The notes below the pieces were generated by a model. The model ran no database searches, had not been told where the DNA came from, and worked only from the letters and a program-made list of their open reading frames with translations. From contig NIVC01000012.1 of the NCBI GenBank assembly GCA_002269645.1, positions 868,001-932,000 on the forward strand: a stretch of 64,000 bases of DNA, read 5' to 3'. Numbering within the stretch: the stretch's first letter is position 1; every line of letters starts with the position of its first letter. This DNA is from Macrostomum lignano. Lineage: Eukaryota. Shown here in pieces: positions 1 through 64,000 of this stretch. A program made the translations under genes and the position numbers.

Positions 1-173
1 ACGTAACGAAAGATTCTGTTTTGTTGCCCTTCTAGTTTTCTTTGAATTTCTGTATTTTTATTTTTACTTATATTGGGAGTCGGGACTTGGGCCTGCTAAA
101 TACAGCTTATGCTCCTAGCTAAACCTCGCGGGACTAGGCCTATCTGTAAAAGTGTAAATTAAATATTTTCGCT

Positions 174-487
174 ATGTATTTCTCCATTCGACCTACCCAT
201 TTTATTTTTCACTTTGCTATTGTTATTTATCGCTATAGTCTCGTGGCTTGTGTTTTAGAGTCCTTTAACAGCAATATATTTCTTAGTGAAAAATTTGCTA
301 GCAATGGCCCTGATGGGCTTAGAACTGCCCATAAAATTTTGTTAAATGACACCAACTTAGACGATGACTATCTTATTCAATTCTTGCATAATAGAATTTT
401 GAACTTGAATTTTCATCAGCATCAATATGGTGATGGTGCTAGGTCTAGTAGTAAGAATATCAATGCATCATATTTTCCTTCACTTTT
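174..487 (+). CDS. Candidate first coding exon of the EDEM2-like gene
   Basis: ATG-started 104-codon frame in AT-rich DNA with a hydrophobic N-terminus. It ends at TT|GTAAGT (488) in phase 2, matching the acceptor at 3086, which would give 684 aa. No homology support. Confidence 0.4.
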
Positions 488-3085
488 GTAAGTATCATTT
501 TAAAATAATTTGATTTAAATGTAAATTATTTTTTTGCTTTTTAACTAGACAATGACATTTTTAATAAAGCAAAGTATTCTTGCATTTTAAAACTAAAAAA
601 ACTAGGCCTAATTCTTAGACCTATTAATATTACTCTGGATCATGTAGTATATGCCCAAAAATTCAGGCATGCATTGGCCTTGTAAGCCAAAAATTAGGCA
701 TGTATAGTTGCAACACTAGCCTAGTCTAGATTTAAGAATATGGATATGCACTTAATTTTTTGGCATTTGTAACTGTCAAATTTTGTTTAGGCATGCACTT
801 AACCTATAGTTCAGAAGGCAACATGTATGCTAGGATTTCCTGGTGTACCAGGGTCAGGATTGTATGCCACTGTACGCTGGAACAAAAATTGCTTCCATAG
901 CTCATGCATGCCAATGTACGCCAACAAACTTTTTATCGCATACAAAAATATGCCAAAATAAAAATTACAAATTACAACTAAACTAATATTAAAAGCTTGC
1001 AAAATTTTAATATTCAAACAACCTATGTTATAACTGAAAATATTTTTACTAAACTGTAGAGAACTAGTTCATTTTAACTATTTTTGTTTTACTTTTACTT
1101 TCTTAGAAAAGTTAAACCCTTTTTTAATTTAGTTTTCTGTTTTTTTTCTTGAAAGGCTGGCTATTCTTTCTGATCAAAATTTTGCTACTGTAACTATATA
1201 AATGGAAACTATGCCAAATGTAAACTTAATCATTTTTGTATGCTAGTCTCAGCAATCTTTATATGCCAAGCTATACACCAAGAGGGCATGCCAGGCGCCT
1301 TTGTACACCAAGTTGTATGCCAATGTGTAATCTAGGTCCCTCTGTACGCTGGAAAATTCCGGCGTACATGTATCCCATTCGGAGTCTGGCCAATGTACAT
1401 ACATGCGCAACACCCCTGATTTACACTGGCCATATGACTTAGTTTTTGACCAAAAATGTGACTTAAAATGTGACCTATGAATAAAACCCTAAAGCAAAAT
1501 TAATGTAGTTTTGGGTAAATAGCAGGAGTAACTGTGACTGTCTTATCAGGCCTAAATGCCTCAGCATCTAATTAGTACTATATTTGTATTTTCTAGGGTG
1601 GCATTTTTGCAACTTACCCCTTGTCCACCACAATTTATGGTGGCCAGATTGGCCAAGTTGGCTAGCAGTTGTGCATGTATGCCGGTGTATAACAAAGATA
1701 CTTGCCATTTTTCAGCATACATCAGCATACATCCCAGCATACATAACACAGTGCAAAAATTTTGGCTTGCATGTCTGACATACCTACATATATATTAAGA
1801 TCAAATAAAGTGACTTTATATAGAATATGCTATATGCAACACTGTCATTACGGAACAAAGAATACTAAAAAAACAAATTTAAACTTTTTTTCTTAAAAAC
1901 AATAAAAAGTATTTAATATGCTTTTTTATAATTGTACTTTCTCATTGCACATTGCAAAAGTGCATAATTTTAAAGTTTGTTACTCTGCATAAATAATAAA
2001 TGAAAAAATGTATGCCAAACAACTTTGGCATATATAGTTGAAAACTTTTTTTAGTCCCTGTATACAAACATGGTCCTGTACTTTTTTTCCTATTGGACTG
2101 GCATATATTAATACACAATCTGATCTATGGCATGTAACATAATCTAGACAAAAGTAGTAATAGTATAAAGTCAAATCAAATGCAAATCCAATATAATAAA
2201 CAATTTTTTTAATTCATTGCTAATATTTTGTATTAGATATAATTGAAAAATTGATAATTTTTATTTAACAATATCTTGCCAATTTCTTTCTAGAAATACT
2301 AAGGTCCATAGTCGAAAACTTTTGTTATTCCTAATATATAAACATGGTTCTGTACTTTTTCTTTTAATAACCAAATTAAAATTATAAACTGAATTGACAC
2401 TGTTATTAATGAAAAAAGTTTTCATTTTCCTGATGAAACTACCTTAAAAGGACCTTGGTATTTAAATATTTAGTACCTGTAAAACCAAAATTTTCTTTAC
2501 AAAATTAATCTATGATAGCTTATTTTATTAAAATCTTTTTCAAAAAAATTAATCAAAGTTAGTTGAATAGTTTAGCAATATAATCTATTATACAAAGCAA
2601 ACCATAAATAGCCATTAATTACTTTACTATATTGTAAATAGAAATATAAAAATGTAAGCAAATGATTACTTTTTTATTTCATCAAATCCATATTATTGAT
2701 ATAATAGACTTACACAATACATCATGGATTTGTTTAGCAATGTCACCTTTGTTCCTGACCAATTCTAGAGGTGCACATCGTGCTTTCTATAGGTGGCCTA
2801 AATAGTGTAATTTTTATTGTAGATCCAAACTTGGCTAGTCTACTACTTTAGTATTGTGTTATTACCATTTTAAAAGATGAAATGATTTAACAATATTTGT
2901 TTATTTATTTTTGGTTTTTTATATGATGAAATTTACTTAGCAATTGTATATATAATTTTGACTTTGATTTTTATAATTATGCTAATTAATTAAAAAATAT
3001 AAAAACTTTGTCTATATTAACTGAATCAAATCTAATCCCTAATGATTGACTCAGTAAATTCAAGATATTTTTATTTATAATTTAG

Positions 3086-6000
3086 ATCAAAGAAGATCAA
3101 TGCTGCAATAGAGCTACTAAAAGAAGTACAAAGCCCCAGGGCTTTGCCAAAGCATGACCTTGGTGAACTTAGGTAAGGGTTTTTTATTTATTGATACTCT
3201 TCCAAATTATTTGATAATTTACCAACCTAATCATGAAATCCGCCATTCACATTCCCAAATAATGTGACCTGCCATTCACATTCCCAAATCATGTGACCTG
3301 CCATTAACATTCCCAAATAATGTGACCTGCCATTCACATTCCCAAATCATGTGACCTGCCATTCATATTCCTAAATCATGCTATCTACGATTCACATTCC
3401 CAAATCATGTAACCTGCCATTCATATTCCCAAATCCTCTGATCTATGATTCATATTCCTAAATAATGTTGTCTACCATTCACATTCCAAAATCGTGCGAA
3501 CTGCCATTCACATTCCCAAATCATGTAACCTGCCATTCACATTCACAAATAATAATGTAACCTTCCATTCACATTCCCAAGTCATGCCATCTATGATTCA
3601 CAATCACATTCCCAAATAATGTGATCTACCATTTACTTTCTCGAATATGTGATCTGCCATTCACATTCCCAAATCATGCCATCTATGATTCACAATCACA
3701 TACCCAAATCATGTGATCTACCATTCACATTCTCGAATATGTAATCTGCCATTCACATTCCCAAATCATGTGATCTTCCACCTCATAATCAACAAATCAG
3801 CAATAAAATTTCCTAGCTCTAACTGTACTTGACAAAATTTCAACTGATAAATACTTTCTTCCATTCCAAATTCCCATATGTCAGGGACCGCGTCCAGTCC
3901 ATGTTCTATCACGCATACAATGGCTATATGCGATATGCTTATCCGCGCGACGAGCTACGGCCTCTAAGCTGCACTGGTGCGGACACCTGGGGCGCTTATT
4001 CCCTCACTCTGGTAGACGCTCTGGACTCCCTGGTGCTGCTTGGCAACTACAGCGAATTCCAACGGGCGGCTGACTTACTGCTGAGACAATTGGATCCTCT
4101 GGCCAATGTTAACGTATCCGTGTTTGAGACTAATATCCGTATTGTTGGCGGCCTGCTCTCTGCTCACCTGTTGAGCAATCAGGCAGGATATGCTAATGGC
4201 GACGGCTGGCCCTGCTCGGGTCCGTTGCTGGCCATGGCGGAACGGTTTGCTAGGCGACTTCTGCCAGCCTTTGCCACCGCCACTGGCATGCCCTATGGCA
4301 CCGTCAACTTGCTGCATGGTATGGAATTCATGGGCTTGTTTCATTTTAGCGTCACGGGCTAGATTTTAGCGCCATATGCTAGATTTTAGCGCCACAGGCT
4401 AGATTCAAACGCCACTGACGAGATTCAAGCGCCGCGCCACAGACTAGGTTTTAGCGCCACTGGCTAAATTTCAGCGCCACAAATTAGATTTTAGCGCCAC
4501 TGGCTAGATTTCAGCGCCACAAATTAGATTTTAGCGCCACTGACGAGATTCAAGCGCCGCGCCAGACTAGATTTTAGCGCCACTGACTAGATTTTAGCGC
4601 CAAAGGCTAGATTTCAGCGCCACTGACTAGATTTTAGCGTCAAAGGCTAGATTTCAGCCACTGACTAGATTTTAGCGCCAAAGGCTAGATTTTAGCGCCA
4701 CTGACTAGATTTTAGCGTCAAAGGCTAGATTTCAGCCACTGACTAGATTTTAGCGCCAAAGGCTAGATTTTAGCGCCACTGACTAGATTTCAGCGCCACT
4801 GACTAGATTTCAGCGCCACTGACTAGATTTCAGCGCCACAGACTAGATTTCAGCGCCACAGACTAGATTTCAGCGCCACTGACTAGATTTCAGCGCCACT
4901 GACTAGATTTCAGCGCCACAGACTAGATTTCAGCGCCACAAAGTAGCTTCGTTTGACGTTTAGCGTCGTGATTTCGGCTCTGTTTCGCTAGACAAATAAG
5001 ATTTTAAACAATTTATACAATTAATAGCCTACAAATGCACCAATACTTAGATTGTTTTGGCTTGATTGAATGTTCGAATAAATTTTAACAAAATACAATA
5101 AAATTATTACTTCAAAATTTTACTCACTTCTATTTTAATTTTATACTACTTACATTTGGTCCTAAGAGTAGTTAAGAAGTAAATTAAATGAATTTTTACT
5201 TAAAGGCGTCCCACCTGGCGAGACGCCGGTCGCTTGCACCGCCTGCGTTGGCACTCTGCTAGTGGAATTTGGCGCATTGAGTCGATTAACTGGCGATCCT
5301 GCGTTTGAGTCTGCGGCGATGCGCGCCGTTCGCGCTTTGCACTCGTTGCGCAGCCCGCTTGGCCTGGTTGGCAACCACGTGGATGTGCAGCGTGGCCGCT
5401 GGACCGCCCTGGACGCTGGTATTGGCAGCGCCGTGGACTCTTACTTTGAGTATCTGGTCAAGGCTGGGGTGCTGCTGCAGCGGCCGGAGCTTGTGAGCAT
5501 GTTTAATGGTAAGCCAGGTGGACTGGCTGTGATTCTTTTTGTTTGGTTGACACATGGATAGTGACAGCCGGATAGAGTGACACACGGGTGTGACACACAG
5601 TGACATGGATAGAGTGACACACGGATAGAGTGACACATGGATAGAGTGACACACGGATAGAGTGACACATGGATAGAGTGACACACGGATAGAGTGACAC
5701 ATGGATATAGTGACACACAGGTGTGACACAGATAGAGTGACACAATGATAGAGTGACATGGATAGAGTGACACACGGATAGAGTGACACATGGATAGAGT
5801 GACACATGGATAGAGTGACACATGGATAGAATGACACAGAGATAGAGTGACACTCTAAGAGATAAAGTTAGAGATTAAGTGAATAATTAATGTACATTTT
5901 AGGCTACAAAGACGCCTACAACAAGCACGTTCGCATGGACGACTGGTACTTCTGGGTGCACATGGACAAGGGCCATCTGACCAGTCCTGTGTTCCAAAGT

Positions 6001-8581
6001 TTAGACGCTTTCTGGCCTGGCGTACTGAGTCTAGTTGGGGACACTGACCAGGCCTTGCGCACTCTGCATAATTATCATCAGGTGAGTTGGAAACTTACGG
6101 TTGTTTAGCAATCAATGGGCTCCTCCCAATCCACCTGGTTATTCATCGCGCAGGTTTGGAAGGCTCACGGCTCTCTGCCAGAGTTCTACAGCGTGCCAAA
6201 GTCGCAGCCGGTGCCGGGCCGAGAGGCCTACCCACTGCGGCCGGAGCTCATTGAGAGTATCTACTATTTGCATAGGGCCACTGGCGATCCAGCTGTGCTG
6301 CAGATGGGCGTTGATGTGCTGTATTCCATTGAGACTATGGCTAGGACTGACTGCGGTTTCGCTACCGTGAGTAGGGAGATGGGGTCTATGAGTAGGTAGA
6401 TGGGCATCTGTGAGTAGGGAGATGGGGATCTGTGAGTAGGGAGATGGCGATCTAGGGAGATGGGGATCTGTGAGTATAGAGATGAGGATCTGTGAGTAGG
6501 GAGATGGGGATCTGTGAGTAGGGAGATGAGGATCTGTGAGTAGGGAGATGGGGATCTGTGAGTAGGGAGATGGGGATCTGTGAGTAGGGAGATGAGGATC
6601 TGTGAGTAGGGAGATGGGGATCTGTGAGTAGGGAGATGAGGATCTGTGAGTAGGGAGATGGGGATCTGTGAGTAGGGAGATGAGGATCTGTGAGTAGGGA
6701 GATGTGGATCTGTGAGTAGGGAGATGAGGATCTGTGAGTAGGGAGATGGGGATCTGTGAGTAGGGAGATGGGGATCTGTGAGTAGGGAGATGAGGATCTG
6801 TGAGTAGGGAGATGTGGATCTGTGAGTAGGGAGATGAGGATCTGTGAGTAGGGAGATGGGGATCTGTGAGTAGGGAGATGGGGATCTGTGAGTAGGGAGA
6901 TGGCGATCTAGGGAGATGGGGATCTGTGAGTATAGAGATGAGGATCTGTGAGTAGGGAGATGGGGATCTGTGAGTAGGGAGATGAGGATCTGTGAGTATA
7001 GAGATGAGGATCTGTGAGTAGGGAGATGAGGATCTGTGAGTATAGAGATGAGGATCTGTGAGTATAGAGATGAGGATCTGTGAGTAGGGAGATGGGGATC
7101 TGTGAGTATAGAGATGTGGATCTGTGAGTATAGAGATGAGGATCTGTGAGTAGGGAGATGAGGATCTGTGAGTATAGAGATGAGGATCTGTGAGTATAGA
7201 GATGAGGATCTGTGAGTATAGAGATGAGGATCTGTGAATAGGGAGATGAGGATCTGTGAGTAGGGAGATGAGGATCTGTGAGTATAGAGATGAGGATCTG
7301 TGAGTATAGAGATGAGGATCTGTGAGTATAGAGATGTGGATCTGTGAGTATAGAGATGAGGATCTGTGAGTAGGGAGATGAGGATCTGTGAGTATAGAGA
7401 TGAAGATCTGTGAGTATAGAGATGAGGATCTGTGAGTAGGGAGATGAGGATCTGTGAGTATAGAGATGAGGATCTGTGAGTATAGAGATGGGGATCTGTG
7501 AGTATAGAGATGTGGATCTGTGAGTATAGAGATGAGGATCTGTGAGTAGGGAGATGAGGATCTGTGAGTAGGGAGATGAGGATCTGTGAGTAGGGAGATG
7601 GGGATCTGTGAGTATAGAGATGGGGATCTGTGAGTATAGAGATGTGGATCTGTGAGTATAGAGATGAGGATCTGTGAGTATAGAGATGAGGATCTGTGAG
7701 TAGGGAGATGTGGATCTGTGAGTATAGAGATGAGGATCTGTGAGTATAGAGATGAGGATCTGTGAGTAGGGAGATGAGGATCTGTGAGTATAGAGATGAG
7801 GATCTGTGAGTATAGAGATGAGGATCTGTGAGTATAGAGATGAGGATCTGTGAGTATAGAGATGAGGATCTGTGAGTAGGGAGATGAGGATCTGTGAGTA
7901 GGGAGATAGGGATCTGTGAGTAGGGAGAAGAGGATCTATGAGAATAGAGATGAGGATCTGTGAGTAGGGAAATGGGGATCTGTGAGAATAGAGATGAGGA
8001 TCTGTGAGTAGGGAGATGGGGATCTGTGAGTAAAATCCCCACTGCCAATTGCTCAGGTAAGCAACGTGCTTCACCACAGCCTGGAGGATCGCATGGAGTC
8101 ATTCTTCCTAGCCGAGACTGTGAAATATTTGTACCTGCTGTTCACACCCGACCACTTTCTGCACACGGCCTCTCGCACTGGCGGATACTCGGTTCAAACG
8201 CCGCGAGGCACCTGCAGAGTCTGGTCCGGCACTCACGTGTTCAACACCGAGGCCCATCCTATTGATGCCGCCTGTCTCGACTGCTGCCACTCGCCCAGGC
8301 CAGCCGAGGCCTCCCAGATCGATCTAGTAGAAGTCCTTGGACTTGGATTGGAAGCCCAAGATGAAGACTGGCTAGTCGCAGCTGCTGACCGATTAGGTGG
8401 CAATCGGGATGACGATTCCGCCCCGATAAATGAACAATCATTTGACGCCAGTGATGATAAAAATTCCACAATGTCATCATCCGAATCGGCAGCAGCTAAC
8501 AGATTCGAACTCCTGACCTGCCCTACTCCACCGTTTCATCAACGTTTAACTGTGCACGGTCAAGTCCTGCCGGATAATTGA
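3086..8581 (+). CDS. EDEM2: EDEM2-like ER degradation-enhancing alpha-mannosidase (GH47), spliced; exons 3086-3172, 3885-4318, 5206-5508, 5903-6081, 6154-6366, 8057-8581
   Basis: All introns are GT-AG and the phases join into one frame. GH47 motifs: [74 protein letters not shown]. No PA domain or KDEL, so EDEM2 rather than EDEM3. Start codon lies upstream. Confidence 0.92.
3242..3778. repeat. Intronic minisatellite, ~29-bp unit GCCATTCACATTCCCAAATCATGTGACCT
   Basis: Direct tandem periodicity, diverged copies. Confidence 0.9.
4345..4945. repeat. Intronic minisatellite, 20-bp unit GACTAGATTT(T/C)AGCGCCAC(T/A)
   Basis: Direct tandem periodicity. Confidence 0.92.
5555..5852. repeat. Intronic minisatellite, 16-bp unit GGATAGAGTGACACA(C/T)
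   Basis: Direct tandem periodicity. Confidence 0.92.
6367..8031. repeat. Intronic minisatellite, 22-bp unit GTGAGTA(G/T)(G/A)GAGATG(A/G)GGATCT, ~75 copies, filling almost the whole last EDEM2 intron
   Basis: Starts exactly at the 5' splice site (6367) and ends 25 nt before the exon at 8057. Confidence 0.95.
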
Positions 8582-9139
8582 CAGACTTTACAGATTTTGT
8601 TGATTATTGTTATAAAATTTGCGCATTAGCCTACTAATAGCAAACTGGCAAATGACGTGAAAATGTTGCAAAATCAAATTTAAAATATATAATTGCATAG
8701 CAACCAATTTAAATGAATAATTAATCGATTAGTTTTTTATATTTTTAATTAATTATTCGGGTTAAATGGTCGTTAGTAAGTACATCGCGCATTCAAGCAC
8801 GTTTGCGGAGGAAAAAGTTGTTAGAAAAATAGTCTAGTGCGTTTCTTGGCAAAAAATTCAATCATAATGGAAGCATAAATATTATTATTGGAAACTATAG
8901 CGTCTTTAGAAATTTGATTTAGCACCAAGTTTACAATGCCGCATTTGAGAGCCAAATTACAGGCAACTTGCACAGAAAGTTAATTGTGGCCTTTTATGAT
9001 TGGGTGTACTTTACTTAACGGTCTATAGTGCATGTACTTATACAGTATGGGTTCAAGGGTGCATGCGGTATTGTAGCCAATGTTTAACATGTTCACGATA
9101 CCAGCTTAACAACAGATCGGGTTATTATTCTCTGGGGGT

Positions 9140-10190
9140 TTGGGGCGATTCTCAGTGGATTAAAGGGGCGATTCTCAGTGTGGATTGGGGCGATTCTCAG
9201 TGTGGATTGGGGCCATTCTCAGTGTGGATTGGGGCCATTCTCATCGTGGATTGGGGCGATTCTCAGTGTGGATTGGGGCCATTCTCAGTGTGGATTGGGG
9301 CCATTCTCATCGTGGATTGGGGCCATTCTCAGTGTGAATTGGGGCGATTCTCAGTGTGGATTGGGGCCATTCTCAGTGTGGATTGGGGCCATTCTCAGTG
9401 TGGATTGGGGCCATTCTCAGTGTGGATTGGGGCCATTCTCAGTGTGGATTGGGGCCATTCTCAGTGTGGATTGGGGCGATTCTCAGTGTGGATTGGGGCG
9501 ATTCTCAGTGTGAATTGGGGCGATTCTCAGTGTGGATTGGGGCCATTCTCAGTGTGGATTGGGGCCATTCTCATCGTGGATTGGGGCCATTCTCAGTGTG
9601 GATTGGGGCCATTCTCAGTGTGGATTGGGGCCATTCTCAGTGTGGATTGGGGCCATTCTCAGTGTGGATTGGGGCCATTCTCATCGTGGATTGGGGCGAT
9701 TCTCAGTGTGGATTGGGGCCAATCTCATCGTGGATTGGGGCCATTCTCAGTGTGGATTGGGGCCATTCTCATCGTGGATTGGGGCCATTCTCAGTGTGGA
9801 TTGGGGCCATTCTCAGTGTGGATTGGGGCCATTCTCATCGTGGATTGGGGCGATTCTCAGTGTGGATTGGGGCCATTCTCATCGTGGATTGGGGCCATTC
9901 TCAGTGTGGATTGGGGCCATTCTCAGTGTGGATTGGGGCCATTCTCAGTGTGATTGGGGCCATTCTCAGTGTGATTGGGGCCATTCTCAGTGTGATTGGG
10001 GCCATTCTCAGTGGTGGATTGTTGCGATTCTCGGTGTAGTTTGGGGGCGATTCTCGGTGTGGATTGGGGGCGATTCTCATCGTGGATTGGTGGCGATTCT
10101 CAGTGTGGATTGGGGGCGATTCTCAGTAGTTCAACTGGGGGCGATTTTGAGTAGTTGAATTGGGATGATTCTGAGTGGATTGGGAGCGAT
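9140..10190. repeat. Minisatellite, 22-bp unit GGGGCCATTCTCAGTGTGGATT, between the two convergent genes
   Basis: Direct tandem periodicity. Confidence 0.95.
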
Positions 10191-10492
10191 TCTCTAGCAT
10201 ATAGCTCGTACATGTACATGTAGTTAACATACTACTGGGGGTTAACATGCACAGGGGCAGCTGCGTGCATATTTTACATGTAACATCACAATCACAATGG
10301 AGGCATTTCCTCTCAATCACGTGTACATCTCCGTGATGACATTTTAAAGCTACAAGTTTACAACGTGTTCGGCAAAAAAAATACCGAGGTGCATGTACCA
10401 AGAATACCATTCGAGCATGATCGAGCACATCTCAAGCACTATTCGATAGCAGGCAAACTCTAAAATTAGGAAGTAATGAGCTCCAATTCTAT

Positions 10493-13400
10493 CTATCTCT
10501 TGTCTTCCGTTGATGCACCAGTCGCTGAACTTGCCGATGCCACAGCTTCCACGTCCTCATCTTCCTTGAATAGTGGATTGCGGACTTCCATCTCCTTGGT
10601 CTGTTAATGAGGTTTGCGGCGGTAACTGTGTCTTTGAAGTTTGCAAGCTGCAGCGTGTCAGTCGTTTAATCAGAAGAAATCACTTTTTAAACAGAACTTT
10701 AAATATTTTGCGGTCGGTGACATCCGTAACTGAGTATCTGGTGGGACGCTGGCCCAGCAACTGAGGATCTGGAAGGCTGGTGGTCCAGCAACTGAGGACC
10801 TGGGAGGCTGCATGGTGGCCCAGAAAATGAGGATCTGGGAGGCTGGCCCAGAAACTGAGGATCTGGGAGGCTGGCCCAGAAACTGAGGATCTGGGAGGCT
10901 GGCCCAGAAACTGAGGATCTGGGAGGCTGGCCCATCAAGCTCGGGATCTGGGAGGCTGGCCCAGAAACTGAGGATCTGGGCGGCTGGCACAGCAACTGAG
11001 GATCTGGGAGGCTGGCACAGCAACTGAGGATCTGGGCGGCTGGCACAGCAACTGAGGATCTGGGAGGCTGGCCCAGCAACTGAGGATCTGAGAGGCTGGC
11101 ACAGCAACTGAGGATCTGAGAGGCTGGCACAGCAACTGAGGATCTGGGAGGCTGGCACAGCAACTGAGGATCTGGGCGGCTGGCACAGCAACTGAGGATC
11201 TGGGAGGCTGGCACAGCAACTGAGGATCTGAGAGGCTGGCACAGCAACTGAGGATCTGAGAGGCTGGCCCAGCAACTGAGGATCTGGGAGGCTGGCACAG
11301 CAACTGAGGATCTGGGCGGCTGGCACAGCAACTGAGGATCTGGGAGGCTGGCACAGCAACTGAGGATCTGGGCGGCTGGCACAGCAACTGAGGATCTGGG
11401 AGGCTGGCACAGCAACTGAGGATCTGAGAGGCTGGCCCAGCAACTGAGGATCTGAGAGGCTGGCACAGCAACTGAGGATCTGGGAGGCTGGCACAGCAAC
11501 TGAGGATCTGGGCGGCTGGCACAGCAACTGAGGATCTGGGAGGCTGGCACAGCAACTGAGGATCTGGGCGGCTGGCACAGCAACTGAGGATCTGGGCGGC
11601 TGGCCCAGCAACTGAGGATCTGAGAGGCTGGTACAGCAACTGAGGATCTGGGCGGCTGGCCCAGCAAGTGAGGATCTCGGAGGGTTTGAATGACAAGCCG
11701 ATGGCTTAATTCCAAAGCTGATTAAAAGGTAATAAATTTATTCAATTTTTCAATTTCTTTCGGTGGTAAATCACACTTTATTAAGATGTGAAAATCCTCA
11801 AAGCGACTCACCGTGGCCAGCCCGGGGCACTCGTACACTGTGAAGTCCGCTTCGTCATTCTCCAAATCTGAGTCGTCGTCAGACATGTCCCGCTGCAGGT
11901 CGCTGTTGGATCTGCATAGAGTGAATTGCTGAGCTTCATGAGAGTAGGTAAGTGATTCGGGATTTGTATTTAATGATAACAGTCGCCCTATTATAAACAT
12001 TGGAAACCCTGATGTACTCGCAACTACATTATCTGCAGCTTGACATCCCAGATCATCAGTTTCTGAGCCTGAGCCAGCCTCCCAGATCCCCAGTTGCTGG
12101 GTCAGCCTCCCAGATCCCCAGTTGCTGGCCACCAGCCTCCCAGATCCCCAGTTGCTGGGCCAGCCTCCCAGATCCCCAGTTGCTGGGCCAGCCTCCCAGA
12201 TCCCCAGTTGCTGGGCCACCAGCCTCCCAGATCCCCAGTTGCTGGCAACCAGCCTCCCAGATCCCCAGTTGCTGGGCCAGCCTCCCAGATCCTCAGTTTC
12301 TGGGCCAGCCTCCCAGATCCCCAGTTGCTGGGCCGCCACCAGCCTTCCAGATCCCCAGTTGCTGGCCACCAGCCTCCCAGATCCCCAGTTGCTGGGCCAC
12401 CAGCCTCCCAGATCCCCAGTTGCTGGCAACCAGCCTCCCAGATCCCCAGTTGCTGGGCCAGCCTCCCAGATCCTCAGTTTCTGGGCCAGCCTCCCAGATC
12501 CCCAGTTGCTGGGCCAGCCTCCCAGATCCCCAGTTGCTGGGCCAGCCTCCCAGATCCCCAGTTGCTGGGCCACCAGCCTCCCAGATCCTCAGTTGCTGGG
12601 CCAGCCTCCCAGATCCCCAGTTGCTGGGCCACCAGCCTCCGAGATCCCCAGTTGCTGGGCCACCAGTCTTCCAGATCCCCCGTTTCTGTGCCAGCCTCCC
12701 AGATCCTTAGCAGACAATCCGCAAACAAGCAGGTCCCACTTGCCTTTCCATCGCCAGCATCTGTTGTTTCTGATGCTGATAATGGTACATCTGCGCACTC
12801 AACGCCAACTTTCCGTCTCCTGCGCTGCCGCTTGTCTGCGCAGCGTAATCGGGATTGATGTAGGGTTTTTCCGCCGCCTGCCTACCGGAGCTGGTGTATC
12901 TGGAGAGGCGATTTTGAGAAAAAAATATTAAATCTATGCATGCCAAATCTCGTTTAAAAATATAGCCACATAAAAGTACTCATTGAATTGAAAGAGACTT
13001 CTTACATGTAGACACAGACGGCGCAGAATATGATTAGTAAGATGCCCAGGCCGCTGGCGGCTCCGACAATGACTGAAATTTTGCGAAATATTACTTTCTA
13101 TTTAGTCTGTATAATTAGGGTGTGAAACTGAAAAATATCGTTTAGTTGACTGGCTGTTGCAATGGACCAATAATTAAAGGACTGGGGGTTGCAACGGATC
13201 GATAATTAAAGGACTGGGGGTTGCAATTGATCGATAATTAAAGGACTAAGGGTTGCAATGGATCGATAATTAAAGGACTGGGGGTTGCAATTGATCGATA
13301 ATTAAAGGACTGGGGGTTGCAATGGATCGATAATTAAAGGACTGGGGGTTGCAATGGATCGATAATTAAAGGACTAAGGGTTGCAATGGATCGATAATTA

Positions 13401-16400
13401 AAGGACTGGGGGTTGCAATGGATCGATAATTAAAGGACTGGGGGTTGCAATGGATCGATAATTAAAGGACTGGGGGTTGCAATGGATCAATAATTAAAGA
13501 ACTGGGGGTTGCAATGGATCAATAATTAAAGGACTGGGGGTTGCAATGGATCGATAATTAAAGGACTGGGGGTTGCAATGGATCAATAATTAAAGAACTG
13601 GGGGTTGCAATGGATCAATAATTAAAGGACTGGGGGTTGCAATGGATCGATAATCAAAGGACTGGGGGTTGCAATGGATCGATAATTAAAGGACTGGGGG
13701 TTGCAATGGATCGATAATTAAAGGACTGGGGGTTGCAATGGATCGATAATTAAAGGACTGGGGGTTGCAATGGATCGATAATTAAAGGACTGGGGGTTGC
13801 AATGGATCAATAATTAAAGTACTGGGGGTTGCAATGGATCGATAATTAAAGGACTGGGGGTTGCAATGGATCGATAATTAAAGGACTGGGGGTTGCAATG
13901 GATCGATAATTAAAGACCTGGGGGTTGCAATGGATCGATAATCAAAGGACTGGGGGTTGCAATGGATCGATAATTAAAGGACTGGGGGTTGCAATGGATC
14001 GATAATTAAAGACTATGGGTTGCAGTGGATCGAAAATTAAAGACTGGGGGTTGCAGTGGATGGATAATTTTGCAATGGATTGATAATTGAGGACTGGGGG
14101 TTGCAGTGGATCGATGACGATAATAAAGGACTGGGAGGTTGCAATGAATTGATAACTAAGAACTGAGCCGCATTGCAGAACCAACCGTAAAATGCAAAGT
14201 CGCCATTAGCCAGTGGTATCCGCCTGATCGGAGGCGAACGAGGCGGCGGAAGCAGCGGCGGCGGTGTCGGCCGATGCGAGCTGTCGTTTCGACCGCCGCT
14301 TGAGTCGGTGGAGCTGGCCGCTGTGGGGCCGCCTTCGCTGCCTTTCCGCTGCGGTCCTAACGAGTTTAGGGTGACGTTTTAGTGCGCTGTCAGACATTGT
14401 TGCGTCTGAGTGCACAAGAAACTGTTTTAAAGAGTCCATTTTGGCGCCTTCTGAGTATTGTTTCGGCGCCTTTTGGAAGCTACATCTATTTTGACGCCAT
14501 TTGGAATCTATTTTGGTGCTATCTAGAATCTTTTTTGGCGCCATCTGGAATCTATTTTGGTGCCATCTGGAATCTATTTTGGCGCCATCTGGAATCTATT
14601 TTGGCGCTATCTGGAATCTATTTTGGCGCCATCTGGAATCTATTTTGGCGCCATCTGGAATCTATTTTGGTGCCATTTGGAATCTATTTTGGCGCCATCT
14701 GGAATCTATTTTGGTGCCATTTGGAATCTATTTTGGCGCCATCTGGAATCCATTTATTGTCTCCTGCGATCAATTTGACATCAGTCTAATCCGCTTCTAA
14801 ACTCGACCCCTGTAAAAGTGCATAAAAATACATCACAAGCTTCAATACTCACTTTCGCTATCTGAATCTTTCTCGTTCATAGACGACGAAACTGCCAGAT
14901 CGTCGATCAGTTTCTCGGCGTCTAGCGCGGCACCGAAGCTGGCCGAAGGGTCTGCAATTGTGAGGCATTGGAGAATTCGTGAAGTATTTTTACACTCTAG
15001 CTGGCGCTTATCTTAACCACACCTGTTCTAGCTGGCGCTTATTCTAACCACTAGCTGGCGCTTATCCGAACCACACCTGTTCTAGCTGGCGCTTATCCTA
15101 AGCACACCTGTTCTAGAGCTTATCCTAACCACACCTGTTCTAGAACTTATCCTAACCACACCTGTTCTAGCTGGCGCTTATCCTAACCACTAGCTGGCGC
15201 TTATCCGAACCACACCTGTTCTAGCTGGCGCTTATCCTAAGCACACCTGTTCTAGAGCTTATCCTAACCACACCTGTTCTAGAACTTATCCTAACCACAC
15301 CTGCTCTAGCTGGCGCTTATCCTAACCACTAGCTGGCGCTTATCCGAACCACACCTGTTCTAGCTGGCGCTTATCCTAAGCACACCTGTTCTAGAGCTTA
15401 TCCTAACCACACCTGTTCTAGAGCTTATCCTAACCAAACCTGTTCTAGCTGGCGCTTATCCTAACCACTAGCTGGCGCTTATCCGAACCACACCTGTTCT
15501 AGCTGGCGCTTATCCTAAGCACACCTGTTCTAGAGCTTATCCTAACCACACCTGTTCTAGAGCTTATCCTACCAAACCTGTTCTAGAACTTTTCCTAACC
15601 ACACCTGTTATAGAACTTACCCTAACCGCACCTGTTCTAGAGCTTATCCTTACCCTGCTCGGACATCTGCTATAAATGTATAGTTTCTTAGACGGCCCAA
15701 TACATTTTAAATTTTCTGTTTTGGGCGTAAGAAATAAAACTTGCTGTGCAACTAGAACAAAATCTGCTCAAAGCTAGATATGAGCTCCATACTGAGAACA
15801 CTGTATTACACGAAGCTATTTGCTTTGAAGTTAGTGCGGGGCGGGTTTACTGAATGATAAGCTAACTATGCAATTGGTTACAATGGTTTAAACCAGAGCC
15901 ACCTGGGTTGTTCGCAGTCTCTACGCTCGTATCTTATCAGTAAGTCACACGGCAACCTCATGGCGGGAATGTAGCTTTTATTTTGTTTTATTAATGCTCC
16001 TATAGGATTAATCAGCGATGAAAATGGAAATTATCATTACCAGGGGCTTTAGCACCAGGGGCTTTAGCACCAGGGGCTTTAGCACCAGGGGCTTTAGCAC
16101 CAGGGGCTTTAGCACCAGGGGCTTTAGCACCAGGGGCTTTAGCACCAGGGGCTTTAGCACCAGGGGCTTTAGCACCAGGGGCTTTAGCACCAGGGGCTTT
16201 AGCACCAGGGGCTTTAGCACCAGGGGCTTTAGCACCAGGGGCTTTAGCACCAGGGGCTTTAGCACCAGGGGCTTTAGCACCAGGGGCTTTAGCACCAGGG
16301 GCTTTAGCACCAGGGGCTTTAGCACCAGGGGCTTTAGCACCAGGGGCGCCAGCACCAGGGGCGCCAGCACCAGGGGCGCCAGCACCAGGGGCGCCAGCAC

Positions 16401-19114
16401 CAGGGGCGCCAGCACCAGGGGCGCCAGCACCAGGGGCGCCAGCATCAGGGGCGCCAGCATCAGGGGCGCCAGCACCAGGGGCGCCAGCACAAGGGGCGCC
16501 AGCACCAGGGGCGCCAGCACCAGGGGCGCCAGCACCAGGGGCGCCAGCACCAGGGGCGCCAGAACCAGGGGCGCCAGAACCAGGGGCGCCAGCACCAGGG
16601 GCGCCAGCACCAGGGGCGCCAGCACCAGGGGCGCCAGCACCAGGGGATTCGCCATCTTGACTGACTATCAGTGACACTGGCAACGCCCTCAACCCATCTA
16701 TGACCATAGACAAACCAAGCGATTGCGCTGGTAGCAAAACTCTGCATTAAACTTCAGCATGGCGCAGTTGCATATAAGCGAGATTCTAGACTTGGCTACA
16801 GCAACTGACAGTACAGACAGAAAAGTGGCTTCAGCAAAAAATAGGAAATTATTCGTGCAGATCGATATTATAGCTCTTGGCCGTTTGCGCAGATCAATAC
16901 CAGAGTATATTAAGGCAGAGAAGGCACTTAAGCCTGCTGCCAACCGCCACCATACTAGCTTTTTGTGCAACGTAAGTCCGCAGACAATGCAGTGTGCAGA
17001 GCTTCTGTTGGTGGGCTGTTATTTTTAAGGACTAGAAAAGAAGATCCTGTAGATATGGCAGGACGCTTGACATTGGACGAGTATATTTTTGGAAAGTCCT
17101 ATTAAACCAAGGCATTGAATTCTGAATCTCTAAATTGGAATAAGTCCTAATCTTTTTAGTATGTGATAAATTTGATAATATGAGAGTGATAGTGAAGTTT
17201 CGTGAATTTTTTATTGTCGCCTCGTCCATCGTTTAGCTTCGCAGTCCCATAATACTTTTCAATATCCTTCACGTTCATTCGCTCTGCTGCCCTCCCTCGC
17301 CCTCCCATCATTCCTCTTTCCTCTGTATCTCCGCCCCATCTCCCTCTCCCCTGTCTCCCTGTCTCTCCGCCCCCCTATCTCCCTCTCCCCTGTCTCCCTG
17401 TCTCTCCGCCCCCTTATCTCCCTCTCCCCTGTCTCCCTGTCTCTCCGCCCCCTTATCTCCCTCTCCCCTGTCTCCCTGTCTCTCCGCCCCCTTATCTCCC
17501 TCTCCCCTGTCTCCCTGTCTCTCCGCCCCCCTATCTCCCTCTCCCCTGTCTCCCTGTCTCTCCGCCCCCTTATCTCCCTCTCCCCTGTCTCCCTGTCTCT
17601 CCGCCCCCTTATCTCCCTCTCCCCTGTCTCCCTGTCTCTCCGCCCCCCTATCTCCCTCTCCCCTGTCTCCCTGTCTCTCCGCCCCCCTATCTCCCTCTCC
17701 CCTGTCTCCCTGTCTCTCCGCCCCCCTATCTCCCTCTCCCCTGTCTCCCTGTCTCTCCGCCCCCTTATCTCCCTCTCCCCTGTCTCCCTGTCTCTCCGCC
17801 TCCTCTCTTCCTCTCCCCCTCTCCCCCTGTCTCCCTCGCCCCCTCTCTCCTTCTCCTCCTCTCTCCCTGCCTCGCCGTCTCGTGTCTCATCTCTTCTTTC
17901 CTGCCTTCTTCTCTCCCTCTCTCCCTCTCCCTCTCTCATCTCTCCCTGCCTCCCTTTCTTCCTCTCTCTGTCCCCTCTCTTTACCTCTCTTCATCCCTCT
18001 CTCTCTTTCTATTTGATTTTTTCCAACCAGGACAGTGGGAATTTGACTAATAGAAGCTTGGGTTAGTTGACATCCACCACTTGCCTCTCTCCAGTGTTGC
18101 TAAAGGTGCAGGTTTACTAATATTAGTTCAACCGTCTAATTTTTATTTTTCAAGAATTTTGAACTCCAACCAGCGATCAATGCCTCCACCTCCGCCACAT
18201 CTGCTTTGACCACGAATTTCCACCACTGTCTGTACCATGATGCTCACCTGGTACGCACTGACTCGCGGCTGATTTCGCCGACTGCCTGAAGCCGGCCTTG
18301 CAGCCTCCGCAGCCAACAGCCGGGGTCTCTGCATCGCAGCTGACAACAATTCTATTTAGTTCTCGGCAGCTGGCTCGAATTCTACAGGCATCGGTTTCGA
18401 CTGCGCCGCCGTCGCCGCCGCCACGACTGGCGCTCGACTCAAGAAAGTTGACCAAGTTTTCTGCGATCAATAAATGAGAGAGGAAGCAGAAGGACATGAA
18501 ACTGGGTTTCTCGGAAACTTGTCAATCAAAATTGTCATATTCTAATCAAAATTGCCTGCTCAAGTATTTCGTTGACCTTTGCAAGGTTGTTGCTTTTTCT
18601 ATTCTTGTTTCCGATTTTTTCAGCTTGAAAGCTTGAATATTGTCAAACTTTTAATTCGTTGAAGACAGAGAGTCTATAGAGAATGCATGATGCGTTAGTT
18701 ATGTTATTTAACGATCAAGCAATAAACAATTTACGATATCAGTATTTTTAAGCCGTTGTGCAAATTTTGTTATTTCAAAAATAGGGCAAAAATAAATTAT
18801 TTATTTATTATTTATTTATAAAACTTTTAATTACTGTCCTTGATATTGAATCTGTAACTATACATTAAAATATATGAGAGTAAAATACAGACAGACGCAC
18901 TAATAATTTAAGCCAATTAAGGTTTCTTTATTAACACAAAAAGTAGGAAACGAATCAAAGATCTTACATGAATCATAATCGTATAAGCCAAAAAAACTAT
19001 TTGTCCCCCCCTGATCAACTCACTTTTATCAACAGAATCTTTGATTCTGTCAGCTGTCGATAGGCATGCAATGAATATTTGTAGTAGGATTATTACTAAA
19101 ATTAGTTTCACCAT
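10493..19114 (-). CDS. NPDC1: NPDC1/cab-1-like type I membrane protein, 334 aa; exons 19114-19024, 18460-18248, 14951-14853, 14356-14186, 13072-13006, 12899-12744, 11911-11812, 10600-10493
   Basis: Exon lengths sum to 1005 nt with compatible phases. Signal peptide [21 protein letters not shown]; Cys-rich domain ([17 protein letters not shown]); [28 protein letters not shown]1 motifs [33 protein letters not shown] and EMEVRNPLF. Intron 6 needs a GC donor. Further exons between 14951 and 18248 cannot be excluded. Confidence 0.9.
10745..11672. repeat. Minisatellite, 28-bp unit GGCTGGC(A/C)CAGCAACTGAGGATCTGGGA (NPDC1 intron 7)
   Basis: Direct tandem periodicity. Confidence 0.95.
12052..12706. 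repeat. Minisatellite, 28/31-bp unit CAGCCTCCCAGATCCCCAGTTGCTGGGC (NPDC1 intron 6); reverse complement of the 10745-11672 unit
   Basis: Unit matches the reverse complement TCCCAGATCCTCAGTTGCTGGGCCAGCC. Confidence 0.95.
13150..14150. repeat. Minisatellite, 32-bp unit ACTGGGGGTTGCAATGGATCGATAATTAAAGG (NPDC1 intron 4)
   Basis: Direct tandem periodicity. Confidence 0.95.
14480..14745. repeat. Minisatellite, 22-bp unit CTGGAATCTATTTTGGCGCCAT (NPDC1 intron 3)
   Basis: Direct tandem periodicity. Confidence 0.92.
14997..15650. repeat. Minisatellite of CCTAACCACACCTGTTCTAG-type units arranged as a 139-bp higher-order repeat
   Basis: The short variant (AACCA)CTAGCTGGCG recurs at 15051, 15190, 15329 and 15468. 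Confidence 0.9.
16036..16646. repeat. 15-bp array: 20 x AGCACCAGGGGCTTT, then 20 x AGCACCAGGGGCGCC
   Basis: Counted directly; block switch at 16335/16336. Confidence 0.95.
17335..18010. repeat. Pyrimidine-rich 39-bp minisatellite (to ~17790) grading into CT low-complexity DNA
   Basis: Unit CTCCCTCTCCCCTGTCTCCCTGTCTCTCCGCCCCC(C/T)TAT. Confidence 0.9.
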
Positions 19115-19764
19115 AAAGCATTTAAACTTGGGGCTTAAAGCCAATGCATTGTGCTTTGACGTTTAAGGTTATTTAGGTGATATTAAGATTTAAGCTCTTC
19201 TTGGTTTTACTTTTATAGTAAACCTTTTGTATTGCAAGTTTCAGTAAGTCGTCCAAGCCAAGACGTCGGGTAGTCCGGTTGTCCGTTGTGCACTTACTTG
19301 ATTAAATTTTATAGTGTCAAAAATTCTAAAATTCAAAAATGACCGCAAAATTGTCTTCACTAACACATTCCGTTAAAACAAATTTAAAAATTCAAATGCT
19401 TTTACGACGTTTGCACCATTTAAAATATTTACAAATAAATGACATTAAAAACAAATTTTATCTATTAAATATTTCTTCGTTTTGTATTGGTAAGAACAGA
19501 ACTCGAACGACTTGTGTATAAGACTCGTTTCTAAAAGTCTGTAACATAGCAAAAAGACCTACATGATGATATAAACATACTCGGCTTGAGCTTACATGTA
19601 TATACGTGATGATATTTTGTAGTAATACATGTACATGTGTGCCAAAACCAAACTACACATTTCATTCGTGTTTTCATACACATGTATCCATACATATCAT
19701 GCATGTGGTGTGCGTGTGTACGAGCATGCATTTATACGAGTATTCAGAATATTAAATGATCAGC

Positions 19765-20460
19765 AGGAGAGGAAAGGAGAGGAGAGAGGCGAGGAGAGGA
19801 GGAGAGGAGAGGAGAGTGGTGAGGAGACGAGAGGAGAGGAGAGGAGAGTGGTACGTGAGGAGAGGAGAGGAGAGGAGAGTGGTGAGGAGACGAGAGGAGA
19901 GGAGAGGAGAGTGGTACGTGAGGAGAGGAGAGGAGAGGAGAGTGGTGAGGAGAGGAGAGGAGAGGAGAGGAGAGTGGTGAGGAGATGAGAGGAGAGGACA
20001 GAGGAGAGGAGAGGAGAGGAGAGGAGAGTGGTGAGGAGATGAGAGGAGAGGACAGAGGAGAGGAGAGGAGAGGAGAGGAGAGGAGAGGAGAGGAGAGGAG
20101 CGGAGAGGAGAGGAGAGGAGATGAGAGGAGAGGAGAGTGGTGAGGAGAGAAGAGGAGAGAAGAATGGTGAGGAGATGAGAGGACAGGACAGAGGAGAAGA
20201 GAGGAGAGGAGAGGAGAGGAGAGTGGTGAGGAGAGGAGAGGAGATGAGATGAGAGGAGAGGAGAGTGGTGAGGAGAGGAGAGGAGAGGAGAGGAGAGGAG
20301 AGGAGAGGAGAGGAGAGGAGAGGAGAGGAGAGAGGTGAGGAGATGAGAGGACACAGAAGAGAGGTGAGGAGAGGTGAGGAGAGGTGAGGGGAGGAAAGGA
20401 GAGGAGAGAATAGGACAGGACAGGACAATATGAGAAGAGAGAGGTGAGGGAAGAGAGAGC
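19765..20460. repeat. (GGAGA)n microsatellite / purine-rich low-complexity DNA
   Basis: Pentanucleotide periodicity. Confidence 0.95.
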
Positions 20461-20479
20461 TGAGAAAAGACACAAACAT

Positions 20480-20585
20480 CAAGCGGGCCCGATTGCTATT
20501 GTGAAGATTCAAAGGACCCAAGGGCCGGATAGAGAGGCTTTGCGGGCCACATTTAGGCCCTCAGGCCGGAGTTTGCCAACCCCTG
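20480..20585. mobile_element. Probable end of a hAT-type MITE
   Basis: Ends GGCCGGAGTTTGCCAACCCCTG (reverse complement CAGGGGTTGGCAAAC), resembling hAT MITE termini; partner end not found. Confidence 0.4.
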
Positions 20586-23500
20586 TTTTAGTATTCAGCC
20601 CTTTTACTTTGGCATCTCTGATCGAAATTCCGAGTCCGTCGCAATCCCAAGACTTAAACCGCTTCTGGCGCTGCAACTAAAAGCACAAAAATGCCGTCAG
20701 TTAAAAGGATAAAGAGACGGCGCCACGAGGAACTGAAGGAGGCAGCCAAGAGATCCAGAAAGTTACTGGTCTTGGCCTGGCAATTTTCTGGCAGTTTGAA
20801 TTAGTTGAAAATTCGAACATTTTTCAGACTTTGGCCACTTGCAACACAGAATTGAATATTGGCCTGGTTGTCACAATTAATGTCGCAAGCAGGGAGTTAC
20901 GGGTGCCCTTAGAGATTACAAAAAATCATGTTCAATGTGCCCTCCCACCAATAGCCCCCCCCCCCCCCCCGACTTTGAAATAAGTTCCGACACCGCTGGA
21001 CACATTTTAGTACATTTTCACTTAAGCACAAGAGTAGCTTTAAGCCTTAAATTGTTTATGTCACTGCTTCAGTTGCGGATCCAGAAATTTTTAAACAGGG
21101 GGGGGGGCGCAGACTACTAAATCTAAAGTGCATGCTTATGCATCAAGGACTACTCAAGTAACATATCTATATCTACTTAGGTTGTCCATGGTTTTTGGTA
21201 CCCGCCGCGGCCCCCCCCCCTGCCTACGCCACTGATAATGTGTATTTTCCATATAAAAAAAATTTAACTCTTACCGGGGGGGGCGGCGCCGTGTGCGCCG
21301 GGCCCCCCCTCTAAATCCGCTTATCTGCTTACATCTGAAAGGCTTATCTGCTACATGCACAATACGCTCGTACAATTGAGGGTGTTTGCACCCTGCCCGC
21401 AAACTGTAACGGTTAACGCGAACCTGCTTCCCGCCCCGCCGGAGCGCCCGGCCCTCACACCAGACAAGCCCGGCCGGCCTTGCCCCAACACGGAGAGAGC
21501 CAAAAAAAAATTTTCCTTTCTCTCCTCTCTCAACCCCCACCCTGACTCACACCATCAACCCTCGCTTTCCTTTCCCTCTTTTCCTTATCCACCGCGCAGC
21601 GCAACAAACCACCGCGCCACCCCACAACATGTACTCTCTAAACACGCGGAGCACACGTGCCACGTCGTACATAGGCGACCACGCCCCCTCTCTCCCCCGG
21701 CAGCAAGGGTTTATTTTAAATGTACACTGTGGATGGAAAATTAGTCTATCTGCCTGACCCTCTAACTATTCACAAGATCGCGTTAAGCGAGAAGAAGCAA
21801 GCGCCAGCGGAAACCTTTTGTATTATATTCTTTGCGTTCTCTGCTGCAAACTGTTTCCTTCATTGCTTTGCTTACGGTACTAAGTCTAAAGAAAGTTTAG
21901 CAAGGTAAGTTTTTGCCAATACTTCTGTTTAAATATGCCAGCCTCATGGCCCTCGAGGCCATGTTGGGTTAGCTTAATGAATTAAATCTAGAATAAAGCT
22001 AGGCTAAGCTTTGATAGGGCAGGCTTAAGAATTGCCTTTACAGTTAACAGCATTATAATTCGTTTTTTGGCAATGTCCTAGTCTCCCACATTAATTTTTT
22101 TGATACCAAATTTTAGTGTTCCGTCATAAGGAGTGTCCAATCACTGTAGCTGTAGCCATAAGCAAAACTATGGCTTATTCCAATTCTCCATATTCCGTAG
22201 CGGTAGGGACCCCAATATTACCATATTCCCGTAGTTCCCATAGCCGTAGCTGTAGTTTTAACAAAAAGTCTAGAAAACAAAATATTTTGAATCAAAAAGA
22301 TAACCTAGTGCTTAAACAACTGCAAATAAGTTAGAAAATAAAAGAAACACTCAATTGCCTTTATAAGATTATATTTTGTCTTTTATAGAGCAAAAATACT
22401 TAATCATTACTGAAAGTACTAATGCTGAACTTTTTCATATTAATAAAAGTTAGAGTTTGCTAGTGTTTAATTGTACTTAATTAGAAATGCTAAATAATAG
22501 TTTGTTTTAATGCGCAAAATAAATTGGGGAAATAATTTTTTGTTATAGATGTATTGGGAATCCAGGGGTATATATAGGAGTGGTTTTGCGACAAATATAC
22601 TCCAACTATCTTTTACCTGTGAGCAATATTGCAAACAAAATAAGCAGTTCAATCTAAACCTTTCAAAGTTTTTCGAGTTGGATAGCGACTTATTCATTTG
22701 CAAAGTCTGAGAAATGATTCCAAGAGATTTGCTAAGAAAGGGAATCGGGGAATAACTCACAGTAGTATTACGAGAGGCGCCGTGACCCTCTAGTCTCGGT
22801 AACACCCGATTAGGACTATTCACTAATACATATACCAGTACTAGACCACTCAGGCCATAAGCTACCAGAATGCTACCAGAAAGCAAGCCATAAGCTACCA
22901 GAACGCTACTAGAGACGCTACTAAGAATGCTACCCAGAATTATTTAAATGAAATTCTAAGAAATAGTTAGGGAGTAAAAACAAGTATAATCAGGATAACT
23001 GTAGGAATAACCCCTGTAACAACTTGGTGATAGTTAGTGAAGTTAGTTGGAGGACAGAAGAAAAAGCCCTGTTACAACTTTGGTGGCATAACGGTGGAAT
23101 TTTATAGAGAGCCAAAAAGCCTGTAACATTTGAAATGGCTGTTTTTTGCTAAAAGTAATATTTTTTGTCTTAAGTTTGATTTACTGGTGATTGTGTTAAT
23201 ATTTTCTATTTTAGTTTCCAATTATTTTTAAAGAGCTTTTGACATTAGTTGATATTTGACTACATAATTACATTAGCCTTGAACTTGGCTAGTTTTTGTA
23301 TATTGACTGTGTATACTCCATGCTGAACCTAAAAATTCTATATGCCAAGTATACACCAAGATTGTCAGTGAGAGCAAAAAAGGCTACCTTCCAAATGGCA
23401 AACTATGGCCAACCCAGCCCATGGGGGGGAACACCCCATATCCCTCCTTTGCCTATGCCACCACTAGACTAAGGCTCATTCATAATCACAATCATTTTTA

Positions 23501-23999
23501 TAAATTTATGATTTCAAAACCAATTAATTCATTGTCATAATTTTTTCCTAGCATAAGTTTTTCATTGACCATAAAAGCTATGGCAACTCCTTCTTGGCTA
23601 TAGTCTAGATCATGCTAAGTGCATGCCTGAACAAAAATCAAATAATTATAAATGCATACCAAAAAATTGAGTGCATGCCCATTCTAAAAATATTGCCAAT
23701 AGTGCAAAAATAAATGACCTATTTTTATATTTTTATAATAGTGATAGACCAAAGGTAGATTTTTGCAAGCTTCTGAAACCAAATCCAAATGTACAAAAAA
23801 TTCCAAATCAGAAACCAAATATATGTGCAACAATTGGCTAAGTTGGCCAATCTGGCCAACCAATTTGGTGGCCAACCAAAGTAAGTCGCAATATTGATCA
23901 ACTCCCAAAAACAAAGAAAAAAACAAAAGGGAAAAGTAAAAGGAAAAAAGAAAGAAAGGAGCAAAAAGAAAGAGAAAAACACAAAGAGTTGTAAGTGCT

Positions 24000-24330
24000 A
24001 TAAGTTGCAGCACTGAAGGTGAGCTAAGTCCCAGCAGGACCAAGCTAAGTCGCTGCAGGACCATGCTAAGTTGCAGCAGGACCGATCTAAGTCGCACTAA
24101 GGATATGGTAAGTCGCACTGAGGACAAAGTAAGTTGTACCAAGGGCAAGCTAAGTTGCAGCAGGACAAAGCTAAGTCGCAATAGGTCTGAGCTAAGTCGC
24201 AGCAAGACTGAGCTAAGTCGCAGCAGGACCAAGCTAAGTTGCACTGACTCCACTGAGGATGAGGTAAGTCGCACCAAGGGCAAGCTAAGTTGCAGCAAGA
24301 CCAAGCTAAGTTACAACAGGGCTGAGCTAA
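24000..24330. repeat. Degenerate 21-bp tandem repeat built on GCTAAG(T/C)CGCA
   Basis: Unit e.g. GCTAAGTCGCAGCAGGACCAA; the same motif is dispersed elsewhere in the window. Confidence 0.85.
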
Positions 24331-25329
24331 GTTGCAGAGCATCTTTTAAATGTTGTTTTTTATCCTGTTTATTTTTAATAATAAAATAGTATTCTAGGTT
24401 TTGGGGCTTGATACTGGTTTTTAATTAGTAGCGGGTGTTTAGATTTTGCTTCTTATTTCAATTGCCTAAGTCAAGTCTTAGGGGTCAAGGGGTTAATCTC
24501 CTCTTGGATTGTACTGATTGTAACAAAGTAGTGGGTCTTACTGATTTTAAATTGCCAATTCAAATCTTGGAAGCAATATACGAATGCTAAGATTCAAATC
24601 ACTAGGCCCAATAGCTCCAAATACATAAATTCCTAGATACTCCTCTTGAAGAGTTTAAGAGTGGTGATCAGTCACTAAAAAACTCCCACTTCTAGACACT
24701 GGGGAACAAGTGCCTAGGTATTTACCAGTTCAAATAACTTACTGCAGCGGATCCTTTAGCGGCTTGTAGGCTTCTTGGTTTGGCTTAGGTGACTCAGTAT
24801 CTCCGGGAGTCCTTGACTTTATCTGTGGGTCGACCAAAAACGAGAGCGAATCAGAACTTCTTGATGGTCCTCGAGCTCGGAATTAACAGTAGAACGTGCG
24901 CCCTAATGAACAATTGAATTCTCTAATTTTCTGTGATAGGTCCTCCTGAAGGGCGTCTTCTTCGTTATGTCCGAAACGTAACGGATAACTCAATTCAATT
25001 CAATCAATCCTCTAGGAATGTATCCTAGGAAACAAGGAGGCCTTTCTCAAATGTGTCGACAATAAGTGACTCTCGTAAACTCAATTAATCAACTTATTAG
25101 CGCTATTAACAATTAACTAAATCGGGTAAACGCTTACCAATTGGACAGGTGTGGTCCCTCAGAGATTGGTCTTCTTATTTCTTCGGAGTCTTCTTAGAGA
25201 CCGCTCTGAGTCTTATTTTTTGACTCGAATTTTGACTTATATTTATAGCAAAATTTTGGAGAAAAACCGGTTTGGGATTGGGTATTTACTTAGGTCAAAA
25301 ATGTTTGATTAAGCGGTCATGCATGTTTG

Positions 25330-28300
25330 AGCATTACCATATATGGAGTTAAACAAATACAGCTGTTGAAATCCGGTTCCTTGATCAAACAATGTAGGGT
25401 TCTAAATCATTCTGTTCGCGCGTGATTCCAAAAATAGATTTGACTCATTTTGAAAGAAATGGACTTCCTTAGAATATTACTTTAAGTAGAGCATTACGGT
25501 ATGGTCTAATAACTCTCTACACTCTAATAAGATTAGGGTACTTGAATAATTAAGGGTAGTTTGCTGCTACTAGTCCTATGTTCTATTGAATATTAGTAAA
25601 TAAGTAATTGGAGACACAGAGACAAAACACGAGATTTATTACTTGACCGATTATAGGTATATAGGCATACACAAATATATATGCAGGTTGAAAATATGCA
25701 AAAATTAGTGCAGGTGCGATTGCCTAATTACTGAAGTAGCTTGACACTGTAAATTTGTAGTAATATGTAGTTGGGCTGACCCATTTTCTAATCAGTAAAC
25801 ATTCCACCCCAGTTTTAATTTTTAGCAGAGATTTCCCTTAGCCTGTACTTTCAGCTCTCACTTTTGTAAGTTTGCAGAGTTCCGTACTGGGGACACTAAA
25901 GAAATGGCATTTTTTGTTAAAAAAAAATTGACAAAGTATTTTGGTATTTTTCGTTGCAAAAAACTAACAACTTGCAGGATGATTTTGGCAAGGAAAACTC
26001 CTTTACTTGGACATCCTATACTTCTTGAACAAGGAAACATAGTATGAGCTCAACTTGGCCTAACACTACTATTAATAGCACAAGTGCATGACACTTTGTA
26101 GTGTATTAGATAAGGAAATTGGGCACATTTGACAAACTTTGACCTTGAAAAAAAGAAACTATTATTGGGAAAGCAAACGCTTTTAAGGGGATTTAAATAA
26201 GGAGACATAAAAGAAGATTAATTTAATGTATCGCTTACTAGGGTGTAGGCTATATGTGTGCATTAACACATCAATTTGAAAAGAAATAAGGATTACAAAG
26301 GCAGAAATGGCTAAATTGGATGAGGGATGCAAAAAAATAAGGAATAGAAATAGGGATAAATTAACTTATAAGCAATAAATATTCAGCCCTATTACAATTG
26401 CAAATCACTGTTCTATTCGAGCGTACTTTTAATAATATTTAATCAGCAAAGTAAAACTGTAAGAGTCTAAGGGTCTTATATATGAACTTAGAACTGTAGT
26501 CTTAATTATTACGTACGTACCATTGTAGTAATTGATTTTAAATAGAAGTGGATTAAAACTTTCAAAATTGTCCACTTAGCAAATCAGAATCAGAATCTTC
26601 ATTTTCCTCGTCTACATTGGATTCTTTTTGCCATCGACCTCCAGGAGCATCAGAATGCCAGTGTTTTTCCAGCCAATCATTGACATAAATATCCAGCTTA
26701 AATTTCATCATCAGAAGCCCATTTATTCAAATCCGTAATATATGCTCCAATATTTTTGGTGCAAAGTGTCTTCTCCTGTCAAAGGCAATGTGCTTGTAGA
26801 TAGAAAGCCCTCTTTCAGCCTCAGTCGATGATATTGGCAAAGTTAACACAACCATAATTAGATTTTTCATTCTGGGCAGTGACGTGCTTTGCTTTCCCTG
26901 AGGTGGTCCGGCAGGTTTTGGTATACCACCGCTGCCACCAGTGACGTGCTTTAAGAATTTGGGGTTGCTCGGATTTGGTTCTGAAGATCTTGGAATCCCA
27001 CCGCTGCCACCAGTGATATACTTTCGCTTTTGGTTGCCCTGGGCTGTGGTGTTATTACTGAGAATCCCACCGCTATCACAAGTGTAGTGCTTGGCTTTCT
27101 GGCTTCTGTGGTGGGGTGGACTGCTATCGTCCGAGGCAACCTTGCTTAGTATACTTGTGGGGGCTGAGACTGAGGAGAAATCTTCAATTAAAAGTAGTGC
27201 TGCCACCAGCGTGGGGACCGTAGGATCCGCAATGAAGGGGTCTGTTAGGGTTCCACGCAAATAAATAACGCTAGAACAACTAGTCTCAGATATTTCAATG
27301 TCCAAATGACAGGACTCAATGGTAGCAAATGGCCTAAGCGGCGCAGTCCTGGCACTGACAAATGTCCGCGCTCGAGCGTGTCCGAGTTTAGCTCTCAGAG
27401 GACTCCTCTCCTAATAACCTAATAGCTAAGTCTCTCGCTGATGGGCGGCGAGGAATAGGTCTATGCGCCTGAAGCAGCAATAGACTCACGCTAACTAGTC
27501 TCGCGCAGATGGGCGGCAAGGAATAAGTCTATGCGCCAGTTTGAGATGAGCGTCTATTTTATACAGATTGGCATTTTTGGCCTCCCCCGCCGCCGGTGGG
27601 GTGTCTGCGTGGTTAGCAACGGCGGGGGGTTTTAAGCAATAAAAATCTGGGACTCAGTCCCCCAGTTGTACATGAATTGAGTTAGTTCTAGTTATCATCT
27701 AGTTGTCTAGTTCTAGTTCTAGTTGGCATCTATTTATCGTTTGACATTTGAATTTTGATTAAAGAGCCTTCTATTTTCTTACAATTCAAGTCTAGTTACG
27801 AGTCATGTTTTTTCGAAATCACAAATTTAAATTTTGCGCGAAATTTCGCATATCTTTCACACTTCATAGCTCTGGCTAAAATAAGCGTATCAACGTGCCG
27901 GTGGTCTTATTTTAAAGTAGAAATGATTTCCTTTTTAATGTATATTTCGTTTCTTGATAACTCATTTTCTAAATACCCTTTTTTGCTATAAAAAATACTT
28001 TTTTTTCCGATTCGGACTCTAGAATTGTGAAAATAATTGAGGCGTGAAACGCGGTGGTTCGTTTGCTTTAATTTTTCTTTGATTGTTTTCCGTGTGGAAA
28101 AGAATAGAGTTGAGTAATTGCGTGTTAGGGTGCTGTATATTTATATACGTGTTGATAGAACATTCCGGAATCCGGAAAGTTTGAGAAGCGATTTTTAGAA
28201 AGGGGTGTGTGGGAGTTCAAAATACTAAATATAGAAAGTGCGTGTTTACGCGGAAGTTTCTAGAATATAAGTATTGTACTTACTGTACGCTATCTTATAC

Positions 28301-28805
28301 CGTATACGCGCGTTGTTTAGTTGGAGAACTTTCTAGAATAAGAAGATTTAAACATGTTTTAGAATATTATAGGAAATAGAAATACGCTATAATACTTATA
28401 ATATAGTGAATACGCTACAGGACTACTTCCGTGAAGCTCACTGAAATGCCTATCCTAGTCCTACACTCCTAGATAAACGAAACTTCAATAGAAACTGTCT
28501 TTTTATACAGTTGTACTGAACTATAGGTAAGTCGCATTTTTCGCACGGCCCACCGAATTTTTGTGGTTGCGCATATATGTTAAAATCGGATAATTATTTA
28601 GGTCATGCGTATATAAGCAAGGGGTCATAAAAGTTTAAGCATTACTATATATGGAGTTAAGCAAACACAGCTGCTGAAATCCTGTTCCTTGATCAAACAA
28701 ACGTTCATTTTACGGATAATTATTCTACGTTGCAGATATAAATAGGCTTTTCTTAGAATATTAATCTAAGTAACCCATTACGGTATGGTTTTATTAGCTC
28801 TCTAA
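25330..28805. repeat. Pair of diverged ~170-190-bp direct repeats (25330-25520 and 28638-28805)
   Basis: Shared ATTAC(C/T)ATATATGGAGTTAA..CAGCTG.TGAAATCC.GTTCCTTGATCAAACAA and TTAGAATATT..TAAGTA..CATTACGGTATGG. Confidence 0.75.
26600..27305 (-). pseudogene. hAT transposase C-terminal remnant (same family as 58309-62362) fused in frame to an unrelated low-complexity ORF
   Basis: VLTLPISSTEAERGLSIYKHIAFDRR..LEHILRI aligns with the 58.4-58.6 kb sequence; 5' of ~26880 there is no hAT similarity. Confidence 0.8.
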
Positions 28806-30699
28806 AACTTTACTAAGCGCCCATGACTTGATGCGAGATGAATTCCAAAAATCTTCCACAGTCCGGTTTTGCACGATGACCCAGTTTTAGCACTTTTTTG
28901 CGTGAAAATCACCCAAAAATCGTTTTTACCGATTTGCCGTTCTCACTTTGAGCCCCAAACCGTTTTTTGATAATATTAAAGAAATGGACTTTGTCCTTTG
29001 ACCGGTGGGGTTTTAAATAGAAAAGGGTTAAACTTAAGTCGCATTTAAGTTAACGTTTATACCTTATTGTGAAATATATGTTGAAAATAGGTTTTTTCGA
29101 ATCATGGAATGATCACTCACTGTTTTCGTGATATTAGAGGTATTACTAAAATAGATTACGACGCATGCTATGTTAAATTTGCATTCGTAATTTTTTATCT
29201 TACTTTCTCTAGTAGGCTGCCATGCTTAGAGATCTCTACAATATCTCTCCTTCTTACGAAAATTTCGTCTGGAATTTCCAATGTATTTGTCACAAAAAGA
29301 AGAAGAGTGGGTTGTTTAAAATGTCACATTGGTAATGGTATTTTATTGAAAGATACACCGCATTTTTATACAGTTTTAACATAAGCGTAATTTTATTGTT
29401 GTAGCTTGTAGATGAGGATAACTGGAATTGATTAAAGTAAGAGCGTTAGGTGTTTAGAACATTTCTTGTAAGAACTGTTGTACCAGGCGCTGAGCACAGG
29501 ATGCCAACACCGCCAACGGCCATATGAGCGGTTGGAGAGACGTATACTACTTACGTTCGGTGGCCTCTAGGAGGTATTGGTGACCTCCGGTGTCATCTGG
29601 CGGTTTTCTTGCGCGTAGTACCGCCCCATGTCCAGTAGGCGTCGCTGGGAGACGTTTCGTCCTCCTTTAAGTATTTGATGTGTTCCTTATTACCCGACTT
29701 TTGATAATCAAGGAACAATCACTTCTAGCTCTGTCGCTAGGCAACCCAGTTATCAATAAAGGTACTTCTTACCCTGACTTCTTGGAGATATCTCTTCATT
29801 AGTTCTCTGCAACAGTTGTTCTCGATAGTGGTCTTGTTGGATCAGTAGTTCAGGCGCCTTGATTCTTCTGTTGCTCTGGTCCTGGTTCCTTTGTAGTTCC
29901 ACTTAACGTTACTTCCGGCCTGTATCTGCCGTCAGGACCAATCAGAGGCCTCGTGTCAAAAATGGGATCCCTGCGCCAAATAGCGGTTTCACTTAAGCCT
30001 TCTTCTTCTAGCAGTGCCTCGATGCACTCTAGGTAATGCTCCGGATATCTCTAGTAGCTCCTCTAAGACCTACTAGGATAGTCCTTCGGGCGACTACTGC
30101 CAATGGAGTCTCAACAGACTCAAAAGTCTCAATAGACCTAAACAGACTCAAGTCTCAATAAACTTGAGCGAGACGTCTCTTACAACAACTGGCGCAAATA
30201 AGAAAGACTTACCGCAACAACCGAACCAAGTCTCGATTGACTAGTTAACTAGGATGTCTTTCTAAAGACATCTTCGGAGCGCTCCTCTTCCGTGGGGAGA
30301 ATAACTCCGGTGCCGCGTTGGGCCGCTTGTATTTATAGAGAAACCGGCCCCTCGTGAAGTCGTTCATCACCTTTTTCGTAAATGTCAAAGGGTCACGCTT
30401 TGGTTGCTGTCAAGCATGACAGGGTAGAAAGTTAAGCAACTAGTCTAGTGTAAGCGCGCATGATTGATTACCGTAGCTGAGCTATTTTTAGATACATTGA
30501 TGATGGGTTCATCTGAGTTCACGCCAATTATGAATCGCAGATGGGGTTTAACTTGACAATCGTAGTTGCACGTGACCAATGATGAATCGCAGATGGGGTT
30601 TAAATTGACAATTGTAGGTCACGTATGATTGATAGGTTGCTAAAATAAGTAACACGAATTATCTTTTAGGTGCGCATGCTTTCATTAGCTTACTTATAG

Positions 30700-30883
30700 T
30701 AGTATTTTATAATTTCTATTCTACTTTTGTGGAAGGTAGAACACTCTACATATTCTCGATCTCTTCCACCAGGAGCATCTGATGCCCAGTGACTCTTTAG
30801 CTAGTTATTTACATAAATGTCCGGTATAATATTGCCCAGTGGAGGACCATTAATGCGAATTCGTAATAGATGCTCAATGTTGG
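30700..30883 (-). pseudogene. 3' part of an older hAT transposase copy, split by the 30884-40192 insertion
   Basis: Joining 40201 to 30883 across one TSD restores YDRGTRLTSANIEHLLRIRINGPP. Confidence 0.85.
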
Positions 30884-32023
30884 CCCTATTGGAATAAGTT
30901 TTCAGACACTGTGGACAGTGCATCTAGTGCGCCATGGCAATCATAAAGTGGCCTGGACGGTGCGTCATGACAATCTTCAAATCCTAAGGTGGTATGGACG
31001 ATGTGTCATTCAAATCTTCAAATCCTAGGGTGCCATAGCACTTTAGGTTTAGGTGATATTGTGCATGACTCCAGTCTCTATCATGTTCATTCTGATGATG
31101 CATCACTCGTTTTTGAGAGATTTAAAGAGATTGAGAGAAAGTTGTGTGTTTTACCGCACTTGTGTTTTACTGCACTCTGTTCTGTACTGTACTTCTGCCC
31201 CCTTCTGTTGTAGTTGTATCTATTTCTTAATTCTTAGTCTACTCGTCTTTTGACTTACAAAGTTACATTGTTGGTCTATTCAAAGAAAAATAAATAATGT
31301 AAATAGTGTGGCAATTGCATCAGTGAGTACTTAAAATAATTACGAACACTGAAACCCTTTACTTCAATTTGGCTAATCGCTATTACTAAACACAAAATAT
31401 TATATCAGTATGTACTACGTACAGTGTGCTTGAGTAACTGCTTAAGACATTCTCTGGACATAAGCAGTTGTACATGAGATGGATTCATCGTATGTGCACG
31501 TGCAATAGGAGTAAAATAGTGGGGGTAAATGTACGTGCAACTGCTTAAGGCAGAGGCGCAGTATATATAATTCAATATTTGGGGTGCATGCATGGCTGTC
31601 GCTGTCTGACAGACGCAAGCTTAAGACACAGACGTATGCTTACATAACACTACAGTACTGGAGTTGTAAGTAACATCGGTACATGGGCAATACAGCAACC
31701 ACAGGGCATCAGCAAAAGATTCAGCATGATCATAAGGGAGACTATGTTACTTGAAGACAGTCTTGAGTTGAAGGATATTTAATAGTAATAACTTGTGTCT
31801 AGTCTATATGATAATATGAATGTAGAGATGGATTGAAACTGGTTTTTCAATCTAGTTGGTCTCTTTAATAGTCCTAAATCCTCATGCTTCCTATGTGGCA
31901 TCTCTATACTTCTCTTTCTCCAGACATACGAAACTCTTCATCCCTAGACATGAGACATAATGAATGAATGAATGAAATGAAAAAAATAGAAGTTTGTCTA
32001 TAGCCTTAGCCTTTGCAACTCTA

Positions 32024-35000
32024 CTACTTCAGCAAGAGTCGCCCAGTCTCCGACTTCTTGCGCATTAGCACAGGCAGTTTTGCCTTCCGCTTCATTCCCC
32101 GTTGGCGGTAAACATTGTGCTGCCGCAGCCATAGACGGGCTATTTTCTTTACTGTTACAGGCATTGACGACACGCTAGGCGGAATGTGCCAGGAAAGCCT
32201 CGTTCTGAGCTCTAATGTCTCATCCGCCTGAAGTGCGCCCTGCATTCGCTGCCGATCCATGCTGGTGTACAGGCTTTCGACAATGGCTTCGGGGCAGCCT
32301 TTTGCCAAAGCCCAGTCGAGCAAGGCGCAGAGAGCGTTGCCGAACATGCCATACAGCCTACGATCGCTGTACATTGCAGCAAGAAAGTTTTTCTCGCAAG
32401 GAAATATGGTGAGCGGACCAGTTCCCGCGTCAATGGAGAACTTTCCCTGCTCGCTTGCATGACTGTTCATGGACAGCAGTCGGCCCTCGGGGCAATCGGC
32501 GCCAAAAATTATTCGGCGACAGTGCAAGGAGTCTGCGTCGGCACCCCAAACAATGCTACGAATCGTGTCACGCCAGACAGCATGCAATTCGTTGCTAGTC
32601 AAATCGCCAAACAGTTTCTCTAGAGACGGACGCGTTCTCGCAGCTTCAAAGGCCAAATGAAACGCCTGCTGACCATGTAGAACGAAGGCGTGTTCATGTC
32701 GCAGAAGGACTTGATAATTTGCACCGGTTTTGCGTACACGGCCACAAAGAGCGCCAATATAGCCCGTTATGTTAAAAGCTGTGTTCAACAGGTTTATTGG
32801 TCTCGACACAGCGACGGAGCTTCGCCGGCTTAAAGCGCTGATCAGCATGGTGACAAAACTGCGAGCCGAAGCCACCGCCGTTTGCAACGTCATCTCAGCA
32901 GCCGCACCCTCATCCTGCTGGTCCAAGTCATGGGGTTCGTCTTCGTCATCTTCGGCTTCCTCATCGGCAACTTTTACCAGCTCTGTTAGCGTGAAGGGGA
33001 ACGAAGCCGATGGGCTAAGCGAAACCTCGCGGAAAAGCCCTTTCTCAATGTCGTCCCATCTTGCTGACAGAAGTGGCAGACAGCCGGCAGACTCCCTGAC
33101 TACTCTAGCGGCAGTCTCTGAAGATGTTCGTAAAGCTTGCTCTAGCGCTAGCAGGCTGCGACGCATCACATCCAGTTGCATTGACAAATTGGTCACTTCG
33201 TCAACGATTTGCCAAGCGGGCAGCTGAAGGTTTTGGCTGCGGAGCATGACAGCACAGAACATGCGCAGCACATCGTATGCAACTAGGAGCTCTACGATGA
33301 ACGGAACAGACTGGAGAAACTCCAAGAATTCCCGGTCCATACGTCGTAAACTCGAACGATTTTGCGCTAATGTCTCCAACCAAATTGCCAGTTCGGTGAC
33401 GGTCTTCTTCACCATTGCAAAACTGGATGATGTAAATCTGGTAGAACTGAACGACTGGGTTTTTAGAGCAGGCCGATTCTCCATCATCGCAGCTACTTGG
33501 TCGGCTGCCACCGTCAGCTTGCCCTGCTGAATCTTTCTGTGCAGCCAGTTCATTGCCTTCACAAGTCGTAAAACAGTTCCGCTCTGTTTTTTTACATCAC
33601 GGAAAACAAGATCCAACCAATGGGCTGGGTCCCAGACGACTCCAAAGAATTCTCCGTCAACATCAACACCATCCTGCTGCTCAACGCTCGCACTCGGCAA
33701 CTCGCTATCGCTGAGGTCTGCCTGGATGGCCTGCTTCAATGTGACAACAAAGCCTTCCACTTGGTACTGCCCATCAGCTGTAATGCCTGCACAACGGGAC
33801 AGACTCGTTCCAGCATTATGAGCTGCCTGAGATGCAGACCTGGTGTAGAGAAAGAGAAAGAAGATAATTATTACAAATTCTGGTTTCGTAACATGCAATT
33901 TAATATCGATTGATTTCTTTGGATTGATATACATGCAATAGGTAAATCGCTTACATAGCGAGAGCTTTTGCCTGACCCCCAGAGAGGCGATAATCCGCAG
34001 GGTGATAAACACCCGGCGCACCAAAGCAGTAGGCCGTGCGAATGCCATTGGAGCTATAAGCACATGCCATCACAGCTTGATTTGTTGTGCGGCCTGGAGT
34101 GCTTTTGTCCATAGTAAGACAGTAGAATGGTGGAAGCGAAGTTGATGGCAGCGGCTCATTTAAAGACTGCAGCACCTCCTCCATGAGCACCGTATCAGCT
34201 ACCTGCCAAATCCGGACACAGGCCTTACGTCCATGCTGCATTTCACCAACTGTCACACCAACAAAGTCCATGGCCGCGACGATAGTCTCGTAGTGAGTTG
34301 CAGCGCAGGCAATGTTGATAATCGTGAGAGCTGATGTGACAAGGGCCGTTGCAGCCACTAGGTTCCGCTCCAACTGTGCTGCCTTCCGATCTGCTGCAAG
34401 TTGGGCCCTATGAAGTAAGAGTATGAATGACGGAAATAGAGTTCAATTACGAAATTGTCGTGTCATAACTCATAATGGCTAATGCCGCTAATATCGTGAT
34501 TGGCTTGGTGCTCCGCATTTTATTTATCGTTATTACTAATACTACATAGAGTACTTTTACTGCCATATGTACCATGAGACATACAACTTACTTGATATGC
34601 AGTTCGCACGTGCTGTGCTGCTCAAGGCGATTGCAAAATTGTCGAAATCCACTGTCTGACTTCGATTCGTACTTGGCCATCTGTTCCTCTGAGAGGACGA
34701 GACCCACCCCATCCAAGCGATTAGGCAGTGGTAATTCGGCCTGGTCCTGTAGGTGCGTAAAGCACAACGTACAACGCAGAAGAGCGGCACCAAATGTCCC
34801 AGAAGTCCCAGATGCACTTGACTTGCTGGGAAGCAAGGAGAAATGAGCCATCTCAGTCTGCAGAAAATTGTACGGTGGGCATATAAAATGTCATTAGATG
34901 ATTTTATCTTTAGCAAAATTACAGAATTCATTAATAATGATAGGACGAAAATCCATTGAATCATACAAGACTACTCACTTTCTCGAGAAGTTCTCTCAGC

Positions 35001-36190
35001 GATCTCACTTGCACATGCGATGCACTTACAGACGTTCTCGTAGTCAATGGCGATTGGTCCTGGCCCTTGCATTTGCAGGAATTGCAGCTCATTGAACTGT
35101 GCCTCTCTGCGAGCTTGTCAACTTTTGCAGCCACTACTCTAATCCCTTGCAGAACTGCATCCAGAGTTGGCTCATTGGGAATCTCAGGATCTTCGCTGTG
35201 CAGCGCAGTCTCCGACGATAGAAAACATTCTGCCAGTGTTCTTTGGCGCTGAAGACGGTGTTGCTGTGCTCTTTGAACCTGCACAACTGAAGCAGACGTA
35301 GATCCAGTCCCAGACTGCTCATCTGACTCGCACATCAGCTCGGCAGAGTCAAGTGGGGGAGGCGAACATCTAATCAGAGTCGGAGCCGAATCTTCGAGGT
35401 CTAGTTCCACTGTGACAGTCTTAGAAACTGTTGATATTGACATAGATGATCGCTCCTCTGGCACTTTTTCTTCAACAACTACACCCACTTCACTCGCAGG
35501 CTGTTCAACCATCTCAGGAATCCCAGCCTCAGCCTCTGTGACTGTGGCTAACATGTCACCATTGTCATTGCTGTTGCTGGCACACTCTCCCGTGCTCAGC
35601 TGACTGCTCTCACCACTTCTCTTCCTTTTCTGCTTCTTGTTCAAACTCTTGCTCTTGTCCTTTTGCAAGCCGCCAGATTTGCAAGTTTGCAGTAGATCGA
35701 TGACGAGTGGGTCTTTTTGACTACGCCAATCTGGTGGGGCATTCCCAGCACAATGCCTACTGGTTTCAGCATGCTGCTTTCGTTGCCTTTCGCGGCTACT
35801 CTCGCAAAAGCGCAGTTGAAATCCAGGACCACCAGTGCCATCAATGAAGTGCTTGAGGCACACAACACAATATTTCTTTTCTTCCTTCTTGTTGCATTCA
35901 CCCTCTCTCTCCTTTCTCTTCCTTGAATGTGTAGGCTGAGCAGATGCAGACGCAGACATGTCACTGCCACTGCACACAGCACTATTACTCTTCATCCCTA
36001 TTCGATTTCTAAACGACGCCCAGACAGATTCTGCTGAAGCTGAAGCTCTTGGAGAAGCACTTGGACATCCTGGAGTCGGAGATGGAATGTCTACTTCATT
36101 GACTTCAACTGAATCAAGTCTGCCATCACTGCTACTAGTACTAGTAGTACCACTATCATTGGAGTCGCTGCTATTGAGTTCAGCCAACAT
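32024..36190 (-). CDS. Intact spliced hAT-like DDE transposase, 1248 aa; exons 36190-34979, 34857-34592, 34407-33955, 33839-32024
   Basis: Three GT-AG introns join in frame (3747 nt, no internal stop). Two C2H2-type fingers (CVVC..HAETSRH; CTLC..HSTCELH). Catalytic-like motifs CLTMDKST, TADGQY, WDPAH (in place of CxxH) and CPEAIVES. Confidence 0.85.
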
Positions 36191-36662
36191 TGCACCTCTT
36201 TTTATGTAAATGTAACACTTATTTAAACTGAAATGACAGGAAGGGAGTGTATAAATTAAGCAGAATATGTGGCCTTTAAATAATAAAAATAAATAAAATA
36301 AATGACCTTTTATCTATGCATTACAATTACTGTTTCTTTACTAATTTGTATGAGTAAATTATACTATAAATTTTAGAAAACACTAATTAGAAAAACGGTG
36401 ATCGAGTGACTGCCTAAATGAGTCACAAAAATGGTCCCTTTCTAGGGCTTTATCGCCAGACGAGTCACATATATTTCCCACTTTGATCTGAGGATCAAAT
36501 TTCACTATTTAAGTTCTTTAAATTTTAAGGTGCCACAATATCAGATATCACTTTGAAAATTGAAAGCGAAAAGTGCAGGAAAAGTGCATTAATTGGTTTA
36601 AATGAGCATATTACAATCCAAGCAATCAAAACCAAAGCCAAAGTGGCACATTAAGGTCTAAG

Positions 36663-39214
36663 CCCAGTGAAAAATGATTCATGGATTCCACGTGGGTTCC
36701 ACGTGGCCATGTGGAATTTAAATGTTTCTTTAATTTTTGCAAATTAATGACTTAAAGATGACATAATGGTATGCAAAGTATTTTTTATGCATTATTTTTT
36801 TATTTTTACTGTCCTAATGTTGATGTGGATTTTACAAGGAATTCATGAGAAATAAGCGTATATTGATTCAACATGGAATCCACTTCGATAAAAAACTGTG
36901 ATACACCTTATTTAGACGTTTTTATGAAATTACTAAAATTAATTATTATATTTATATGCTTTTAAGTAAAAATTATTATCTAAAAGCTAAATTATAATCG
37001 GAAAATAAGACACTGTTTGTTAAAATAGACAAAATAGAAGTTAACAATAAAAAACGTTTCGTACGTTTTAAAATTAAATTAATTTTATTTTATATTCGTC
37101 AATGTCTTGGTCCAAGGCCTTGAAAGATAAAGTGCCTTGTTTATGGCTATTTAAGCACCTTAAAAATTTTAGTAGACCTAGCCTATAGGCAATAACTTAC
37201 GAGTATAAGGCCATGGCCTCCATGGGATTAGAAATTAGATAAATCAGTATTTTATCATAGATAGGCCTAATACTTTTGGTAAAATCCATGATAAATTTAT
37301 TTAGGCCTAGGCCCTATCCAATTTCTAGGAATCCCATGGCCATGTCCATAGATTGGCTACTCATTTTTTAACTTAAATAGGCCTTTAGAAGTTCATAATT
37401 TCCTCTTAGTCCTACCTATCTATTTATATGTATGCTTATTAGGCCTATTTTAAGCTAGGCCTATAACTATCAATTTAGGTCCTTCTATTTTAATTAAGGT
37501 TGGGAGTTGGGACTAGCTTGACTTTGTGAATTGTGACTAGTCAATCTAGTTAATCTGTTAAAAATCTATTAATTTATGATTTTCTTCAAAAAAGCCTATT
37601 AGCATCTTTTGGACTTGTTGCATTTTTAAAAACAGTATTATTAATTATAATAAATAATTCTGCATTTACACTTGCAACTTGCTTTTGGCATAGCTAGCCT
37701 AGCAGATCCCTAAGGTTGCTATTATAAATAAATAATGATTATTGTAAATTTGATCTGATTTAGGCCAAGTCCAGAATTTAATAGCCATAGGCATAGGGCA
37801 TAGCTATTTAGGCTTAGGCCTAATGTTAAATCATACTAGGCCAGCAAATATAAAAAAACATGCATTGCTTTGCCTAAATACTTTATAGTTTAAAATCAAT
37901 TTTAAAATAAAAAATTAAATTTATAGAAACATAGGAATATTAATTATTTTTGTATTTATTATTTTATTGGTTTATTGATTGACTTAGGTAGGGTTTTCTT
38001 TTTTGCTAGAGACAAAGTGCAAAATTATATCCTATGCTCACTTTCAGGGTTTTATGATTTTAAGGCTTAGAATGCAATTTCTCTTTTTTCTTATATAAAG
38101 GCAGTGCAAATAAGGCTTCAACAGAAAAATAGGTAATGAAATCGCACCTAAACTGTATCCACTTTTTAATTTCAATTTTCAAGGTGCAATTTTAAAATTT
38201 AAGGCGCATATGCACACTTTGCGCTTAAAAAAATAAACCTAGAACTTAGGCCTAGTTAATTTTAAAATAAACTTTATTAAGTATTCATCCTTAAATTAGT
38301 TTTATGAATTATATCAATATAATCTATCAATCTTAATTGGCAACAATTATTTTTCTATTTCATTCATGCCTAACATTACATGGCCCATCCTCAAACTTGG
38401 ATGTCACCTTGGTCTTTCCTTTGAAGAAGCATGCAAAGCTACTTGGAATTTGAATATAATATCTAGAATGCTACCTTTTGTGAAGCAATGGTAAGTTTTA
38501 GTTATAAACTGATATTTTTCTGTTATCAAAATCTGTTATAAGATCAAAATCTATCAAAATCTATTACAAAATCTATCATCAATCTGTTATAAAATTCTGT
38601 AATTTAACCCCTTTCTTTTCTAAGGTTTCTCACCTGACCTGAAGAAGCAGCATTCTGGCAATTGGCAGCAGCATGTTTCTGACTGTTCTAATTCTGGTGC
38701 ATTATATTATTGTTAATTAATTAATGCTATTGACAATGTCAATTTCAAATTATATATTATATCATATGCGCAGCGCAACTTTAAAGATATCAATATCTAT
38801 ATCTGTGTGTTTATTCTTTGTGTGCCAGTGACTCACTACTGTATATAAATACACCTTACTTATTGAGACATCCTTTTTGAATATATTTTTGTGCAGAAAT
38901 ATTTTTTCGCTATAGCTAGTGTTTTTATCTGTGTTTCAGTTTCTTTTATATGGTATTGAGATCTGGGGTTCATATGAAGTTTTGAGATCTGATATTATTT
39001 TGAGATTTAGGATGCAACAATTTATTATGGCAACCAGTATAATGGCTGTTTACTCAATGACAATGTGGATTCTATGTGAAATACATAATTACTTCCATGT
39101 GGATCTTCCATGTGGAATCCATATCTCAATTCCACATGGATGGACGGAGACAAATGCACATATGGATTTCATATGAAAAATCCACATGGAATCCATATAC
39201 TTTTTTTCACTGGG
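36663..39214. mobile_element. Non-autonomous CMC/EnSpm-like TIR element, 2.55 kb
   Basis: Termini CCCAGTGAAAAA / TTTTTCACTGGG, AAG on both flanks (3-bp TSD), many (T/C)CCATGTGGA subterminal repeats at both ends, decayed exon-like remnants at 38.3-38.7 kb. Confidence 0.8.
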
Positions 39215-40200
39215 AAGGATAATCAATCGAATCATTTGGGTCAATTCAGACAATTCTGAAACGAAAGGTCACACAGTGTGCCACCATTTCAAGATGATCT
39301 TTTAATTTAACATAGAAGGATTAATTTTCAATAAATATTCATGCTGTACTAGCCATTAAAAATTACAGTTAAAAGATATAAATGAGAGATGTTTTTGTAT
39401 GCAACAAATATTAAGCTAATTAATGAAATAACAATGACAACAGTTAATACAAAATGAAGAAACTACGTGATGAACAACACAGAGTTCACGAACAAACAAA
39501 ATTGTCTTTGCCTTATCCACACACTTTTTCAGTAGTAGTTGTAGCACTTTGGCTCGGGTCGGGTTATCAAATCTGATAACTATTTAGCATGGTGTTTCGA
39601 AGAATATTTTCACATTTAAATGTCAGCATAAATAAATGTACGCGCAACCAATCAAAAAGATAATTAAACAAAGCAGAAAATTTGTTGAGACTTTTAATAG
39701 AATTTAGTTTACTTTTTTATTTCTTGCAACTGCGTTATAAGAGAACATTAAGAGCAATTAGCATTTGGCACTATGTTATAATGTTTATGAGGCAATAAAG
39801 AACATTTCTGCTACGATCTTTCAACTACAATTTCCAATTTTACGATTAACTTGCATGCATATTCTAGATGACACAGCAATCAATACATATGATAGGAGAT
39901 ATGCTATACTATAGCCCATAGCAATATTATCAAAGTTATAGAAATTAGAAAAACAAGTTTTACTTACAGTTTGCTGAATTTCCACCGTGCTGCTGACTTT
40001 CTCCTGTGCATGCTTCTCATCCTTGTTCAGCAGCGCTGTATGTAGCGCGTGATGTCCTCCTTGCATCTTACCTGTGAGCTGCTGTGCGTCATGGCGCATG
40101 GCGCGCGTAGCGCGCCATGCGCCATGACTATGAGGAAAAAGAAAAAGTGCGCCGGACGCCGTCCGCGAAAATACCACTTATTCCAATAGGGAATGTTGGC

Positions 40201-41010
40201 AGATGTTAACCGTGTTCCTCTATCATATTCTATATGTTTATAGATAGAAAATCCTCGTTCTGCATCAGCTGAAGAAAAAGGCAAAGTTAACACCCTGAAT
40301 TTGTTTTTTTATTCTAGGCATCCATTCAACTGTCTGTACTTCAAGAAAAAAAGCCCAGAATGAAACAGGACTTTTAAGCTTGTAGGCGCAGAATTCAGTC
40401 TTGTGAGCTATTAAGCTATGAATGAGTATTTGAAACTGGCCAGATATTGTCCTTTGCGACCTCCTCTGATGCCCCTGTGCTTGGCTCGAATGAGAATCAG
40501 AATCAGATGATACTGTTTACATTTCATCTTCGGCAGAATCATCTTGCATTCCAAGGCGTCTAGCTAGATGAATAATATCAATATACCAAAACAACCAAGT
40601 ATACCAAAACAATTCCAAGTGTCTTCAGTAGGTAAAGTATCTATGTAGTTGAGTAATAATATTGTCAATGATGTCAGCTCAAATATCTTTTAGTGGTGGA
40701 AATTTATTTTCGGATCTTTCGGCAGCACTTGTAGCAGAGGACGAAGCAGAACTTGCACATGAGCGACCCCTAGTACCTGTAGCACGAACTGAGCAAGGTT
40801 GCTTTATTAAAAATGTTGAGTTCTGTCTTGTCCTATAAAGCATCGAAAGTTAGTGTGAGAGGTCATGTGTCCAGCAGCGGGATCGGTACTCTGTCTCCTC
40901 GGTATGCCCTGTCACTACTCAGCACTTGCAAGAGTTTAGGAGTGCTGTTGTGCTAGGCCCATTTTCAGTTTTCAGTACTTCCAATGAGTTTATTAAGCGC
41001 CCACACAGGA
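40201..41010 (-). pseudogene. 5' continuation of the split older hAT transposase copy
   Basis: LTLPFSSADAERGFSIYKHI; colinear with 58.5-59.3 kb. Confidence 0.8.
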
Positions 41011-41047
41011 AATTATGGAAAAGTTAAATCACACAAAGAATATAATA

Positions 41048-41173
41048 TGTGGAGACATAGAAGAAAAAATTCAAACTTTTGATAAGAAATATTGTGGTCA
41101 AATGTCGTTGTACTTTTTACACCGAATCGATAAAGGAGATAGCTATAATGAAATTTTGCAGCAATTAAAATGA
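41048..41173 (+). pseudogene. C-terminal fragment of an adenain-like cysteine protease
   Basis: IQTFDKKYCGQMSLYFLHRIDKGDSYNEILQQLK* fits the adenain Q..CG motif; its stop overlaps the next ATG (ATGA). Confidence 0.55.
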
Positions 41174-42568
41174 GTTACAAGAATACTGCCAATTAATTTG
41201 GTTACTCGTCAAATTCAAATGATACAGCGCCTGGAATAACAATAGCGTTAGCTGATGATCGATACATCAATGAAAGTGAAGGATATAAGAAAGAGGAAAT
41301 AGATAATTTATTGTTAGCAAAGCGAAATGTTTCAGACTCTTAATCAAATGAAGATAGTGACGCAGTGAATATCACCATGTTACAATTAATTGACGATGCT
41401 CATGGGCGCGTAAACAATGTCTACACAAAAAAACCGAGATTGACACTAAGATGTATTCTAAAAATTCTAAAACTGAAATTAACACTAAGATGTATTCTAA
41501 AACTGAAATTGGCACTTTATTAGCAGAAAGGCAAGGTACTGCGGGGGGTATAGAGAGTTCGAAATTAGTCAATGTACTTTCATTACTGACTTCAAACGCT
41601 TCCCATCCTGACATGAAATTGACAGCTTCTCATAACTCTTCAGCAGCATATCATGTTGCAGATTCAAACCCAGCTTCAGAATGGAGCAGTGTAGATGACT
41701 CAGACAAGTGGATACGATTTCAATTTTTAAAAAGAGCTAGGAAAGTTGTAGAGATAAAGTTGGAAGGAGAGGTGTGGCCTGGTTGGTCTGTTAGTGTTAG
41801 CCTAAATGGAACAAACTGGGCACCTGTTGAACAAAGTGCACCCATTGAACTACGAAGGGGCAATGCACATCTTAGGAAACAAATACCCAATCCCTCATAT
41901 TATTTCCTTTATTCTCTTAATTTTTCTGGTTCTGTAAAGCTTAAAAAAGTTGAATTACTTGAGAGACAAACAGTGGTTAATGATTTAGTGTGGGCTATAG
42001 ATAGACTTCAAGCTGTACAAAAGCTATACGTAGACAATGCGCTTGAATCAGTGGAGCTGCGACTAAGACGGGGACTAGGTTTCAAATCTTATACAGGATA
42101 TATTCCCTCACTAGCAACATACCAAAACTATAGAGAAAGGGGTTTCAATGTAGCGTCATCAGGAGCATTTAAAACGTCAGATAATTGGGGTTATATAGTA
42201 TCTAATTCAGAATGGGCATCGGGGAATGATTCCAATTTTTACATTGAAGTACAACTTCCCGAGTCTATTCAAATTTGGAAATTCGGATTGAAAGGAACCA
42301 AAGCAGTAGGTAGTGAAATTATAAAAAAATCAACCGAAATGTTTTATTCCAAAAGGTAGCAATAACAAGAGAGACTTTAAGAATCTTTTCTACCGAAAAC
42401 GCTGGTTTAGTTTCTGGAGTGATGAAGTATTTCGAAATAGCTTCCACCGAAAAATTATCCGTTTATAGAGTGCATATTAATTCAGCCACTAAAGGATCAA
42501 CTGTTCTTATTGTTTCAGGCTTTCAACTTTATCCGATTTTAGACATATTGCCACATAAAAATGAATGA
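41170..42568 (+). pseudogene. Fibre/receptor-binding-like protein with Y(S/T)KTEI(D/N) repeats and discoidin (F5/8C)-like segments
   Basis: Frame starts at ATG 41170, has two early stops and an A7 frameshift (41427-41433), then the 302-aa ORF, then a frameshifted tail ending FQLYPILDILPHKNE*. Domain call from motif memory. Confidence 0.55.
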
Positions 42569-43328
42569 TAAAAATGAAAACATCTATCCAGTGGTTGAGC
42601 TGCATGAAGCAGATTTGAGGGAGCGGGACTATTTCAATCAAAGAAAAGGTGAAATAAAAGGCAGTATAGAATGCAATACTAAAGATCTTACAATTTATAG
42701 CAATAAAGTAAACAAGTACAAACGACAAAGTAGCAGGATAAATTGGATCAACATTGTGACAGGAAATGTAAGTCTCTTGTCTGCTACAGGAATTGGCATA
42801 GCAACATCGATACTGACATTGAATCCCTTAGTCATTGGAGTTGTAATCGGGGCAATGAGTGGTTGTGAAGCTGTAAAATCCATGCCATTGTTTGCAACTG
42901 TGAAAGTGCATTGCCAAAAGCAGAAGGCAAAATACATTGTTCTCAGAGATCTGGCAAATCAATACAGAAAAAGATGATATATATTCTCCCAAAAAGCAGT
43001 TGATGATTACAGAATAACTCTTGAAGAGGTTCAAGCAGCTACTGCAGTTTATTAAGAATACAGAGAGAAAAGAGACAAATTGTTAGATACTTCTCTTGTG
43101 CCCGAAGATAAGCAAGGGAGAAAACTAGTTAACCATTCGGAAGTCGTTGATAAAATCCTCAAAGAGAGTAGACTTGGTCATTCAGCGAAGGAAAAAATTA
43201 AAAAGGAATTGCTGAAGAAAGATCTGAGAGAAAAATTGGGTCTAGCTGATAAGCCAAAAGAGTACTCGGCAACACTCATTCTTCAATCAAATGCTCCAAG
43301 TGCACCCCCTATGCTTGAGTCTGTTTAA
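42561..43328 (+). pseudogene. Adintovirus GasderminX-like membrane-active protein (~255 codons, two premature stops)
   Basis: ORFs 42561-42977 and 43080-43328 share one frame, with stops at 42975 and 43053. Hydrophobic hairpin, then a basic helix and VDDYRITLEEV; ends in APSAPP. Confidence 0.6.
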
Positions 43329-43462
43329 TTTTTTTTCTTAAAAATGACCGCAATAAAAGTTCTCCTAAAAGCCTATGAAGCTATGAAGCTCAGGAAGTAT
43401 GTTGAGTTTAATGATCAACGCAAGAAACTCCTTAAGCAATTGAATTGTTTGGTTTTTTAAAC

Positions 43463-45700
43463 TCATTTGAACCCGTGAGGATGCGTTATAATTCCATTGG
43501 ATTCAATGTATCTTTTGTCATCGAAAGGACTAATGGCCTTCTTATTTTGTTCTTTTAAAGTCATGTTATGCTTGTCTGATCTAAGGCTATACACTTTCCT
43601 ATAGACTGGTTCGTTATAATCAAGTAGTATATTTCTATAGTCATCATATTGTACATGATGCTTCACTGTTGACTTTGAGATTTCCTTTAATTTTTTCTTC
43701 TCCTTCCCTTCATTTTGATTGCTGACACAAACTGTTTTAAATGAATATGCTTTCGATCTTAGAGCGGTTACTTCTGTCATTATGTAATTATATTTTGCCA
43801 ATTCATCCTTGAATGTTCCCAGCTTTCCACAATTAGTCATATCATGTAAATCAATCGGATTTTTTTAGTATACAGCGACAAATCAAAATGCTCCTTCATC
43901 TGAGGAATGTCTTTATAAATATTTTCTGTCTTCACATAAAGAATGAATGAGTCGGTGTCAGAGGTAACAATCTCAACATTATCTCCCCATTTGGACTTGA
44001 AAACTTTATAAAACGTTTCATACATACGCAATTTCGAGAGATCCAGAATTGCTTGTCCAGCATATGTTGGCTTTGTTCATTAGATTTTCATTAAATATTT
44101 TAAAGTCTATAAAATCTGGCTTGGATATTATCTTAGATATGTCATCCTCACCTGTCAGCAACTCAAATCGCTTTCTCTTTTTAACATCCTCCATTGTCTT
44201 GCCAAAGATGCTTACATTAAGCATTTTGAACTGATTGTCTTCGAACTCAATTTTGCTTCTTTTGCCTTCTTTCTTTCTATCGTATTAAACTCGATATACT
44301 CCTTTAACCATGGCTTTTCATTGAATGATATCGTCCTATGTACTTTTGTAACTTTCAAGCCCATCTCTTCATATAATCGCAATAGCTTATGATGTACAAT
44401 ATATTTTGATTTATTTTTTAAATTAAGGATCAATTTAGGAACTTTTCCAATCTTTTTCATTTCGACTTCTAGATATCTTTTCTGATATTCACTCAATTCA
44501 GTTTCTGACACCGTTGCACTTTCAGGTGCTAATGGGAAGGCATACGTTTTCTTTTTTGATTCTTCTGTATATTCAAGATCACATTCAACAAGACAGCCAC
44601 GTCCTTCAGGGGGATTTTTATAATAGTTGGAATCAGCTTCCCATTTAAAGTCAGAAAAAGGAAGAGGTTCCAACATACTATAACCATAGAGATTTGTACA
44701 ATCAACGTAAAGTAAGTAGGAAGTTGGATTTTTTGAAAATAGCCTGGAAGATAAGGATTATTTGCCTTTACATATCTTGACCCTAGAACTCCACTAAATC
44801 CGCCTCTTATTCCTCTATCAATCATATGAATCATATCGATATCCGCCAGCAAGTCTAACTCAACTTTACTTTTCTTCAACCCAGCATTCAAACTCAATCC
44901 TGGTGCTGAGAAGCATCTGGCTGGATCGATCTGAAAGTGTTTCAGGAAGAATTTTCTATAGTGTTCGAATACATCTGCTAATAATAGAACGTCAACTTTA
45001 AGATACAGCATCATATAATCCTCCAAATTCGTACAATTAAAAGTTTTCCACATTTGTTTTGCAAAATTATATTCATCTGAAGAAATGTCTTCACTTTTCA
45101 ACCTCGAGTAGAACTCTTTCAATGGTGGTAACTCAGTTTCTGCTAATCTTCCAAAGCTTCTGATATACTCATTAGAATACACCCCTGCGCTTAACATATT
45201 GAAAATCGCTTTCGTTTTTAAAGTATTTCTTTGTTATGATAAAGTCTTCATCCTTCAGGGACTTTGCGCAGATATCAAGCGAGGAAGCCAAGAACCTGTA
45301 TGAATCTAGGAACCTCAGTACTACTTTGTTACATCCAAACTCGAGATAAATGTACTCTTCAGAAGTTTTAGATAGTGGAGGAAATAATTTATCCTCCATG
45401 GTCTTTGCTCTTTAAGTGTGTGACCAAGAAGTGAAAGTCATAGTGGGATCCATTCTGGAAATAGATTGGGATTACTCGCTTCTTACTCTCGAGAGCATTG
45501 CAGGATTTACAGGCAGCCCCTCTATTTTTGCCACTATAGTGACAATGTTCTCTTACCTTACCTAGCTTAAGTGTAAAGTCATTTTTACAATTCGCACATT
45601 TTTCAGCCTTGTAAAACTCTCCATTGTTGCTTACTGAAGTAATCAGTTTTCAATTCTCAGTCACTGATCGACAAACCGATCACATCCGGAAAAAAAGCCG
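43463..45700 (-). pseudogene. Protein-primed DNA polymerase B with endonuclease-VII-like Zn module, several frameshifts
   Basis: CANC..VREHCHYSGKNRGAAC..CN; NGSHYDFHF; FLDSYRFL; YVDCTNLYGYSM..LP; NVSIFGKTMEDV; SDTDSF; PFDDKRYI. 5' end missing. Confidence 0.92.
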
Positions 45701-46029
45701 GGTAATTTTAAGTGTTGCTATGTATTGTAAGTAGAGAAAAAAGCAGTCAGGCATTCTTAGTTAAATCACAATAGTCAACAGTAGTGAGTCTTCCCGACTC
45801 CTCACGGAAGAGGAATCGGTACCAGCCAGCACCTAGGGCTTGTACAGCCAGGGCGTATTCGCCGTCGGAAGCTGTAACATTCTCGGGGTACATGTACCCT
45901 GGAGGTGGCCGCGCAAACACCCAGTTTTCGAACGCTGCAATGAGAGAAGACGCAGGCCATTACTACCCGATCAGCTTGTTAATAAACAAAAAGCGCAATA
46001 TTTGCTTACCATCTCTCACGTAACGCATT

Positions 46030-46170
46030 TGTGTGCAGCACAATAGTGTTGGAAGAAATTGTTTCTTGCCCATGGTTTTAGCAAGCTAACTCGACTTCCT
46101 GTCATCACAGATGCTCCATCTGTTGCAACGCCCCATAGTCATTGCGAAACAACTGTCGCAATACTATCTT
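46030..46170 (-). pseudogene. Short hAT transposase fragment of the 58-62 kb family
   Basis: WGVATDGASVMTG..KPWARNNFFQHYCAAHK matches WGMTTDGAAVMTG..RPWAKNNFFQHHCAAHK. Confidence 0.8.
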
Positions 46171-46234
46171 GACTCAAGTTGCACTCAAGTGCAACTCAAC
46201 TACTCACTGTGAGTGATGAGAGTGTTGCCACCCC

Positions 46235-46885
46235 ATGAGATTCGTGAGATTCTGGGTGTAGGAATCGTGAGATTCTGGGGGTAAGAATCGTGAGATTTTG
46301 GGGGTAGGAATCGTGAAATTCTGGAAGTAAGAATCGTGAGATTCTGGGAGTAAGAATCGATAGATTCTGGGGGTAAGAATCGTGAAATAGATTCTCGGGG
46401 TAAGAATCGTGAGATTCTGGGAGTAAGTATCGTGAGATTCTCGGAGTAAGAATCGTGAGATTCTGGGAGTAAGAATCGTGAGATTCTGGGAGTAAGAATC
46501 GTGAGATTCTGTTGGTAAGAATCGTGAGATTCTGGGAGTAAGAATCGATAGATTCTGGGAGTAAGAATCGATAGATTCTGGGGGTAAGAATCGTGAAATA
46601 GATTCTGGGGGTAAGAATCGTGAGATTCTGGGAGTAAGCATCGTGAGATTCTCGGAGTAAGCATCGTGAGATTCTCGGAGTAAGAATCGTGAGATTATGG
46701 GAGTAAGAATTGTGAGATTCTGTTGGTAAGAATAGTGAGATTCTGGGAGTAAGAATCGTGAGATTCTGGGAGTAAGAATCGTGAGATTCTGTTGGTAAGA
46801 ATAGTGAGATTCTGGGAGTAAGAATCGTGAGATTCTGGGAGTAAGAATCGTGAGTTTCTGGGAGTAAGAATCGTGAGTTTCTGGG
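46235..46885. repeat. Minisatellite, 23-bp unit GGGAGTAAGAATCGTGAGATTCT
   Basis: Direct tandem periodicity. Confidence 0.95.
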
Positions 46886-49268
46886 ATAAGAATGATGCTC
46901 ATAACAAAGCTTTTTATTTCAAAGTTGCAGCCATTTTTATCACCCATGCGATTTTTGTCAAGTTAAGAGTCGGTGGCAAACACTGTGTTAAGCAATCACA
47001 GAAGCTCAAAACCCACCTGCGAATCTGCTGGAGACCTGCATGAACTCTGCGTCCCACGCCGTAACGATGGGGCTGCACGTGACTGCCGGGCTGCTGCTGA
47101 GCTGCTCGCTGAAATCGTTCGCTGCTGGCATTGCTGGGCTTCTGGACTCAGAGTCTGAGGGCTGATTTGAGATGTGCCAAGAGATCGATTTGAATCTTAT
47201 ATGTCTTCGTGTAATATAAGATAATAACTGCCAAATGCGTGAGCCAAATATATTTATATGAAAATATTTCAATATTATCTTATTGAAAATATTTCAATAT
47301 TATCTTATTGAAAATATTTCAGTATTGTCTTATTGAAAATATTTCAATATTGGGAAATTTATTATTATTATTATTACCAATTTCAATATTGGTAAGTTGC
47401 AAACGCGGAAAATTCTAAGTGTCAGATATCTGACCCATTGGCCATTATTAGTGTCAAACCCGAAAAAGCTGTTACATGTACGAAAAATGAGCGAATCTGC
47501 TCTACTTACAAACATCTAATAATAAGACCATTGGAATAATACAGTTACTGATTGTACTTACGCTTCAACTCAGTCACATGGTCATCCGGAGCTGGCTGAC
47601 GCTGAGAGCGATTCCCACAGTGTGAGTCAATGACATACTGGACGAGGTAGTCGCGCCCAATGCGAAGGCGAATGTAGTCCCGAAGGAATTTCGCAACGTT
47701 CGGCGACACGATTGTCGACAGCCACACCGTGGAGCCAGATACAGTGAGCACCTCCTGTAGTGAGTTTGGCGGACGTATGAGTATATGAGTGTATGTGTAC
47801 TACGCATGAATCTATCGAGAAATTTGATGCAACTGATAAAGAGGACCTTGAAATAGTGTAAAGGAAACATAAGTACTTGATCATAAGTAGCCCTACCTCG
47901 TCTTGAAACGCTTTAGGAATTGGGGCGCTGTCAGAACCGTGCCCACTACTGCGTAGCTTCTTTACTAGGTGTCGCTCCATGTTCAGTAGCTCAACTCAAA
48001 TGAAGTCCTTCAGGGACTCTGAATGTAAGAGAAGATCAGGCCATAGATAAGCGATCGCTGATAATTGCTTACTGCTGTCAAGCATACCAACCCCGCAAGT
48101 TCGTTCTCGATAGGTCATATAGCGGACCATGGTTTGTTTATGCAACACGAATCCTTATAATAACTTAGTTACCAGGTTCCCTTCCCTTCTCTTTGACTCT
48201 TCCTTCCTCCCTTTCTCTGCTTGCTGGCTTTTAGTAAACGGCGCATCCATGGGTTACATGATTACATACTGTTGTTGATGCTTTATATCACTATTTGGAT
48301 GGGTGGGCATGACAATTTTTAATGTTGCCGAGTATATGTAGTCCTACTAATAGCATTGTCATTGAAATTTTACAGACTGACAGTTTACTCGTACCCAACA
48401 TATTTGCCTAATCATCCGCCAAACAGACTGTAGCAGTAGTCGGCCTTGATGAGCCAGCCATTGCACTGCCTGATGTCACTTCCGTTTGAAGAGCTGCAAC
48501 AAAGAGATGGAATTGTCTTAGTAAAATATGTGACCAGTATTTGGTACCTGCATATATATGCCCTTTAAACTTTGAATGAGTGTACTCTATCCTTAAGTAT
48601 TTTAATACACCTACCAGTAGCTGCGCCTGGGGAACCAATGCGTCGTACCGTGTTTTGCACTGTGTGACTCCAGATTCAAATGAACAATGTGGTACATCTA
48701 CAGTGCAAAATGGGGGTAACATAGCTATGAAAAAAACAGTCTCATATATAAATGTCTCACTCTGCAACAACAATCCAGTAAGCTCACCATGGTGACTAAA
48801 ACTAGTGCGCTTCGCTTGATTCCTCTTACTTTTATGTAAATAACCATCAGAGCTAACATCACTGGAGCTCCCTAAAAATATTCAGCGAAAAACCACTTTC
48901 ATGAAGATTGATAAATGAGCATGATGTATAGCACTTATGTAGACAAAAAACGTTGCTCTAATTCAACTCAGGGCATATGTCAGCATTATCAATATCGATT
49001 ACGGTTATATTTGAGTTTTTCGTATCCATCCAAATCATGTTATCTACCTCTGGTCGAAGTGGTGGATTGGTTGAATTCCTATCTTCTGTGGTTGGCATTC
49101 TGGACGGTATTTTTTTCTTTGTTTTACTATTCCATGCTATACTGCAACTACCGAATATAAAATTACGTTTTCCATAGAGATTAATTAGTATCGTACGATT
49201 TTGTTTGTTTTAAATTTGTCAATCTTGGCGGTGGTGCATCATGGTTTTGAAACGGATCCTGTACGATC

Positions 49269-49959
49269 GGGACACCCCAACTGCCAGCCGGAAAACTGCC
49301 AGCCGACGAACGAAACTGTTTGGCTAGCAAAAGGCTTGTGGGGTAGCCTTAAATGTCATTCAAATTCAAATTTCAAATTTCAAATTTCAATTCAAATTTC
49401 AGAAAGCATTCAAATTTCGTATTTTAGGTAGCCTTTGCTCTTTCTTTGAAAGCTTTATTTAAGTAAAGTAATTTAATAGACTTATCTAGGTTTGCGTCAT
49501 ATAGCAATCGGAAATTAAATAATAAAGTAAATAAACTTTCAATACAGAAATATTTACAATAGGCATTACAGAATGCCTTCTCCTTCACATATATACTTCT
49601 AATGGAAATCTGAAAAAATTAGGGTAGGGAAGGGCGACATTTAAGGCTACCCCACAAGCCTTTTGCTAGCCAAACAGTTTCGTGCTTTTTACTTAGCTAA
49701 TAAGTAGGCTACAGTAGATTCAATTAGCTAGAACTTGTCGGCTGGCAGTTGTCGGCTGGCAGTTGTCGGCTGGCAGTTGTCGGCTGGCAGTTGTCGGCTG
49801 GCAGTTGTCGACTGGCAGTTGTCGGCTGGCAGTTGTCGGCTGGCAGTTGTCGACTGGCAGTTGTCGGCTGGCAGTTGTCGGCTGGCAATTGTCGGCTGGC
49901 AGTTTTCCGGCTGGCAGTTGTCGGCTGGCAGTTTTCCGGCTGGCAGTTGGGGTGGACCC
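49269..49959. mobile_element. TIR MITE with 8-bp TSD GTACGATC; the TIR motif is expanded into a 14-bp array (49736-49949)
   Basis: TSD at 49261-49268 and 49960-49967. TIR GGG..CACCCCAACTGCCAGCCGGAAAACTGCCAGCCGAC. Superfamily uncertain (Merlin or MULE-like). Confidence 0.85.
49310..49683. mobile_element. Nested MITE with ~46-bp TIRs
   Basis: ACGAAACTGTTTGGCTAGCAAAAGGCTTGTGGGGTAGCCTTAAATGTC and its reverse complement at ~49637-49683; no clear TSD. Confidence 0.8.
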
Positions 49960-50857
49960 GTACGATCACAGGAGAGACACTTAAATAGTTTTGATTTTTT
50001 CTTTCCATTTTATTACGAATAAATTTAACAGTATAATTTATCGGTTTCAATGAACTTCTCAAGGGTTATGGAGAGTTTGAAAATGTTCAATTTCAGCATG
50101 ACGAAAAATTCATCATTCCTTATGTGCTGTCTGAAATCAATGCCCATTTATTAACCTGTGCAAGATATACTCTAAATGAATACAAAAATGGGGGGCATTT
50201 ACAATCAGTGTGTTTTAATATTTCTGCTTTATATTCATCGTAAGCTTTATCAATTTCTTGAATTAGTCGAGCCTTTCGAGTGGGTGTTTTTATTTGAGAG
50301 AAATTTATAATAGAATCATAATATTTTTGTGGCAGTGCATTTTGAACATTTAGGTTATTAGCTTCCATTTTTTCTAGGAAAATTGTAGTTTTTATTTTTA
50401 AGTCAAACTATTTTTGAATAGTTTGAAACTTGCATGACCTCTTTGCTCAAATTAGGACTCAGAGTTGTTCTTTGGCAGAGTAGGTAATTTAGTAAAAGAT
50501 AAATTTGGATCTTTCTGAAAAAATTAAAGATCCATATGAAAATGCATCTGAGCCTAGCAAAGATGCAAAGCCTTCTCCTTGTGCGTATTCATTTTCATAT
50601 CTATACCCAAGTCTGTCATTGTAGTTTTGTTATATTCATTTTCAGCTTCTATTTTTATGGGGTAGAAAATGAGTAAGACTGGAACAACAAAATAATCTCA
50701 GACACAAAAGAAGGCTGACTCAGCTTGTGCACAATCGCAAAGAGATGGTTTATATTTTTAAACTCGCGCTAATTCCTGACAATACAGGAATTCCTGACAA
50801 TACAGGAATTCCTGACAATACAGGAATTCCTGACAATACAGGAAAGTCTTTTACTAT

Positions 50858-51618
50858 TCAAAAACGAAGCTTTCGAAACAGCGGCAAGTCATTGTTGAGA
50901 AGCTTTTCCTCATCCTCTTCCATTTCCGTCACGTCAGATCGTCTGAAGCACTTGGAACAAGTGATCGTCTTGGTGAAGTTGAAGTTGAAGTTGGCGTTCT
51001 CATCACAACGGCGCTCAATAGCCGACTTGAATTTCAGAATGTTATCCATGGAGTATGATGAGCAGAGTAGACCACGATATCGTAATGCGAACTTTGCAAA
51101 GTTGGCTAGACGTTCGGTGTACTTGACGGCTATCTTGAGTTTGATAGCGATGGCGGCTAGAGTAAAACCTCTCTTCTGTTGTAGATAGATGATCAGACGT
51201 CCTTGGGCAAAGTTGGCTAGACATTTGATGATATCTAAATCCTTAACTAGTTGAACTAAATCCTTAAACCGGGTTGAATCTCAGAATCTTCCAAATCCTC
51301 ACTGTCATCAATCGGCCGAAGAGGATCCTCAAGTCCATCGAATCGTGTTTTAACAACAACATCATTGCGAAGATTCTCCTCTATTTTCGCTTGTAGCCGT
51401 TGAAGGAATCGGCGAACTTCCTCATTCTTGTCGATTTCTTTCTCTTCCTTCTTAGCTTTCTTCGTCTTTTCACTAACGGCTCGTTCCAGTTTCTCAAAAG
51501 ATTTCAAAAGGGCTCGGCGCTTCACATCAGATAGTTTAGTAAGTTCTATCGTTAAAGATATTTGGTCTCGTTTTGATAATTCACTAAATAAGTTAGCAAT
51601 TTCAATAGCGCTATCCAT
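50858..51618 (-). pseudogene. Orphan Polinton-type ORF with one frameshift (~51270) and a C-terminal CxxC
   Basis: ORF 51256-51618 continues by frameshift into FKDLVQLVKDLDIIKCLANFAQGRL..KYTERLANFAKFALRY, which is in frame with 50858-51049. Confidence 0.5.
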
Positions 51619-51649
51619 TTTGTAGTATAATCCTAAAGTATAGTGTGTC

Positions 51650-52027
51650 AGTCTAATCTTGAGAAATGATAAGACGAGTGAAACATCTTCGCGTCTGATT
51701 GTATAGTAATGCTTTTAATTGTTAGATTCGTGCTGCAGCTTGCGTTCTTGAAAAATGGTTTGTGTGGGTGTAGTAATGGCATTGTGCTACCTACTCTACT
51801 CTAAATTTCAATTCATTGTGGCAGTCTGCGCGCGGGCTTGGGGTGGTACTGTGTGTTGTATTGTTTGGTTTTTTTGCTACCTTCCCACTGAGCTGACCTG
51901 CGAAAGAATACCTTGGAATATGAAATTCGCCAGGATACTTTCCAGTGGCGAAGATGGGTGGTAGTTTTTTTATATCTGACTGAATATCTAAAGCATTTCC
52001 TAGAAATAATGGTTTACTGAAGGCCAT
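51650..52027 (-). pseudogene. PLA2X-like (parvovirus VP1u-type phospholipase A2-like) protein, degenerate
   Basis: GNALDIQ..IKKLP..PGEFHIPRYSFAG resembles the N-terminus and Ca-loop of this family; the HD motif region is corrupted (VE*VAQCHYY). Confidence 0.55.
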
Positions 52028-52254
52028 TTTATATATAAAATTTACTGTTGTTAAATTATATGACACTTTCAAATTGTATATACCTGAAATTGCATTATAT
52101 TGACTTGTGAATCCAACTTTTCTCATGGTTTTAGAGCTGGAATCTTGAAAATTGCACTTTTTCAAAATTTTTGAAAATCAAAAAATCGCTGTTTTCAGAC
52201 CATTTTCACCTGTTTTTAGTCATTGTTTACTTATTTTTAGTGATTTTCAAAATG

Positions 52255-52745
52255 AGTGAGGGCATGAGGGCGAGGGCACCCTCCTTTTTAAAAAGTATAA
52301 ATATATGAAAAATCTGTTCTGTGAAATATTCCACAGGCCAATGTTCCCCCACATGCCCTCACCCTCAACACCCTCTCACAAGATATTTATATTTTAATAC
52401 TTATCACACACACCTTGCAACACAGACCTCCTGGTAGTAGTAGTGTGATATAAGGGGCTGAGTCATCAAGCGAGCTGGCGCGCAATGCGCCCGAGCAATA
52501 AGTGTGGCGCAGCCCCTTATATCATATCACACTACTACTGAGGGGTGCGTTGGGACAGAGTGCGAGGAGGCACGTGTTGGGACAGGAAGCCGCCCTGGCA
52601 TGTCGCGGCACTCGGCGTGGACAGAGAGGTAGTATGAGTCACACCCCGCGAAGAGAGGCAGACAGAGAGCGGGCCCTGTAGCAGAAGGCGCGGGACAGAG
52701 AGACAGTGTGTAAGTCACACACGAAGAGAGCCGTACAGAGAGCTC
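52255..52745. promoter_or_regulatory. Putative Polinton control region: convergent GAGGG/CCCTC repeats, an AGTAGT-ended inverted repeat with two TATA-like boxes, and a GACAGAG motif cluster
   Basis: Non-coding gap between the PLA2X-like gene and the ATPase; repeats read directly. Confidence 0.5.
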
Positions 52746-52847
52746 CCCCAGGCCGGGGTGGTAGAGGACTTGAAAAGAAAAAACACTTAATTCAGTTGTT
52801 TCAGGTTCAGGCCATCCGCAAACAGAACAAAGCTCTCCAACAGTATT

Positions 52848-53500
52848 TTATTTAGCATAAACTACGGGGTAGCGCCCCAACACATTAGCGTAGTACCGAA
52901 CATATGCGTTCTGCAGGCAATTAACAATCAAGTACGAGTAGGGCTCCCACTGGCGTCTTCGTACATTTGAACAAAACTTTTTGGGTTAGCGGGGACAAGT
53001 TGCTTTGCAATATGGGCGACTGTACTAACGTCCCGTGCATTGCGGAACAATGCAAGGTAGTTTGCGTTACGGGATTGAGTGCGGTGCTCCTTGCCCTTTG
53101 CAAACAGGTTTTGCACAAGGTTACCAAAGCCGGAACCCCACATGGCTGACTTTGCGGGTGAAAAATGCGGTGAAAGCAGCGTTTTTTCCATGGCTTGCAT
53201 TTGATTATCGACAACGAGTAGAATATTCGGGGCAGGAACATAGGTTTCAGGGTTAAATGTAGACGAGCGAAAATTGACCGGGTACGGTAATTTAAACAGT
53301 TCAGGGTCTGGATAGTGTCCAAACCAATCAACGAGAAAAAGCTTAGGGTCCTGAAAAAACTCGTTCCGCAGCAATTCTTTAACAAGAGTAGTTTTACCGC
53401 TCTGGTTAACACCAACAAAAATCGCCGAAGTATTTGGAGCAAACTTTATAGCGTCAGAGTCAATTGTTTGGTACATTTTCAGGGCAAGTTGACACTTCAA
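52848..53500 (-). pseudogene. A32/FtsK-like packaging ATPase
   Basis: Walker A GVNQSGKTT, LLVVDN, VQNLF, RTQSRNANYLALFRNARD; frameshifted tail EPYSYLIVNC..YPVVYAK* ends at 52848. Confidence 0.9.
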
Positions 53501-53510
53501 ATATTAAAAA

Positions 53511-53935
53511 CTATTTTATTTGTAAAGCATGTTTTCGAACCATCAAATCATTTTCAAGCAGATTGGTAGAGTAACATTCCCTCAAAATCTTTTCAATCGA
53601 CAACCCCTCTAAAAAGTGCTTTTCGGCCACAAAAATCACGTGCGGCCCACACGCTACACTTAGAGGGTGTTGAACAGGGCGGCAATTCATAGCAATGGGT
53701 GAATGTACATGCTTCGAGAACCATGCCGAGAGCAATTCCGGCACAGGTTCAATACACAAGGGGTCAAAAAATGTGACACTCTTATCATCATGTAGTCAAA
53801 TCAGTCCCCAGTGGGTGCCTGGCAGATTGCCCGTGTCAAAATTGATTACATATCCAGCGGGGTAAACAGGTGCAGGAATTCTGTCAAGAGGGCAAACGCG
53901 CAGTTCCACAGGTAGTTTTAAACGTTCCAAAATTT
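53511..53935 (-). pseudogene. Adenain-like cysteine protease with one premature stop (53796)
   Basis: YVINFD..PGTHW, FFDP, QHPLSVACG; the two listed ORFs share one frame. Confidence 0.85.
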
Positions 53936-54407
53936 CCTTGCGAGTTACAAAGCCAGGATTTCTAACCGCATCCATTTGACCCCCAGCGTCTTTAGCGTAG
54001 CCCATCATCCGCAGTTGATTAGACTTTGAGTCAGACCCATAATTCAAGCATGTACGAATGTATGCCTTGTAGGCGTGGTTGTTGTTGCTAGACTCGATAT
54101 GTGTACCATTTATGGAAAGAGACACGTTTTTGAACATGGTCTCCAAAATATAATTCATTGGCGCCACGTTTGCATCCGCCGCCAAATCGGCTCCATTAGC
54201 TCTCTTAATACAACCTTTAATCTCGAGATCAATGTCATTAAGATCGGCAAACGTCTCGCCGCCCACAATTCTAAACTCGACCACACTCGCATTTTCAACG
54301 CTGGCAACCGGGTGGATTTCTTCGGTAGTTGAACCTACGGCTGCAATTTGGTGAGCACTAGGGGCAAAGAGTTCAAACTCGGACTTTGTACACAGACACT
54401 CGGACAT
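53936..54407 (-). pseudogene. N-terminal ~157 aa of the double-jelly-roll major capsid protein, truncated and fused to the protease
   Basis: CLCTKSEFELF..EIHP..VEFRI..DL..FKNVSLSING..HAYKAYIRTCLNYG..K..QL..YAKD is a typical Polinton MCP start. Confidence 0.85.
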
Positions 54408-54436
54408 GTTTAGTAGACAGACTCGACTCGGCGAAT

Positions 54437-54781
54437 CTAATTGAAGCGGGGCTTTTTAATTATAGTGCTGAAAATGTCTGAATTGAGACGCTTCGGAGCC
54501 TTTTTTCTTCTTCGTCCGCTACCCCTTTGGGTAACCGTGTCTTTAAAGGCGTCCTTGGCAACCTGAACAGAATTGCGCAGGACAGACTCTTTCAAATTGC
54601 CTCCTTGCTCGAGGCTATCGTTAACCGTAGTTGCTAGGGCTCTAGTACCATGACGGAGAACGTTTTTACCAAAACTCTTAAGAATTGGCAGCGCGAAGCG
54701 GGCAATGCTTCCAAACAAACCGTTGCCCCTATGGGCGCCTGCGAAAACAGGCAAAGCTCCACCAATCAGAATAGAAGGCAT
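54437..54781 (-). CDS. Polinton PZ-like basic core/membrane protein
   Basis: FAGAHRGNGLFGSIARFALPILK amphipathic helix, QRGSG motif, basic tail; ORF intact. Confidence 0.75.
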   Translation of the reverse strand: MPSILIGGALPVFAGAHRGNGLFGSIARFALPILKSFGKNVLRHGTRALATTVNDSLEQGGNLKESVLRNSVQVAKDAFKDTVTQRGSGRRRKKAPKRLNSDIFSTIIKKPRFN

Positions 54782-54824
54782 GATTAAGCACTAGGATATA
54801 GTTTACTGAGGCTGTGTTGTTTAT

Positions 54825-55948
54825 TTATAGCTTCTTTTCGCCGATGTTAACGCTCAAGACGGTCTTGCCTCTCATTAATTTTGTCATATCCTTGCCCATA
54901 TCATCGTTAATTTGTACTTCAATAGTTTTGAATGGGTGCTTAACCAGCGGTAAATATGCCGGATTGACAAACTCGTAGTACTCGCGACCGCCCTGAACTT
55001 TAGGATCCATCGGTATAGCCCCCACAGAGGAACTTTAACGTCTCCTACAATAACGGAATCAACTATGCCTGAATAGATGTACATTGTTTTCCACCGGTTA
55101 ATTCCATTGATGTGGCTGCCCCAAATTCCGATATACCGAAAAATGGGGTTGTATAAGTATGCTCTGGGAAACCAAGCACGCCGGTCAAGCGCCCCAGCCC
55201 AAACATGTAATCCACCGAGCCGATGTAATAACACCTATCCGTACATTCGCTGTATCCGAAAAAGTCCTTTCTAGGTGCTGGAGCCGCTACGAGATCTTTG
55301 ATTTGTTTCCAAATTATATGGTTGAGTTCCTTTACAAATCTTTTAGGTGTACTATAGTATCCTCCCTGCATATAAAATGTTAGATCAGACGATGCGCTAG
55401 TAACTTGTCTTATGATTAGAGCGTGGTCCATTGACTGTACAGTCGGTTCCTCAACAACTGCGGTGATGGAGGCTGCACACCCCGCATGTAATACGAGTTC
55501 AGTAGGTAGATCCTCATTAGACTCGAAGCCGGCGACAAGTTTAAATACCTTGGGTAGGGCATCCGGGAATTTGATGCCGACGGTGGATTTTAAAGTATTC
55601 AGAATCATAAAGGCTGTTGGAGATGTTCTTAAAAAGACAATTTTCTTATTATCCCCTTCAACGTATTGGATACCGTTTAAAAAGCCGGAAATACATTCTT
55701 CAGGGGTTTTCAGACCCGCTGCGAGACAGGTTTTCAAACGACGAAGCCGTCAAGAGGCCCTCGTGTTCGCGAATGGTAATCGGTATAGATGTTTTGAAAG
55801 ATTCAAATTCCTTAGTAAAGTAGATCCGTTCGAGGAAAACCTCATGATTCGGAAAGTGGAGAGTGTCCGGTAAATTAATAAAATAATGAGCCGGATTATT
55901 TTCGGGATAGTGCTCTGGGCACGCATTACTAGGCAGAAAAAGATGCAT
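54825..55948 (-). pseudogene. Minor capsid (penton) protein, frameshifted
   Basis: LFLPSNA..YPEN..YFINLP start; MYIYS.IVDSVIVGD..VPL and YEFVNPAYLPL..IEVQINDD C-terminus. Confidence 0.85.
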
Positions 55949-56440
55949 GGTAGCCAGGCATTAGTTATTATTACGTTGCCGTATACTTATAACTTCATTT
56001 ACAGGTACAAATGAGTTAAAACTCGCACAGACACTGCATCAACTCATTATCGGCTCCCCTAATAATGGCCCTCCGATGTGGTCGCGCGTCACCGAGCTCT
56101 AGCTCGCGACGGCAAGAACAAAGACGAGAAATTCCGTTTGTCGTTATTTAGGTGGTAAGCATTGCGTGCATACATGTGCATATTTTGTTTATTTATAAGC
56201 AAACCATAATTAGAGTTGCAGAATAGCAGTCACGTGGTCGTACATTTTACACAGTTCGTCATAGTTTCGTATTCCTAGGAACACCAACCGACCATTCTTT
56301 CCGCACAGCAGGCACTTGGCCTTGCGGACTTTATTACAAGTCCATTGAATACCTCAATCTCCCACTCAACCCAGCGCGAGCTCGAGTTGGCAAGTTGAAA
56401 AAAGTTTGGCTTAACATTAACTTCGGCACGATAAGTACCG

Positions 56441-58275
56441 GTGACTTGACTTACTTGACTTAGCTGCAGGGCTGTCCCGGAGGGGACACAGCGGGAAGGC
56501 GCGGGCGCCCATTCCGCTAATCCCTGAACGGCCGACGCGTCGCTATGGACGGTGAATTGGCGCCGCCCAGGGAGGTCCCCCAGTGTCGCCAGCAGCTATA
56601 GTGCTTTCTGGAAAGGAGAGTTCAGCCCTGCGGGTGGCCCAAAGGTAGCGCATGAGCTGATTAAAGTTTTCGGGTTTGCACGCTTCAGTAATAGATGTGT
56701 GTGGCCCGAGGTAAGTGAGTCTGGCCCGCGTGAAGGCGGGACAGATGCTGACGAAATGCTCAGCAGGTTCGTCACCTGAGTTGCAGAAACTACATGTGGC
56801 GTTGATGGCGTTGCCCTGCAGGTACTGGTGCCTGGAGAAGCAGCCGTGACCTGAGAGGGTCATGGTGGCAGCCCGGATGTCTCTGCGCGAGAGGCGCAAG
56901 AGGAGCTTCCGGAGCTGGTGAGAGGGCTGAGGGACAGCGCCTCTGGATTGCCTGCAGTTCGTGCGGTTCGCCCAAGTCGAGCGGTGCTGAGTCCTGATCC
57001 ACGCTTTGATGCGTGCGTCGATGACACAGCCAGGAATCGGGACAAGAGGTTCGGGGCCGAGAGAGGAGCCGGAGGCACCAACTTTTGCAAGGGTGTCAGC
57101 TCGGATTCCGAAGACCCGGCCTTGTCCTCAACTCCTTCTCCGACTGGCAGGTTTGGTTCCCGGGGCTTGGCCGGAGCCGTTACCACGATCGCCGAACTGC
57201 TGCTAGCAGAGGGGCGAGACGCAGCTTTGGCTTTGGGATCGGCTTGCGCCTTTCCTTGGGCCTTAGACTGCGCCCCGCTCTTGCCAGAGATGCCGGGGTT
57301 GGCAGTAGCCTTCCCTTTGGAAGACTTTCCTCGGCGCATCTTGAGCTTAAGGGCACCCAACTGGAAAGAGGATCCATTAGGGTACCGACTCGCCCAAGTG
57401 CTGGAAAGGCCGAGGAAAATTGAGTTGCCCGTCTCCCCCCTGCGGACTCGGCGGTGATACACCAGTCCACTAGCAGGGAGGTCGGGGTTCAGACGCAGTA
57501 GGACCCGGCGAATAACGTCTGGTCCAGCTGCGGTGCTCTTAGCAGGGACGAAAACCACAGGGTATCGTCTTTGGACGCTGGCCCTCCCGAAGAAAAAGAG
57601 CTCCACCAAAGTCAGCATCCAAGGAGACCGTCGGTAGCCGCTGGAGCAGCTGCCGAGCATCCTCCTCGCTGCTAGGGGCAATAAGAACGAATGTGCTTCG
57701 CAGCACCATCCGCTCAATGCCGATGGAGATTCCCTCCTCGACAGTCAGCTCAATCAGATAGGAGTCAACAGCACTCCACACTTTTTGAAGCTGATCAGTG
57801 GTCCATTCCTGGTCGCGACCTTGGAGGATCACTCCCGGGATTTTGGCCTTGGCCTTCGCCGCAAAGGTAGCTCCCGAAGGAACCTCCTTGTTGGCAGTGG
57901 CCATTTGTTGCGCCGTGGTTTCGGCCTCGGCAGCCGCGGCAGCATCTCCAGGGAGCGCCGCCGCTGAACTACTGTAGCTTCTACCGGCCTGCCCGCCTGG
58001 TTGCCTTGGGACTCCAGTCGCTTCAGCATCCATGGTGGACGCCGCCGCTTTGGCCCCCGCAGCTCCCTGCTTGGCCTGCCTTTTGGCGCGTTGTTTAGCA
58101 CGTTTGCGCTCAAGCCGAGCCCGCTGAGCTTCATCAGATCTGCCAGATTTGGCCGGTCCTTTAGGCTCAGAGCTCACGGTTCTCTTAGATCCACCAGTGG
58201 AGCTGGCAGGTCTTTGGGCATTTTGAGTTTGGTAGCTCTGGTCGGATCTGCCAGCAGAGCCAGCCGGACGTGATA
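56441..58275 (-). mobile_element. Internally deleted LOA/R1-like non-LTR retrotransposon
   Basis: ORF1 at 58177-~57050 with one frameshift near 57570; only the ORF2 C-terminus remains (W..QH..W..CRQ..LSR..LSGH..CSFC..EHF..CPA, ~57040-56543); 3' tail of AAGTC-type repeats at 56441-56463; no APE, RT or RNase H. Confidence 0.8.
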
Positions 58276-58308
58276 ATGTAATGTATCTTATCAGACGTCA
58301 ATGTCAAA

Positions 58309-61300
58309 CTAAAAGAGTCCACTCTGTAAGATATTTTTTTCTGCTTCGTTGTCATTTGTAACTCGTTCCTGTCGACCTCCAGGAGCATCAGATCGCCAGT
58401 GGCTTTTGAGCCAATCATTTACATATGCATCAGGCTTGAAATTAGCCAACGGAGGTCCATTTATACGAATCCGCAGCAAATGCTCCAAAGTTTTAGGCGT
58501 GAGGCGTGACCTTCTATCATAGGCTATGTGCTTATAGATTGAAAACCCCCGTTCAGCCTCTGCAGATGATATAGGCAGTGTTAGGACAACCAGGATCAGT
58601 TTTTTTATTCTAGGCAGCCATTCAACTGTCCTTTTTTCCATAAAGTGACTCCAAAATTTTACGGGGCCTCTACTGCGGTTGGCACAAAAGTCAAACTTGT
58701 GTGAAGTAACCAGGCTGTTTATTAGAATAGAAAACTGCCCAGATATTGTCCTGATGTTGTCTCTAGAATCTGATTCTGAATCTGAATCAGAGTCTCCTGA
58801 GACAGGGCTCTCGTCTTGCATACCAAAGCGTCTAGCCAACGGAATTATTCTTGAGCTGTAAGTGAAAACTGTATGTAATGTCTCAGCCGTAGGCAATGAT
58901 TCCTGATTGAGTACATCAAATATTGAATAATCATCCTCAGGAAAATATTTACGCAGTTGACTGACAATGCTATCAATAATGACAAGCCGGATTTCGCTCA
59001 GTGCTGGATACGGTCCTACATCAGTAGCATCAGTACTGCATCCCCGGCGTCTTAGTCTACTACATGGCTGTTTCAACTCAAACCTTTGTGTTGAATCGTC
59101 AGTACCAGCAGGGCACACAAAGTCCGAATGAGATAGGTCATTTGTATGACAACGTACACGGTATTCTATATCTGCAGTAGGTCCCACAACTCTGCGGCAT
59201 CTGCACGAATTTAAGAAATCCATAACTCGAGGACCATTGTTTGTCTTTAACATTTCTAAGGAACGGATCAAGTCATTGTGGCGTTTTTGTAATCCTATAA
59301 ATGTACCTCTGGCACTTTGAAATTGCAAAGATTCAAATTCCAAAAGCTTTAGAATGTCAGTGAGAAATAGGTGCAAGGAATAATATCGTACATTTTTCAA
59401 TGTCTTCAGCAATCCGGAGGCAGTAGCTTTACTTTCATCATCAAAATCTGATGAAGTTGAAATGATATTTTCTAGATTTGTGAGAAGAAGGTAGTATGAC
59501 TTCCTAATTACATCCAGGGCGGACACTTCTGATGCAACCCATCTTATGCGATAGATTCTTTTAAGTTCGTAAAAAAACTTTGTCCAATACTTCTGAAGTT
59601 TCAAGTAATGAAGCTTTGCGCTTTGTAGCATGTCGCATGTAAAATTTGTATAGAGAATTTATGCTTGTATCAAGGTGCTGCATATATGGGAAGTTTTCAA
59701 AAGCATGATAAATTGAAAGTTCCAACTTATGGGCTGCACAGTGATGCTGGAAGAAATTGTTCTTTGCCCAAGGCCTGAGTCTGCTCACCAATCCTGCTCG
59801 ATTTCCTGTCATGACTGCTGCACCATCAGTTGTCATGCCCCATAGTCTTTCTTTGATACCTTCCAGAATATTGTCTTCAGTGAACATACCAATAAGCATT
59901 TCATAAATTCTTTGTCCTGTTTCTACTTGAGCAAGGCGTTTGAACCGATAGAAAAACATCATAGGGTTGCTGTTTTCAAGAATTCTAAAGTAGATCATCA
60001 AATAACTGTTAGAATGGATGTCAGATGTTGTGTCTAATACAATTGAAATTGGAAGATCTTTAGAATTTTTTATATACTTCAGTAGCGTTTTATGCATGGT
60101 CATACTGATTGATTCAGCCATTGCAGTAGCACTTTTACGATGCCTGTGATGACTGCCCATATCCAAGCCATTCTTTATTTGTAAATCAACCATCAGATTA
60201 TGTGCACTAAATGGAACATTGGCTTTTACTTCAGCATATACAGTCGTTAAAACCCTGGCAGTTATTTCATCTCTTTTGGTTTGTGCTAGTTTAGCCACCC
60301 TATTCATCTCATTAATTTGCCTTGCAAGTATGGAGTGGTGTTTCTCTTTCATTCAATTAATGGCTTCAGTGTGAAATAAACTTGATGAATGTCTTTGTAG
60401 TTTTCTTCGTACACTATCCTTTGCATGTCCATTTGGAACATAACCTGATTCGGTCACAAATGTCATGCCACGTTTACTTGCTTCATTTGCTGCTGAGGGA
60501 AGTGCATTGGCATACTGTTGACAGATTCGGCACTGTATTCCAGATCGCGATAGATCATCGGTATTTTGAGCGTATTGAAACCATGTCTTCATTTCATTGG
60601 TTACAAATTTCCTCGAAAAGTACCTAAAATAAATTATTTAGATTAGAGGCAGGTAGTAGATTTAGTAGTAATAGACTAAAAAGGCATTTAATTAAAAGAT
60701 AAAAATAAATGCATATAATTTTTCTTACGCTGACTGATGTGTTTCCAAGGAATCTAGTCACTGCTCTTGAAAACTAGATGTATCTTCCCAATCCTTTCTT
60801 AGGACTTGTTCGGTTCTTGCTTCTCCTGTCCCTGATGGTCCTGATCCTAATGCTGATGTTGCTAAACATGCATCTGCAATTGTACTTATGCATGGCCTTT
60901 TTCTTTCGGAAGGTCCTGCAATTACAGAGTCACTAATTTGAATATCAACGTCTGGATCACACGAATTGGACGCATCAGCATCTATATCAACAGCTGAAGG
61001 CGAAGGCCTACGTCCATGACAACAAGATCGCTTTAAGGATTGCCTTTAAACATTTATTTGCCTAACAATTTCTACTTCTAGATCAATTGTTTGCTGGTCA
61101 CTTTCCAGCACCTTATCCACTTCCTGCTCCTGTAGACTTCCAGCTGAGCAAAAGGCACTTTGTTCCGCATGCCATGTTGTTTGCGCAGTTTGAACAGCTT
61201 GATCTCGATTGGCTGCTATTTCCTGTGAATATTCTATAGCCTTTGCCAGTTCGTTACGATGTGAGCTTGCTGAGCATGCAGATGGGGGTGGCCTTTCACT

Positions 61301-62362
61301 TCGTGATGGTGAGCTAGGAGAACTTGTTGGTGAATTAACGATAGTTCCAATATTCTCCTCCAAAATCCAATGTGCGCCTGAGCAGTCATTTTCTTTACCT
61401 GGAGTCAATTTGCCAAGTTTCCACCTTGTAAAAAGCAAAGGCTTTTGTACTTCACTGTTGGATGTAGGACACCGGTTTATGGAATAGTCTTCATGGCCAA
61501 CTTCATCCCATTCTCTTGCTGGATTTAGGATGTAGTTAGGCTTATCTCTTAAGGTTGAGTAAATTGATTCAAAAAATGTGCACCTGTTATTGTGTGTACT
61601 TTGAGCATATATTATCATGTCATGTACATTACGCCTTATTATTTCAGCCAAGGAATCGTCAATTGTAAGATTGTCTAAAAAAATAGGCCTTCTTTGGGTT
61701 AAATGCATCTTAGCTAGCCGCAGTTTTCCAATGCTACCTCTTGAACTAGCATCATCAGTTCTAGAATAGTCTCTTTTGATGCAAGAGGATGATGACCATT
61801 GCACTTTTACCATTTCCATTTTTTAATGCATTTGGATCAGTTGGCAGTGTCCTACTAGCAACTAGCAGACTTGAAGAAACTAGCAATAGACAACTGTGAT
61901 GATCCTGCAGAGGCAGGAGCTGTTCTTGGTAGCCCATGTCCAGCTTTTCCTTGGTATCCAATAGAGGAGTCAGTGAAAAACATATCTGCTGTTCCCAGTT
62001 TTTCCTTTGATGCTATTACAAACAAACTATTTCTCTCTTTGAAGCTAGTTCGATAGAAGTCAGCAGAAAATGTTATCACTGGCTTTCTAACATCACCACT
62101 ATATTCTTGGACACCAATCAAAAGAAAATCACGCAGTCGTAGATTCTAAAGTTAAGGCAGTAGCACTACTTGGACAAACTTTTTTTAACTCTATGAACTC
62201 TGCATATTCCTGCGATCCAATATTTGGTTCATCTGTATTAAGCTCATTAATGACAATGGAGCACTCTTGAGCTAGGCAGTTATTAAAAAGTAATATGAGC
62301 ATCATGCTATGCAGAACACTCAAACAATGAGTGCAAGACATGATCCTTTCTTTGTCTTTCAT
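58309..62362 (-). pseudogene. hAT (ZNF862-like) transposase gene with N-terminal signal peptide and lamin-tail-like domain; one intron (60728-60624)
   Basis: TTF-type finger CRIC..H..LFH; VLDTTSD, TTDGAAVMTG, CAAH, IRWVASE, LPISSAEAERGFS. Disrupted by four frameshifts (~62150, 61860, ~61770, 59575) and three stops (61046, ~60770, 60353). Confidence 0.85.
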
Positions 62363-63754
62363 TCAAAGACGAAATTTCTGGCTACAATGTAAGGAATTTT
62401 TTTTGTTAGGGATAGCTGTGATCAAATAGTAATGATACAACTGGTATAAAATGAAAATAAACTCAATAACATATTTTTTGGTAACTTACCTTTGACTTGT
62501 AATTACTAACTGAATATAATAGTAACACCAAGGATTCCACAAAGGTTACTGGATTGAAGTCAAGTTTAAAGGGCTAAAAGTCGAAGGTTAAATAAAATGA
62601 GATATACCTGTAAAGCAAGAGAGAGATCTTCTTTTTATGGGCAAAGCAAAGTCAGCGCGGCAAAGGTAGCATGGGCAAAGGTAGAGTAAAGTAAAAGAAA
62701 ATGCCAAAGAGCAAAATATGTACAAGAAAAGGTCAACCAACTGTGCTAGTTGGATTTTTATATGATAAGATTAAGAACAAAAAGAGCCTTGGAAATGGTA
62801 AGGACAGCGGCTGCACATGTATGCTAATGGTAGCTGGTGCTTGGTAGCACAAGGAGTATGTTGACATTTGGAAATTTAGCACAGGGGAATGAAATATTCA
62901 ACACTAGCACTATTGCACTTAGGATGGCTATGTTCAAGTTTAGTATATTTGGACTATACATTTTAGGATTTTATTTTTTCCGAAAGGGTAAGTTTGACAA
63001 GTGTACTGTTTGTATGTACTTTTATAAGTATATATTTCTTTCTCGTTGTCCTTTCAATAAGAGCCTATAGCTACTAAGCTACATGTATTACCACATTCAT
63101 TTTTCACTCATTTCTATAGCAAACTATTCACGCATACGAAAACTGTATATGTAGATTGTAGACATGGTTTGTTTATGGCCCATGCATCAATGCTGTGCAG
63201 CAATATAGCATTGTTGCACCGAAAAAAAGTTATACACTATTACTCTGAAATAATCTCTAAAATGATGTTAAATGTCCAGTTTCCTAAAAAATAGCAATAG
63301 AGGCCTGCATGAATGCACAGCAAGCTCGCCGGTGAGTAAAAACCTCCGTAACTCTGTTGGCCTTCTTTAAGTCCCATAAAAAAGGCGTAGCGCAAAGGGT
63401 AGTCGGGTGAAAATGAATTTAATGAAACAATATGAAACTTTAGTTCATACCATAGACATAAGTATATATATAATTATAGACACTCATATTATTAGCATTG
63501 CTATACTCCCAGCCATGCTTCAGTGCCTCATTAATGCATAGTTTAGCAGTACTGGTTATAATGGATGTATAAAAACAAACAAGTAAATTTTAGAAATTCA
63601 GTTTTTCAACATTCGTGATTCGTAATATCTTGTTTTGCAAAATGTTTTGTAATGTTTTATAATGTCTTGTTTTGTAATATTTCGTGAAAACATTGAAAAT
63701 TAACTTAAAGACAAGCTATATATTTTATAGAAAAAGCTTCTATTAACGAAAAAA

Positions 63755-63830
63755 CTAAGTCGCAAAACTAAGTCGCATTTTTGGTCAAAACTAAGTCGCA
63801 CGGCCAGCGTAATTTCAGAGGTTGCGCATG
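63755..63830. repeat. AAAACTAAGTCGCA x3 cluster; member of a dispersed repeat family
   Basis: Related sequence at 1390-1480 (inverted), 23880, 24.0-24.3 kb, 28528 and 29035. Confidence 0.75.
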
Positions 63831-64000
63831 TAAGCAGCCGGTCCTTCCTTTGCTACAGTTAAATCAGTTGGTTGGGATCTGCCAGCAGGGCCGGCCGGTC
63901 CTTCGGACTGAGGTTGGGGTTTAGAAGGGTCCCCGTCCCTAGAAAAAGCTTAGTTATCCATAAACGGCTCGAAGGCCATGATAAAAGGTTGGTGGGCCAC

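What the first reader, a model, noticed from the sequence alone, without database searches (positions are those of the whole stretch)
30884..40192. Intact 9.3-kb transposon with atypical CCC termini and a DGQY/WDPAH transposase, in a three-level nest
Perfect TIRs and a perfect 8-bp TSD define the element, and removing it restores the reading frame of the older hAT it invaded. Its 4-exon, 1248-aa ORF is the only long intact mobile-element gene in the window. The 8-bp TSD and fold are hAT-like. However, the termini are CCCTATTGG rather than (C/T)AG, CxxH is replaced by WDPAH, the second Asp lies in DGQY, and there are two N-terminal fingers. It may be a poorly described, recently active hAT-related clade. 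A CMC-like element sits 470 bp upstream of its ATG.
Basis: partly seen in the sequence, partly recalled or inferred. Interest (0 to 1): 0.8.

Follow-up and report, generated by a model that had tools for sequence, protein, structure and literature searches.

The report
Divergent hAT-type transposon with unusual ends
This is a complete 9.3-kb cut-and-paste DNA transposon in a Macrostomum flatworm genome whose 1248-aa transposase belongs to a distant branch of the hAT superfamily that no Pfam family matched and no source names, with its own conserved end sequence; it is a real and tidy find, but a variant of a known kind of mobile element.

Summary
Removing it restores a hAT C-terminal reading frame that aligns straight through the junction with two uninterrupted paralogues. 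The minus strand carries a 4-exon, 1248-aa gene with three GT-AG introns.

The protein matches no Pfam family and no solved structure by sequence. An exhaustive HMMER scan found about 300 relatives, in Macrostomum lignano, Hyalella, Styela, Sanderia and unnamed assemblies. All named ones are "uncharacterized". An AlphaFold model built on these relatives (pLDDT 89.6) matches only the Hermes hAT transposase among solved structures. A profile-profile comparison with canonical hATs gives 96.9% probability (E 1.8e-10), with D, D and (C/D)xxH in register.

Three further insertions from two other M. lignano lineages also have 8-bp duplications and ends of the form CC(C/A)nnnTGGA. The odd termini, DGQY, W-D-x-x-H and two N-terminal fingers are therefore family traits.

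Verdict: a divergent, discrete clade of the hAT superfamily, probably recently mobile. Repbase and Dfam could not be checked. The nested 2.55-kb element (3-bp duplication) is real, but its "CMC" label is untested.

The parts
30876..30883 (.). [quoted passage not shown]
   Evidence: Read directly. Identical to 40192-40199.
30884..30899 (+). Left terminal inverted repeat CCCTATTGGAATAAGT (the 3' end relative to the gene)
   Evidence: pair I22: 16 nt, 100% complementary to 40176-40191. Unique in the window.
30929..31020 (.). Left subterminal repeats: GCGYCATGRC at 30929-30938 and 30962-30971, plus a 41-nt tandem pair at 30939-30979 and 30980-31020
   Evidence: all 5 exact GCGYCATGRC matches in the 64-kb window lie within about 110 bp of the two element ends. 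family D2.
32024..33839 (-). Exon 4 (aa 644-1248 plus stop). Carries the second catalytic Asp (D666 in ADGQY), W713-D714-x-x-H717, the all-helical insertion domain, and E1161/E1165 in PEAIVES
   Evidence: gene model; conservation; secondary structure of the model.
33955..34407 (-). Exon 3 (aa 493-644). Carries the first catalytic Asp (D593 in LTMDKST...TNQA)
   Evidence: Junctions are colinear with homologues, some intronless.
34592..34857 (-). Exon 2 (aa 405-493). Second, BED-like zinc finger: C433, C436, H485, H491
   Evidence: C/C/H/H are conserved in 26/27, 26/26, 30/30 and 30/30 aligned members.
34979..36190 (-). Exon 1 (aa 1-404). Low-complexity N-terminus with the first C2H2-like finger (C108-x2-C111...H140-x5-H146) and basic, NLS-like runs
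   Evidence: The finger is similar to P0013 (E 4e-5), and the same pattern occurs in P0003, P0165 and P0154.
36663..39214 (.). Nested non-coding TIR element of 2,552 bp, in the 5' non-coding region 472 bp upstream of the ATG. Ends are CCCAGTGAAAAA.../...TTTTTCACTGGG, with CCACRTGG-type subterminal repeats. The 3-bp TSD (AAG) is at 36660-36662 and 39215-39217
   Evidence: pair I2 (36-nt arms, 81%). Sequence read. No ORF of 80 aa or more except one 85-aa ORF. No other copy in the window.
40088..40128 (.). Right (5') subterminal palindrome GTCATGGCGCATGGCGCGC/GCGCGCCATGCGCCATGAC, containing three GCGYCATGRC motifs
   Evidence: pair I8 (19-nt arms, 100%).. A comparable CATGGCGCGC...GCGCGCCATG palindrome sits at the 5' end of the L007 relative.
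40149..40166 (.). Conserved 5' subterminal box GCGGAC(G/A)GCGTCCGGCGC (reverse-strand reading), 10 nt inside the TIR
   Evidence: Shared almost base for base between the window's right end and the gene-proximal end of the M. lignano relative in L007.
40176..40191 (-). Right terminal inverted repeat (the 5' end relative to the gene)
   Evidence: pair I22..
40192..40199 (.). [quoted passage not shown]
30766..30875 (-). Older hAT remnant, distal part (the host of the insertion)
   Evidence: 72% nt identity to the window's other hAT at 58376-58485. ORF restored across the junction.
40211..40996 (-). Older hAT remnant, proximal part (insertion domain and C-terminal dimerisation region)
   Evidence: tblastn of canonical hAT P0156, aa 441-668, 39% identity, E 1e-29. 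blastn 70% to 58505-58752.

Best explanation
The element is a structurally complete, autonomous-type cut-and-paste DNA transposon of a deep, discrete clade within, or immediately beside, the hAT superfamily. It lies in the genome of Macrostomum lignano or a very close relative.

Its single gene encodes a 1248-aa transposase. The parts, in order, are:
- an N-terminal C2H2-like finger;
- a BED-like C2H2 finger;
- an RNase-H-fold DDE catalytic domain (D593, D666, E1165; H717 lies in a W-D-x-x-H motif just after strand 5), split by a helical insertion domain of about 440 aa, as in Hermes.

Inferred mechanism, by analogy with Hermes and Kat1:
1. The fingers bind the GC-rich subterminal GCGYCATGRC/GTGCGC motifs and palindromes.
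2. A multimer pairs the CC(C/A)nnnTGGA ends.
3. The enzyme nicks at the ends and forms hairpins on the flanking DNA, with the histidine of (C/D)xxH in the active site.
4. It releases the element and joins its 3'-OH ends (...GG-3') to target phosphates staggered by 8 bp. Repair of the gaps yields the 8-bp duplication.

What is shown: the element's anatomy, the 8-bp TSD, the precise insertion into an older hAT remnant, family membership, the fold, and conservation of the catalytic residues.

What is inferred: hairpin chemistry, which residues bind which DNA motif, and present-day activity. This copy later received a 2.55-kb non-autonomous element between its 5' end and the ATG. That insertion may impair its own expression but should not stop mobilisation in trans.
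For: Anatomy and insertion.

Family: the phmmer scan of 1.84 billion representatives gave 300 hits at E<=1e-3 and 97 at E<=1e-10.

Conserved residues across aligned members:
- D593 39/43
- D666 40/40
- W713 44/45
- D714 44/45
- H717 41/44
- E1161 and E1165 22/23 each

Structure: the AF2 model with the family alignment has pLDDT 89.6 and pTM 0.85. Its topology is b1-b2-b3-a1-b4-a2-b5, then a helical insertion, then the helix bearing E. In Foldseek against the PDB, the top 12 hits are all Hermes (E 3e-4 to 7e-3, probability 1.00, TM 0.54-0.60 for the best-fitting chains and 0.29-0.41 for the others, normalised to Hermes, 470-665 alignment columns). The next hit is ISCth4 at E 0.27. No P-element, RAG1, Transib or piggyBac structure is in the top 50.

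Sequence homology to hAT: hhalign of the family against 5 canonical hATs gives Prob 96.9%, E 1.8e-10 over 454 columns, with DKST~D.T.D, DGQY~DGAAV and WD.AH~HCAAH aligned. The family HMM hits all five canonical hATs colinearly at 9-23 bits, against 42 bits or more for family members.

Mobility of the family:
- Two 6.34-kb M. lignano copies are 99.3% identical at different loci, each with its own 8-bp TSD (GCACTATG, TGGCCATC) and TIR CCAGGATGGAATTCTTGC.
- A third lineage (44% aa identity) spans 7,959 bp, with TSD ATGTAAAG and TIR CCCYATTGGAGCGA.
- Subterminal boxes are shared with that lineage.

Subterminal motif: all exact copies lie at the element ends.

Mechanistic analogy: Hermes H268 and Kat1 C402/H405 are required for catalysis and hairpinning (PMC4763223).

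Host identity: the window's other hAT is 99.0% identical over 3.3 kb to M. lignano NIVC01000196.1.
Against: - The canonical hAT terminal consensus 5'-(C/T)A(A/G)NG (from my own knowledge) is not met. The ends start CCC or CCA.
- Pfam's hAT models (the Pfam hAT/BED models such as Dimer_Tnp_hAT, zf-BED, DUF4371, DUF659) find nothing in this protein at E<=10, or in 52 relatives at E<=1.
- A profile comparison restricted to the C-terminal region is not significant (E 0.56), although the register VESFYS~aERvFS is as expected.
- MuDR, Kolobok, CMC and Dada transposases have no solved structure as far as I know (none appeared in the top 50). Foldseek therefore cannot exclude that one of them would match as well as Hermes does.
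- The canonical hAT profile used had only 5 sequences, all of one hAT group (FAM200/ZBED5-like).
- There is no RNA evidence for the splice model. Exon 1 is only weakly supported by comparison.
- No second copy of this lineage was available, so its age and activity are not measured.
- The nested insertion shows the copy has sat long enough to be hit itself.
Confidence: 0.85

Rival explanations
1. The element belongs to another C/DxxH superfamily that makes about 8-bp duplications (P, MuDR/MULE) or to a further one (Kolobok, Dada, CMC, Zisupton/KDZ). On this view it resembles Hermes only because all these enzymes share the RNase H core.
For: The motif is D-x-x-H rather than C-x-x-H. The D form is usual in P, MuDR, Kolobok and Dada (PMC3706591, PMC9587614). 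The termini are not hAT-like. The protein is long (1248 aa), like Dada or Zisupton. One relative (P0123) has an N-terminal OTU protease domain; from my own knowledge, proteases are often captured by MULE, CACTA and Zisupton elements. Structures for MuDR, Kolobok, CMC and Dada are, as far as I know, not in the PDB, so cannot rank them.
Against: - P-element transposase and RAG1/Transib structures have been published, yet none appears among the top 50 Foldseek hits, while 12 Hermes chains do.
- No THAP, Tnp_P_element, MULE, SWIM, KDZ or Transposase_21-type Pfam hit was found in 52 members.
- hhalign and the family HMM link the family colinearly to bona fide hATs, from upstream of D1 through about 270 aa of the insertion domain.
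- The D2-to-E spacing is 499 aa, with a large helical insertion domain. This is hAT-like and unlike MuDR (about 100-130 aa, from my own knowledge).
- TSDs are 8 bp at four independent insertions with unrelated sequences. This excludes Kolobok (TTAA; PMC9587614), CMC (2-4 bp) and Dada (6-7 bp, in small RNA genes; PMC3706591).
- Kolobok termini are RR..YY (PMC9587614), not CC..GG.
Confidence: 0.08
2. It is a dead relic or a domesticated host gene rather than a transposon capable of moving. The intact ORF would be kept for a host function, or be intact by chance, and the copy would be immobile.
For: Only one copy is in the window. A 2.55-kb foreign element separates the 5' end and presumptive promoter from the ATG. 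The Hyalella homologue's locus shows no recognisable TIRs or TSD. No exact product is on record in the public protein collections.
Against: - Perfect 16-nt TIRs, a perfect TSD, and conserved subterminal boxes shared with a 44%-identical relative show that the ends are still those of a mobile element.
- All catalytic and finger residues match the family consensus.
- Sister lineages in the same genome have near-identical copies at different sites.
- The element lies inside another transposon's remnant, not at a conserved host locus.
Confidence: 0.07

Closest known systems
hAT superfamily transposons (Hermes, hobo, Ac, Tol2, Buster, Tip100; solved representative: Hermes transposase, PDB 2bw3, 4d1q, 8sjd)
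   Same: - 8-bp TSD; short TIRs (14-18 nt); subterminal repeated motifs.
- A single transposase gene with an N-terminal C2H2/BED-like finger.
- An RNase-H DDE core interrupted after strand 5 by a large all-helical insertion domain.
- A histidine-bearing (C/D)xxH motif at the start of that insertion, and the catalytic Glu in an E-[RS]-x-[FY]-S-like helix.
- Hermes is the only significant structural match. Profile homology to canonical hATs is significant.
   Different: - Termini are 5'-CC(C/A)nnnTGGA instead of 5'-(C/T)A(A/G)NG.
- W-D-x-x-H replaces x-C-x-x-H.
- D1 lies in D-K-S-T, without the Trp two residues after D1 (Hermes W182; PMC4763223).
- D2 lies in D-G-Q-Y.
- There is an extra N-terminal finger and a long low-complexity N-terminus. 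The protein is 1248 aa against about 600-700.
- The element is 6.3-8 kb against the usual 2.5-5 kb (PMC3942097).
- No Pfam hAT/BED model detects it.
- There is a clear score gap to canonical hATs.
hATx-6 of Hydra (an example of Repbase's divergent 'hATx' group; PMC8721813)
   Same: A metazoan hAT with 8-bp TSDs.
   Different: The hATx-6 transposase is 674 aa and is recognised by Pfam zf-BED and the hAT dimerisation domain (PMC8721813). The present family is recognised by neither. hATm and hATw could not be compared because no sequences were available here.
P-element / THAP9 superfamily
   Same: 8-bp TSD; D-x-x-H form of the shared motif; a large insertion domain between D2 and E.
   Different: No THAP finger or Tnp_P_element Pfam match. 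The P-element transposase structure is not among the Foldseek matches listed. P termini start CATG (from my own knowledge).
Uncharacterised predicted proteins: M. lignano A0A1I8HD42, PAA79047.1 and PAA79914.1; Hyalella azteca XP_018017477.1; Styela clava XP_039253066.1; Sanderia malayensis EP00794_P002259
   Same: True family members at 24-47% identity, with the same DKST, DGQY, WDxxH and EAxVES motifs. The M. lignano ones sit in elements with the same type of ends and 8-bp TSDs.
   Different: They are different lineages; the nearest is 42-47% identical. None is annotated as a transposase. The window's own protein is not on record.

Membership tests
hAT superfamily | 8-bp target site duplication | tested here: met
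   AATGTTGG in the window. GCACTATG and TGGCCATC and ATGTAAAG in M. lignano relatives.
hAT superfamily | Short TIRs (10-25 bp; PMC3942097) | tested here: met
   16 nt perfect. 18 nt and 14 nt with 1 mismatch in relatives.
hAT superfamily | Terminal consensus 5'-(C/T)A(A/G)NG (from my own knowledge) | tested here: not met
   The ends are CCCTA, CCCYA and CCAGG. Only the first C agrees. Shifting the boundary by 1 nt destroys the TSDs.
hAT superfamily | RNase-H DDE domain split by a large all-alpha insertion domain; fold like Hermes | tested here: met
   AF2 model pLDDT 89.6. Foldseek: only Hermes chains are significant, TM 0.54-0.60 for the best-fitting chains (0.29-0.41 for the others), normalised to Hermes.
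hAT superfamily | C-x-x-H motif after the second Asp | tested here: inconclusive
   The position is occupied by W-D-x-x-H (D 44/45, H 41/44) and aligns to HCAAH of canonical hATs. The His is kept and the Cys is replaced. C/DxxH is the accepted clan-wide form (PMC9587614).
hAT superfamily | C-terminal hAT dimerisation domain (Pfam PF05699) | tested here: inconclusive
   No Pfam hit at E<=10, and none in 52 relatives. C-terminal hhalign gives E 0.56, but with VESFYS aligned to aERvFS. The Foldseek alignments run 470-665 columns against the 474-550-residue Hermes chains, but whether they reach the Hermes C-terminus was not examined.
hAT superfamily | N-terminal BED-type zinc finger | tested here: inconclusive
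   The pattern C-x2-C...H-x5-H is invariant in the family. It is modelled as strands plus helix. Pfam zf-BED does not match.
hAT superfamily | Detectable sequence homology to bona fide hAT transposases | tested here: met
   hhalign Prob 96.9%, E 1.8e-10, 454 columns. The family HMM hits 5 of 5 canonical hATs colinearly.
hAT superfamily (Ac, Buster or Tip group) | Placement within one of the three described major groups, with its TSD consensus (nTnnnnAn or nnnTAnnn; from my own knowledge) | not testable with these tools
   No reference set of Ac, Buster and Tip transposases was available for a tree. Four TSDs are too few for a logo, and they fit neither consensus consistently.
P-element superfamily | THAP finger, P-type transposase domains, fold like Drosophila P transposase | tested here: not met
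   No Pfam THAP or Tnp_P_element match. No P-element structure among the top 50 Foldseek matches.
MuDR/MULE superfamily | MULE transposase domain, SWIM finger, short D2-E spacing, 8-11 bp TSD | tested here: not met
   No Pfam MULE or SWIM match. D666 to E1165 is 499 aa with a helical insertion domain. No solved MuDR structure, as far as I know, for a fold comparison.
Kolobok | TTAA target duplication and RR..YY termini (PMC9587614) | tested here: not met
   8-bp non-TTAA TSDs and CC..GG termini.
Zisupton/KDZ | KDZ transposase domain (Pfam); 8-bp TSD | tested here: not met
   No KDZ Pfam match in 52 members. Only the TSD length agrees.
CMC (CACTA/Mirage/Chapaev): for the nested element at 36663-39214 | CACTA-type termini, 2-4 bp TSD, subterminal repeats, CMC transposase in autonomous partners | tested here: inconclusive
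   A 3-bp TSD (AAG) and CCACRTGG-type subterminal repeats are present, but the termini are CCCAGTG, not CACTA, and there is no coding capacity. No autonomous partner was found in the window.

The most novel reading that the evidence does not exclude
The family is a fourth major, metazoan-wide branch of hAT, or a sister superfamily, that has escaped curated protein-family annotation. It would have its own end chemistry: CC termini recognised by a two-finger N-terminus, and Asp instead of Cys in the active-site (C/D)xxH. It would still be transposing in Macrostomum lignano. If so, it supplies an endogenous, potentially engineerable cut-and-paste vector for a flatworm model, and a natural experiment on what the Cys/Asp and the terminal dinucleotide do in hairpin-forming transposases.
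Probability: 0.35. Interest if true: 0.6.

Novelty: new variant of a known kind. Interest (0 to 1): 0.5.

Why it matters
hAT elements are among the best-understood eukaryotic transposons and the source of several gene-transfer tools and domesticated genes. This clade keeps the Hermes-like architecture and the 8-bp staggered integration. It changes three features usually treated as hallmarks: the terminal nucleotides, the Cys of CxxH, and the Trp next to the first Asp. That makes it a useful comparator for how end recognition and hairpin formation work.

The family is invisible to Pfam-based annotation. Genome projects label it 'uncharacterized protein' in at least four animal phyla, so TE content and 'orphan genes' in those genomes are being misassigned.

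Intact copies with perfect ends occur in M. lignano, a regeneration and germline model, and could be tested as an endogenous transposon vector.

The practical limit on the claim is that Repbase and Dfam, where such a clade might already be filed under a hAT subgroup, could not be consulted.

Tried and rejected
1. Pfam on the ORF pieces, the full 1248-aa protein and 52 relatives found no transposase family.
2. Sequence searches of PDB chains with exon 4, the core and the family profile gave nothing meaningful; Hermes was not detected by sequence.
3. The word-indexed homology search with the full protein returned nothing, and with the family profile only 3 hits. Its 8000-candidate pre-filter is probably swamped by low-complexity words. 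The exhaustive HMMER scan was what found the family.
4. The single-sequence AlphaFold model was useless (pLDDT 37) and was replaced by the alignment-based model.
5. I looked for TIRs and TSDs around homologues in Hyalella (L001) and three metagenome or Logan contigs (L004-L006) and found none convincing. These copies may be truncated, degraded or domesticated.
Genome-wide copy number of this lineage could therefore not be obtained.
7. No other copy or fragment of the element, or of the nested element, is in the window.
8. C-terminal-only profile alignment to hAT was not significant.
9. UniProt names P0020 a 'DUF4371 domain-containing protein', but this Pfam copy did not reproduce that, so I did not use it as evidence.
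10. Literature searches for a described family with these features (hATm/w/x, Macrostomum hAT, DxxH) found only general context.
11. I considered reading the ends as CAGG with a 9-bp or shifted TSD. I rejected this because the flanking direct repeats then no longer match.

Full report
**1. What is in the sequence**

The finding's coordinates enclose a textbook insertion.
- Positions 30884-30899 (CCCTATTGGAATAAGT) and 40176-40191 are a perfect 16-nt inverted repeat (pair I22).
- They are abutted by identical 8-mers, AATGTTGG, at 30876-30883 and 40192-40199.
- The element is therefore 30884-40191, or 9,308 bp.
- The 16-mer has no other match in the window at up to 2 mismatches.
- No other copy or fragment of the element is present.

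Deleting the element plus one 8-mer creates an open frame across the junction, LTLPFSSADAERGFSIYKHIEYDRGTRLTSANIEHLLRIRINGP. This is the C-terminal block of a canonical hAT transposase. The same block occurs in two other hAT copies in the window. The reconstructed empty site aligns colinearly through the junction with both of those uninterrupted paralogues, which have one copy of the 8-mer position. The remnant that was invaded can be followed at 30766-30875 and 40211-40996.

**2. The gene**

On the minus strand, four open segments join through three canonical GT...AG introns of 121, 184 and 115 nt. Together they form a 3,747-nt CDS encoding 1248 aa. The exons are 36190-34979, 34857-34592, 34407-33955 and 33839-32024.

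Support for the splice model varies by junction.
- The second and third junctions give a protein colinear, without indels, with homologues. Some of those are encoded by single uninterrupted ORFs (loci).
- Exon 1 is less secure. Its C2H2-like finger (aa 107-173) is similar to the N-terminus of the M. lignano homologue P0013, and to DNA upstream of the core on the same strand in L007.
- No RNA data could be consulted.

**3. Other parts of the element**

- The non-coding ends carry GC-rich repeats. All five exact matches to GCGYCATGRC in the 64-kb window lie within about 110 bp of the two ends.
- The gene-proximal end has a perfect 19-nt-arm palindrome at 40088-40128 (pair I8).
- A 2,552-bp non-coding TIR element lies at 36663-39214, 472 bp upstream of the ATG. 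Its ends are CCCAGTGAAAAA..., its TSD is AAG, and it has CCACRTGG-type subterminal repeats. Without it the host element would be about 6.75 kb.
- Its 3-bp TSD and subterminal repeats are compatible with CMC. Its termini are not CACTA and no partner was found, so I leave it unclassified.

**4. Whose genome**

The other hAT in the window (58270-61601) is 99.0% identical over 3.3 kb to Macrostomum lignano contig NIVC01000196.1. Its protein is 96% identical to BOX15_Mlig021755g1. The window therefore comes from M. lignano or a very close relative.

**5. What the protein is**

Direct annotation fails.
- No Pfam family matches at E<=10.
- No PDB chain matches by sequence.
- The word-indexed protein search returns nothing.

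An exhaustive phmmer scan of 1.84 billion representatives with aa 405-1248 found 300 proteins at E<=1e-3 and 97 at E<=1e-10. The named ones are all 'uncharacterized' or 'hypothetical':
- several M. lignano proteins (best 42-47% identity);
- four Hyalella azteca loci;
- Styela clava;
- the jellyfish Sanderia malayensis.

The rest are unnamed ENA, Logan or JGI contigs. None of 52 aligned members matches any transposase-related Pfam model.

The alignment defines the family signature, in full-protein numbering:

| Feature | Residues | Conservation |
|---|---|---|
| BED-like finger | C433-x2-C436...H485-x5-H491 | invariant or nearly so |
| T-x-D-K-S-T...R-x-T-N-Q-A | D593 | 39/43 |
| D-G-Q-Y | D666 | 40/40 |
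| W-D-x-x-H | W713, D714, H717 | 44/45, 44/45, 41/44 |
| G-x-E-A-[IV]-V-E-S-[FY]-Y | E1161, E1165 | 22/23 each |

The window's copy has the consensus residue at every one of these positions. A first, more N-terminal C2H2-like finger recurs in distant members.

**6. Relationship to hAT**

With the family alignment as input, AlphaFold gave a confident model (pLDDT 89.6, pTM 0.85). The model shows an RNase-H core: strands at core residues 184-190, 198-206 and 212-218, a helix at 235-248, a strand at 256-261, a helix at 268-284, and a strand at 307-309. D593 lies in strand 1 and D666 just after strand 4. W-D-x-x-H sits at the start of a helical insertion domain of about 440 residues. E1165 lies on the helix after that insertion.

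Foldseek against 350,542 PDB chains returned twelve Hermes transposase chains as the only convincing matches:
- E-values 3e-4 to 7e-3, probability 1.00;
- TM 0.54-0.60 normalised to Hermes for the best-fitting chains (0.29-0.41 for the others);
- alignment lengths of 470-665 columns, at 8-11% identity.

The next hit is ISCth4 at E 0.27. No P-element, RAG1, Transib or piggyBac structure appears in the top 50.

Sequence evidence agrees.
- hhalign of the family profile against five canonical hATs gives 96.9% probability and E 1.8e-10 over 454 columns. DKST aligns with D.T.D, DGQY with DGAAV, and WD.AH.LdL with HCAAHkLeL.
- A family HMM hits all five canonical hATs colinearly at 9-23 bits. True members score 42 bits or more, most of them far higher. 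The clade is discrete.
- The C-terminal region alone is not significantly similar (E 0.56). Even so, the alignment puts VESFYS on the hAT aERvFS block, which points to E1165 as the catalytic Glu.

**7. The odd ends are a family property**

| Source | Length | TSD | TIR |
|---|---|---|---|
| Window element | 9,308 bp | AATGTTGG | CCCTATTGGAATAAGT |
| L002 (M. lignano) | 6.34 kb | GCACTATG | CCAGGATGGAATTCTTGC |
| L003 (M. lignano) | 6.34 kb | TGGCCATC | CCAGGATGGAATTCTTGC |
| L007 (M. lignano) | 7,959 bp | ATGTAAAG | CCCCATTGGAGCGA / CCCTATTGGAGCGA |

- L002 and L003 lie at different loci. They are 99.3% identical to each other, and their protein is about 24% identical to the window's (BLASTP; 29% by phmmer).
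- The L007 protein is 44% identical to the window's.
- The common terminal pattern is CC(C/A)nnnTGGA.
- L007 also shares with the window element a subterminal box, GCGGAC(G/A)GCGTCCGGCGC, and a CATGGCGCGC...GCGCGCCATG palindrome at the gene-proximal end. All three lineages have GTGCGC-rich subterminal repeats.
- Moving the boundary by one base to obtain a hAT-like CAG start breaks the TSDs.

**8. How it most likely works**

Shown here:
- a bounded element with an 8-bp staggered-cut signature;
- a Hermes-like DDE transposase with all predicted catalytic residues intact;
- conserved end and subterminal motifs;
- multiple independent insertions in the family, including a nearly identical pair.

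Inferred from Hermes and Kat1 biochemistry (PMC4763223; PMC10368747 for BED-subterminal binding):
1. The fingers bind the subterminal GC-rich motifs.
2. A multimer synapses the ends.
3. Cleavage proceeds by a nick and a flank hairpin, with the (C/D)xxH histidine in the active site.
4. The ...GG-3'OH ends attack the target 8 bp apart.

[quoted passage not shown] The family lacks the Trp two residues after D1 (Hermes W182) and has an invariant Trp before the Asp of W-D-x-x-H instead. Whether that Trp takes over the stacking role is speculation.

The nested 2.55-kb element lies between the 5' end and the ATG. It may have silenced this copy's own expression. The ends would still allow mobilisation in trans.

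**9. Rivals**

- Another C/DxxH superfamily (confidence 0.08). Arguments against it are the hAT-specific profile hits, the absence of P-type structures from the listed matches, the 499-aa D2-E spacing with a helical insertion domain, and the TSD length and sequence. The caveat is that MuDR, Kolobok, CMC and Dada have no solved structures as far as I know, and no profiles for them were available here.
- A dead or domesticated gene (confidence 0.07). Arguments against it are the perfect ends, the conserved cis-motifs, its location inside another TE, and the mobility of sister lineages.

**10. Novelty and limits**

Within what could be checked, the clade is unannotated. That covers Pfam 2025, UniProt, NCBI and EukProt names, PDB, and 8 million open papers.

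It meets most defining features of hAT: TSD, TIR length, fold and profile homology. It fails one (the terminal consensus). It is equivocal on three: CxxH, the Pfam hATC domain and the Pfam BED domain. I therefore file it as a new variant within, or beside, the hAT superfamily. It is not a categorically new system.

Three limits apply:
- No formal phylogeny was possible.
- Copy number, age and transcription of this lineage remain unmeasured.

Noticed in passing
window 58270-63832 (minus strand): A canonical hAT element (FAM200/ZBED5-like; motifs D...D...HCAAH...AEAERGFS). It is 99.0% identical to an M. lignano copy that has an intact 679-aa single-exon ORF (L008). In the window copy the ORF is split into 263-aa and 440-aa pieces that overlap at 59561-59631, which looks like a frameshift. 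About 1.3 kb at 61602-62936 is absent from L008, so it may be a further nested insertion.
   Followed up: partly
window about 3240-20430: A 17-kb stretch made almost entirely of different minisatellite arrays, with periods of 15-40 nt. Examples: a 22-nt unit x76 at 6367-8032, a 32-nt unit x29 at 13148-14069, and a 15-nt unit x40 at 16039-16646. The strong GC skew and long spurious ORFs there are due to these arrays.
   Followed up: no
window 43463-45399 (minus strand): Fragmented ORFs with a weak protein-primed type-B DNA polymerase match (Pfam DNA_pol_B_2, E 3e-4). This suggests a Polinton/Maverick-like remnant next to the hAT remnant.
   Followed up: no
window 41451-42359 (+): A 302-aa ORF with an F5/8 type C (discoidin) domain (E 5e-7). 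It lies between pieces of the old hAT remnant (40211-40996 and 46028-46177). It may be a host exon or captured sequence.
   Followed up: no
window 26634-27305 (minus strand): A third hAT C-terminal fragment (weak Dimer_Tnp_hAT match) of the same hAT family as the invaded remnant. I used it as a second paralogous empty site.
   Followed up: partly
L005 3457-6909 (Logan SRR31186252 contig; protein P0123): A distant family member (23% identity, 1150 aa) carries an N-terminal OTU-like cysteine protease domain (E 1.6e-4). This may be a case of protease capture by this transposon family.
   Followed up: no
window 32000-36200 versus 36200-40000: The transposase coding region is 48-51% GC. The element's 5' non-coding region (mostly the nested element) is about 30% GC, and the flanks are 38-40%. 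I did not test for horizontal transfer.
   Followed up: no
window 56860-58177 (minus strand): A GC-rich (57%) block with Ala/Lys/Arg-rich ORFs of 212-285 aa lies directly next to the hAT at 58270. Its identity is unknown.
   Followed up: no

Follow-up and report, generated by a model that had tools for sequence, protein, structure and literature searches.

The hAT superfamily of DNA transposons (e.g. Ac, hobo, Hermes and the Buster-type elements) has transposases of a common design, i.e. a part of approximately 700 residues with a finger before the core, D...D...E motifs with CxxH and a dimerisation region, and is accompanied by internal-deletion derivatives and decayed copies; all these features recur in the lineage described here, the finger as a conserved C2H2 pattern. 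Host-transposase fusions and captured accessory domains are also known, such as the KRAB-, SCAN- and SET-transposase proteins, the host exon being joined by splicing or fusion. A third group to be considered gathers uncharacterised marine-invertebrate proteins with multiple lamin-tail domains (LTDs) from Branchiostoma, Ptychodera, Patiria, Lingula, Corticium and Oscarella, which start with a signal-type leader and possess, within a few residues of it, an (I/V)INE..EFIEL strand pair, and are built of an 'extended' LTD unit of ~200 residues with L-V-D-x-V-V-Y and D-S-L-x-R-C...TPG-x-x-N-D-C; both traits are shared with the present lineage.

The gene studied here lies within a 64,000-nucleotide stretch of contig NIVC01000012.1 from Macrostomum lignano, which as a whole is called the window. 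It is the dead gene of a hAT DNA transposon of autonomous type, one copy in a large, apparently unnamed lineage, the transposase of which is one polypeptide consisting, in order, of a signal-peptide-like leader, one 'extended' lamin-tail domain (these two being referred to as the head), a linker, a C2H2 finger pattern, a DDE-type core with CxxH and the hAT dimerisation region. The mobility and the limits of the element are only inferred, because none of the copies could be shown to be flanked by terminal repeats or target duplications.

Results

The minus strand of the window from 62362 to 58309 holds a single pseudogene, which has one GT..AG intron, has suffered four frameshifts and three in-frame stops, and covers a hydrophobic leader, an LTD-like domain, a drifting linker, a C2H2 finger and a hAT transposase. 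The preliminary description, made without database searches, had joined a leader, an LTD-like part and a hAT transposase into one gene after repair of the lesions; this was confirmed, all the peptides it quoted being found in their places on the minus strand. The signal-peptide-like leader MKDKERIMSCTHCLSVLHSMMLILLFNNCLA, with its start codon(s), occupies 62270..62362, a second candidate start, MSCTH, being located at 62341; similar leaders precede C-x-(I/V)INE in most of the scorable relatives. Directly after it, QEC-SIVINELN..AEFIELK opens the divergent 'extended' lamin-tail domain (61355..62269), recognised by HMM, hhalign and Foldseek and ending in KLGKLTPGKENDCSGAHWILEE. Three of the frameshifts fall inside this domain (near 62131-62161, 61854-61860 and 61773-61777), so that LRDFLLIG is read in a second frame (62142-61858), LKNGNGKSAMVIILL in a third (61868-61764) and DYSINRC..KLGKLTPGKENDCSG back in the first, as far as 61376.

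In the fast-drifting linker (60729..61354) a Cys-helix-Cys stretch is conserved, and the basic motif RKRP is located at 60904-60893; the WEDTSSF..(W)L junction motif starts at 60790. The linker also has two in-frame stops, TAA at 61048-61046 and TGA at about 60759-60757; no transmembrane segment, which would place the transposase on the nucleoplasmic side, is visible in it. It is followed by the phase 2 intron of 105 nt (60624..60728; GC/GTAAGA ... TTTTAG/G, slashes marking the splice points), the donor of which has a codon position identical to that in the related locus L001; P0007 and other relatives have no intron at this site. The BED/TTF-like C2H2 finger region (60356..60623), with ..KTWFQY..CRIC(60532)..H..H, a pattern conserved in relatives, is directly followed by the third in-frame stop, TGA at 60355-60353. 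The transposase core and the C-terminal dimerisation region extend over 58312..60352, with the fourth frame change at about 59620, and end at the stop codon in 58309..58311. A GC-rich block of different composition starts ~35 bases past that stop, from about 58275 downward.

Concerning the integrity of this reading, tblastn with the intact homologue P0001 as query tiled the whole N-terminal part in the expected order, in three frames, with a summed E of 3e-166, and the family HMMs match the window collinearly over 62326-58312, the N-domain HMM giving matches at 62320-62147, 62142-61861 and 61738-61346. Rfam found no family in the window, and Pfam had no match in neighbouring ORFs at the loci L011 (4143-4742) and L009 (9085-9945) or in the GC-rich block of the window.

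The head and the transposase are joined in relatives only 25-30% identical, where single uninterrupted ORFs of 1000-1250 residues contain both halves. Word-indexed homologue searches gave only ~10 relatives, and just one with the full-length query, so that the family looked tiny before an exhaustive profile search revealed 701 representatives at E<=1e-3—a total including the host multi-LTD proteins—and 131 at E<=1e-30. Both parts share one ORF in 40 of the best 150 database representatives. Six of these ORFs (P0007, P0036, P0061, P0067, P0071 and P0126; 1040-1249 residues) have an LTD-like front and a Pfam hAT dimerisation region at the back, the uninterrupted fusions of P0067 and P0071 being situated on contigs of 77 kb and 12 kb, respectively. 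The ORF of P0004 continues from the head into the finger, and the locus L006 consists of a head exon, an intron and then an intact transposase of 700 residues. The fusion is thus not a stitching artefact, because intact relatives carry both halves in uninterrupted ORFs.

In the lineage, the 'extended' lamin-tail domain comprises about 230-310 residues with conserved cysteines. The variable linker carries the basic motif RKR(R/K) and a junction of the form W-x-T-T..F..W; in 27 of the 34 relatives that could be scored, the basic motif precedes the W..T..F junction by no more than 45 residues. Introns are absent from many intact members, and the relatives examined show no internal start codon that is conserved; leader-less isoforms are therefore not evident.

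As for the leader, 43 of the 62 relatives that could be scored show, in the stretch of 30 residues preceding the INE motif, a strongly hydrophobic 10-residue window (mean Kyte-Doolittle hydropathy >2.2), compared with 0.5% of 1380 control windows. The leader of the window copy, LSVLHSMMLILLFNNCLA, has its hydrophobic core at the extreme N-terminus, directly before the domain, and the AlphaFold model predicts an N-terminal helix at residues 3-15. The usual layout begins with a short start that is often basic and continues with 10-15 hydrophobic residues and then small ones, before a flank that is neutral or acidic; the presence of small residues at -1/-3 was judged by eye only (e.g. CLA/QEC, VAS/EQN and SWA/EIR, the slash marking the putative cut). 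About a third of the scorable relatives have no leader in the called ORF, some of these cases being effects of ORF calling (e.g. L006), albeit not demonstrably all. The hydrophobic leader is a conserved feature; its role as a signal peptide is inferred from hydropathy, position and the pattern of leader-bearing homologues, there being no cleavage or secretion data.

The domain following the leader is a real but divergent lamin-tail domain, its ancestry being shown at the profile level and its fold also predicted by the model. An hhalign comparison of the head profile with the ~200-residue repeat unit of multi-LTD proteins gave a probability of 99.7% and an E of 2.4e-26 over 183 columns, the two sharing the end D-S-L-x-R-C...TPG-x-x-N-D-C; the targets were Pfam-verified LTD repeat units from leader-bearing proteins of amphioxus, a hemichordate and a sea star. 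The head profile also recovers P0030, a protein with the Pfam LTD (8 matched stretches, E 7.5e-95), and P0035 (5 stretches, E 4.3e-62). The AlphaFold model of the head, based on 55 sequences, reached a pLDDT of 84.5 and a pTM of 0.80, and its Foldseek ranks 1-4 in the PDB are occupied by lamin B1 and lamin Ig-like domains (E 2.3e-4 to 7.8e-3, probability 0.84-1.00, target-normalised TM 0.34-0.53), the best being the lamin B1 tails 3umn and 3jt0 (probability 1.00). This model replaced a first one from 10 sequences (pLDDT 61), for which Foldseek was uninformative; a profile search of PDB sequences gave only noise, namely insulin-degrading enzyme and hexon at E>0.3.

It should be pointed out that the direct Pfam evidence is weak. 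The stitched N-terminal part of the window copy has no Pfam match at E<=1, a result that, alone, would have wrongly ruled out the LTD. None of the single family members tested reaches the gathering threshold of the Pfam LTD (PF00932); matches were seen in two of ten members, with a best single-member E of 0.0013, and P0005 scores 13.3 bits at a cut-off of 34.3. Pairwise identity averages 0.29 in the LTD and 0.34 in the transposase core, the linker being the lowest of the parts with 0.14; the head has been retained since its origin, with conservation about equal to that of the core.

With regard to the transposase, the window copy matches the Pfam family PF05699 with an E of 3.4e-8 and 33.6 bits (cut-off 21.4), the transposase of L006 scoring 37.2 bits and those of P0036 and P0071 also exceeding the cut-off. 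A Pfam FAM200-ZBED5_RNase-like match is on record for relatives, being weak for the L009 gene. The catalytic-type motifs of the window copy are VLDTTSD (60040-60020), TTDGAAV (59833-59813), HCAAHKLEL (59743-59717) and SSAEAERGFS (58569-58540), all on the minus strand. Among 17 full-length sequences, at least 60-80% conserve the corresponding patterns P.S.i.D..tD, sDGA.vM.G, HC.AHrl.La and S.d.ER.FS, and the window copy keeps all of them; these we take to be the hAT catalytic residues, on the basis of established knowledge of hAT motifs and without a structure. The finger pattern before the core, k.W..y..CR.C...H.....H (C-x2-C...H-x5-H), is present in at least 60-80% of the same 17 aligned sequences; no Pfam finger model matched the window copy or the relatives tested, and phmmer of the transposase against the PDB gave no match.

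Concerning the transposon character, a repeat search and a k-mer/TSD scan found no convincing terminal inverted repeats or 8-bp target duplications in the window, L005, L006, L007, L009 and L010, the sole candidates being an imperfect 31-bp inverted repeat in L009 and recurrent G-run/TCA repeats. Two scans of metagenomes yielded no further copies. Decay is seen in the window copy and in L007/L008, where a nonsense codon separates P0003 from P0010, and P0063 is an internal-deletion derivative. Near-identical copies are found on separate marine-metagenome contigs that break at the same point, ~300 bp upstream of the ORF, and P0001 is identical in three samples. The pattern of a domesticated gene—single-copy, intact orthologues without decay—is not met, given the seven lesions in the window, the broken L007/L008, the deletion in P0063 and the hundreds of divergent clusters; there are no synteny data.

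Further hAT remnants are present in the window, all on the minus strand, at 26592-26876, 30807-30884, 40192-40999 and 46028-46138, matching only the transposase core or its C-terminal part with identities of 40-77%; no LTD part is detectable in them. The claim of the preliminary description that three more decayed members showed the family to be mobile is thus not supported for the LTD-bearing family: the remnants are transposase fragments without an LTD part, and therefore provide no evidence that this family was mobile in the window. Its other claims fared better. None of the three outcomes it had named as refuting was borne out, i.e. a conserved stop between the LTD-like part and the transposase (not found, intact relatives reading straight through), the absence of an LTD fold from the N-terminus (profile homology and the model both indicating an LTD) and the absence of a signal peptide (a leader-type hydrophobic stretch being kept among relatives). 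Of its signal peptide, the hydrophobic leader held, the label itself being inferred, as stated above. Its suggested mechanisms—isoforms or alternative starts, and export—stay proposals, leader-less isoforms not being evident from the sequences. Its remark that no characterised system of this kind was known agrees with the literature searched, which lacked most subscription journals and Repbase and in which no earlier description of such a fusion was found; the gene represents a real, apparently undescribed hAT variant.

Discussion

Based on the above results, the explanation preferred as a whole, with moderate confidence, is that of a dead hAT copy with a captured and retained head, the product of which is partitioned between the endoplasmic reticulum (ER) and the nucleus, this working mechanism being inferred. 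The likeliest origin of the head would be a single capture, by a hAT element, of the 5' exon(s) of a host multi-LTD gene, proposed because the leader-plus-LTD head equals the N-terminus and one repeat unit of the multi-LTD proteins; the reverse transfer, from the element to a host multi-LTD gene, is not excluded. Directed by the leader, a large share of the newly made protein would then enter the ER, and the LTD with its cysteines would fold there as in its leader-bearing relatives, and the nuclear transposase would derive from a fraction escaping translocation, with the internal basic motif as a putative nuclear-localisation signal, or from leader-less isoforms. The head may thus be a throttle or tissue gate on transposition or may yield a second, secreted product, standing in either case outside the catalytic machinery. 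FGF3 and PTHrP carry both a signal peptide and a nuclear-localisation signal and a dual fate is possible for them; an N-terminal ER signal and an internal basic motif would be combined on one chain here, too, by analogy only, without homology and without dual localisation having been shown. The partition between ER and nucleus, the role of the RKR motif and the benefit to the element are hypotheses, and for the basic motif a role as a cleavage site of proprotein convertases is equally possible.

The rival that survives best, and remains possible, accepts the same architecture and holds that the N-terminus is not an ER signal, being an uncleaved anchor or helix or being bypassed, and that the LTD is a nuclear domain targeting DNA, chromatin or the lamina. 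In its favour, the nucleus is where a transposase has to do its work; the tail of lamins, an Ig-fold found in the nucleus, is reported to bind DNA and chromatin; lamin tails are the best structural matches; a basic motif resembling a nuclear-localisation signal is kept in the linker; and the LTD is about as conserved as the enzyme. Against it, the leader has a classic secretory layout, kept among relatives otherwise drifted in sequence, and the closest sequence relatives of the domain are the leader-bearing multi-LTD proteins, not lamins, with the same leader-domain spacing and the same conserved pair of cysteines.

A host gene family, in which a domesticated transposase was fused to a host exon and of which the window holds a pseudogene, is unlikely. 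It is supported by the intron that, in the window copy, L001 and L006, parts the head exon from that of the transposase, a layout expected of exon-transposase fusions, by the lack of detected terminal repeats or target duplications and by the identity of P0001 in three samples. It is, however, opposed by the very many divergent lineages, the decayed copies in repeat-rich DNA (the window and L007/L008) and the internal-deletion derivative P0063, the retention of catalytic-type motifs everywhere, the intronless state of many members, and the several near-identical copies assembled separately from marine metagenomes with the same contig break.

A bolder reading, for which there is very little likelihood, would have a working secretion signal, by which the whole transposase, or its halves cut at the conserved RKR(R), leaves the producing cell; if true, a transposase or an LTD factor would be passed between cell types, e.g. 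from soma to germ line, bypassing germ-line transposon silencing, and this would be the first DNA transposon with an enzyme routed via the secretory pathway. An artefact, in which lesion repair stitched a secreted LTD gene to an adjacent hAT insertion, could be suspected from the seven repairs and one intron needed to read the window copy and from the failure of Pfam to see an LTD in the stitched sequence, but is practically ruled out by the uninterrupted ORFs with both parts, at 25-30% identity, on many independent contigs and in many samples.

Returning to the head on a hAT transposase, its retention is unexpected, since these enzymes are nuclear: in this lineage the chain of the transposase has kept a leader of secretory type together with a cysteine-bearing domain of extracellular type in hundreds of sequence clusters and at identities as low as ~25%. 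Either outcome would be informative: a new regulation or routing of a transposase (by diversion to the ER, by dual targeting or by way of a second, secreted product), or an unsuspected nuclear role for this type of LTD and its leader. The uncharacterised leader-bearing multi-LTD proteins of amphioxus, hemichordates, echinoderms, brachiopods and sponges are hereby linked to a mobile element, which gives a tangible example of domains being exchanged between transposons and the surface or secreted proteins of hosts, and the intact ORFs P0061, P0067 and P0071 make the question directly testable in cell culture.

With regard to the known systems, the head shares with the lamin tail domain (PF00932; lamin A/C and B1) the Ig-like beta-sandwich, the tails of lamin B1 and lamin A/C topping the PDB matches of the model. 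In contrast to that domain, it is twice as long owing to insertions, has a TM-score of only ~0.5 when normalised to the lamin domain, stays below the Pfam threshold and stands in a secretory-type context, not at the end of an intermediate filament. The multi-LTD proteins are arrays of 5 to 20 units without a transposase, whereas the head of the transposon protein consists of just one unit, which has additional insertions and cysteines and runs on into the linker and the enzyme. Unlike the other members of the hAT superfamily, the present lineage has an extra N-terminal module of 330-500 residues (leader, LTD and linker), of which the searchable literature holds no description; its core is divergent, the dimerisation region alone reaching Pfam thresholds and no sequence matching solved structures, and its termini and target duplications have not been found. 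It differs, finally, from the host-transposase fusion genes in that the captured part is a secretory leader with an extracellular-type domain, and in that this head apparently travels with a multi-copy, decaying transposon lineage rather than residing in a single domesticated gene.

Fusion of a leader-LTD head with a hAT transposase

The copy found in Macrostomum lignano occupies the minus strand of the window from 62362 to 58309, where collinear ORF pieces lie in three frames. These are the leader with the first strands of the lamin-tail domain (LTD), MKDKERIMSCTHCLSVLHSMMLILLFNNCLA/QEC-SIVINELN..AEFIELK, a second piece beginning LRDFLLIGVQEY, a third ending LKNGNGKSAMVIILL, a fourth (DYSINRC...KLGKLTPGKENDCSGAHWILEE) continuing into a long low-complexity linker, the finger (..KTWFQY..CRIC..H..H) and a transposase of ~700 aa with the C-terminal end ..SSAEAERGFS..LQSGLF-stop, all on the minus strand. 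The reading frame of the copy shifts at four points (near 62131-62161, 61854-61860, 61773-61777 and about 59620) and is interrupted by three in-frame stops (61048-61046, about 60759-60757 and 60355-60353); between linker and finger lies a phase 2 GT..AG intron of 105 nt (60728-60624). Its hAT dimerisation region was matched by Pfam (E 3.4e-8); for the N-terminal part, Pfam initially gave no match.

The fusion gene proposed in the preliminary description is real, both halves being carried by uninterrupted ORFs. Word-indexed searches returned few homologues, yet these were decisive: in the database protein P0001 (576 aa, 63% identical) the head exon is intact and ends at a donor site whose codon position is shared with the window copy; P0004 extends from the head across the W-E-D-T junction and into the finger; P0007 is an uninterrupted ORF of 1040 aa from the LTD to the end of the transposase; the contig L006 has a head exon (leader MCKKKFFDIFFIFVVMFIASMQC), an intron and then an intact 700-aa transposase; and L007/L008 present the same order of parts with a nonsense codon within the LTD. 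When the head alignment served as query in an exhaustive profile search, a large family emerged, with 701 representatives passing E<=1e-3 and 131 passing E<=1e-30; many are 1000-1250 aa long with the head N-terminal. Among the 150 best representatives, 40 hold head and transposase (transposase HMM) in one ORF, invariably in this order. For P0036 and P0071, Pfam confirmed a C-terminal hAT dimerisation region, those of P0061, P0126 and P0067 being slightly under the curated cut-off (19.7-20.7 bits vs 21.4). The product is a single polypeptide of leader, LTD, linker with a basic motif, finger and hAT core.

The head as a divergent lamin-tail domain

Three independent lines, i.e. profile search, profile-profile comparison and structure, establish the head as a divergent LTD member. 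First, the head profile recovers proteins with 8 to 20 matched stretches labelled LTD by Pfam (P0030, E 7.5e-95; P0035, E 4.3e-62), these being uncharacterised proteins of Branchiostoma, Ptychodera, Patiria, Lingula, Corticium and Oscarella, some named "LTD domain-containing". Second, hhalign of the head against the ~200-aa repeat unit of the Branchiostoma, Ptychodera and Patiria proteins gave 99.7% probability (E 2.4e-26, 183 columns), the alignment spanning the entire domain, including the common L-V-D-x-V-V-Y strand and the D-S-L-x-R-C...TPG-x-x-N-D-C end. Third, when the AlphaFold model of the head from 55 sequences (pLDDT 84.5, pTM 0.80) was compared with PDB structures, lamin B1 tails ranked first (3umn_A, E 2.3e-4; 3jt0_A, E 4.7e-4; probability 1.00), the lamin Ig-like domains 1ufg and 7crg being further matches. 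It should be noted that no single family member tested reached the Pfam LTD gathering score, which counts against formal Pfam membership.

Homology links the head to the N-terminus and a single following unit of leader-bearing multi-LTD host proteins. The latter (P0030, P0035, P0064, P0092, P0096, P0111, P0136, P0141 and P0153, from amphioxus, a hemichordate, a sea star, a brachiopod and two sponges) are large, with 5-20 copies of the ~200-aa "extended" LTD unit bearing a conserved Cys pair; those with checked N-termini begin with a signal-type leader, and no functional description of them was found.

Leader, linker and intron

The leader was scored in 62 representatives with >=15 residues upstream of the INE motif, requiring a 10-residue window of mean Kyte-Doolittle hydropathy >=2.2 within 30 residues before it; 43 met this, vs 0.5% of 1380 control windows drawn from those proteins. 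In layout the leader matches a cleavable secretory signal: its start is short and often basic, a hydrophobic core and small residues come next, and an acidic or neutral flank follows, with a Cys two positions ahead of INE. The host multi-LTD proteins checked (P0030, P0064, P0153 and P0035) start with the same kind of leader at the same spacing. Some seemingly leader-less members, not necessarily all, reflect the start chosen by the gene caller, as in L006, where a later start had been picked. The LTD-like N-terminus and signal peptide previously claimed are therefore both upheld in qualified form: the former as a divergent LTD short of formal Pfam membership, the latter as a conserved leader of signal-type layout, supported by hydropathy and layout only, without a trained predictor.

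Mean pairwise identity over 16 full-length proteins is 0.29 for the LTD, 0.14 for the linker, 0.24 for the junction and finger, 0.34 for the transposase core, 0.25 for its middle region and 0.38 for the C-terminal region; conservation of the head is accordingly on a par with that of the enzyme, the linker drifting. Three linker features persist: a Cys-helix-Cys stretch, modelled by AlphaFold with good confidence, a basic RKR(R/K) motif and the W-x-T-T..F junction. Of 34 scorable relatives, 27 have the basic motif <=45 residues upstream of the junction; in the AT-rich subgroup the distance is typically 17-20 residues.

The intron behind the head exon is of phase 2 with a GTAAG donor (window 60728; L001 about 2917; ends of P0005, P0006, P0008 and P0009); its position differs between two subfamilies, and many members are intronless. 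Its retention would bring an immediate translation stop (..GCG TAA, ..CAG TAA), and would leave a leader-LTD-linker protein without transposase.

Transposon or host gene

That the fusion is a host gene is disfavoured by several features, all pointing to a transposon: catalytic-type motifs conserved across relatives, hundreds of divergent clusters in the head-profile search, decayed copies (the window copy and L007/L008) and near-identical 1249-aa copies assembled separately from marine metagenomes, the contigs of which break about 300 bp before the ORF, at one common point. Moreover, P0063 (474 aa) is an internal-deletion derivative of the type left by DNA transposons: its head (residues 5-215) runs straight into the final third of the transposase (HMM positions 444-681). 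Terminal inverted repeats or target duplications could not be shown around the copies examined.

In contigs from unrelated samples, stretches of 7-11 consecutive G (C on the opposite side), leading into TC(A) and then A/T-rich sequence, are found repeatedly near both ORF ends (L005 1-8 and 4176-4182; L006 4084-4204; L009 6694-6761 and 13821-13876; L012 and L013 position 1), L009 having an imperfect 31-bp inverted repeat around them (6672-6702/13866-13896). They might be subterminal transposase-binding repeats, an unproven inference from sequence alone; poly-G at contig ends may be a sequencing artefact, the L006 and L009 copies being, however, internal. Past the C-run repeats of L006, two ORFs (4233-7072), one for an LTR-retrotransposon-like gag and the other for a reverse transcriptase/RNase H, lie directly downstream of the LTD-hAT copy. 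In L011, an ORF with a signal-like leader MRIQKTKMLRIVLLFELIMIFKNHVADA and no Pfam match (4143-4742) lies directly 3' of an intact 1249-aa ORF from a marine metagenome; the sister contig L012 departs from L011 inside it.

Surroundings of the window copy

The surrounding DNA is repeat-rich: it contains satellite arrays and a putative fragment of a type-B DNA polymerase, and a block of about 57% GC (56860-58275) adjoins the 3' end of the transposase ORF. Since this block starts about 35 bases past the stop codon, it may have truncated the 3' end of the element; its two long ORFs, which overlap on the minus strand and are rich in Ala, Lys and Arg, have no Pfam match. Four short hAT remnants, all on the minus strand (26592-26876, 30807-30884, 40192-40999 and 46028-46138) and 40-77% identical in protein to the main copy, represent just the transposase core or its C-terminal part; with no LTD part near them, they carry no information on it. 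Those at 40 and 46 kb are ordered as expected for one copy split by later insertions.

Several distinct tandem-repeat arrays were seen (3226-3798, 4343-4949, 6367-8032, 9127-10194, 10728-12710 with one half inverted, 13148-14165, 14996-15654 and 46238-46893); long "ORFs" inside them were rejected as repeat artefacts. The minus-strand ORF 44529-45197 weakly matches organellar/viral type-B DNA polymerase (DNA_pol_B_2, E 3e-4, below cut-off) and could be a Maverick/Polinton-like remnant; the plus-strand ORF 41451-42359 has an F5/8 type C (discoidin) domain (E 5e-7).

Possible role and comparison with known systems

We infer that the head would have been captured once from a multi-LTD host gene, or conceivably donated to such a gene, and maintained since. 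The leader would engage the ER, the nuclear enzyme being an escaping fraction or an isoform; the head would then be a throttle or gate, or the source of a separate secreted product. As a whole, this inferred mechanism may as readily prove wrong as right. The main rival, less likely but still possible, supposes a nuclear LTD with a chromatin- or DNA-binding role and a leader unused as signal. The RKR(R/K) motif, judged from its sequence alone, is equally compatible with a monopartite nuclear-localisation signal and a dibasic/furin-type processing site; either is possible. ER engagement is the preferred reading. The architecture is paradoxical, widespread and testable through intact ORFs.

No paper tying a lamin-tail domain or signal peptide to a hAT transposase was found in the literature searched (most subscription journals and Repbase lay outside it), and none of 20 fusion proteins looked up carries a name. 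The absence of a characterised precedent, as originally claimed, thus holds within that literature, an earlier description in a repeat database remaining possible; LTD-hAT is probably a hAT transposon with an accessory head unprecedented there. Proteins with both a signal and a nuclear-localisation signal do exist, FGF3 and PTHrP among them, and by analogy only these may serve as a dual precedent for the LTD-hAT protein.
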